The notes under the pieces are model-generated. The model was not told where the DNA came from. It was given only the letters and a program-made list of their open reading frames with translations, and ran no database searches. The translations under genes were made by a program, and so were the position numbers. A stretch of 64,000 nucleotides of DNA from positions 496,001 to 560,000 of the forward strand of contig NW_026859933.1 in the NCBI RefSeq assembly GCF_026571515.1, written 5' to 3'. Positions 1 through 64,000 of this stretch are shown here, in pieces; within the stretch, counting starts at the first letter, position 1, and every line of letters starts with the position of its first letter. The stretch comes from Ruditapes philippinarum. Lineage: Eukaryota.

Positions 1-2763
1 GAAAGGAGTATTTCCCTGCAGGCAGATGTGTATGATGGACAGAGAGATGGATATGGGAAAAGAAATTCTCTAGCACTTGTGGAGTATGAGGCAAGTCTGA
101 CGGCACCATCAGAGTAATCCGAGTACTGTAATAGTTCAATCACAACCAACTCATCTGAAACAAAATCATATTTTTAAGTATTTTATAAGTGTCATTAGCC
201 AGACACTTATTCTTAGTAACTAACAAACCTTCATTATGGGAAATTCAAAAATGCATGATGTAGTTTCTAGTTATGATACACAACAAATTACAAAAATAAG
301 TAGAGTAAGTAGATTTGTTTGATAACTTAAGATATACTAGTATTTCTTGATTTTACCATGGTAACATATAACCACAGATATTGATACCATGGTCACCAGT
401 TATACTGCTCCCCTCTATTGTACATTCTCCTATAATTCTTAAAGAACTTCAATTTAGGAGAAGTAAAAACATATTAAAAATTTGCAAAGAAAGGGCATTC
501 ATACAAAAAAATGTAGCATAAATGTTTTAAACTGAATCCAACTATTATAAGGTATTTACATTTTTATTTTAACAAACTTTCTCAAATTTTGACTGATATG
601 TGTAAGATTTTAACTAAACAAACCTTCAAGAAATTCTGCTACATCTTGTGGATCAACTGCTGTGTAATATGTCTGTAAAACAATAACATCATTTTAAGGA
701 ATAACTTATGTTGAAATATAAGGTTGTCCATTTTTTAATGTTTTCTGATCTATAAGTAACTAATATAGTGAAAGTAAAGACATCTTTAAAAATAAGTTTT
801 ATGACATGGGCACATTCATTAATTTCACAGCTTAAAGTATTAAAAGTCCTATCCACTGTTCAATTAAAACTGTTAAACTGCGAAAAAATCTGATTAATTC
901 AGACAATTACAGACTAAATCTGATCCTTCCTTACTCAGTGATTGCATTACAATGCCTTGTTTATCATGTCTATATAAACATAAAGAATATGTTTCAACAT
1001 GCCTGATTCAATCTCAAACATCTATACTTAATATTCATTTAAAATTATTAATTATAAACCATTAATGTACAGAGTTTAAATTTAAAGAATAGAACCTAAG
1101 TTTTAACTCAACATTAGTTTGAAATAATTGTTTATGATAATTGTTGTTTACACATCCATAAAAAGCAAGTAAACAGTGTTGCATCTAGAATTTTAAAATT
1201 ATGGGGGATTGTCCCCCACTCAACTGAAAAATGTGGGGGGTATGAAAACAAATGTGGGGACATGCATTTACCTAACAATATGACATACAGAAAAGAATTC
1301 ATTTATTTTACATTTAAGCATTTTTGACAGCTATCGTCCGCTCAACAATAGAAAAATAAAATATTAACTTATACGTGCGCAGATAAAACCATTAATACAC
1401 ACACAAGATGACCCGGTCGGCTGCTACAGTTTTTTGTACCTATTTTAATCATTACTGTGAGTGAAAACAAACATAGCAGAAGCGTTCAAGATACGATGAA
1501 GATTAACTGAATTAAGTTGAAAAGATAATCAGATGCGAGACTTGGCTCGCATCGACTTCATTAAGATGCGTGATCTGCAAAAAATATGTGCAAAACATGC
1601 AAATTATGCGGCCCAGATGCAACACTGAGTAAATACCTAATATTGATGACTAATGAGTTGACATAAAGTTATTAAACTTTAAATACAACTTAGTTGCTGC
1701 CTATTTAAAACATTTTTAAAATGGAATTAGTTCTTTCTTATGCCTATTTTTCAAGAATTTGTGCAACACAATTATATCAGTTTCCTAGTCTATGTTTCTT
1801 TAACAAAACAAGAATCAATCTGGTGGTAATAGAAGTTAAATAGTGCTTAATAGCAGTCCTAAATAATATACTGCAATAACATACCTTTTCAAATCTAAAT
1901 GGTTCATGTAAGATCATTGGAAAAATGGATGTAACATTTCGAGTATTTCTGTACTGCCCAAATACACTGATACTAATGTATAAGTCTTCTCTGCTAGGCA
2001 GCCATACACCAGGAGCCGATACCTAGTTAATTAGAAAGTAAAGACTGTATTTTAAAATGCCATATAATAAATATTTTGTTTAAATGTGTGTTTTGTGTTC
2101 TATTTAGGATTGATAATAAAAATGTTAATAATTTAAATTTATAATAAAAAATAACTTTTAAAAATTATCTTTAAAACTTAGTTAAAAAGATCTATCACTT
2201 ATATATATTTTATCAGATAAAAGCTATATGAAAATAACTTGATGATTAGGAGCACAATCAAATCTCCATATATCATTTAGAGCAAGCAAATAAGCACAAA
2301 CTTGTCAAGTATTTTATTACTCTGCTTGCCAAATATAGCGAAATTTATACATATTTTATGACTAGTAGCGTAAATACTCTATCAGCCAAAGATTACATCA
2401 GTAGTTCTCAATCAATAAAGTGTAGTATTCAATACCCTTCTGTATTGCTGACATATACATTCTCATAACCTACATATTCAATCAAGTTTAAAACATTTTT
2501 TGTGGATCTATAACTCCCAATTTCTCAACAGTTATGAACGTTATTAAATATAATTCATTATATAAAGAAATGGCATGCAACTTTTAAAAAAATTTAATCG
2601 TTCCATTTAACAAATAAATCGATATATTTAATGAATAACTCTAGCGGGAGCTCGTAAACAAGAAAAAACATGCTAACAAAATAAGACGAAAGTGTGAAGA
2701 GAGAAAAACACTTACCCTAGCTAAATCTAAATCAACAACACAGCGCAAAGCACGACGAGGCAT
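1..2763 (-). CDS. SPATA6: Spermatogenesis-associated protein 6-like (SPATA6/SPATA6L), 5' part; gene continues beyond the left edge
   Basis: Exons 2763-2716, 2022-1885, 672-624 and 154-<1 have GT-AG boundaries and consistent phase. They give MPRRALRCVVDLDLARVSAPGVWLPSREDLYISISVFGQYRNTRNVTSIFPMILHEPFRFEKTYYTAVDPQDVAEFLEDELVVIELLQ..., which matches the SPATA6 N-terminal domain pattern (V-x-x-PGV, DIYLSI-x-VFGQY, FEK, AVDP). Confidence 0.88.
1174..1627. mobile_element. Non-autonomous hAT-like DNA transposon (MITE) in SPATA6 intron 2
   Basis: 13-bp TIR CAGTGTTGCATCT ... AGATGCAACACTG; AGTAAA on both flanks (partial TSD). Confidence 0.7.
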
Positions 2764-4968
2764 AGTTTTTCCCCTTATTGTTCTTATAAGCAGACAAACT
2801 GGTGTAAATTGTTAAAAAAATGACAAGTATTATAAAAACAATCGAGACTTCTGTCCCGTTGCGCTGATTCCAAGGACGCCCTTTTACTGACCAATCATAT
2901 TGCACCAACAATCAAGGGAGATTTTGTTAAAATGAAAAAATAAATCATCAATGTGTTTTTGCAAAAAGAAACTTTTATAAACAAATAACAAAAACATTAG
3001 GAATTATATTTTTAACAATTGTCAACTAATGATATATGTAAAAAATATTTACCTGACAAAAGATAAATGTTAATTTTATGAAAATGATTTCTCCCTTATT
3101 ACATTCGTTTCGCACTAAAGTAATTTCGTACTTTCGTACAATGTATGAAAATATTTAATTACTTAACTTAATACATCTAAGATATTTAGAGATACTTTTA
3201 AAATAATCTTGATAATGATTATGAAGATACATGAGTACCACTTTACTAATGGATGGAAAAAATAATAATAGGAAAAAGTGTTTGATGCCTGACGAGCTGG
3301 CATTCTACAATTAAACAAATGCATTAAGATTAATGATTAAGATTAATTTAAATACATTTTAAAAGAAAGGATCCGAAACCTTATTGAAAATGTTTTTTGA
3401 CAGTCTTAAACAAGTTTTCATGTAGTGGGAACACGTTATATCAACACAACCTAATGCATCTTATGTACAACTACATATGTATATGAGAAACAGAATAGCA
3501 ACCTTGAGGAACTTCTCAATCTATTGTAGCTTCATTACCTTTGATCCCCTTTCAAAATTCCATGTTATTTTGTTCACCCCATTGTTATTTTTCTTTCGTC
3601 AACATCAGCCTGTCCTCGTCTGACTACCTTGATAAAATCATGTACAAAACTGACTACATGTTAGTTCTGGCTTCCAAAACTTTATAAGCCACTTTTTAAC
3701 ATTTTTTGTTTTTCATCTGATGGGGCATGTGTCTTAGTGTATAAACGGGAACGCTGAACACCCTAAGCTAACTACATGTAGTTATGTTTTCGAATTTGCT
3801 TGACTCTTCTACAAGAACAAATTTCAAGTTGATTGTCAAAAACAACAATGAAGACGTGTTCCTGGCCACTAACTAAAGTATTTTGCATACAATGCAAGTT
3901 TTGGATACTGAGAGATACATATGTGGCTGTGATAACCCCCTAGCTCTCCTTTTTTAAAGATAAGGGTAAGTAAAGACTGTTTCCTGGGGGAACAGTTTGA
4001 TATGGTACACTTTCAAATTGAAGTGATTGATTGAAAATGAAGAACAAATGAGTGTTATTTCTGCAGCACTCTCTTTAAGTAATCTGTATTTATAAGCACC
4101 AGAGCAGACAAAATATATGCCTTCGAATTAAAAAAAAAAGTTAGATCACAGGTTTAATTACAAATACAAAGATTGATGGTCAGATACAGAATTTTTAGAA
4201 TTTGTCAAAAACATATTTTGTTTACTTTGTAAATAAACCATGGCAAATTGACTTGGGTATTCATTCCGTTGTCATCGTTGTGGAAAAAGAAAATTAATTG
4301 TACTTTCAAGATTTTTGGGTATAAACTTACTAGTCATTTTAGTTTGTATAAATTTATTAGTCATTTTAGTATTGAATGTGATTAAAGCGGTGATCAAATT
4401 AATGCATGCGTGTGCTATTTGATGATCAGTAAAATAGAGAAAATATATAGGAATCCCTAAAGAAAGCCCAACACGTCAAAATTGAAAATGTTGCAGGCTC
4501 GGTTTGATTGAGCCTGTTCATGGGCGGTACTGTCAAATGCAAACTACCGTCCACGCCCCCTAGCACCGGCTTAAGCAGAATTCAACATTTAAACAAGAAA
4601 TGGTAAAATTTTGAATTTAGAAACATCCGCAGATGTGTTTATACGGCGGTTATCACGGAACCTTCAATGTGACACAGTAGTGCTATTCCATGAAAAGCGC
4701 GGCGTATGGTCCCCAAGTAATAAAAAGCCTGTGCCCTAAACGAGAAAACAATGGGCGAACAACGAGTAAAATCATGGAGATTTAATAATAGAATTTGTAA
4801 TATGTCTGCGGTAAAATGCACCTAGAATGTGTAGCAAACAATCTCATCACTGAGATCAAATAATTAAACATACTTAATTTGTTATTTGTTAATATTTCTA
4901 AAACAAAATCAATAGAGTAACACCACAGATATTCGGATTACACATATTTTTTATATATATATATATAT

Positions 4969-7354
4969 ATGCTTGGGGACTTCAATATGCCAAGCATCGA
5001 CTGGTCAACAGAATCCCTGACAGAAGGTTGTAAGTTCCCAAACATATACACTTCTTTCCTTGAAAATCTCATTAACTTAAACCTGCAGCAAATGGTCAAC
5101 ATCCCTACCAGAGGTAACAACATCCTTGACCTGTTCCTCACAAACATGCCTTCCCACGTACATAGTACAAAAACCCTACCTCCCTTAGGCTCCTCAGATC
5201 ATGACATAGTCTTTCATGAAATCAAAATTAACAGAGGGCGTCCACTTCAATCAAAGAGGGAAATCCAATGTTATAATAAGGCAAACTGGAATTGCTTAAA
5301 AAATGACGTAAGTAAATATGCCAAGGTCTACAGTGAAACACACCACACTGATCCCAACAAAGCCTGGATTTCCTTCAAGGACGAACTAATCCACCTTTGT
5401 TCTATTCACATACCAACTAAAGTCACTAAAACACGTCAAGACCTACCATGGTTAAACAAGTCCATTATTCGAAAAATTAGGAAACGTGATAGAACTTTTT
5501 CAAACATTAAAAGGTCAAAGTCCCCATCAAATGATTTGGTCAAAAAGCTCAAAGTACTTAAAAGTGAAATCCAAAGAGAAACTAGGAAAGCATACTGGCA
5601 ATACCTAGACTCTGTCATTTTTAGCCAAGACTCCCAAAATGTGAAAAATAAAAAATTCTACCAATATGTTAAAAGTAATAAAACTGAAAGCTGTGGTGTG
5701 GCACCCCTCAAATCAGAAGGTCAAACATTTACTGATCCAGTCGCAAAAGCAGATATCCTTAACTCCCAGTTTGAATCTGTCTTCTCTCGGCCTCAGCCCC
5801 TTAGCTTATCCCAGGCTTGCAAACAGAAGCTTATTCCAAAACTCCACCCATCTATTGCCAGAAGTATCTATATCGGAAGATGGTGTGAAGAAACTTTTAA
5901 AAGACCTAAACCCAAATAAAGCTTCTGGTCCTGACCAAATATCCCCTAGGTTATTAAAAGAGCTCCATCAAGAGGTTACTCCCATACTGACCCACATCTT
6001 CCAGATCTCACTTAAAACAGGTATTGTCCCAGAAGACTGGAAGCATGCAATAATTGCCCCAGTTTACAAAAAAGGCCCAAAATGCAAACCCAGTAATTAT
6101 AGACCAATCTCCCTCACATGCATAGCGTCCAAATTGATGGAGCACATCTTAGTGTCCAATATTATGTCTTTTTATGATAAACACAACATCCTTAGCCCCT
6201 ATCAACATGGCTTCAGGTCAAAACGGAGTTGTGAGTCCCAGCTAGTAAGCTTCTCCCAGGAAATTCATGACAATCTTGAAAGTGGCAAACAAACTGATGT
6301 CATAGTCATGGATTTCAGTAAGGCATTTGATAAGGTGGACCATCACAAACTTGTGAGTAAACTAGAAAGATTGGGTATAAGTTATGAGGTTACAAATTGG
6401 GTCCATTCCTTCCTTAAGTCACGCTCCCAGCAAGTTGTAGTTGAAGGTCAAAAATCAGGAATTCTACCAGTTCTCTCAGGTGTCCCCCAAGGCTCGGTAT
6501 TAGGTCCCTGTCTTTTCCTTTCTTACATAAATGACCTCCCAGATAGCGTCAAAGGTAAGGTTAGACTCTTTGCAGATGATACTGTTGTCTACCTAACCAT
6601 CAGATCTAAACAAGATGCCCAAACCCTCCAAGATGACCTCCATGCATTAGAAAAATGGGAAAAAGACTGGTCCATGGAATTCAACCCTGACAAATGTGAA
6701 GTTCTCAGGATAACAAGAAAAAGAAACCCTGTAATATTTCCTTATACCCTCCATAACATCCAACTAAACTCAACTCAAGAAGCGAAATACTTAGGAGTCA
6801 CTATTAGTCAAGACCTTTCATGGACCAAACATATAAACAACATCACATCTAAAGCAAATAACTCCCTCAGATTCATTAGAAGAAATGTTAAAACTCCAAA
6901 TAAAAATATAAAAGAAACTGCATATAAGACCTATGTTAGACCTCAGGTTGAATATTGCTCCATAGTTTGGCATCCTTGGCAGAAATACTTAATTTATAAG
7001 ATAGAGCAAGTACAAAGATCAGCTGCTAGATACATTTTTAATGATTATGACTATACAAGTAGTGTCTCAAAAATGATAAATGATCTTAATTGGCAAACCC
7101 TTGAACAGCGTCGAAACATCAGTGCTGTAACCTACTTGTATAAAATCCAAAACAATATTGTTTTTGTTGACCACCAACACCTTACTCAAACAAGAAATCT
7201 GAACTACCTGATACCCTACTCGAGGACACAATATCATCAAAATTCTTTCTTTCCTAGGAGCATACGTCTTTGGAATAGCCTTCCCCTTACTGTTCAGTCT
7301 AGCCCCAGTTTAAACATCTTTACTGAGAGGCTTGACCCATTCTATAAATTCTAA
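4969..7354 (+). pseudogene. LINE ORF2 (APE endonuclease C-terminal part plus reverse transcriptase), split by one frameshift near 5850
   Basis: ORF 4969-5919 has the EN motifs GDFN, PTRGNNILDL and SDH. ORF 5666-7354 has the RT motifs YRPISLT, QHGF, DFSKAFD, GVPQGSVLGP, FADD and YLGV, plus the CR1-type C-terminus SFFPRSIRLWNSLP. Confidence 0.9.
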
Positions 7355-7515
7355 ACTGCACACTATGTTTTTAAAGTAATAGTCTTGTAGAACTTTTATT
7401 CTTTTAACTTTTTAATTTGCATATAAACAAATTCTTTTATTAACAGTTCCCTGAAAACGCGCCTGCTAGTCATAATCAGAATTGATTGTTAAGCAGTATG
7501 ATGTAGATGTAGTAG
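4969..7515 (+). mobile_element. 5'-truncated CR1-superfamily non-LTR retrotransposon (LINE) inserted in a (TA)n microsatellite
   Basis: Begins within the endonuclease domain right after (TA)n at 4952-4970. Ends in a short (ATGTAG)n-like tail at ~7498-7515, followed by more (TA)n. Confidence 0.92.
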
Positions 7516-8798
7516 ATATATATATATATTTTTTTTTTTTTTTTTACATCATTTTCTTACATGAAAAGCTTTTTAAATAATGGTGTCGAGTTTACTACCC
7601 GACGAGTTTACCTAACATCGTATGAACCATCTTTAAAATCAATCGGTTGCAAGCCCACCGACACCCCGGTGGTAAACATTACATTAGGGGAAGCATTATT
7701 TTGAGAATTTTAAAGGGGATTAATATAGTTAGCTTCAACCTTTAAGTCAATGATTCGTATCTTCTCGGCATTTTCCGTCAAACTCCGGAATGAAAAATAC
7801 ACGGAGAAAGCCGAGTTCATACGATTGTTATAATAGATTGGTCCCCTGCATAATTAAAGTTTTGGACAGAGCTCACAAGAGCGGACAACCAGCATAAATG
7901 GTTGTCATATTTTAGTAAATATTTTACACTTTTAATTTACATACATACCAAGTGAAAATTGAGAGCTGTATCACAACCCTGTAAGAATAAATTTACTTTT
8001 TGTCGTATTCCGATTCAATCTTTTATCATACAGGATAAAATAAAACCGGCTATCAAGAGAACATGATTCGTCCCCAATACGATTCGATACATTTGAATAC
8101 ACCGATAAACACTTTCAGAACTAGCAGACGACAGGCTAACCGCTATTCTTATCAGTAGTATTTCCAGTAAAGACAAGTAAAATGGTTTCCTGCGGGGAAT
8201 ATTTTTGATGATATAAAGATATTTCATTTAACTATCTTCAACATTTTTTGGGTTGGTGGATAAATAAACGTTTTTATTATATACTTATAAATGAAATATT
8301 GAGAAATATTGATGAAATAAAATGCGTATTTTCATTTTCCGTATTTTCACTGTAAAAATTTATTTTTCACTGCAGTGAAATCTTGCGGCATGAAAATTAC
8401 CATATTTCACTCATGGCTACCGCCACTCATGAAATATTTATTTTCATACCACTCGATGAAAATAAATCATGTATTTATAGAAAAAACTTGAATATCCTCT
8501 ATGTATCAGGAATATAGTTGACAATAATCGATCAATATAGAAGAAGGTCTTTGGAAACTGGTTAATAGCCGGAGAAGGTCGAACATAAAACAATTATTTC
8601 TTTTTAAGAAAATGATTAAATAGGCCTACCATTTTATGAATAATTCCGAGCAAAAAAAAGAAAAAAAGCAAACACACAAGTTTTCGTAGAAAACATCTCT
8701 ATTTATTATGGCAGATGCCACTACGAATATTTTAATTTTGTAGATTTTCAGTATAAACAATTTATTGTTTGTAACATTTTGAGATACATATTAATGAA

Positions 8799-9698
8799 GG
8801 AAGTGGCTAGCCGTACGGGCCCGTACGGCTAGCCAAAAGTTCTAGCCGTACGTGAGTCACGTACGACTAGCCTGGACACACTGTATTGGCTAGCCGTACG
8901 GCACTTTTCAAAATTATATGGAAGTCGAAAATGCATTTGTTATTTTGTGTCTTTAAACAACGATTTTAATCAAATCTCCGCATTTGTCCTAGTGTGTTCA
9001 CTTTAATAAAGATGCTCCGCAATTTTGCACAAAAAAATAAATACGAGTAAGCGTTGTATAATCTATCTTAATAAAATTGAATGTCAAAGTTGCATGTTAT
9101 AACGTCCTTAATTTTCATGCTTATGAATTGTATGAAAGATGAATTGTTAAATCTGTTAATTAAGCACATGGATCGAATAAATAATGATCGGAGGTAAGTA
9201 AATAAATAAATAAAAAGAATATTAAAAAAAAAAAACGGTGAAAAGGAAAAATAATTTAATAATGCAAACTTTTCTTAACAAACTTCTATACCGGCGGTAA
9301 TTGACGCAATTATCAGAGCCCAGCAACAATTTTTTTCGGTGTTTTTTTTTTCAGTTTAAAAATTAAACTTAATGAAACAAAAATAGATTATTATCAAACT
9401 TTGTAAACTATTTCAATTCATGTTGTTTAACTGCAACCAAACGCTATTTTTTCTCGACGTCTTGAGATGACAAAGTAAATTATTTACTGTAGCCAACACG
9501 TCGATCTAAAATGTAAACATTCTTGACTAAAACCCTCGCTTAAAGTCATAATTAACATATGCACTTTCGCCTTCAATATATATTTTTGAAAAGTGCCGTA
9601 CGGCTAGCCAATACAGTGTGTCCTGGCTAGTCGTACGTGACTCACGTATGGCTAGAACTTTTGGCTAGCCGTACGGGCCCGTACGGCTAGCCACTTCC
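8799..9698. mobile_element. 900-bp Mutator/MULE-like non-autonomous element
   Basis: Near-perfect ~115-bp TIRs starting GGAAGTGGCTAGCC and ending GGCTAGCCACTTCC. Exact 9-bp TSD ATTAATGAA at 8790-8798 and 9699-9707. Confidence 0.9.
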
Positions 9699-10717
9699 AT
9701 TAATGAAACATTGTTAATTTTCAAACACATCATTCTCCACCTTAAACGGTATTATAATTATAGAAAATTAAAAATATCACGTAATAGTTTTTTGTTCTTA
9801 ATTAGGTGTAATTCTGACTTATTCCCTAGAGGATTATCCGTAACGTACCAGCAAATGGTATTTAGCCAGGTTTTCGAAAAGGTCAATTAACCAATCATGT
9901 ACGGTTTACAGATCACATGCTCCTCCATGTAACGAAAACAGGTCACGTGCTCCTCCATGCCTCAAAAGTTAAACGCGTACCAATACCCTGCGGTCTCCAG
10001 ACCGCAGGGAATAACGGTTTGCGTATCTCACTGTATATATCGTATGTTAAATGGTCTGACATATGGTACGTTTAACAGTTAAATTAAAACTATGCAGTCC
10101 AGAGATGTGTTGAATTTTATACTGTGTCTGTGATGAAGCTAAGATCCAAAGCTTTCTATTGGTGTAAAATATTTTAAAATCGGACATTTAATCACAGCAA
10201 ATGAGCGGTTTAAAAACAGCTTATTTTGTATTGTTTTAGCATAAGTGATATCGATTTTACTCGAAGGTAAGGGAAGCAACTCATATTTTTTCACTCGATA
10301 CTCCACGGTTATTTACGTAGATCATATTGAAAGTGTTTATGGGTGTATTGGTCAAATTTGGAAAAAAAATCTTTTGTTAATTATTGCCGGAAAGACTCAA
10401 AATTTTAAAACGATTTTTGCTTGTCCCATTATATCATTTCCCTGTCCTAGGAATATGATGTCGCATGATGACGGTTGCTGAGATATATATTATTATGAGA
10501 TAAAAAATTTCAAATTTTCACTGACCAAAGACGTGTCTATCAAAACTGTAAAGAAAAACCCGCGAGAAGACTATATAAATTTGATGGTTCATTAAACTTC
10601 CTACAGGATCATGTCACTCTGTAACTGCACTCATTTTACTAAAGCTTTTCTCCAAACATGCATGAATATATTTCAGATGGAGACTGATAGTGAGTATTAG
10701 GGGCAACAGAAACAAGA

Positions 10718-13343
10718 ATGGGAGGACGTTGTGGTTTTAAGGTCATTGTGCGCCTGATCCATACCATATTGTGTATAGCCATTCTCTCAACTTTGCTATG
10801 GAAAGAAACTGGTAAATTTATTGGTTTGTTGATAATGATAGCAGTCAGTTTTACATTCATACCACAATTATTAAAGTTTTATACTGAAGCAAATGTAAGT
10901 TTGATAGAAAATATATATGTTGGGATTGTCTATTTGATAGAATTATACCTGACAACTTTTGTGTGATAACTTGTGATTGAGTATTTAAATATTATCATCT
11001 TTTTTAAGTTATTTTGTTAAGAAACTTTGTAAATTCTGAATCTGCATATTGTTGTTATTCTGATATATTACAATTGTCATACAATAGGATTGAGGCTCAA
11101 AGCAATTTGTAAAGGAAGTCAAAGCACCCAGTGAAGTTGTTTCTTTGTCTGAACTGTCTTTTGTTTGTTTTCAGGTTTAAGATGGGCTTTAGTAAAGGGG
11201 AATGACCTTGTGTATGGATCAGTGTTCCTGTGTTTATTTGTGATTTCACTGATAATGTACTATGTTGTATGCCTTACCGATCCTGGATATATATACACCT
11301 ATCGTTTTAAAAAGGTATGTACAAAATTGGCATCTGATGGATTGCCTATCATTACAAAATATTTATATTAGAATGTTAAATATTGTTTGCACTAAGCTTT
11401 CCAGTGTTTTGCATTATGATTTTGAGTAAGGAGTTGCAGTATGACTGAATGAATAAGTCTTTCAGATATATTTGGAGTAAATAAGCTTTGCATTAGGATT
11501 ATGAATACTAACAGTATGAATACAATATTTTGAAATAAAAGGAACCACTCTGCCGTCTAGAAACAATAAATAACTATTTCACATAGTTGGAGGTTGATAA
11601 ACTTTGTGAAATAGATAGGGAAAAAAGGACTTTTCAAATTTATTTAGTAAACACTGTTTAATAGGGTCATGCAAATAAAAGGGGAGTGGTGGCCTTGGCT
11701 AGTGGTTACTAAAGGTGTCTGCCCCTCAACCCAGGGATCATGGGTTCAAGCCCTAATCGGGTCACAACCATGCATGTTTCTTCATATTACACCAGTACTG
11801 GTTAGTTCCAGGAAGCGGACTCAAAAGTGATTAATATAAGTTGCAAGAACTGGTTTCGCAATCATGGTTAAATAAAAATGTTTTAAACCAAACCATGTAA
11901 ATAAAAATTGAGATATGTATTTGTAACAGAGATGTGGACAAGTGAATGTTGAAGCTGAGATATCTGAGGAGGAGATGGAGTGTGGAGGCAGTGATTGTAA
12001 CATTCCTCTAACAGAACTTTCTAAACCCTTAGATAAAAGAAATAGATATAAATACAGGTTCTGTGATTACTGTGAAATACAGGTAAAGTATATTAGTGTA
12101 AATTTACATTATGTTTGATGAAATATTACCTATTTTATTATTGGTACAAGTTGATGAAAATGGTGATTATTTATTTTAATACAGTTAATTTGGGCCAAAA
12201 GTTTTATTGTGTGACGTTTATTACTGGGTATATAAAAATTATATTAAAATTTGAATTGTTCTTCTGACATTTTTAATAATTTTTGAGTTGCATTGGTGTT
12301 TAACTATATGATGATTGCTTGAAAGTGCACTCTTCGTTTCCTTTAGGAAAGGAACATAACTGAATTTACTATTTGATTGATGTGAATAATTTCTTTACAT
12401 TTATATAGCCACCTTTACGTAGCAAACATTGTGAGGATTGTCAGATGTGTGTACGCAAGTATGACCACCATTGTCCCTGGTTAGAGACATGTGTTGGAGA
12501 GAGAAATCACAGATATTTCTGGTGGTTCCTGTTTACTACAGCATTACTTATTACCTGGACTTTAGTTATTATCTGGTATGTAATTAAAATTTCTATAGAT
12601 ATGAAGAATAAAAGTTGACCTCTGTTTAGAATAGTACCTTTAACATAATCAAGAAGAAATGGAGAGAATGTGACCTACCACATTTACAAAATATTACAAA
12701 AGAGACTGGAGTTATGAGCTTTGTGACTGTGTAATACTATTGTACATGTAGGCTGGTATGAAAACTATAGTCATGCTTTTTTTAAACTTCCAAGTCTTGG
12801 TCAAAGTTGTATTTCTTATAAGTAGGTACTTCGTAAACAAGTGAGCCACATCTAGTTAAACACCATTAAATTTACATTATCATCTTTCATGGGGCTTGTT
12901 GGAGTTTGAAATGATTACAGAAATAGTCCTGCACTATAATTACCATTGATACAAAAAAGAACCTATAAAGATGTGATATTTTGTTGTTATTGTGTCCCTT
13001 TGTTTTCTTTTACCACAGGGATAGTTTAGTAACAGAGAACACTTGGACAGACTGGTTCCATACAAACATTGTACTTTTCTTAGACATGCTAGTTTTAGTA
13101 TTAGGTGGCTTGGTGGTGACAGGCCTTTTTGTCTTCCATACATATCTAATGACTAATGGACTCACAACATGGGAGACAGCATCAAGGGAGAGCATTACTT
13201 ATTTAAAATATCTTGATGATGAGTATAACCCCTTTGATCAAGGTTGTTGTAGGAATATTTACTCTTTTATGTGTGTAAGTGATATTCAGAAGTGGGAAAC
13301 ATTATATGCAAAACGTGCCAGACTAAAAGATGGCGATGATTAA
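10718..13343 (+). CDS. ZDHHC12: DHHC palmitoyltransferase, ZDHHC12-like
   Basis: Exons 10718-10811, 11175-11314, 11930-12082, 12409-12575 and 13019-13343 join in phase. The product has TM segments, DPG, the Cys-rich domain [44 protein letters not shown], and TTWE and NPFDQG motifs. Confidence 0.9.
11681..11893 (+). mobile_element. Degenerate tRNA-derived SINE in ZDHHC12 intron 2
   Basis: A-box-like TGGCTAGTGG and B-box-like GGTTCAAGCC, then a body CACCAGTACTGGTT...CCAGGAAGCGGACTC and an A/C-rich tail. A related inverted remnant lies at ~35860-35980. Confidence 0.6.
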
Positions 13344-15098
13344 TTGCAGAATGACAGTTGTATATTTTATACAGCCTCAAGATGGATCTGTGCAATGATT
13401 GTTATACCTTGTTAAGATTGTTAATTTATCATTCATATATTCATCATCATATTAATTATGTTGTTGTTGCTCATTCTATGCAAATAGTATAAACAAAAGT
13501 TAGTGTAAAATGAATAGGTTTATTAAAAGTTATATTGTAAAATATACAAGTTGCTTATTTATCATTAATGGTAAATTTTACTTATGATTTCTGTATGATT
13601 ATTTTGTCTATACAAAAACAGGAAATATTTCAAAAGTTTATTTTATCCAGTAAGAGAAAGGACAAAAACCTTTCGATTATTGTATGCAGATTTTCTAGTG
13701 TGACTGTGATATCACAAGGCTGTTATTTTTTCATGGCATGTGTCACAACTTTGTTAAAAAACAACAACAAAAAACACACAAAAAAGAAGAAAAAAAAAAT
13801 TTACTATTGTATAACAAGATACATTTAATAGTTAAATTCATTTGCATTCTTTTTCTGATAGTCCAGCTTGTTGAACATTGTGATAAGTAAATTTAGGGAT
13901 TGTAAATCAATGGAATTGTCAGAATAATGTTCAGGCCATAATAAATTGTTATCTGGTAGTTGGTCATATCATACCAAAACAATAAGTGGAGAAATAACAA
14001 AGATGAGAATTTGTTATCATGGAATAAATGTAAATGTGTAGCATTTGTGAACATTAGTATACATATACAAATCTTTAGTCTAGAAAGTTATGTGAAATAG
14101 CAATAAAAATGTTGAGACAAGCTATTGTCTTTATCTTAATAGCAGTGATGAGATTAGCTATTAATTTTAGCCAATAATCTTTGCATAATTTTTAATTTAT
14201 AAGTTCATAAATAATTGTTAAAATGCATTGATTACTGAATTACTGATTATTGAATGCAAATATCTGTAATGGCTTTATTAAATCTGTGTGCCAGGTAACT
14301 AAATATTGTTAATCAGTTACTAGAATTACTGCTATTTATCTTATGACTATTCTACATGTATGCCAATAGAAAGAAATTTACTGGTAATGAGAATTTGTTA
14401 ACAATCTTTATAGCTATTCAATAGGCCTGGAGTCCTAGAATATAGCATACATTTGGCCACATTGAAAAGAAAGGCAATTGAAAGGCATCAAATTGAATAT
14501 AGTAACTTATATGCACACCTTCACACAGTGATGGTCTTTAAATGGAAGTTAAAAAAAATACAATATGTTTATCACATTTCATAATTATGATGTGTTCATT
14601 GAAAACAAACACTGCTCTAAAAATTTGATAAAACTTCTTAAGAAAATTATCAATGTTTATGTAAATGTCCATTTGACTATACACCAAACAGAATGCAACA
14701 TTTAAGCCAAAATAATAGCTTTGTCAAAAAAAAAATGAATCTATGCATACTGCTGGGTAAGTTGTTTGATACTGGGACTTATATATCTTAAGTCCCAGGT
14801 TGATTGTAGAGAAAGTGTGTATGCTGCCAGATTTCTCAGATAGAGTGATAGGTTTTACCACGGATTTATATTAAGATCCATGGTTTTATAAAGATTTTAA
14901 GTTAGGATTCCTGTCAGACTGCAACCTGGTGACAAAAAGAACAAAATTTAAACAGAACGCTGGTTTATCTGATTATTTCTGGCTGTTTCATAAAGCAAGA
15001 AAGTATTTAGTGGCGTTCAACCTTAAGACGGAAAAGACGACAGCGTATACGCTTTCATTAGTAATATTATTAGTGTTACCCTTCCGAGATCAACAACA

Positions 15099-18000
15099 AT
15101 GGCGGATTATGAGAACGTTTGTCGGGGTTCTTTGAAGTTAAAAGGTGTTTCTGATCATAAGATTAAAAAGTAAGAAATCTATCTCATCTATTCTAATTGA
15201 TATACATTTTTTTTAAATACAGCAGGTTAGGTAAATATTATTTGAAATTTCATTTGGTCTCTGTAAAACTTTTTTCTTCAACTAAGCAACACGATCACGG
15301 TCCACGGATATTTTACATGATTGATTAAAGACTTTAATTTAATGACATGACAGACAGTTTACCCTTCATACAAATGTTTGATTTCTATATAAGAAAAAAG
15401 AGAGAAGGAAATTCAGATGTTTATACAGGTCTATAGTCAGTGTTCCCTCTTCTATTTTTCATTAGGGATATATACCTTACCTTTGAAAACTTGGGACAAA
15501 ATAAAAAATCAGGGGGTACATAAATTTGTGCAATATATGCTGATGAAATAGTGTATTTCATGTTACAATTGAAAGTTAAACACCCGAGCTTTTATCTGGA
15601 TAAAGTCATTGTCATGTACAAGAGCTGTCATTGATTCAGCATATTGAGGCTATATCGATGGTAAAGAGTCAACTCGCTACGTGTCAACTCAGCCCACTTA
15701 TTAAAAAAAACAAAAACATATTAACTTTTTACTGATAACTTGCATGTTATCAAGGCAAGCTTTTTTTCTAAATGAATAAAAAGAGATATATCTGATATAC
15801 ATGTATATTAATATATAATTCAAATTGTACATTGTATCGATACTTCTGCAGAATTAAAGTATATTTAGAAGAAATTTGTTACGTTCATTTATGCAGATTC
15901 GTTAAAAATTGATATAATACAAATGTGTTTCCTTTGATGCTTTTTGTTTGTAAAGTAATCTACAGTAAAAATATGAAATAAAACGTGTTTACTTATTATC
16001 ATAAGCTTCTAATTACCGGTAGTTGCAGGTGGACATTAATCAAATTTGAATGATCATGTCAATAATAATCATCACCTGATTCATCTGTAGAATTAACATA
16101 CACATGGTAATTGATTGGTTACAATAGCGGGTGATAATAATTTACGAAAACATTAATTATTTTGTTCCAACAATATAGAGTGATAACACAAACCAATACA
16201 TTTATAAATTGAAAAGTGGACAGAGTTGACCCGTGCCGAGTTGGAACAGGGCCGAGCTGACTCGGGGGCTGAGTATGTTTAAGGGCCGAGCTGACCCTGA
16301 TTCATATTGATAATAACTCCCAATTTCTTGTATATAATTCACTTACATTCCTGTTTAAATCATTTTAGTAAAATACATGTTCTGTTCATACAAATATGTT
16401 GTGTACTGTAAATAAATGTCTTTTGCATATTAAAAGGGAGCTATCCAGCTAGCTTACTGAACTTCAGTAGTTCTACTCGGGAGTCAAGTGCCCGTTTGTG
16501 CCTGAAATAATGCATTGAACCCTTGGGCACCTGAGGTCTTCATCCACTAAAAGCTGGAACATCGCCATATGACCTATACTGTGTCAGCGTGATGTAAAAC
16601 CCAAACAAACAAATCTTTAGCATGCTTTTTCTGATTATGAATTGATTAATGGTACCCCCCCCTCCGGCAGCCACCTCAACACCAAAATTTACCACAGTGC
16701 CTTAAAAATTTTATAGGGAAAGGTCTGCATTTTTTGTCATCACTGCTATGAAATGTGTCCATTATGTAACAACACATGGCCATCTTCTTTTGTATATGCT
16801 TTGGGTGAATTTTCATAATTTATAGACATTAAATAATTTATCAAAATTATCAATTTTTTCAAATGTGTATTGATTGTATCGATTATAGATAAACAGAAAA
16901 ATATCAAAGATACATCAATATTGTCTATATCGATGATAGCTCTATCATGTACATATGTCCGGACATGTAACTGTAGTGTGGACAATTTAGGTCATTTTGA
17001 TAACCTCCTTGACGGGCCTCAGATATAAGTGTCAACATTATCAGAAATAAAACCAGTAATAAACTAGTCTGTTAGTTAGGAGAAGAACCTAGCTATACTG
17101 TGTCAAATTTTCAGATCTCTAGCTTTTTAATTATGAAATCTGTAAAATTTTGAAAAAATGTCCGGTTGATGATCCCTGACCAGTGGTATAATTAAACAAG
17201 AGGGCCATGATTGCCCTGGATTGCTCCCCTGACCCATCAACCGCATCCAAGCAATGTCTTAGACAAGCATCCTGGCCAAGTTTGATGACAATTGAGTCAA
17301 AAATGTGACCTCAAGTGTGTTAAAAAGGTTTTCCATATTTGGGCAATGCGACCTAATTTTTGACTGGAGACGACCCATATTCGAACTTGACATAGAAATC
17401 ATCAAAACAACCTTTCTGACAAATTTCCTGAACATTTGGATCAAAACTGCAGCCACTAGAGTGTTAACAAGCTTTTTCTATTTTTAGCTCCTGTGACCCA
17501 GTTTTTGAACGCAGATGACCCATCTTCGAACTTGACCTAGAAATCATTAAAACAACCTTCCTGACAAATTTCCAGAATATTTGGATCAAAACTGCAGCCA
17601 CTAGATTGTTAACAAGCTTTTTCTATTTCTAGCTCCTGTGACCTAGTTTTTGACCGCAGATAACCCATCTTAGAACTTGACCAAGAAATCATTAAAACAA
17701 CCTTCCTGACAAATTTCCTGAATATTTGGATCAAAACTGCAGCCACTAGAGTGTTAACAAGCTTTTTCTATTTTTAGCTCCTGTGACCTAGTTTTTGACC
17801 GGAGATGACCCATCTTCGAACCTGACCTAGAAATCATCAAAACAACCTTTCTGACAAATTTCCAGAATATTTGGATCAAAACTGCAGCCACTAGAGTGTT
17901 AACAAGCTTTTTCTATTTTTAGCTCATCAAAACAACCTTCCTGACAAATTTCCAGGATATTTGGATCAAAACTGCAGCCACTAGAGTGTTAACAAGCTTT

Positions 18001-20407
18001 TTTCTGTTTTTAGCTCCTGTGACCTTATTTTTGACCGGAGATGACCCATCTTCAAATTTGACCAAGAAATCATTAAAACAACCTTCCTGACAAATTTCCA
18101 GAATATTTGGATCAAAACTGCAGCCAGTAGAGTGTAACAAGCTTTTTCTATTTTTAGCTCCTGTGACCTAGTTTTTGACGGGAGATGACCCATCTTCGAA
18201 CTCGATCTGTATTTCATTGAGACAAACATTCTGACAAAGTTTGACAATGATCCAATCAAAACTTTGACTGCTAGACTGTTAACAACACAATTGTTGCCGA
18301 CGCACAACGCACGAAGCACGACACGGACGCCGGACATAGCCCCATCACTATACCTCACCTTGACCACTTCATGGTCAGGTGAGCTAAAAAGAATTCTTAC
18401 AGACTTCACATTACTCTTAGTATTGATAAAACAGAAGGGACTGTCCAGTGACTTGGTCAAGATTAGGGCAGGGTTGACTGTAGTTGTTTAAATATCAGAT
18501 GACATCAAATTGGTTGTATTTATTTTATCTGGTTTTTACTGGCACTTCTGTACGTTATTTCTATACACTAGCAAGTGAACTTCTTGTGACACTTTAGCAC
18601 TTTTTGAAATATTTTTAGAAAGAAGAAAAAGAAGGAGAAGGAGAAAGAGTTGTCAAAAATGTATGAGAACATAGCATCTAATGCAAGTACTTCAAGTGAT
18701 GATGGATCAAGCTCTGTGAGAATTGATAAACGGACAGCAGCTGAACTAGCTTTTGAAAAGGCCAAGGAGAAAAAGGTAAAACTTATTTTTTATAGTACTA
18801 TTGGACATCACTTTTAGATTACTTTTTAGAAGTACAGTTGTAATTGATATAGACACATAATTTGTAAATGAATCAAGTGTAAATGCAAGTAACATTGCTT
18901 GTAGGAAACTATAAAAAAACGGATTTAAATAAATTTAGAACTAGAAAACCCCTTATTATTTTCCTGAGAAAGAGACTTAGTGTTTGAAATTATTTTTTGT
19001 CCAATAGGATTGCAGTATTTCAAATGGATCAAACACGTTTACTCTGGTAAATCGGCAAAATGAAATCAGTCTAGTAAATCAAATGTTTATAAAAATAACT
19101 TAAAACACTAAGCTGGTTAAAATTATTAGTACGCGATTACAAAATTAAATAGGTCATGTGGCGCAGCCTGACCAATTTAATTTTGTAAATACATACTTAT
19201 AAACTTTAACCTATACTTAAAGCTGTGTTTTGGAAATTGGAGATCCCTTTATTGATCATAATTTTACCAATTTTAGTAACAGTAAACTAGTGAATTACCT
19301 ACATAATTAATATTGCACCATCAAACAATGATTTTTCCTAATGCAGAAAAGAGAGTATCACTTGTAATTGATATATTAGTAAATTTTGAAATATTTATAC
19401 TAACAAACAAGCATCTAGATCCATTAATATACTGTTTTTGTCTCACATATTTTAGATGGCACAGCAGATCTTTGACAAGGCAACAAAAACTCATAAAGAA
19501 AGAATCATGGTAAGATATTCTATGTTTTCTATCTTAACCCATTACTTCATATACACGCCTTTTAACGCCTTTTTCACCCCCCCCCCTTTTTGTTGTCTCA
19601 AATGATGAAAAAATGCCTTATTTAGGCCCCCAACACTTGTTTTTGTTTGAGAAATGTTGTTAAAAAAAGTGACCTCTTTTTCGGCGCGGCCCCCCAACCA
19701 AAAGATAAGAAAATTTTGGACTTGTGAGAGGCTGTAAATGACCCCAGATTGATCATAAGGTAACGTGTAACCAACGCTGAAAAGCATTTGACTCTATCTC
19801 AATCCATTGAGAAGTTGCAGCACTTTGAAATCAATTTTGATGGAAAAAATCAACGCAAAATAGCGATTTTTGGCAATTTTGAGATGTCCCCTCGTTGCCA
19901 TGGTAACAGAAAATTTAAGCCTGAGCATGTTGTTGCAAGGGCAATGGTCCAGTCAACATTTGTGCCAAGTTTGATTAGTGTTGAAGCAGTTTTTATAGTA
20001 TTATAGCAATTTGAACTTGTAACGGGAGACTTTTCAATGAAAACAGCCATTTTTCACAAAATTCTCATGAAGTAATGGGTTAATATTTTGAAATCTTAGA
20101 GGAAAAATATTTTGCCAATTGCCAAGGCTGTTTATACATAAAATAATTCCTTAAATGGTCCTAGTATATCACAAGAGATTTAATTTTCCATAATTTTGGT
20201 ATGGTTAAATTAGATAGACCTTTAAAATAGCATTAAATAGCATGGCTAATTTTTTTCTGTACAGATGGTATAGATCACCTTTGTTATTAGCAGTAACAGT
20301 AAAACTTGTATTAAAAGTCAGATTTATTATATTTTCAGGAATTTAATCAACATTTAGACAATCTCACAGAACATTTTGATATTCCTAAAGTTAGCTGGAC
20401 TAAATGA
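15099..20407 (+). CDS. FAM32A: Protein FAM32A (spliceosome step II factor)
   Basis: Exons 15099-15169, 18619-18775, 19456-19509 and 20339-20407 give MADYENVCRGSLKLKGV...KKKKKK...DKRTAAELAFEK...KTHKERIMEFNQHLDNLTEHFDIPKVSWTK*, including the diagnostic FAM32A C-terminus. Confidence 0.95.
15620..16944. mobile_element. hAT-like MITE carrying nested insertions (FAM32A intron 1)
   Basis: TIR AAGAGCTGTCATTGAT / ATCGATGATAGCTCTA. Exact 8-bp TSD TCATGTAC at 15612-15619 and 16945-16952. The internal sequence matches the shorter copy at 26353-26706. Confidence 0.8.
16436..16613 (+). mobile_element. 5'-truncated copy of the tRNA-Ser-derived SINE family
   Basis: Aligns by eye with the 3' two-thirds of the SINE at 62074-62352, including the (AAAC)n tail. 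Confidence 0.85.
17195..18390. mobile_element. HINE/Helentron-like non-autonomous element with ~7 x 145-bp tandem core
   Basis: Termini ACAAGAGGGCCATGATTGCCCT and the hairpin CTCACCTTGACC...GGTCAGGTGAGCTAAAAA. A GACG-like microsatellite lies near 18300. GGATCAAAACTGCAGCC recurs at 17438, 17583, 17728 and 17873 (period 145). Confidence 0.8.
19538..20079. mobile_element. piggyBac-like non-autonomous element (FAM32A intron 3)
   Basis: TTAA|CCCATTACTTCAT ... ATGAAGTAATGGG|TTAA: perfect 13-bp TIR with TTAA target duplication. Confidence 0.85.
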
Positions 20408-22120
20408 TGGAAGGACATTGTACACAACACTGTCTTGTCTACATATTTGTTAATAGTAATGTGAAATTCTTAATGTGATGATAGAAATGGAGGAGGATTC
20501 TTCAGTATACGTTGAAATTTCACGTGCTTAAAAAATTTTGAGTACTCTAACCCTAGGTTAGAAAAGAAGTCACATGTTTTGAGAAGTACAACCAGAGAGT
20601 CTTGACAATGTTAAAGTGTCTCTACAGTGTATGAATTGACTTTTTCTATTTTAACATAAGATTACTGTATATAATTATGTAGTATTATTTAATAAAATCT
20701 TGTCATTGAATTTTTTATCATACTGTATTGATTGTATATATTATCACATTCACAGTATTTTTGAAAAATATTAAGAAAGTTCTTTTAAACACTTCTCATG
20801 AAAAAGGAAACAAATGTAAAATTATAGTAAAAATGTTGTCTTAATTACTACAATGTTGAATATTTTAAATCTCTATCTGAATTATCATTATTAGCATTAT
20901 GTATCCAGATTTATTTTATGTTCATTTAATTGAAAAATGTTTCATTTTTTTAAAAATAAAATCACTGTAGGGTCATATTTCTGATTGCTGTGAGCTAAAA
21001 GACAGCAGTTGATTTGTTAGTATACATTTTGTTACTGTCCAAGTTCACGCTGTCTCAAAAAATACTTATTTTCAGTTTACACTCATTATTAGCTGTTAAA
21101 TGCATGTTGATTCAACCTTGATACTCAGTTTTATCATTGATTATGGCACAAGTTAAAATCATCTTGCCCCTTTTGTTTTGATTTTAGAGGCATCACACAA
21201 ATTAAAAATTCAGAGAAGTTACATGTATTACATAATCTTGTGTTCCTAACAATGCACTTAATGATGAAGTATTAAATTTTATTTTGTCATCTTTTGTGAT
21301 GTTTTGATATTTATACAGAGGAAAATAATTAATTTAAGTAACTTATATAAAATTTATAATTTAGATATTATGTTTTGGTTTTACATTAGGTACATTAGGC
21401 CAACAAGTGAACAAATGTTCTAACATGTAAATATGGCAGTTGTTTGTAATGTATTTACATCAATTTATTCAGCCAGATTCTGCACAGCAAATTGTAGGGG
21501 TGTCATGGTCAGCAAAAGATATAATGTGTTTTAAGTGGCAATCTCTATACCATGTTAAAAATTTTAAAGACCATAATTAAAAAAATTCTTAGATTTTCAA
21601 TACATAAACTTTGTTTATGAAATTTTGGTTGTATTTTATAGAACTTATTACAATACATATCCAATTTTGGATTAACTTTTTTGGTAGGGCCGTACAGTTT
21701 GCAATAAGATAACATGTAATCAGAAAAAATATATTGTGGAGTACAATTAAAATATAAACAAAAACATATCTTGTTATTAAAAATTAAAGTGAAGTCATGA
21801 ATCAGTTAAAAAATTTCTCACCTCCTTGTCTAATACTAACCTTGGTTACTAGTTATTGAATTTTCTAACCGGTTTTTAGCCCGTATCTGTTTTAAATGGA
21901 TAAACGTGACACCCCTGACACATTGTATAGCTGGCCACTTTAAGAAAACACATTTCATGAACAGTTTACATTTGTACCAACTAAAAATATGGATCCTAAA
22001 AGATTATACAGCGGCTTTAATGCTTTACCAGTATATGCATTAGTTTGTTTTGTTTGTCTAGTGCAGGCTGACCTCAGTTCCCCTCTGCAATATTGTGGTA
22101 TTAAATAGGCTCTTGAGTTA

Positions 22121-24320
22121 TTATGCCCCCATTTCGAAGAAAAGGGGGTATATTGCTTTGCACTTGTCGGTCCGTCGGTCCGTAGACCAAATGGTTTCCG
22201 AGTGATAACTAAAGAACCCTTAGGCCTAGGAACTTCAAACTTGGTATGGTGATTGGTCATGACCAGTAGATGACCCCTATTGATTTTGGGGTCAAGGGGT
22301 CAAAGGTCAAGGTCACATTGACCTTGAAAGCAAAAACGGTTTCCGATCAATAACTAAAGAACCTTAAGGCCTAGGAACTTCAAACTTGGTATGGTGATTG
22401 GTCATGACCAGTAGATGACCCCTATTGATTTTGGGGTCAAGGGGTCAAAGGTCAAGGTCACATTGACCTTGAAAGCAAAAACAGTTTCCGATCAATAACT
22501 AAAGAACCTTAAGGCCTAGGAACTTCAAACTTGGTATGGTGATTGGTCATGATCAGTAGATGACCCCTATTGATTTTGGGGTCAAGGGGTCAAAGGTCAA
22601 GGTCACATTGACCTTGTAAGCAAAAACGGTTTCCGATCAATAACTAAAGAACCTTAAGGCCTAGGAACTTCAAACTTGGTATGGTGATTGGTCATGATCA
22701 GTAGATGACCCCTATTGATTTTGGGGTCAAGGGGTCAAAGGTCAAGGTCACATTGACCTTGAAAGCAAAAACGGTTTCCGATCAATAACTAAAGAACCTT
22801 AAGGCCTAGGAACTTCAAACTTGGTATGGTGATTGGTCATGATCAGTAGATGACCCCTATTGATTTTGGGGTCAAGGGGTCAAAGGTCAAGGTCACATTG
22901 ACCTTGTAGGTAAAAACGGTTTCCAATCAATAACTAAAGAACCTTAAGGCCTAGGAACTTCAAACTTGGTATGGTGATTGGTTATGACCAATCAGATGAC
23001 CCCTATTGATTTTGGGTTAAGGGGTCAAAGGTCAAGGTCACATTGACCTTGTAGGTAAAAACGGTTTCCGATCAATAATGAAAGAACCCTTAGGCCTAGG
23101 GACTTCAAACTTGAGATGGTGATTGGTCATGATCAGTAGATGACCCCTATTGATTTTGGGGTCAAGGGGTCAAAGGTCAAGGTCACATTGACCTGTTAGG
23201 TAAAAACGGTTTCCGATCAATAACTAAAGAACCCTTAGGCCTAGGAACTTCAAACTTGGTATTGTGATTTGTCATGACCAGCAGATGACCCCTATTGATT
23301 TTGGGGTTAAGGGGTTAAAGGGCAAGGTCACATTGACCTTGTAGGTAAAAATGCTTTCCGATCAATAACTTAAGAACCCTTATGCCTAGGAACTTCAAAC
23401 TTGGTATGGTGATTGGTCATGACCAGCAGATGACCTATTGATTTTGGGGTCAAGGGGTCAAAGGTCAAGGTCACATTGACCTTGTAGGTAAAAACGGTTT
23501 GCGATCAATTAACTAAAAACGTATAGGCCTAGGAACTTCAACCTTTGTGTGATGATTGGTCATGACCAGCAGATGACCCCTATTGAGTTTTAGGTGAAGG
23601 GGTCAAAGGTCAAGGTCACATTGACCTTTTAAGTAAAAACGGTTTCTGATCAATAACTCAAGAACACTTAGGCCTAGGAACTTCAAACTTGGTATGGTGA
23701 TTTGTCATGACCAGCAGATTACTCCTATTGATTTTGGGATTAAGGGGTCAAAGGTCAAGGTCACAATTACCTTGTAAGTAAAAACGGTTTCTGATCAATA
23801 ACTAAAGAACGCTTCGGCCTAGGAACTTCAAACTTGGCATGGTGATTGGTCATGACCAGCAGATGACCCCTATTGATTTTGGGGTCAAAGGTCAAGGTCA
23901 CATTGACCTTGTATGTTAAAACGGTTTCCGATCAATAATAAGAGAACCCTTAGGCCTAGGAACTTCAACCTAGGCATGGTGATTGGTCATGACCAGCAGA
24001 TGACCCCTATTGATTTTGGGGTCAAGGGGTCAAAGGTCAAGGTCACATTGACCTTGTAGGTAAAAACGGTTTCTGATCAATTTACTAAAAACGCCTAGGC
24101 CTAGGAACTTCAAACTTTGTATGATGATTGGTCGTGACCAGCAGATGACCCCTATTGAGTTTTGGGTCAAGAGGTCAAAGGTCAAGGTCATTACCAGTAG
24201 ATACTTTATAACCCTTATTAATTGTTTGATCACTGGGTCAGAAGTCATGCATAATAACCTTATCACATGACTAATTGGCTGCTGATAGGGGGCATACATG
24301 TTTTACAAACATATCTTGTT
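22121..24320. mobile_element. HINE/Helentron-like element with ~14 x 145-bp tandem core
   Basis: Starts TTATGCCCCC...GGGGGTATA with a GTCG/GTCC microsatellite and ends GGGGGCATACATG...TCTTGTT (subterminal inverted repeat). Period 145 measured at 22310, 22455 and 22600. Confidence 0.85.
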
Positions 24321-24822
24321 ATTAATGTGAAGCTACTTCATCACCTGCACATCATGGCAGATGGTAACATCAGCAAGTGGAGGCAAGTTATTCACTCGGT
24401 CATTAGTATAGGAAGACTCAGGATTTAATGTTGACAGAAGTGTGCAACTGATTCGGACTTCAATTTTTCAGTATGCAAGCTTGATGGCTTTCTCATATAG
24501 CTTTGATATGTGTTGTATTAGCAATTAATTAACCATCAAGAAATGGCATGCCCCTGCCATTTGACAACAAAGTACAACCTTGACCTGGGCGTTACATGAC
24601 ACCCTCAGAACCAGGTGAAGACATCTGAGGAAAGCAGACATACATTATTCGACATTTCACCTCTGAAGTGGGACAAAGACCTTGAAGATTTAGACATGGG
24701 CCTTTCGCACGGCAAATACTCCGACTGTGGTAGACACTTTTTTTGCCCACAATTTAGCTCATATAGTGCTGAATCAGGAAAGATGATTTTGACTAACCTT
24801 AGGTGTTACAAACTTAAAGATC

Positions 24823-25485
24823 AACTAGAAATGTGTCCATAGGACACGGATGCCCCCAAACACCACTGTTCTGTCAATCTTATGACTCTAGGTCAAATAT
24901 TTTTTTGGACTACATGTGCCACAAGTTGAAAACTAAAAATCAACAAAGTGCCATAATTCTGTTAAATTTAATAGCAGCAAAAATTCCTTCCTTTACTACC
25001 ATCTAGACATTAAGGTTGTTAATCCCTGGAAGTTTAAGCAAAATCTGCCATCCGGTTTAAGAGGAGTTGCGTTCACAAAATTTCTACATAGTATATAGTG
25101 AAAAAATCAACAAAGGGCCATAATTCTGTTAAATTTAGTAGCAGCAAAAATTCCTTCCTTTACTATCATCTACACATTAAGGTTGTTCATCCCTGAAAGT
25201 TTAAGCAAAATCTGCCATCCGGTTTAAGAGGAGTTGTGTTCACAAAATTTCTACATAGTATATAGTGAAAAAATCAACAAAGGGCCATAATTCTGTTAAA
25301 TTTGGTCGCAACAAAAATTCTTTCCTTAACTACCATCTACACATTAAGGCTGTTCATCCCTGTAAGTTTAAGCAAAATCTGCAATCTGGTTTAAGAGGAG
25401 TTGCGTTCACAAGATTTCGGGACGTACGGACTGACGGACAAGTGCAACACTAGCTATATGCTCCCACATTGTGGGGGCATAAAAA
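24823..25485. mobile_element. HINE-like element with 3 x 167-bp core
   Basis: Terminus AACTAGAAATGTGTCCATAGGACAC; CAACAAAG recurs at 24941, 25108 and 25275; a GACG microsatellite and GGGGGCATAAAAA at the other end. Confidence 0.8.
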
Positions 25486-25885
25486 CACCTAAACTGCTGG
25501 AGCTAATTGCATAATAATTGGCTCCAGTAATTTGAATTACCCATTAAGTCCCCTCATGATCACAATATTTCAACAATCCATCAACTAATGACAAAGTTAT
25601 AAAGCCAGGCAAGATATTGCAACAATCTATCAAGTAAAGCCTGGCAGAAATTGATTATAGACATCCAAGTATGACCTTGACTCTGAAGATGCTGATGTGG
25701 GTCTTTTACACAACATATTGATCACATGTTCCACTCTAGTTTTTAAACTTCATCTTGCTTGTAGAAGTATAAATGGGCCAGACACAAATATCAGCTAGGG
25801 ACCTTGGTTTTGAAAATAACAAATGATCAAGTGCAGCACTTTATTTTTAAATCTCATCAGACTCTAAACAGCACTTCAGCCTATA

Positions 25886-28327
25886 TCGTCACCTTGGAGC
25901 AAAAAGTAATGTAACTGACATTTTTTGAGAAAATCACTTTTTGTCATTATTTGGTTAGAAATACAAACTTTCACCAGTCTCTGAAGTTTAGAAGCTGAAT
26001 TTTGATAAAAAATGACTTTTTTGGCATAAAAATAAAAAATGTAAGTGCAGCTTCAGAATTTGTTGGTGCAAAAACTACAGTAAGTACACTTACATGAGTT
26101 TTTGCGCCAATGTTTATACAGATAAGTTGAAAATAATTTGATGCAAAAAGTATTGTAACTGCATTAAAATATTTCACTACTGCATTATTAAATAGCAAAA
26201 TTATTTCTAAAATACAAATTTTATATATAAATCTACTTTAGGAAACTAACATTTAAAGAAAATGTTTTATTTTAATTTAACAACAAACAATATAGCTAGG
26301 AATATTTCAGTATTCAAATTTTGTTGATATTTTTAAATGATTCAAGTAATATAAGAGCTGTCATTGATTCGGTGGAAAACAAATTTATGATGAAAAAATT
26401 TTGATGATACACAGATATATTGATAATTACGTACTACTTGTCTCTTAATTCTTTTTCATAATTGTTTAAATGCTTTCAGTAAAAACATGGTCTTTTCATA
26501 AATGTGAATGCCCATTGCATGATTTTTGCTACCAATTTTTTGTCATCACTGGCTCACTGCCATGAAATATGCTTCTGCATAATTATGTTTTGGTTGAATT
26601 TTCATAATTTCTAGACATTCAATTATTAAATCAAAATTATCGATTGTCTAAAACAAAAAATTATCAACGATACACATCAATATCATTTCTATTGATGACA
26701 GCTCTAAGTAATTTTTTTTTCAATTGTTTACTCAATTATTTATTATAAAAATAAAGATAAAACTTGCTTAGAAGATTTACATTCTTATTGCATTATATAA
26801 GGACAACTGCATTATAAAAATGTAACTGCAATTTCACTGTTTATAGCCCTGGAAAGAAACAGTTGCTAACATTGGTTTATCTTTTCTATTTTAATTTCTA
26901 TAAAAACATGGCAGACAAAAGCATGTAATCTGTTTCAATAATATGTTGGTCAAAACCATAATTGCTAGTATGTTAAGTCTTATGTGGTGCATCTACAACT
27001 CCCATACATCTACAACTCTGCATTCATACATATAGAATGGGGTCTATTATCAAAAATTAGAATGACTCAGTTCATTCTCTATGTCGTGCAAGTAAACACT
27101 TTAATTAACAGAAAATCTCAATTTTCAAAGACCCAAACCACATTATGTCACAGAAATTAATCTAAATTTTTATATAAAATCAAAGGTATTAAACCATGGT
27201 AGTGATATGGTGTATAATGTTTAAAGTTTGGTGGCAGGAAATAAGACAATTTGAATTCAATAAATCAAAATTTTGAAAAGAAGAAGCAATGAAAACAAAA
27301 TTATATATAAAAATTGAAGTCTGTTCATGAGATATAATATAAAAGGATCTCACTGGGATATGTTGGACAAGAAAAGTTTAGGATTCTTAGCAGGTTCATC
27401 CAAAATCTCGACTACATCCAACCAAAATGTTCAGAAAAGTTCAAGATTCCTAGTGGTTTTATCCAAAATCTCAAAGTCTATGTCCCTGTGATGGTTGGAT
27501 ATTATTGAGACATAGATATTATGATATATAGATCTCCAAATGCCCCTTTTTATAACAAATACATAAATAAACTGTACCATTAGAAAATGACAACAGTAAA
27601 AAACATGGTTAATAAGTTGTCACGTACTTCACTTCAGTGTTGTTATGTTTTTTCTGGTCCTCTGTAATCATTGATTCCAGCACTTTTAAGTGTTGAAAAT
27701 TGAGTACAGCTTAAGTCGGTGCTAGGGGGCGTGAGGGATGTTGCACTTTTCATTATTGCTCATGTACAGACTTAATCAAGTGAGTCTGCAGTTTTCATGT
27801 AATTTTGTTGTGATTAATGCTTACATTTACTTTGAAATTAAAAAAAATACACTGCTTTGGATTTACTGTTACTGTTTAAAATTAATTTTAAAATATTCAG
27901 TTTTTAAACTTCCTTTCATATGTTTAATGTATTAAATGTGGTTCATAATCCACAATGACCTATTTTAAACAAACCTTACAATTAATTTGTTTGTAATAAA
28001 CATCTTTCAATGTCTATGCAATGCAGTAACTTCGATACTTAAAATTAAAGTTAGTGCAAAAACTATGGTAAGTGCACTTACATCACTTTTTGCGTTTAAA
28101 ATCACAGTGCAAAAAGTCATGTAAGTGTAGAAGAATGTCTAATTACTTTTTATACATAAATGAATAATTGTAATGTTTAAAACCAATTTAATAATACTTA
28201 TTAATGATATTTTAACATTATTGTCTGGAATTAAAAGGGTTTACTCAAAATGAACAAATCAGTTTTTTGTGTCTCCTGTAAAATTTCAAAAATGTCAGTT
28301 ACAGTACTTTTTGCGCCAAGGTGACGA
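25886..28327. mobile_element. ~2.4-kb non-coding TIR DNA element with probable TA target site
   Basis: ~40-bp TIR TCGTCACCTTGG(A/C)GCAAAAAGTA(A/C)TGTAACTGACATTTT, flanked by TA. Palindromic subterminal repeats at ~26066-26108 and ~28055-28094. Confidence 0.75.
26353..26706. mobile_element. hAT-like MITE (same family as 15620-16944) nested in the 2.4-kb element
   Basis: TIR AAGAGCTGTCATTGAT / ATTGATGACAGCTCTA; 8-bp flanks AGTAATAT and AGTAATTT (7/8 match). Confidence 0.75.
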
Positions 28328-28348
28328 TATGACGTACAGTTCAATCCC

Positions 28349-28635
28349 TGAATTTATTTGTTTGTTTGTTTGATTGGGTTTTACGTCACACCGACACAGT
28401 ATAGGTCATTTGGCGACGTTCCAGCTTTACTGGTGGAGGAAGACCTCAGGTGCCCTTCCATGCATTATTTCAGGCACAAACGGGCACCTGAGTAGAACCA
28501 CCGACGTTCCGTAAGCTAGCTGGATAGCTTCCTCACATGAAAGAATCCAAAGTCCCTGTCGGGATTCAAACCCACAGCGGTGAGGGGCAAGTGGTTTGAA
28601 GTCAACGACTTTAACCACTCGGCCACGGACGCCCC
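28349..28635 (-). mobile_element. Full-length tRNA-Ser-derived SINE
   Basis: Head GGGGCGTCCGTGGCCGAGTGGTTAA (A box) ... GGTTTGAATCCC (B box), internal inverted repeat CTCAGGTGCCC/GGGCACCTGAG, and an (AAAC)n tail. Highly similar to the copy at 62074. Confidence 0.9.
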
Positions 28636-29014
28636 AATCCCAATCCCTAGAGATATGGCACACCATCTATTTATGGTGCTCTTATGTAACAATTTTTTTC
28701 TGAAGCAGAAGTAATGGACTGGACACAATTCAACAATACCAAGGGTTATATTACAAATACACATTCAATCCTCAGCTGTGACCATGCACCTTGGACTTAA
28801 ACATGTGAAGTTAAAATTTTTTTTCCGATCCCTTCATGCATGCAGAAGCTATGGACCGGACCCTTCATGAAGAACATACTTTCTCGAAAATGCACACAGA
28901 CAAATGAAACATTAAATGGCTCCATAATGTACCAGTTGATTAATTAGGTAAGATAATTAAAGGCTGAGAATATGTAACAGTTTTTATTTTCTAAACGTTA
29001 ATACATTACAATTA

Positions 29015-32000
29015 TCATTTCAGTTTTACACTTCTCTTGATACCAGCTCGGATACCAGAAATCTCTCCACCATACTTGTGCATCTCTGTTCTTGGTTCTC
29101 TGTACTGTTAAACAAAAACAATTTATGACAGCAACTTATAATCATATAATTTAATTGAGACAATTCAATTACAAGAGTATGATTTAAGTGAACATAATTT
29201 GTCTTCTTTCATCATAGGCAAACATGTTAAATGATTCTTTGAAAAATTCATGCCATAATGATTTCAAATATGGAGTCAATTTTATTTTAACATTGTAAAT
29301 ATACCAAGTTAAAATTCTATCATGGCAAATGTTATAGGCATATAACATTCAAATACTGAACACATCATTTGTGTTCTATACATATATATCCTGATCAGAA
29401 ACAATACAAAGGCTGGTGATTATTTATAAACTCCCAATACTGGCCAAGTAAATTAACTTATTTGCTATTATTTTCCTCAGATTTTAAATCATTTAACATC
29501 AAAGTTATAAAATTATCTCAATTTATGTAATTGACTTATACCTGTCCTTTCCTCCTTATTTTTGCCTTTCTGTATTTCATTCTGTGTTTTACACGTGGAT
29601 TACGTAACTCTTTCTTCTTGTGAGCTGTCAGCCCCTTGTTCTTCTCAATCTGATCACAGAAATAGAGAATGTCTCAACAAAATGAAATAAAAAATATTTA
29701 CAGTTTCCCTTTAATTTTCTAACATTTGTAGGATATCATTTGTAGGATACTTAACATTTCTGAAATGGAGCTAAATTTCTAGTCTTTTGTCCTAGCATAA
29801 TTATAAAATATAAGATCAAAAATACATCAAAATCCACTATTAATATTTGATTCAAACTAGAGCTTATAGAGAAAAGATTTTGATAAAATGCTTATAATTT
29901 CAGTTATTGTTGTCTGAAAAACAATTTCAAAGAAATTACTTAAAACTTGGATCTGTAAACATATAGACTCTATTGAACTTCAGTTAACGCATATAAAACA
30001 AACCTGGTAAGATATTCCTCTTTTACCATCCATATCTTCATCACCGTCATCCTGCTCTTCATTGTTATCCTCACCTTCCTTATCACTGTAAATGGATAAT
30101 ATTGACATTGTTACTGCATTGTTTCATACAACATTTTTACCTATGAAAAACATAAATGTCCCAAAAACAACTTCAAGTTGTGACTTTTGACATAAATTTA
30201 ATTTTTAACACTTGAATGTAAGAGTTACAGGCAAGGTCTGACTCATCTAGAATGTCACAAAATTCTAAAATATTTAATGGAAAATGCCCATGAATAATAT
30301 CAAATAAATTTTATTTTTGGTTTAATAAAAATTGAAAACTTTGATAGGGTAAAAAATCCCTGACACATCAATGGTTCATATTATAACAGGATTTCAAGCA
30401 AACTGTACATGCAGTTTCATTCAAGTTTATTTTAATTTACAGAATTTATGCTTGTATTTGCCTGATAAAAGTCAATAATGCTTGGTATCTTTAAAACAAA
30501 TCCTCTTTTATTTACCTTTCCCTGTCTTGTTCCTCGTCTTCATCAGATAGTTCGGGTCTACCAGCTTTCATCATTTCATAATATTCTAAAGCTTCTCTCT
30601 CTCCTTTAGTCTCATACCTCTTCTCATTCTACAATTATTAGTAGAAATAGTATTACATTGACTTACAAATACAACCCTAAATACACATAAAAATATTTTT
30701 AATTGGATACCTTTGGAAGTTTAGGAAACAGAACTTAAATTCTTAATTAAAAATAAAAAAGACATAGCATAAAGTAAATATCTATGCTCAACATAGTTGC
30801 CCTTGATGATAACCAATAATATTGATCCTGAAAATATGTACGAGGTTTCAAGAGAATAGCTTCAGTGGTTCATGAGTTATGAAGTTACAGGCAGAAAATA
30901 AACCAATGTGTTTACCTATTATCTCTAATTGTAATAATTTGAAACTTCAAAATGTTAGTGTGACCTTGACCTTTGAAGTAGGGACGCGACACATTGTCTT
31001 GATGTGGTAGACATTTGTGCCAAGCTATTTCAAAATCCCTTAATGTATGACAAAGTTACAGTCCGTACAGGAAAGAAGTGGGGATGCACAGACAGACGTA
31101 CTTACAAAATGGTACTTATGTGACTTTTCCTTTGATCTTTTTAGCCATTTTTTAGTCAAACAAGGCTTAATAAAAGTCACACAAGTAAAAACGGAATGAA
31201 TATGATCAAAGAGAATTTACTGTTACCTATTGTTCTCCAAGTCACACAAGTACCTCTGGGTTTGTACAGACAGACAATGTGATTCTAATATGCAGCCCTT
31301 TGGGGGGCATAAAAATATATATTAATGATAAACTCAAAAGACTTACCTTACTATCTTCCTTAACAGCACCTGGAGTTACGACCTTTTCTTTATGTTTCTT
31401 TGCATGTGCTTTTCTGTCCTTTTCTTTAATTCTACCAAAATAATAAACATCACTTAACTAAAAACATTATCCAATCTTTTATGAAGACTGTCAGTAAAGT
31501 GGCATTACCATGGGATCCTGGCAACAGTCTTCTGGTTTTGGTGAGACACATTTTGATCTTGTTTAGTGATTTTTTTTTATACTTTACAAGTACTTTACTA
31601 GTATCATATATAGTACATGAAAATTAAACATAAACCCAAGACTTGATGTTATTTATCCCAGGAAATTAAATCTTATTGTAGACACATCAATATTGGCAAA
31701 AACAGTTTATGTCAAAATGAAGTAATAGTTACTGACAAATGAAAAACCATGTAATAGTTACTGACAAATAAAAAACAATGTAATAGTTACTGACAAAAGA
31801 AAACCAATCATTTTGCAAACAAGAAACATGGCAATGCCATGAAACCAGGTTTTCAATTATCACCATTGTAGATAAATATGTTGTATTTGAAATACAAATA
31901 CAAGCAACAAACAATGTAACTATGTGCAATGTTAAACATGAATAATGTAGGAGGAATTGCCACAGAGGAAGTGTTCACTATAATTATATTCTGTATAAGG

Positions 32001-35000
32001 AAAAAAAACAAAGGGCCATAATTAAAAAAAAAATTATTCAATCACAAAACCCCGACAATATGCGCCAGGGCACTGGATGACAAAGCTTCAGTAACTGTGA
32101 AAGTTTGAACAAAATCCGTTGAGAAATGTAGGAGTTCAGCACAGAAGAATTTTTCACTATATATTCTGTATAAGGAAAAAAACAAAAAAACACAAAACCC
32201 CGATAATGAGAGCCAGGGCACTTGATAACAAAGCTTCTGTGAAAGTTTGGTCAAAATCTGTTAAGAAATGTAGAAGTTGCCGGGGTAAAAATTGTTCACT
32301 ATATAATCTGTATAAGGAAAAAAACAAAGGGCCATAATAAGGTCAAATATTATACAATCACAAAACCCTGACAATATGCCCCAAGGCACTTGATGACAAA
32401 GCCTCTGTGAAAGTTTGGTCAAATTCCGTTGAGAAATGTAGGAGAAGTTGCCAGGGTAAAAATTGTTCACTATAATTATATCCTATATTGGGAAAATAAA
32501 CAAAGGGCAATAATTTGGTCAAATATTATCCAATCACAAAACCCCGACAATATGCGCCAGGGCACTTGAGTACAAAACCTCTGTGAAGGTTTGGTCAAAA
32601 TCCATTGAGAAATGTAGGAACAGTTGGACACAGAAGAAATTATTCACTATATATTCTATATAAGGAAAAAAAACAAAGGGCCATAATTAGGTCAAATATT
32701 ATCCAATCACAAAACCCTGACAATATGCACCAGGTCACTTGATGACAAAGCTTCTGTGAAAGTTTGGTCAAAATCCGTTGAAAAATGTAGAAGTTGCCGG
32801 GGTAAAAATTGTTCACTATATAATCTGTATAAGGAAAAAAACAAAGGGCCATAATAAGGTCAAATATTATACAATCATAAAACCCTGACAATATGCCCCA
32901 AGGCACTTGATGACAAAGCCTCAGTGAAAGTTTGGTCAAATTCCGTTGAGAAATGTAGGAGAAGTTGCCAGGGTAAAAATTGTTCACTATAATTATATCC
33001 TATATTGGGAAAATAAACAAAGGGCAATAATTTGGTCAAATATTATCCAATCACAAAACCCTGACAATATGCGCCAGGGCACTTGAGTACAAAACCTCTG
33101 TGAAGGTTTGGTCAAAATCCATTGAGAAATGTAGGAACAGTTGGGCACAGAAGAAATTATTCACTATATATTCTATATAAGGAAAAAAAACAAAGGGCCA
33201 TAATTAGGTCAAATATTATCCAATCACAAAACCCTGACAATATGCGCCAGGTCACTTGATGACAAAGCTTCTGTGAAAGTTTGGTCAAAATCCGTTGAAA
33301 AATGTAGGAGAAGATGCGCACAGAAGAAATTGTTTACGCCCGCCCGTCCGCCCGCCCGCCGACATACCTCAATCTTATAACCACTTTTTTCCTTCGGAAA
33401 ACCTGGTTAATAAAACAATGAAACAAAACACTTTCATATTTTAAAATTTATGTTTGTACACATCACAACATATTAAGCTTAAATATACTAATAGTGAGAT
33501 ACAATCAGGTAATGTCAGATACACATATGTGACTGGGGAAGAAGATAAAACTTACCATGTTAATTTGTCCCAAAACTGAAGGCATTTGTTAGAACATTAG
33601 ATGTTCATTATCAAGATAGGTTTATAAAATATATTATATAAGACATACCTGACAAAAGTTCTTGTTTTCTCTATGTTCTTGTCAAATTCTACATCTTCAC
33701 CATTGTTAAGTTTCTCTACTATTTCATCTATCTCCTCTTTCATCTGTTCATCTAGTGGTTCCAATTGCTTCATTATCTAATAACAATACATAATATATAT
33801 ACATGCAATTTGTAATACATGGTAATTTTGCTCTCTACAACTTTAATTAGTTATACAATTTGTGCTTTACCTGTGTCAAAAACAATTTGAACAGATTAGT
33901 AAACATGTTGACCCTACATATAACAAAATGTTGTTTATCCTAAACAAGGTATTAGAGATTTTCATTTCGTATATAAATCAAGTAGAATGGAAGTGTGCAT
34001 GTTTTTTTTCTATTACAATAATGCACCCCTCCTCCACTGTTCTTATTCCCTCATGTACAATTTACAGTTATGTTATGATGTCCACCATAATTTGTTCATT
34101 CCAGATAAATGCGTTTACCCTCTTATCATCAGTACATTCAACAACTAGGTTACTGAATGAAAATTAACATTCTACAGTCTACAAAAATTTGTTATACACA
34201 AAATATTTGTGCGACTGATAAATGTATCAACAATTTTACTGTAGATTGGAATAGCCCTTTAGTCCAACAATGTTTTCTGACCCTTTTATCATACATAGGT
34301 ATTAGAAAAAAAATATATCTTAATTTTGAGAGCTTTATGGAATAATATTGCATAGTACATGTATGCAAGTCATTCAGATGTTTGTGAACATGGCCTATGA
34401 CTTTCATGATTATATTTCTGCAGAGCTGAACTCTATACCGTGCAATATCATACCATAATGCATTCAATATCAAGGTATATTTTCTAAATATAAACTAGCA
34501 TCCAGTAAATCATACACTACAAGTCAATAACCAAGCAAGGTTTTGAATATTGTTAACAGTACAAGCCTGTTTATACCAGCTTCTTATGAAAGAAGCAAGA
34601 GAATATTAACAATTTGAACAAAAATAATCCTTCTTAAAATGGTCTTATTTTTATTTCAGGTTTTTTCTCCCCGTTTGTTTTTTCATTGCACCAACACAGT
34701 ACAGGTAATATGGCGACTTTCAAGCTTTTCTGGTGGAGGAAGACCTTCCTGGTGCCCTTCCGGGCATATTTCAAGTATGAACAGGCACCTGAGTAAAAAC
34801 AATAAAAAGACAAACATTAAAATGTGGTGCCACTTACATTTCTGTACTGTAACAATCTTTTGATGACAGGATGGTTATGTACTGGAGCTTGTTTAGCTTT
34901 CAACATCAAGTAGAACACAATATTGGTGCAGTAACTGAAATATAATAAAATATTGATACATTCACTAGAACATGAAACAAAATGCAATACAGGTACAGTA

Positions 35001-38000
35001 ACTGAATTGAAACAGAAAACAGTATTGGTGCAATAACTATAAATTAAAACACAACACACTATTGGTAGCTAACTATTGGTGGAGTAACTGAACTGAAACT
35101 GAATATATTTACAATATTGGTGTAGTTAGGCTTTGTCAGCAGGTGATAATTTATTATGCACCATCAGAGATCGAAAATTCCAATTGTCGGCTCGTAATTA
35201 CAAGTAGAATTTAAGAGAAATCTATGCAGGACGAGTAGAGAAATGTTGCCTGCACATTGGATTTAGAAGCTACTAGTCCTGCAGTATGAGTGACTCTAAA
35301 AATATTTTTCGATGCCTGACCATAATGACTTTGAGTTATGCTCTGGACAAAAAGTATGAAAATTTACAATAAAAAATAACTCCAAAATTATGCAAATGAA
35401 AATTTAAGTACTTAAGCAATACACTTCTTCTTGAGAGATCTATCCATCTATGAAGGTTGAATTCTAATACTATTTTAGTTATGATAATGGAGATTTGTAT
35501 ATTTAAGACAACATAAAAGTAACATATCAGAAAGTATTTAGGAAACTCGAACATTATCATATTGAACTACAGTAAGTGTCAAAACATAGAAGATTCATAA
35601 GACTTACTTCAAATCAAGTTTGAGTTTTGTAAGAACATAATCAACAGCTTTCCCTTTCAGGTCCTTCCTGTCTATCCAATCTTTCAAGGGGCATAACTTA
35701 TCTTGTACTTCTGTCATCTACAATCATTAATTGATCAATTCATTAATCTTATTTACATCAGCAAATATATCATCATTAAATATTTTCAGTCATTTTTGTT
35801 AAAGCATATTCATTTTTAGGTCAATTAAGAAAAAGCTTGAAGCTTATTTGAAAAAATTCCTGAGTCCACTTTTAGTAATTTTTTACAGTATTAGTGTCAT
35901 ATGATAATCAGGAAATACAACCGTGATCCTAGCAGGCTTTGAACCTATGGCCCCTGGGTTGAGAGGCAGACATTTTAACTGTGATAATATTCATATAACA
36001 AACCATCATTATTACATTAAAAACAAACCTTAGATTTAAAGTCTTCAATTAAGGTGATCAGTTCTGGAGACTCTTTCTTCAGCAGCTGTAATAAACAAAA
36101 CATTTAATGTTACAGCAGCTGTTAAAAAAGACCAACTATTCAATATTAAGAAGAATTTAAGTACACTTTTACATGCCAGTGAAAATACAATAAAACATGC
36201 TTTATTTGCGTTGCTTACAATTTTCATCTGAAGTTTGAAGTTAATCAGTTAACCGGAGTGTTAATGTCTCAAATTGTAAACTTCTCTTTTTGTAGTCTTA
36301 AGATATATTTTACATTTTTATGTTCATGTTTGTATTTGGAAAATATTTTTTTCTTGAAAAAGCAATATTAAATTTACCTTTATTTTTTCTCTCTTTGACA
36401 ATTTGGAGAGATCTTTTACAATCTTCTGTTCTTTCTCTGAGGTATCCTTCACTTTCTCTGATGGCTGTTTAGAGAAAAACAAACTTAGATAAACTTAATA
36501 TTGAGTCACTTCAACATTAACATTGTTATTGTAAATTCCAGACTACAGTAAATATGAAGTTTTTAATTATTTTTTACTTCAAAAATCTCATTCAGTAATA
36601 GAACAGCACCATTATAGAGATAATGATCAAATGCTGGTACTAAATGCACTTATATCACAAGTTTCATCTTCTCTAAATCAAGCTCACTCCCAAAAATTCA
36701 TCACAGAAACACTGACAACAGCTGTCTGAGAAGCAATACACTCCTCTTACAGAAAAGGGGACATTCTTTTCTCTTACGTCTAAAATGTACATCTCATTCA
36801 ACAAAGTTTATTAAAAATAAGTATGAAATATCAAATAAGTTGTTTTGTGGCTTAATAAATTTGTTTTTAACTTAAAAATTATTTTTAGCTTTAACTAAAA
36901 AAGGAAAAAAAATCAAAATCACTTTCCACATTATCTATGATACAATTTTTGTATAGAATTATGACATTGAATGCATATAACATCTCCACATAAAAAGTAT
37001 GACATCCTGGATAAGAGCATTGCTGCAACCATTCTGAAGCACTTACAAACAATATCAATCAGAAAATTTCAATACATAATGTAGACTCAACAAGATTGCA
37101 TTTGAGAAAAATGCTATGCCACCGCATTAATACCTAAGCTCTAGGTCTTTAGGGCATTTACAAGAAGGTATTTTAAGTTTTTGAAGCCTTGTACCTTGTA
37201 CCTACAGACAATAAGATTTTTTTATTTTTTACTATATGTATATATTGAAATTCAGTGACCCCCGGGGCGGGGGCAATTTTGACCCCAGGGCTATAATTTG
37301 AACAATCTTGCTAGAGGTTCACTACACAATGTTTCATGCAAAATATCTAACCTCTAGCATTTGTCAATTGCTAGAAGAATTTTTTTTAAAGTTTTTACTA
37401 TATACATATAACGAAAACCAATGACCCCCGGGACAGGGCCGATTTTGACCCCAGGGCTATAATTTGAACAATCTGGGTAGAGGTCTACAACACAATGCCT
37501 TATGCTCTAGGCCTTTTGGGTCTTTACAAGTAGGTATTTAAAGTTTTTACTATATGTACATATAGTGAAAATCAATGACCCCCGGGGCAGGGCCGATTTT
37601 GACCCTAGGGCTATAATTTGAACAATCTTGGTAGAGGTCTACCAGGCAATGCCTTATGCAAAATATCTAAGCTCTAGGCTATTTGGGTCTTTACAATAAG
37701 GTATTTTAAGTTTTTACTATATGTACATATAGTGAAAATCAATGACCCCCGGGGCAGGGCCGATTTTGACCCCAGGGCTATAATTTGAACAATCTTGGTA
37801 GAGGTCTACCAGACAATGCCTTATGCAAAATATCTAAGCTCTAGGCCTTTTGGGTCTTTACAAGAAGATTTTTTAAGTTTATTCTTATAATTCCTTTTGG
37901 TTGCCATGGCAACCACATTTCTGCATGGAATGAAATTCTTTGAACAACTTTGGAAGCCCTTCACCAAAGGATCAATCCTGTCAAGTTTGGTTGAAATTGG

Positions 38001-38533
38001 ACTATTGGTTTTTCACAAGAAGATTTTTTACGTTCACTATATAATCTATATAACAATGACCCGGGGCGGGGCCTATTTTTGACCCTAGGGCTATAATTTG
38101 AACAATGTTGGTAGAGGTCTACCAGACAATGCCTTATGCAAAAATATCTAAGCTCTAGGCTATTTGGGTCTTTACAATAAGGTATTTTAAGTTTTTTACT
38201 ATATGTACATATAGTGAAAATCAATGACCCCGGGGCGGGGCCGATTTTGACCCAGGGCTATAATTTGAACAATCTTGGTAGAGTCTACCAGACAATGCCT
38301 TATGCAAAAATATCTAAGCTCTAGGCCTTTTGGGTCTTTACAAGAAGATTTTTTTAAATTTGTTCTTATAATTCCTTTTGGTTGCCATGGCAACCAGATT
38401 TCTGCATGGAATGAAATTCTTTGAACAACTTTGGAAGCCCTTCAACCGAAGGATCAATCCTGCCAAGTTTTGGTTGAAATTGGAACTACTGGTTTTTCAC
38501 AAGAAGATTTTTTAAGTTCACTATATAATCTAT

Positions 38534-38571
<38 letters not shown>

Positions 38572-41500
38572 AACAAACACACACACACACAGGTGAATCG
38601 CTATATGCCACCGCATCGCAGATGCTGCGGTGGCATAATATAAACATAAAATAAAGATTGTTTTGACAATATATTTATACTAAACCTGAAAGATGTCCAG
38701 TCCGAAGTCCTGGTCATCAAGTTGTTCTGCCATCTGTTTTTGTAACCTAAGGGCTTCTTTTTCCTCGAGGACAGCCTCAGCATCATCTTCCTCCATGTCC
38801 TTCATATCTGTAAATATAACACCAACATTTATTTCTCTTATAATATCACTCTATACTAGATCATACTAAACTGTTAATCAATGCATTAATGGTGAAAGGA
38901 TCAGACAGTTTATGTATTTACTATGCCTGTTTGAAGGTCAGATCATCTTGACTATTTAACTAGGAGGAAATTCACTATTTCCATTAGAGGTGGAGTTCAA
39001 TGCTACAACAAATCAATTTATATTAGGCAAACGGATGACATTTTAACATGGTAATAACTTTCATCATATCAAAATAAGTTGAAGAAGTTGTTCTTGATCC
39101 ACTCTTTAAGCATAGCTATTAAGTAGACGTATTTATAGTTTAGCACAATATTTCTACCTTAAATTACAGGGTAGTTATACTCACCAAAGTATCTGTATTT
39201 TAAAATATTTCTAATATTTTTCATGCATAATGAATGGCTTACATTCTCGATAAAAACTAAGACACTTGCTTTTTTCCTTTAATATAGTATGGTAATTTCT
39301 ATCATAAAAACATGTACATACATACAAGATAAACACATATGCCAGAAGGCTATCCCTCATGCTGGCCATATTGCCTTACAGAGAATGAATTACTTCTCAT
39401 ATATACCTTATAATTAACATTTAAAACTCACCAATATCATCATCTCCATAATATTTACTTCTCCTACTTCCCCACGCTTTCTGGTCTGGCAATCCTGAAA
39501 TAAACAATAATCAATATATAGTCACACTAAAAACAAATTTAAGTTAAAGGGTATAAAGCTATATCTTATAAAATATTATATTTTTTTTTTAATTTATCAA
39601 CATAATAAGTATAGTAGTTCCATAATCTTATGTTCAATTCTAGACAGAGTTGTAACATAGAATGTCTCTGGTATTTAATACACATTATGACATGAATATA
39701 GTATGTAAACAGAATAACAATGTTTGGGATAAAAATATCATTCTGCTATTTCAACTAGGGTTTCATAACTAGTGCAATAATTTCATGTATGCGCCATTCG
39801 CTTTTAAGGCAATTTATACCATATATTTTTCATACAAGCATTTTGTAAGTATTATTTTTTAAATTTTTGCTGCAGATATATGGCTTTATTCTCTTTAAAT
39901 AAAAAAGAACATGATACTTCAATACAAATCAAGATTATAATATATAAATAATAAATCATTTATAAAATTACCATCATCATCATCATCATCATCCCCAGAT
40001 TGATCTTCAAGGTCGCTACCAAGGGCTTCTTTTTTCTCTAATTGTTTAACTCGTCTGAGCTGAGCCTTTAAATTACGAATTTCTTCATCGTCACTCTCCT
40101 CCGAGTCCAAGGCTAGAACTTCCTCCTGTAATGTAATAAGTGACCTACATACAAGTTAGAATTTTGTATAATCCTAAAATGTATAACATATCTAAATACA
40201 AGAACTTCTCATTTTTACCATTCTAATATGTAAATTCAGACACACAACCAGTTAAGAAGACATGTATATTTAACGTGTATACACAACCAGTTAAGAAGAC
40301 ATGTATATTTTACGTGTATACACAACCAGTTAAGAAGACATGTATATTTTACGTGTATACACAACCAGTTAAGAAGACATGTATATTTTACGTGTATACA
40401 GAACCAGTTAAGAAGACATGTATATTTTATGTGTATACAGAACCAGTTAAGAAGACATTTATATTTTACGTGTATACACAACCAGTTAAGAAGACATGTA
40501 TATTTAACGTGTATACACAACCAGTTAAGAAGACATGTATATTTAACGTGTATACACAACCAGTTAAGAAGACATTTATATTTTACGTGTATACACAACC
40601 AGTTAAGAAGACATTTATATTTCACGTGTATACACAACCAGTTAAGAAGAACCATGTATATTTTACGTGTTACACAACCAGTTAAGAAGACATGTATTAT
40701 TTTACGTGTATACACAACCAGTTAAGAAAGACATGTAATGATATTTAACGTGTATACACAACAAGTTAAGAAGACATGTATATTTAACGTGTAATAACAT
40801 AACCATTAAGAAGACATTTATATTTAACGTGTTTACACAACCAGTTAAGGAAGACATCGTATAATTTCACGTTTATACCAACCAGTTATAAGACATTATA
40901 ATTTAACATGAATATATAACCAGTTAACAAGACATATAAATGTCAGTACAATCAGTTAACAAGCTATGTAAATGTAGACACAATCAGTTAATACACATGA
41001 AGTGGTATACAACCAATTAACAAACCTCATCAGATTGTTGTATTTCCTCATCATGCCTGTATCCTTTATCTAGAAGAATCTGAAACAAACAAGAGACAAT
41101 GTATGTTTCATTAATATATTGAGATGCAATATACTGTCGGAAATATTGGACACAAAAATATTCATTGATTACTTATTCATTCATCAAGTTTTTGAATTAT
41201 TGTTGGAAAAGGACTTTTTACAGTACAGTATATAAAAGCTATATATTTCCTCCCTGTTAGTGTAGTTTACAAATTTATTGTCTGAATCCGTCCAAAATAT
41301 CTGTATGAAAGAACTAAGATCACAAATATTTTCATCAATTAAGGCTGCATTGAAGTTTTAGTGAATTTCATAATATATGTATTTCTGATGCAATTATTTG
41401 ATAATAAACCATACACAGACAGAGAAATGAAAAGTACAACAATTTTATCTACCTTTTCTTTATTAGCATGGAATTCGTCCACATCATCATATATATACTC

Positions 41501-41651
41501 CCTGGAATCTGGATCTGGCTCCTCACTATTTCCATACAACTTCTCATCATCCGAGGCATACTCCGGTACAAAGTCACTACTCCACTTATGAACCTTTGAC
41601 TTCTTTTTCCGTGGGCCAGTTTTCTCTTCAACATCAATGTTCCTTTTTCCT
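29015..41651 (-). CDS. UTP3: Something about silencing 10 / UTP3 (SSU processome subunit); 15 exons recovered, start-codon exon not located
   Basis: Exons 41651-41453, 41079-41026, 40125-39972, 39494-39432, 38807-38686, 36464-36378, 36085-36029, 35717-35608, 34934-34838, 33776-33649, 31431-31347, 30628-30516, 30085-30004, 29649-29542 and 29104-29015 are all phase-consistent. Motifs: DDVDEFH, AWGSRRSKYYG, KESPEL, YCTNIVFYLMLKA..PVHNHPVIKRL (Sas10/Utp3/C1D domain) and ISYQIEKNKGLT...RNPRVKHRMKY...YGGEISGIRAGIKRSVKLK*. Confidence 0.95.
30758..31315. mobile_element. Degenerate HINE-like element in a UTP3 intron
   Basis: TGACCTTGACCTTTG core motif, GACA microsatellite and terminal GGGGGGCATAAAAA. 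The left boundary is approximate. Confidence 0.55.
31843..33408. mobile_element. HINE-like element with ~172-bp core arranged as a 517-bp higher-order repeat
   Basis: Inverted ends AACCAGGTTTTC / GAAAACCTGGTT and a (CGCC)n microsatellite at ~33337-33360. Three monomer types each recur at +517. Confidence 0.8.
34670..34795 (-). mobile_element. 3' fragment of the tRNA-Ser-derived SINE family
   Basis: Degenerate match to 28355-28495 (ACACAGTA.AGGT.ATATGGCGAC...TGGTGGAGGAAGACC...GGCACCTGAGTA). Confidence 0.7.
37089..38638. mobile_element. HINE-like element with ~167-bp core, a 480-bp internal duplication and an (AC)n microsatellite
   Basis: ATGCCACCGCA near the left end and the hairpin ATGCCACCGCA...TGCGGTGGCAT at the right end. 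GACCCCCGGGG units recur; (AC)n at 38537-38590. Confidence 0.8.
40240..41020. repeat. 39-bp minisatellite (~18-20 units, degenerating rightwards) filling a UTP3 intron
   Basis: Unit GTATACACAACCAGTTAAGAAGACATGTATATTTTACGT; it explains the 13-aa periodic ORFs in the ORF track. Confidence 0.95.
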
Positions 41652-41681
41652 CTATAGAGATAAAGAAATAAAAGTGATCAA

Positions 41682-41918
41682 TGAGCCGTGTCATGACAAA
41701 ACCAACAAAGTGGGTTTGCGACCAGCATGGATCCAGACCAGCCTGCCCATCTGTGCAGTCTGATCAGGATCCGTGCTGTTCGCTTACACACCCTATAGCA
41801 AGTAGAGAAACTGATAGCGAACAGCATGGATCCTGATCAGACTGCGCAGATGCGCAGGCTGGTCTGGATCCATGCTGGTCGCAAACCCACTATGTTGGTT
41901 TTGTCATGAAACGGCTCA
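41682..41918. mobile_element. Fold-back (hairpin) MITE, copy 1
   Basis: Almost the whole element is a ~100-bp inverted repeat, TGAGCCG...GTTCGCT / AGCGAAC...CGGCTCA, around a ~30-bp spacer. Confidence 0.88.
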
Positions 41919-42307
41919 AATATAGATATGTACCTACAATATACATGTACTTAGTTTTAATTTGTTTATCATTCTGGCTGTTACACATATTTGGTAATAT
42001 CTCGACAGTCAATCTACCAAACCAGCTTTCTAGCATAACTAACCGGTAATTATTAATTTGTCCACAAGTGACAAATACTTATCCCACATGATTTCTGAAT
42101 CATAAGACAAAAGATAGGCTTAACCTAAAAACACATTCTGCAATTAGTATTGAAATTACTTCTAGAAAATTTTATAGTTCAGAAAAATGCATTTATAATC
42201 TTATTCTTTCAATAAATAAAATTAAGATCCTTTACTGCATATTCACAAGAGGGGTGGCACAAAATGCCAAAATATTGCCCAAATATCACACATATATAAA
42301 CTTTAAG

Positions 42308-42437
42308 TTTGTTTGTTTGTTTGTTTGTTTCATTTTACGCCTTTTTCCAACAGTATTTCAGTCATATAGGCGGGTAGTTTCCTAACCATCGTTCCTGGAG
42401 AGTTACACCAGTACTAGACAACCTTCCTCCGCGCTAA
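42308..42437 (-). mobile_element. 3' remnant of a second SINE family with (AAAC)n tail
   Basis: (TTTG)n followed by TTTTACGCC...CAACAGTATTTCAGTCATAT...TTCCTGG...CACCAGTACT, a typical inverted SINE tail. Confidence 0.55.
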
Positions 42438-44090
42438 ATAAACTTTAGGTAAAATATGGCTAAAATATTTACGTGCAATGATTTAAAATATCCAGAATTT
42501 TCTCATATAAACAATAAAATGCAGAAACCCTGCACCACTGCATGAAGAGTTTCAAATTGTGATAAACATAATATCACTTGTATTATTTCTTTTTCACTTA
42601 GAATTCATATTATACATAGGAACTTGAAATTTTATAATGATTATGTAAACAATTATTATGAATGTTTTTTTTTTACTCTGATTTTCTTTAAAATAAAAAC
42701 CGCATTCTTAATTTAGATAAACAAACAAAATAAATGTATTGATATGTATTGAAAAAAAATTACAGTAAGTTACCTACAGAGGTCCACATAATTACACTGT
42801 TGCTGTGCTTCTGAATTTTACTTATTATGACTATGTGTACAAGATTAGTAAAATATCGTATTTCAAGTCATTGTACATAAAATATTTTAGCTTTATTTTA
42901 CTGAAAGTTACTATGTTTATGATATTTGGGCAATATTTCCAGTCGTTTTTCTCCTTTAATTGGGAAGAGGCCTTAACCTCTTGATCTTGGGAAAAAGTAT
43001 TGCTAAAATTGCTAATTTTGGAATTTAAAAAAACTTGTGTAAGTTCAGACATTTTGGAAAACTGCATTCAAAATGAGCAGTTTTAAAAGCCAAAAACTGC
43101 CCCTTTTTAAAAACATTTCACAATTTTAAAAAGTTTCACCCCCAGGACCCCCAAAACGGTTCACACCTTCTCCTATTTTTTTAAATTTTTATAGGGGATT
43201 TAAATCCCCAATTTTTTTAATTCGAAGTTTGCAGAAAAATAAAACTTTACAGAGAACATAGGGCATGAAAAATGGGAGACCATCAGACAATTTTTGCCCT
43301 CTAATTTGCTAATGCAAACATAGCAATTTATTGAGCATTGTTTATACGACACCTGCCCCCTTTTTTCTGTTTCAGAAACCCCTGTAAAATTACTTGCATT
43401 TTAATTAATAACAAACCCGAAGCCCCAAAAATAAACGGCTATAAAAGTTTTTGTTTGCACCCAAATTAATAAATCGGCGCCTCTTTTTATGTTTTTTTAA
43501 TAGATGGAAACAGATTGACAGATGGTAATTCATTAAAACTGAATTAATTAAACACCTGTTAAAATGTGGCAAAAATGTAGAATTAATCTGTTTTAGCAAT
43601 TGGTAATTTTTAATTGTTTTGTGTACTTAACTCTCAATATTATTATCAATTCTATAAAAAAAAAATATGTATATAACATCCAGGAGGTGGAAAGACCAAG
43701 GCCTACATGTCCAGGGGGTGAAAAGTCCTAAAATCGAATATAATGCATACAAGGAAGACATATAATCAGAATGAATTATCAGCACAGCAAAAGATAAGCT
43801 TTGAAAGTGAATTGGGTATTACTCCATCATTTCATGTGGAATTCGGTATTGGTTCCATTTAATTGGGTATTCTAAAATCTGTTACCCTATGATTATAAGA
43901 TCAATTGGGTATTCAATTATGAGGATATAAATTTCATGGTTTATTTGTTTTTTAATTATTATAATTTACATGATCACCCCGGATGTGCCGATGTGCCAGT
44001 TTTATTGACATTCCGGAATATCACAAATAAAACATTATCAAGAATATTCAAATAACTTCGTTTTCTGGAGGATTTTTAATTATTTAGAAA

Positions 44091-44322
44091 TGTTATGTTT
44101 CAAAGCTTCTTTTGTTCCCTATAATGAATGTACGACCCATATTGTTTTCAGAGCGTCTATTGATACAAGTTATGGACCTACTTATCGATGGTCTCCGCAA
44201 AATGTTATGTTTCAAAGCTTCTTTTGTTCCCTATAATAAATTGTACAACCCATATTGCTTTCAGAGCGTCTATTGATACAAGTTATTCGCATTGGACATA
44301 CTAATTGATGGTCTCCGCAAAA
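44091..44322. repeat. Two-copy tandem duplication (~111-120 bp)
   Basis: TGTTATGTTTCAAAGCTTCTTTTGTTCCCTATAAT...GATGGTCTCCGCAAAA occurs twice in a row. Confidence 0.9.
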
Positions 44323-45132
44323 ACAACGGTCTCTGCTGGTCTGTCGATAAGTAAGCCCTAAATTAACTGTTGGTTGAAATGACAAAGACATGGTAAAATA
44401 ATTTATAATTCTAAAAAAAATTTAAACAAAGTGTATAATTATCTAAAGAAATAGGTTGATTTCACAAAAGATTAAAAGACGATATACGGAGTTTTAAAGT
44501 CACTGAAGTACCTTCATATGTAAATTTAATGTCATTTATTACTCAAATACCATTTAACTGTTAAATTTTATTTATTATACACTGTTGTTTTGGGATTAAA
44601 AGTTCAAACGTCGGTCTACCGCACATTTTTATTGCAAGGATGAAATCTCACTTTTTAGGCATTTTTCCTGTTCCCGTGTAAGTTAGCAATAAATAAAATG
44701 CCAAACTTTTTCCGATAGACCACTCTTTTTATTTGTTTACACGTGTTTTAGGGTCCCTTTTTTATTTATTATTGTTTCACATGCTGAAAATTGTTGTTGT
44801 TGTTTTATTAATACACTAAGTTATCGTATACGTACAGTACCGTATAAGGTTGAACACCACTAAACACTTTCATTTTATAATCAATCATTCTTCAGTGATC
44901 CTCAATAATAAAGTCCTACAAATTAATAATTATTTAAAAGTCTTGAAACATATTTTCTACGTTAACCATTGAAATGAGGAAACTAAAAGATATCTTAAAA
45001 TTCGATCCCAAATCAGTAGTTTTTATTATAAAAAAACATTTTGTAAGTTCTGTACTGTACTGCAGTACTGTAAACCATGTAGCTAAATATAGATAAAATC
45101 CATATATCACCCGCAACATACAGTCACTCACC

Positions 45133-45178
45133 GTGTGTGTGTGTGCGTGCGTGCGTGCGTGTGTGTGTGCGTGCGTGT
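45133..45178. repeat. (GT)n/(GCGT)n compound microsatellite
   Basis: Directly visible in the sequence. Confidence 0.95.
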
Positions 45179-47067
45179 AATATTGCTCAGCCCATTTTTG
45201 ACATACGTTTTAATTTTTATGATTCCGAAATTGTTAAATTTAGTTTTGTTCAAAATGGCATGTTTTTCTTAGTTTCAAATTATATCATTCAAACAATCCA
45301 TTTTTCTCATTTCTCGGTACAATATTTATCACATTCACTCAAAACCATCAAATATTTTTTATATAACTTTTAAAAATTGATCTTTAATCGGATACCGGAA
45401 ATGATTCAAAAATGGACGAACATTACACCGAATTTTGATATCTACAAGTTTGCTTCTTTAAAAAGAAGCATGCGAGAGGTATTTTTGCAGCATCGGTGGC
45501 AGATTTATTTAATTCGAAAATATTTGAAAATATTTTTGCATGAAAGGCACAATTAATGAATGTTTATGAATTACCATTATATATATTGAATATAATATCA
45601 TAATGAAAGTTTGCTTTATACTTCATTTTTAATGTCTTAAAATATTATATGTCGGAGAAATGGACATTTTCTTGGCGCATCTGGGATATTTTTTCTACAA
45701 AGGGAACAATTTATATTATGTTATCAAACTATTTTTTAAAAAAAAATGGCATCTATTAAAAGTAGTATCAAAATAAAAGTTTCTTGTAAAATTCAATAAA
45801 CAATTTATTGATTAATGTTTTGGTAAGTATTTGGAAACATTTCCTCTCCAAAACGTGCATAAAGTACAATCAAACAATTTCAAGTCCCGGATTTAATTAA
45901 GAAAATGTTTACATCATTTGATTGGAATAAAAAGTATATAAAGTTGCTTGCCTCTAACCACAATATTTCAAGAAGCGTAATTTACTCATACCGGTTTAAA
46001 CAAACGTTAAAGGAGCAGCACACGATTCACCCGGTCATCTAATAGTGTATGGTGATATTTTAGCTATAATGTTCACTGTTACTATTTTTCGGAACATGAA
46101 ATAGTAAAATGCTAATAAAAAACAATAGTCGAAATATACAGTTTAAAGGATTAAATTTTCGTTTAAGTTAATAGATAATAGATAGATAATGTTCATTTTA
46201 TTTTATAAGCTTGATAAGATATACTGAAAGATCCTTTAGATTATTATACTAATTTTAGAATCAGGATTTCAGTTTGAAATCTTAGGCCTACTTCTTCCCT
46301 GTAAATTTTATAGGAAGTCAAATCGATCTCAGACGGACTTCGTCCTAAAAAAAGTGGCCGGTCAACATTATGGTGACCAGTTATCAGTATGGATGTCACA
46401 GGCTGGTCATCATTTAGTGACAAAGTGTTATCATTTTTGGCTGCACGGCAGAATAACGGTTAAATAAAAATATCAACTCGGCATATAAACAAAATAGTTC
46501 TGTAAATAGAACACTTCAAAGACTTGAATCAAATGAATAACTAAATTAAAATGTGTGAGTGTTTATTATATATGCACACTCAAATTTTGCAAAAACAATT
46601 ACAAATGTATAAAAAGTTAAAAACATAAACATAATTATGATCTAAAAACAAAAACCCAATTGCACCTTTCTATCATTGCTTTTCATTTTTTATATATAGA
46701 TATTAGATCGTGACTAAGACACAATCTGTTATGTCAAAATAAAAATTATAAAAAGCGTTATTTTTGTAAAAGATTATCCGGTTAAGTTTTTTTTTCTACC
46801 TGCTTATACTTAACAGGCGTATGAATGAATTCAGAACACATATATTGTAGCATATGTAGATACATATATTGTAGCATATGTAGAGAAGACTATAAATTCA
46901 TGCTTGACTAACGCGCAGCATATCTGACTAAATGTTTATTTAACAGAGTCTTAAAATAAATCTTGCAGTACTCAAACACGCTTGCGTTCTTGTTGGCTTA
47001 TTGTTAATATTCACGCTACGAATCATATCTAAATCATTATAAAACAACGAAACAGTACAGTGTATTT

Positions 47068-50000
47068 TTAATCAATGTAAACAGGGAAGAATGTGTCCAT
47101 AGCTGTTGATGGTGGGTCTGCAGTCGTGTAAACCATGAATTGGAAGTCTGACACTCTGTAGTCAAAAGCGTTATGATATTCTTGATCATCATTTGCTTGA
47201 TACAATTTTCCACACCTGGAAATAAAAAAAAAAATATATACCACTAATATTCGAATTGATGTAAAAATAAATCAGTATTATAATTTGTTCGCAAAAGTAG
47301 CTATTTAAGCACTTAAACTTAAGGTATGAATTTAAAGGTTCATTTGATGTAGCATCATTTCTCATTTACCTTTTCAAAATGCTGCACACATTACATCAGA
47401 AACGTAACAACAGCAGCAGCTTCAATCATTTGGAAAAAAAAAAAAAACAAAAAAAAAACAAAACAAAAACAAAACAAAAAAAAAAAAAACAAGCTCCGTG
47501 ACATCGTGTACAGTACAGTTCTTTTGTCGATATTACTTAAATACTTTTATAAACAATGTCTCACTTCGTTCACCTTGCTATAAATATCCACTTTAAAAAC
47601 ATTTCTAACTTTCAAAATATCTTGCATAGTATGTTTGAAAATGACGTACAAATAATAAACCAATATATTCATGTTGTAGGAATTTGCTTACATTTTCAAA
47701 CATTTTTTTTAAAAACATACAGTTATGTCTGCACACGATGACAATGACCTTACAATAAGATATATTTACGGACAAGATTTGTTTTAAAGTACATAAACCC
47801 TACGTGTTGAAATATCAATAAAACACCAGAGATTAAACATATTTGATTTCCAAAAATAATCCACTTGTTAAATCTGTATACATGTTGTACTTGAAAATCA
47901 ATTTAAGAAGTTGTCCTATCAAATCGATAGAAAAATAAAGCAGAGATCTATGTTACAGAAATGTAACACCGTAATTAAATAGCAATCCATTATTAGGTCA
48001 AGCAATGCCAGCGAAGCGAGAATGTACTAAAATAGGATATTTAAAAGCAGTAATCACAAACGCCGTAAATTAAATTAATTTTATGAAATCCGATATCGAT
48101 ATCGAGTTTCTTTAGATACTAGTAAATTTCCTACTACACTGTACTTTTAGTTTTTGATTCCTCATTATAGAAATGTATGTGTTCTTATAATAGAATCAAT
48201 ATTTCTACCCTATACCTTAATTAAAATGAGTGGATCTTTATAAATGTTCGTTACTATTACTAAGGTTATAAGTAGTTGAAACATTTATTTCAGCTCGATA
48301 ATAATTAAAGCTTTAAGATTATTTAAACCGTTTAAACTAACTAGTACTGAATGATGTCTCATATATGTCCGTGATCAAATATACCCCAAAATAGCAGACA
48401 CCTTCACAACAAGGCCGCCACTTATCTTCAAAGATTATCCGTTTAAGATTACATATTCACTTAAGTTATTGTGTTGTTAGTACTATCTCGTAGTTGGTAG
48501 ACCAAGTTTCATTCATTAATATCAATGGATACAGAGTTAAGAAAAGTACGTGTAAGTGTTTCTTACTTCTCAAAATCTAATAAACTTCTGTCCATTAAAT
48601 CGTCCCAAAGTCCATCGTAAATTTCATTGTAAATTTCTCGTGCTTTGTCCAGAGCCTTTCCTTGATCTGCATCGCTAATGTCTATAATATGAGGCTTACC
48701 GAACCTAAAAAATAACATAATTATATATTCTTTCGTTATCTTTTTTCAGCTTTTATTTCAGAATGGCTAATTCAATACAAATAATGTTCTTAATTTTCTT
48801 TTTTAAAAATCTAAATGATATAACTAGGTTCTTTAAATCTTATTTCAGATCGATATCATTTAAGTATGTTATCAAGAGTATTGACTATGTGCTCAGATTG
48901 AATAGTTAAGCAGCTTACCTTAGAGCCCCCATCAATGCTTTCCTCAAAGGTTCCTTCTGGAAGTCTAAACTTGATGTGACACTGATCATGTTAACATCTC
49001 TATACTTGAGAAACGTGTGTACGTTCCCATTTCTGTCTATCATAAACGTCCACCTGAATAGCACATACTTACAACGTTATAATTGTGCAAGTAAATACTA
49101 GATAACTCAAATGACTTGTTCAGAGAGATTCTAGAGTTATATAATATCGTTTTAAAATGAGATATTCGCTTGTTTTCTTCGTGTTTTTTGTTTGTTATGT
49201 ATTTAAATATATCGCCTCTACAAATGTACACTACAATAAATTACAAAGATTTTACTTACATGTATTTACTTTATAAAGGTATTTATTGATATATGCTACA
49301 GCCGAAATTGCGTTATATTTACAACAATAACAGTTATTATGAAAATGTAATGTTTACTTTTCGTTGACCACGGACTTTTATTTCACGGACTTAAATTGTA
49401 AATTAAAGTCCGTGGTAAAACATTGTCAAAATATAAAGAAACGAAACAACGCCAGTATTTCTCTGTAATAAATGAAAATAGTTCAAAATACCTTAACGTA
49501 TCAGATACATGTATATTTGATCGCAAAAGAAGATTTGTTTTTTGTTTACCTTTTTGAGTCTTTTATTTTTTGTCCAAGGTCACCACTTAAGTTTAGCAGT
49601 ACAGCAACTTCCTTAAACCCAATTTCTTCAGGAACTAAGACCTTCTTAATGGAAACTTTTGCTGTAATAAATGACGCACGTGTTTGATGTAGTTTATTCG
49701 TATTTTCCAGAAGTATATAATTCTAAATATTTATATTTTAAAGTGAATTGGTCAATAATGGAAGGTCTGTAATTATACCATAAATAATTATGTTGATAGT
49801 ATTAAATATCATACATCACAAGATATTACGAAACGTTTTATAGACAAAAATGAACTTTTAGCAAAGTATAACTAAATGAGTTGAGTAAATGAGTTGAGTT
49901 GAAAACTGTAAACCTACCCATTTCTTCCTCAACCTTCTTTACGTCTGTTTTACTAGCATCTTTACTTGTTGCACCTTTAGCAGCGGTTTTAGTTCCAGAA

Positions 50001-50086
50001 GCCCCTCCTTTAGCTGCACCTGTTTTGGTCGTCGTCTTAGTTGCTGGCTTGGATGCTCCTCCTTTCGCTGCTGCTTTAGGTGGCAT
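47068..50086 (-). CDS. 233-aa protein: K/A/G/T-rich N-terminal tail plus a domain resembling the C-terminus of IQANK1; no IQ motif or ankyrin repeats
   Basis: Exons 50086-49918, 49661-49550, 49053-48919, 48704-48567 and 47215-47068 (702 nt) join in phase: MPPKAAAKGG...GDLGQKIKDSKRWTFMIDRNGNVHTFLKYRDVNMI...LRKALMGALRFGKPHIIDI...GLWDDLMDRSLLDFEK...DYRVSDFQFMVYTTADPP...FFPVYID*. The gene model is solid; the homology is from recall. Confidence 0.8.
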
Positions 50087-50891
50087 TTTCTTTCTCTCTT
50101 ATTTCCTTTAAAAATCAGAAATGTAAATTTCTTTCTCTACGATAAAGCTATGTACACTTTAAATTACTTGTAATCTTAATGCGTCCACTTCGTTTATATC
50201 AACTGTATTTCTACTTTAAATTCTGTATATTTATAGCAAAGTTTAAACTGATTACTAATCGTATATTTTACCAATACTATAAAATCAATACAGTATTGTG
50301 TTAGCGTCATATAAAAGCCAATATATAGAACTCTAAACGGGTGAATCCCCAGGGAGTTTACAAAAATATTGTACAGTATTTCGAAACAAATTTAAGGCAA
50401 TAGAATCCCCAGGTGAATTTTTATTTAATAGTTTTTCTTAGAGGTTTAAATTTTATTAGTAATATAAGCTTAATGTCTGAGAGAAACCAATCTGTAAAGG
50501 TAATAAACATGATGTAACGAAGATTACAATAGCATTGTTATAATTATAAAATTCTTATCTGATATTCTGAATTAATTTAATCATCGTCGAAAGAAGTTAT
50601 ACCACAAATTACTATTGTATCATAGTTTTGAGATGACTTTCTAAAGAAAAATAAGATTTACATGCCTCAACTCCTGTAACTTCATAAACTTTTAAGCAAT
50701 GAAAGAATGTTTCCGTTATTCTAGGCCTACTCTCAGCACAATGGTATTCCAATGGGTCTTCTGAGCAAAACTATGTTTTGGATATTTTTTTATGAAACAA
50801 TTCACTTACTCCTGAAAATCATCGTGTGAGTATTATCAAGTCCTAGAGGAATGGGAATCAGGACTGCGTCGTAGACAAATTGTAAATAAAA

Positions 50892-50904
50892 GCCGCCATC
50901 TTTG
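50892..50904 (-). promoter_or_regulatory. YY1-like motif CAAAGATGGCGGC in a probable 5'-UTR exon of the IQANK1-like gene
   Basis: Close to the YY1 consensus AAGATGGCGGC. A minus-strand GTAAGT donor lies at 50809-50804 and an acceptor just upstream of the ATG exon (~50106). Confidence 0.35.
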
Positions 50905-52618
50905 AATGAAAAAGGTGTAATTTGTATATTACTCTTTTTGTTAGGATGACTGAAAACCAGATACATGTGTATATGTATAAACAAGCTCCGCAGTTTTCCG
51001 CATCATTTGCTATATGTTGCTAGCACAACTATTTTGGAAAACAAAAATAATAGCGAACTTGCAAGAATTTTATGAAGTTTTGTGGATAGACATATTGCTT
51101 TATCTTCGAAACAAATACATATATATACTCGTTTCAGAGTTTACCATAAACTCCAAAATATAATTTTGCATCACTTACTAAAATTTCATTTACATGAGAT
51201 GAGTTGTTTTTTCTTCAAGAAAATAATGCTTTGTACGAAATGATACGACGCAGTTGAAAATGAAATATGATACGACTAGTTGTATTTTCATTGTAGGCTG
51301 TATATTGGTTCCGCTATTGGCAGATGAGAAAAAAATTCTAAGGCTTCATTTTTCGATCGCTTTTTCAATCATCTAAATAATCACATGAATACTAGAAATT
51401 CCGAAAAAGTGTATCAAACGTAAAATCTATTGTAGTACGTGATTGCACGTGTTCTAGTGCACGTTACACATGCCGTATATTCTACATGTAATACTGGTAA
51501 ATACGGTAAATGAGGATGGTTCTAGTGCTGCTTGCAAACCTGTTCACGTGAGTTTGAAACTGAAAGGGTGGTTACTTTTTTCATTTGCAGTTTTATGTTA
51601 CGAATTTTCAATATTTTAAGGCCAACTCTTCTGTAACAATGTTGAACAAGCTGTAACAATCCGGAACGACTTTTGTTTAATCAAAAGAAAGAATTACAAT
51701 TTTGAAAAATGTCACTTGCTTTTGGAAGAGAGGTATGCGTAAATTGCGTAAATTGCCTACCTTTGTTACTTTGTACGACAATTTCTGACAATTGTGTCAT
51801 TTAGCCAAATCCTTGTCTTAATGATCTTGAATGTTGCCTTTAATTGCTTGAAAAGCAGTACTTGTCAGTTAAATTAATATTCGGGTAGGAAATTTTCTGA
51901 TGCAAAGAATATTTGCACATTTCTGTCACAAATTTGAAATACTGTAAAAATAAAGAGAATGAAAAATATTTTAAATGCCAGTGTTAACTTTCTTTTCTCT
52001 GTTTATGTGACGTCTGAAACACGTGTACAATTCAGGCCAGCCTTAGGTAACGTAGTTTCACCTCCCGTATGGGATATGGTAGGGATGAGATAAATATTCT
52101 TTAATCTAAAGTGTGTTTTTTTATACATAAATATTTTAATCTTATTTGATTTGAAAAACCCAATATGTGTTAAGCAGCTGTTCAATGTTTTACAAGTTCT
52201 ATTACACATACAGGTCTACAGCTATGAAAGTTGCACTATTATAGCTGTTTATCATGCAAGTGCTACAAAATAAAATCTTTATATTCTTAAATGTAAATAT
52301 ACCGGTATGATATTTCTTGTGATACTTATCCGTACTGATCTGAAAAATGAATATATAATTTTTTCTTGTTTTTTTTACCTTATGATTGAATACTAACTTA
52401 TAAAAATCATTCGATGCAAAACAACAATCTTAATATATTTTATAAATCATTCAAAACTACATATTTCAAGAAACAATTTATTTTCTAAGCTAAATCTGTC
52501 CTACATTCCCCTACCTTTACATTTCAACAATTTCTTATCCTATATATCTTTTCAAAAATACAATACTTTAAACATTCATATAAAATAGGTCCTCATAAAT
52601 CATTTGCCTTATAAATAT

Positions 52619-52876
52619 ATAGCATCCTTAGTACAAGATATCCGAGATTTCTGTGTACTAGTAACTATATAATTATAAGCCTTAACTTCAACCATAATAT
52701 GTCCAATCAACCATTGGCCCGAGAGGTCTTACTGAACAATACAACATTTCAATACCAGATATCTGAGATTTCTGTGTACTAGTAACTATAAGCCTTAACT
52801 TCAACATAATTATTTCAAAATTTAAAGCACGTTGGGCGCGGCAGAGTCCTTATGTAACTAATACAACATTTCAATA
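52619..52876. repeat. Two-copy ~120-bp tandem duplication
   Basis: AGATATC.GAGATTTCTGTGTACTAGTAACTATA...AATACAACATTTCAATAC is repeated. Confidence 0.8.
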
Positions 52877-53889
52877 CAAATTAAGTTTAATCAAGATTTC
52901 CTGGGTTACAAGAAAAAATTTTAAAATTACGATCCCAAAATTTAACAAAAGGAACCCAATAAGTGTTTCGTAGTTTATCTGATTTTCCAAACAATTATTC
53001 ATCGTTCCCGTGGCGACGTTCCTGGTCAAGCAGTTTACCAGTACTAGTTGCCTTCACTTTCGCAAGGAACTGATTAGGAGTAGATAACAATTGCTTCCTG
53101 AAATAATACGCTTTATTTGGCATCTACATGTACAATGATAAAAATGTGATGTTAGACACTTTGGGCCTGGGTCTGCAAACTTGTTAATAAAAACCAAAAG
53201 AGAATATTGTAGACGATGTGTGTTATTTGTATACGTACTGTTTTCTCTCTTGAATAATTAAAAAGTGAAGTTTAAATTGATCTCAATGAAAAATAGTCAG
53301 CAGCAATGTGTTAATGTAAAGTTAGATAAATTTAACAATTTAACATTTGAAAATTTTATTCTGTTATTATATTCCCAACCTTCATGTGATTGCGATAGTA
53401 ACAATCGGGAAACGTTTATTCATGACATCGACATCCCACTAAAATAGAAAAGCCCATAAACATTGATGATTACTTTTTAAGTTCTTGAACTGGTTCTGTA
53501 TCAGCTTGCCAAAAGTTTATATTACCCGAAGTAGGTCTGAAAATGAGAATTTGCAGACGAAATATAGTGATTTCTTACCAACATCTAGGCCTGTCTTCGA
53601 ATTTTGGAGATAAAATTCCAGCCTCAGTATTTATCCAGTTAAACGATCAAAACTGGAAATATAAATAACGTAATTTCACTTTATTATAACTAATACTCAT
53701 AAAATTGAAAAAATATTTTGATAATAAAATTAATTCGGAACTAATGTCAATATTGACCTAAATCCCAAAAAAGAAAACCCAGTCCTGTCAATTTCCACAT
53801 TTGTAGCCTTTTTTATCAGTATATAAATTCAGTTTCTGCTCATTGAGTTATATTTTGTATTTATATATATCTCACAGTAGTTATCCATC

Positions 53890-63412
<9,523 letters not shown>

Positions 63413-64000
63413 TGCTGGTATGGCAGATTACATTTTGGAAATTAGTACATGTACATTATAAGAAAATGTATGACTCAACTTACATGCCGATTTTTACATT
63501 AAAAATTGACCAATGACAAAAGCTTTTTAACACAGACATACATGAATGAGAGAATGCAAGATTATTATCTGCATCAAAAAAAAATCAATGCTGATCAAAA
63601 AGTCAAAAAGCGATGTCTCTTATGTTTAATTGTACTGATAATTCATCACTAGTCGTACTGTGGTGTATGATTACTTTGTTCAACAATATTGTTTAAAACA
63701 TTTCATTTTTCTTGTCAAATTAATGAAGAAAAGAAATCATTTTACATTTTATGTGTTTCAAATTTATTTCTGATTGTGACAGCTAAATCTTGTATATAAA
63801 CACTTAACCCATTTTCACTGCCAGAACTGTATTCATAAAATTACAGTGTTACAGTGAATTAGCCAGGAAGTTACATGAACAACTTTACAGATGAATGTTT
63901 ATAACATGTGTAAGAACTTGTCTTCTATAGAATAAAGTGAACAAAGATTTTTTTTCACAACTTCATTTCCAAAGTTCTGATGAAAAGATCATTACAAATA

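What the first reader, a model, noticed from the sequence alone, without database searches (positions are those of the whole stretch)
47068..50086. Stand-alone IQANK1-C-terminal (dynein AAA5-like) mini-protein with a basic flexible tail
Seen: a complete, clean 5-exon 233-aa gene that the ORF track mostly misses. It has a ~55-aa MPPKAAAK... low-complexity basic tail joined directly to a globular domain with RWTFMIDRNGN...FLKYRD...LMGALRFGKPHIID. From recall, this pattern matches the C-terminal domain of IQANK1 (W-P-L-x-x-D...FLRYRD...LLGA-x-RYGKP), which itself echoes dynein heavy-chain AAA5 (RWPLMIDPQGQ...A-x-x-FGKP). The short introns leave no evident room for IQ or ankyrin exons. Inference: an uncharacterised family in which this degenerate AAA-like module works alone, possibly in cilia, with the basic tail binding microtubules or another polyanion.
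Basis: partly seen in the sequence, partly recalled or inferred. Interest (0 to 1): 0.7.

Follow-up and report, generated by a model that had tools for sequence, protein, structure and literature searches.

The report
Mini-IQANK1 with freed dynein-like domain
This clam gene is a real, spliced, cut-down copy of the little-studied gene IQANK1 that keeps only a positively charged tail and a domain predicted to fold like one non-working piece of the dynein motor; similar short copies occur in many invertebrates and some flagellates, and it likely acts as an ATP-free adaptor on microtubules, which is untested.

Summary
Observation confirmed. The five-exon, 233-aa minus-strand gene is real: all four introns are joined in 4 of 4 assembled runs laid, and two single contigs cover the whole CDS with no extra exon. 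It equals RefSeq XP_060605937.1 of Ruditapes philippinarum, labelled 'IQANK1-like' though it has no IQ or ankyrin match. A separate full-length IQANK1 lies about 310 kb away on the same contig. Both genes start with an MPPK basic exon and share three C-terminal introns in position and phase, so the short gene is most likely an IQANK1 duplicate that lost the phase-1-to-phase-1 IQ/coiled-coil/ankyrin block. The tail is inherited, not new. The globular part (aa ~66-233) is predicted to be a dynein AAA5 large subdomain without Walker A or lid. Short forms occur in molluscs, nemerteans, echinoderms, an annelid, a sponge and euglenozoans; two other lineages show them in tandem with long IQANK1. They diverge faster than long forms (36% vs 63%). 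One or several origins is unresolved. A ciliary role is untested: no X-box, no solved axonemal homologue. The scan noted the same gene kind on another genome (e1-7857249). New variant of a known, unstudied family.

The parts
49918..50086 (-). Exon 1 (coding part, aa 1-56): MPPK start and Ala/Lys/Thr/Gly-rich basic tail, predicted disordered; ends in phase 1, like exon 1 of full-length IQANK1
   Evidence: pLDDT about 50; long-gene exon 1
49550..49661 (-). Exon 2 (aa 57-94): entered in phase 1; start of the globular domain (helices before strand S1)
48919..49053 (-). Exon 3 (aa 94-139), 135 nt as in long IQANK1: strand S1, degenerate P-loop position (no GKT/S), helix, strand S2, helix; most conserved part (D100, F108, N115, R131, G136)
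48567..48704 (-). Exon 4 (aa 139-185): FGKP, strand S3 ending in D147 (Walker-B position, no following Glu), helices; 138 nt vs 129 nt in long IQANK1
47068..47215 (-). Exon 5 (coding part, aa 185-233 + TAA): region at the place of the AAA5 pre-sensor-I insert (conserved D194), strands S4 and S5; the protein ends where the AAA+ lid subdomain would begin
50087..50252 (-). 5' untranslated region, contiguous with exon 1 in contig X9 record 18, with an in-frame stop five codons before the ATG
46567..47067 (-). 3' untranslated region as far as contig X10 record 1 reaches

Best explanation
This is a spliced, conserved short paralogue of IQANK1 that likely arose by gene duplication and loss of the middle IQ/coiled-coil/ankyrin exons, and it likely works as an ATP-free adaptor whose basic tail would grip acidic tubulin tails, probably in motile cilia, while its predicted dynein-AAA5-like domain would dock a protein partner. 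Shown: gene structure and splicing; a separate full-length IQANK1 on the same contig; shared MPPK first exon and three shared introns; no Walker A motif. Predicted: AAA+ large-subdomain fold with no lid. Inferred: origin by deletion of a phase-1 to phase-1 exon block, which keeps the frame; no nucleotide binding; loss of calmodulin control (no IQ) and of the long coiled-coil spacer, so the domain would sit close to the polymer and not be calcium-gated. Untested: location, tubulin binding, partner.
For: Splicing in 4 of 4 runs. Long IQANK1 at G000:C8420:200699-233215 (+) with tail, IQ-like, coiled-coil, ankyrin and C-terminal exons. Its three C-terminal introns match the short gene in position and phase 2, with the same 135-nt exon; its tail exon ends in phase 1 (both candidate donors) and its first C-terminal-domain exon starts in phase 1. 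Locus L101 of another animal holds a long gene followed about 1.8 kb later by a 255-aa tail-plus-domain gene with the same phases; L037 and L102 hold a long gene followed by a domain-only copy. 18 of 27 long forms of 520 aa or more start with a basic low-complexity tail. AlphaFold pLDDT 83-97 per block for aa 61-233. All listed Foldseek rows are dynein entries or axonemal-repeat entries (best E 3.5e-4). VIA top row is yeast dynein 3336-3519, Z 8.6, rmsd 4.1, 123 aligned, covering AAA5-large 3389-3518 (PMC4047620 Table 1). Profile-profile match to clam dynein AAA5: probability 95.5%, E 1.5e-8, 112 columns. AAA5 has lost nucleotide binding and serves as a docking surface (PMC4047620, PMC7683685 passages). 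A lysine-rich N-terminus binding polyglutamylated tubulin is documented for DRC4 (PMC5555654). Every named organism belongs to a lineage with cilia or flagella (my knowledge).
Against: No strict X-box within -2000..+300 of the short gene or -3000..+300 of the long gene, although the strict pattern occurs 6 times elsewhere in the window. No solved structure, including the axonemal 96-nm repeats in the library, matches the family profile at E<=1, which argues against a stoichiometric doublet component in those species. The fold match is modest: Z 8.6, tied within 1 with other dynein AAA domains and only about 1.4 above Rubisco activase; TM by query about 0.33 with the tail included. Pfam AAA_9 is below its cut-off (22.3 vs 27.4 bits). 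Non-ciliated lineages were not surveyed, so the ciliary correlation is a named-hits impression. Short domains are only 36% identical among spiralian-type animals, weak for a fixed, conserved partner. No paper found ties IQANK1 protein to cilia.
Confidence: 0.42

Rival explanations
1. Dynein mimic: the freed AAA5-large domain copies the AAA5 surface that packs on AAA4 or docks the linker, and so regulates or chaperones dynein heavy chains in trans.
For: Dynein is the nearest fold (for the relative P0008, TM 0.54-0.58 to dynein clusters). D194 (Asp in 45 of 46 short forms) aligns near the conserved GD of the AAA5 pre-sensor-I insert, which contacts AAA4 in dynein (PMC4047620).
Against: 10-21% identity in structural alignments. 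The three-strand insert of dynein AAA5 is modelled here as helix and loop. Linker-docking residues were not mapped. The family is not in solved dynein complexes.
Confidence: 0.15
2. Decoy (microProtein-like): the short form competes with full-length IQANK1 for the same site or partner and damps its calcium/calmodulin-dependent action.
For: Same tail and domain without IQ/ankyrin; both genes coexist in the clam and in tandem in L101, L037, L102.
Against: Clam short and long domains are only 31% identical, and short forms drift faster than long ones, whereas a decoy should track its target.
Confidence: 0.13
3. Nucleic-acid or chromatin binder: the Ala/Lys/Thr tail acts like a histone-H1 or sperm-basic-protein tail, and the domain is a passive fold.
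For: Tail composition and pI 10.4. One of 46 short forms hits Pfam HC2, histone-H1-like. A weak match to a ribosomal-protein tail, E 0.5. A PPK start fits the X-P-K N-terminal methylation motif (abstract start of 10.1101/2020.04.13.040139).
Against: These are composition-level matches. The same tail heads full-length IQANK1, whose IQ and coiled coils suggest a cytoskeletal scaffold (inference).
Confidence: 0.15
4. Annotation fragment, or a decaying duplicate without function.
For: RefSeq names it only '-like'; short forms evolve fast.
Against: Whole-CDS spliced contigs. 77% domain identity to Mercenaria and 64% to Mactra, with lengths 233-235 aa. 4 of the 5 listed coding differences checked are synonymous and the fifth is F202Y (the variant tables were cut, so this is a part). 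No IQ/ankyrin-exon match in the window or 30 kb upstream; TFIIS-type and Sas10 genes flank it.
Confidence: 0.03

Closest known systems
IQANK1 (IQ motif and ankyrin repeat domain-containing protein 1; human gene formerly the lncRNA FAM83H-AS1 per PMC12757458 passages)
   Same: MPPK basic first exon; C-terminal domain (34% by BLASTP over 155 aa to the clam's own long copy; TM 0.95 between short relative P0008 and long-form clusters); three shared introns.
   Different: No IQ, ankyrin or coiled-coil middle (about 350 aa shorter); separate gene; domain evolves faster (36% vs 63% mean identity).
Dynein heavy chain AAA5 large subdomain (Pfam AAA_9, PF12781)
   Same: Five-stranded AAA+ alpha/beta fold (predicted); RW..ID and (F/Y)G.P motifs align; no Walker A.
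   Different: Stand-alone rather than in a six-domain ring; no small subdomain or buttress; pre-sensor-I region modelled as helix/loop; below the Pfam cut-off.
N-DRC subunit DRC4 lysine-rich N-terminus (PMC5555654)
   Same: Basic N-terminal segment that could bind polyglutamylated tubulin (analogy of charge only).
   Different: No homology; binding shown for DRC4, untested here.

Membership tests
IQANK1 (full-length architecture) | IQ motif | tested here: not met
   No Pfam IQ hit in P0001 or any of 46 short forms; no such exon in whole-CDS contigs; IQ is detected in some long forms.
IQANK1 (full-length architecture) | Ankyrin repeats | tested here: not met
   0 of 46 short forms hit Ank families vs 8 of 8 long forms; tblastn of 42 long forms finds only C-terminal exons in the window plus 30 kb.
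IQANK1 gene family (homology) | C-terminal domain homologous to that of IQANK1 | tested here: met
   E 7.8e-23 to the 581-aa long form P0018; pairwise E 7e-31 to the clam long gene.
IQANK1 gene family (homology) | Shared exon-intron structure and basic first exon | tested here: met
   Three introns shared in position and phase; phase-1 ends of the tail exon and of the first domain exon. The long gene's splice sites are read from DNA, not from RNA.
Dynein AAA5 (PF12781) | Pfam gathering score 27.4 bits | tested here: not met
   22.3 bits, E 7.7e-5; 30 of 46 short forms hit at E<=0.01; P0008 passes with 29 bits.
Dynein AAA5 (PF12781) | AAA+ large-subdomain fold most like AAA5L | tested here: met
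   Predicted model only: (Z 8.6; AAA1 and other dynein domains tie within 1).
Dynein AAA5 (PF12781) | Small subdomain with buttress, inside a motor ring | tested here: not met
   Protein ends after strand S5; alignment ends at yeast 3519, the large/small boundary.
Active AAA+ ATPases | Walker A GxxxxGKT/S and Walker B acidic pair | tested here: not met
   Absent from the query; the pattern matched 2 of 47 short (position not checked) and 0 of 47 long forms; D147 has no following Glu. ATP binding was not assayed.
Motile-cilium proteins | RFX X-box in promoter | tested here: inconclusive
   No strict or relaxed-specific X-box; best palindrome has 4 mismatches at -943. Transcription start unknown, and not all ciliary genes have one.
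Motile-cilium proteins | Localisation or expression in ciliated cells | not testable with these tools
   Run samples are coded and contigs give no levels.

The most novel reading that the evidence does not exclude
The IQANK1 C-terminal domain is a dynein AAA5 large subdomain that left the motor ring early in eukaryotes, and mini-IQANK1 genes, generated more than once by in-frame loss of a phase-1 exon block, use it on a microtubule-binding tether as a trans-acting mimic that tunes axonemal dynein independently of calcium.
Probability: 0.12. Interest if true: 0.8.

Novelty: new variant of a known kind. Interest (0 to 1): 0.45.

Why it matters
IQANK1 protein has essentially no functional literature in the library searched, and the human gene was long treated as a lncRNA. 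A naturally minimal, soluble-looking version (tail plus one domain) kept across many phyla shows which parts are the core and gives an easy construct for structure and pull-downs. It also shows a dynein-AAA5-like module living outside the motor, and a frame-preserving exon-block deletion as a route to new short paralogues. Database labels ('IQ motif and ankyrin...-like') hide this subfamily.

Tried and rejected
Pfam on single exons: no hit for the five exons; the whole protein was needed. Sequence search of solved structures: only E 0.5-1.3 hits; family profile: 0 hits at E<=1; the long form matched only through ankyrin repeats in the 60 rows shown of 402. hhalign against one dynein sequence gave only 28.6%; the 5-sequence profile gave 95.5%. 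Raw-read lay: low depth, no joints listed; no holder is on record as RNA ('no RNA holder listed'). More short paralogues in the clam: searches with P0001, P0008 and P0010 found only this gene and the long gene (lower bounds). No DNA-level similarity between the short and long genes, so the duplication is old. Single versus multiple origin: trees need 8 label changes but starred branches force only 1; AU tests did not reject one clade (p 0.154, 0.132, 0.247). In the last tree most animal short forms group together (41 rows, 37 short, SH-aLRT 94) and euglenozoan short forms sit with other long forms (94), which hints at two or more origins without showing it. My short/long labels came from length and tail composition, so 'short forms have tails' is partly circular; P0137 was first mislabelled long (relabelled); rows with under 140 domain columns and near-duplicates were dropped. 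Metagenome scan with P0125 found nothing. dN/dS was not computed: no orthologue DNA. Literature: IQANK1 (37 papers, 36 listed), 'IQ motif and ankyrin' (9), with cilia (2), LOC642574 (1), K230010J24Rik (recalled mouse name; 1), flagellar+ankyrin+IQ+AAA_9 (0). Judged from titles and abstract starts, none describes the protein's function, the dynein likeness or short forms. Supplements were not read; ciliary proteome tables could list orthologues under other ids.

Full report
Observation. The gene is on the minus strand, with five coding exons (50086-49918, 49661-49550, 49053-48919, 48704-48567, 47215-47068), GT-AG introns of 256, 496, 214 and 1351 nt in phases 1, 2, 2, 2, and 233 codons. A search with exon 3 returned an identical 233-aa protein, XP_060605937.1 of Ruditapes philippinarum, and 233-235-aa orthologues in Mercenaria and Mactra. 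All four joints are present in 4 of 4 contig sets from four studies, and two single contigs cover the entire CDS without any further exon. One of them extends 166 nt upstream unspliced, across an in-frame stop, so the reading frame cannot be longer in that transcript. Four raw-read RNA runs, sampled at 4-12%, gave low depth and no listed joint.

It stands alone. tblastn with 42 long relatives finds only C-terminal-domain exons in the window plus 30 kb upstream. A TFIIS-type gene starts head-to-head at 53891 and a Sas10 gene lies downstream. The genome search found a second locus on the same contig, which is a full IQANK1: MPPK basic exon at 200699, IQ-like and coiled-coil exons, ankyrin exons, more coiled coil, then the C-terminal domain ending at 233215. 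Searches with three different short proteins found no third locus (lower bounds).

Origin. The two clam genes share the three introns inside the domain in position and phase, including a 135-nt exon. The long gene's tail exon ends in phase 1 at either candidate donor, and its first domain exon begins in phase 1. Removing everything between leaves exactly the short gene's layout, in frame (splice sites of the long gene are read from DNA). The tail is not an addition: 18 of 27 long relatives of 520 aa or more also start with a basic low-complexity stretch. Metagenome locus L101 from another animal shows the expected arrangement: a long gene and, about 1.8 kb downstream, a 255-aa tail-plus-domain gene with the same phases. 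L037 and L102 have a long gene followed by a domain-only copy. I infer duplication and internal deletion. The reverse order (insertion into a short ancestor) is not excluded. The duplication is old: no DNA similarity and 31% domain identity.

Family. The representative search gave 246 hits at E<=0.001, of which 150 were listed. Of 126 rows with at least 140 domain columns, my script called 47 short-with-tail, 48 long, 14 fragments of long forms and 17 unassigned (labels rest on length and tail composition, and one row, P0137, was mislabelled). 31 of the 47 have MPPK near the start. Named short forms: Solemya, Mizuhopecten, Plakobranchus, Haliotis, Lineus, Tubulanus, Amphiura, Patiria, Ridgeia, Oopsacas, Neobodo and Lacrimia. 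The vertebrate hits read looked like fragments of long forms. Short domains average 36% identity (36 pairs) against 63% for long domains (10 pairs) in comparable animals; hidden paralogy and two unnamed rows may contribute. Trees are poorly resolved. They hint at separate animal and euglenozoan origins, but AU tests did not reject a single clade (p 0.13-0.25).

Structure. AlphaFold with 46 sequences gives a disordered tail (pLDDT about 50) and a confident domain (83-97 per block from residue 61) with five core strands. Foldseek's listed rows are dynein entries or axonemal-repeat entries (best E 3.5e-4). VIA-align ranks yeast dynein 3336-3519 first (Z 8.6, rmsd 4.1 A, 123 residues), with other dynein AAA domains tied and other AAA+ proteins at Z 7.2 or less. 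Yeast AAA5-large is 3389-3518 (PMC4047620, Table 1 passage). Sequence picks AAA5 specifically: Pfam AAA_9 in 30 of 46 short forms and hhalign 95.5% against clam dynein AAA5 exons. There is no Walker A, the Walker-B position has one Asp only, and the chain stops where the lid would begin. AAA5 in dynein binds no nucleotide and acts as a docking face (passages of PMC4047620 and PMC7683685). Conserved charged residues D100, R131, R139, K142 and D194 (42-46 of 46) suggest a kept binding surface (inference; surface exposure was not computed).

Mechanism. Best guess: an ATP-free two-part adaptor. The tail would bind acidic tubulin tails, as the lysine-rich N-terminus of DRC4 does (PMC5555654, abstract and passages), and the domain would hold a partner. 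Without IQ and spacer it would be calcium-independent and short-range compared with IQANK1. Against this: no X-box, no match among solved axonemal chains, fast divergence, and no survey of non-ciliated lineages. Rivals are a dynein mimic, a decoy of IQANK1, and a nucleic-acid-binding tail. A non-functional fragment is effectively ruled out by the transcripts, 77% domain identity to Mercenaria, and 4 of 5 checked coding differences being synonymous (partial tables). Identity as a mini-IQANK1 paralogue is about 0.95; the specific mechanism about 0.4.

Known versus new. The gene model is in RefSeq under a misleading name. Six literature searches on the gene and its names (titles and abstract starts seen, supplements not read) found no description of IQANK1 protein function, its dynein likeness or short forms. 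PMC12757458 (passages) treats the human gene as the former lncRNA FAM83H-AS1. An earlier AI note of this scan (e1-7857249) describes the same gene kind on another genome; I had reached this reading before seeing it. Its tandem arrangement recurs in L101; its X-box, which I tested because of that note, does not recur here. Verdict: real, new variant of a known but unstudied family; interest 0.45.

Noticed in passing
window 53891 onwards (+): TFIIS-type gene (Pfam Med26/TFIIS helical bundle) head-to-head about 3.8 kb upstream; spliced in the same runs.
   Followed up: partly
window about 29500-41700 (-): Sas10/UTP3-like gene downstream (Sas10 C-terminal domain).
   Followed up: partly
window 4921-7354 (+): LINE-type element: endonuclease and reverse transcriptase in two overlapping open frames.
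   Followed up: no
window about 12969-13343 (+): Last exon of a DHHC palmitoyltransferase-like gene (E 4.7e-5, below cut-off).
   Followed up: no
window 17350-60795: Several 145-173-bp tandem satellites and a 39-bp array at 40242-40935; short dispersed repeats near 49738-49773, 51217-51276 and 53025-53074 attract many reads.
   Followed up: no
G000:C8420:200699-233215 (+): Full-length IQANK1 gene with an Arg/Gly-rich MPPK first exon, about 14 kb before the IQ exon.
   Followed up: yes
L101:2094-10530; L037:1-2340; L102: Long IQANK1 followed directly by a short copy: with tail in L101, apparently domain-only in L037 and L102.
   Followed up: partly
proteins P0125, P0137: Intermediate architecture by eye: tail, IQ-like helix, then domain, without ankyrins; P0125 and its long relative P0116 both come from contigs of 10,474 bases. 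IQ was not confirmed by Pfam for P0125.
   Followed up: partly
proteins P0014/P0158/P0159; P0002/P0160: Local expansion of short forms: three records in Lineus and two in Mercenaria, each set on contigs of equal length.
   Followed up: no
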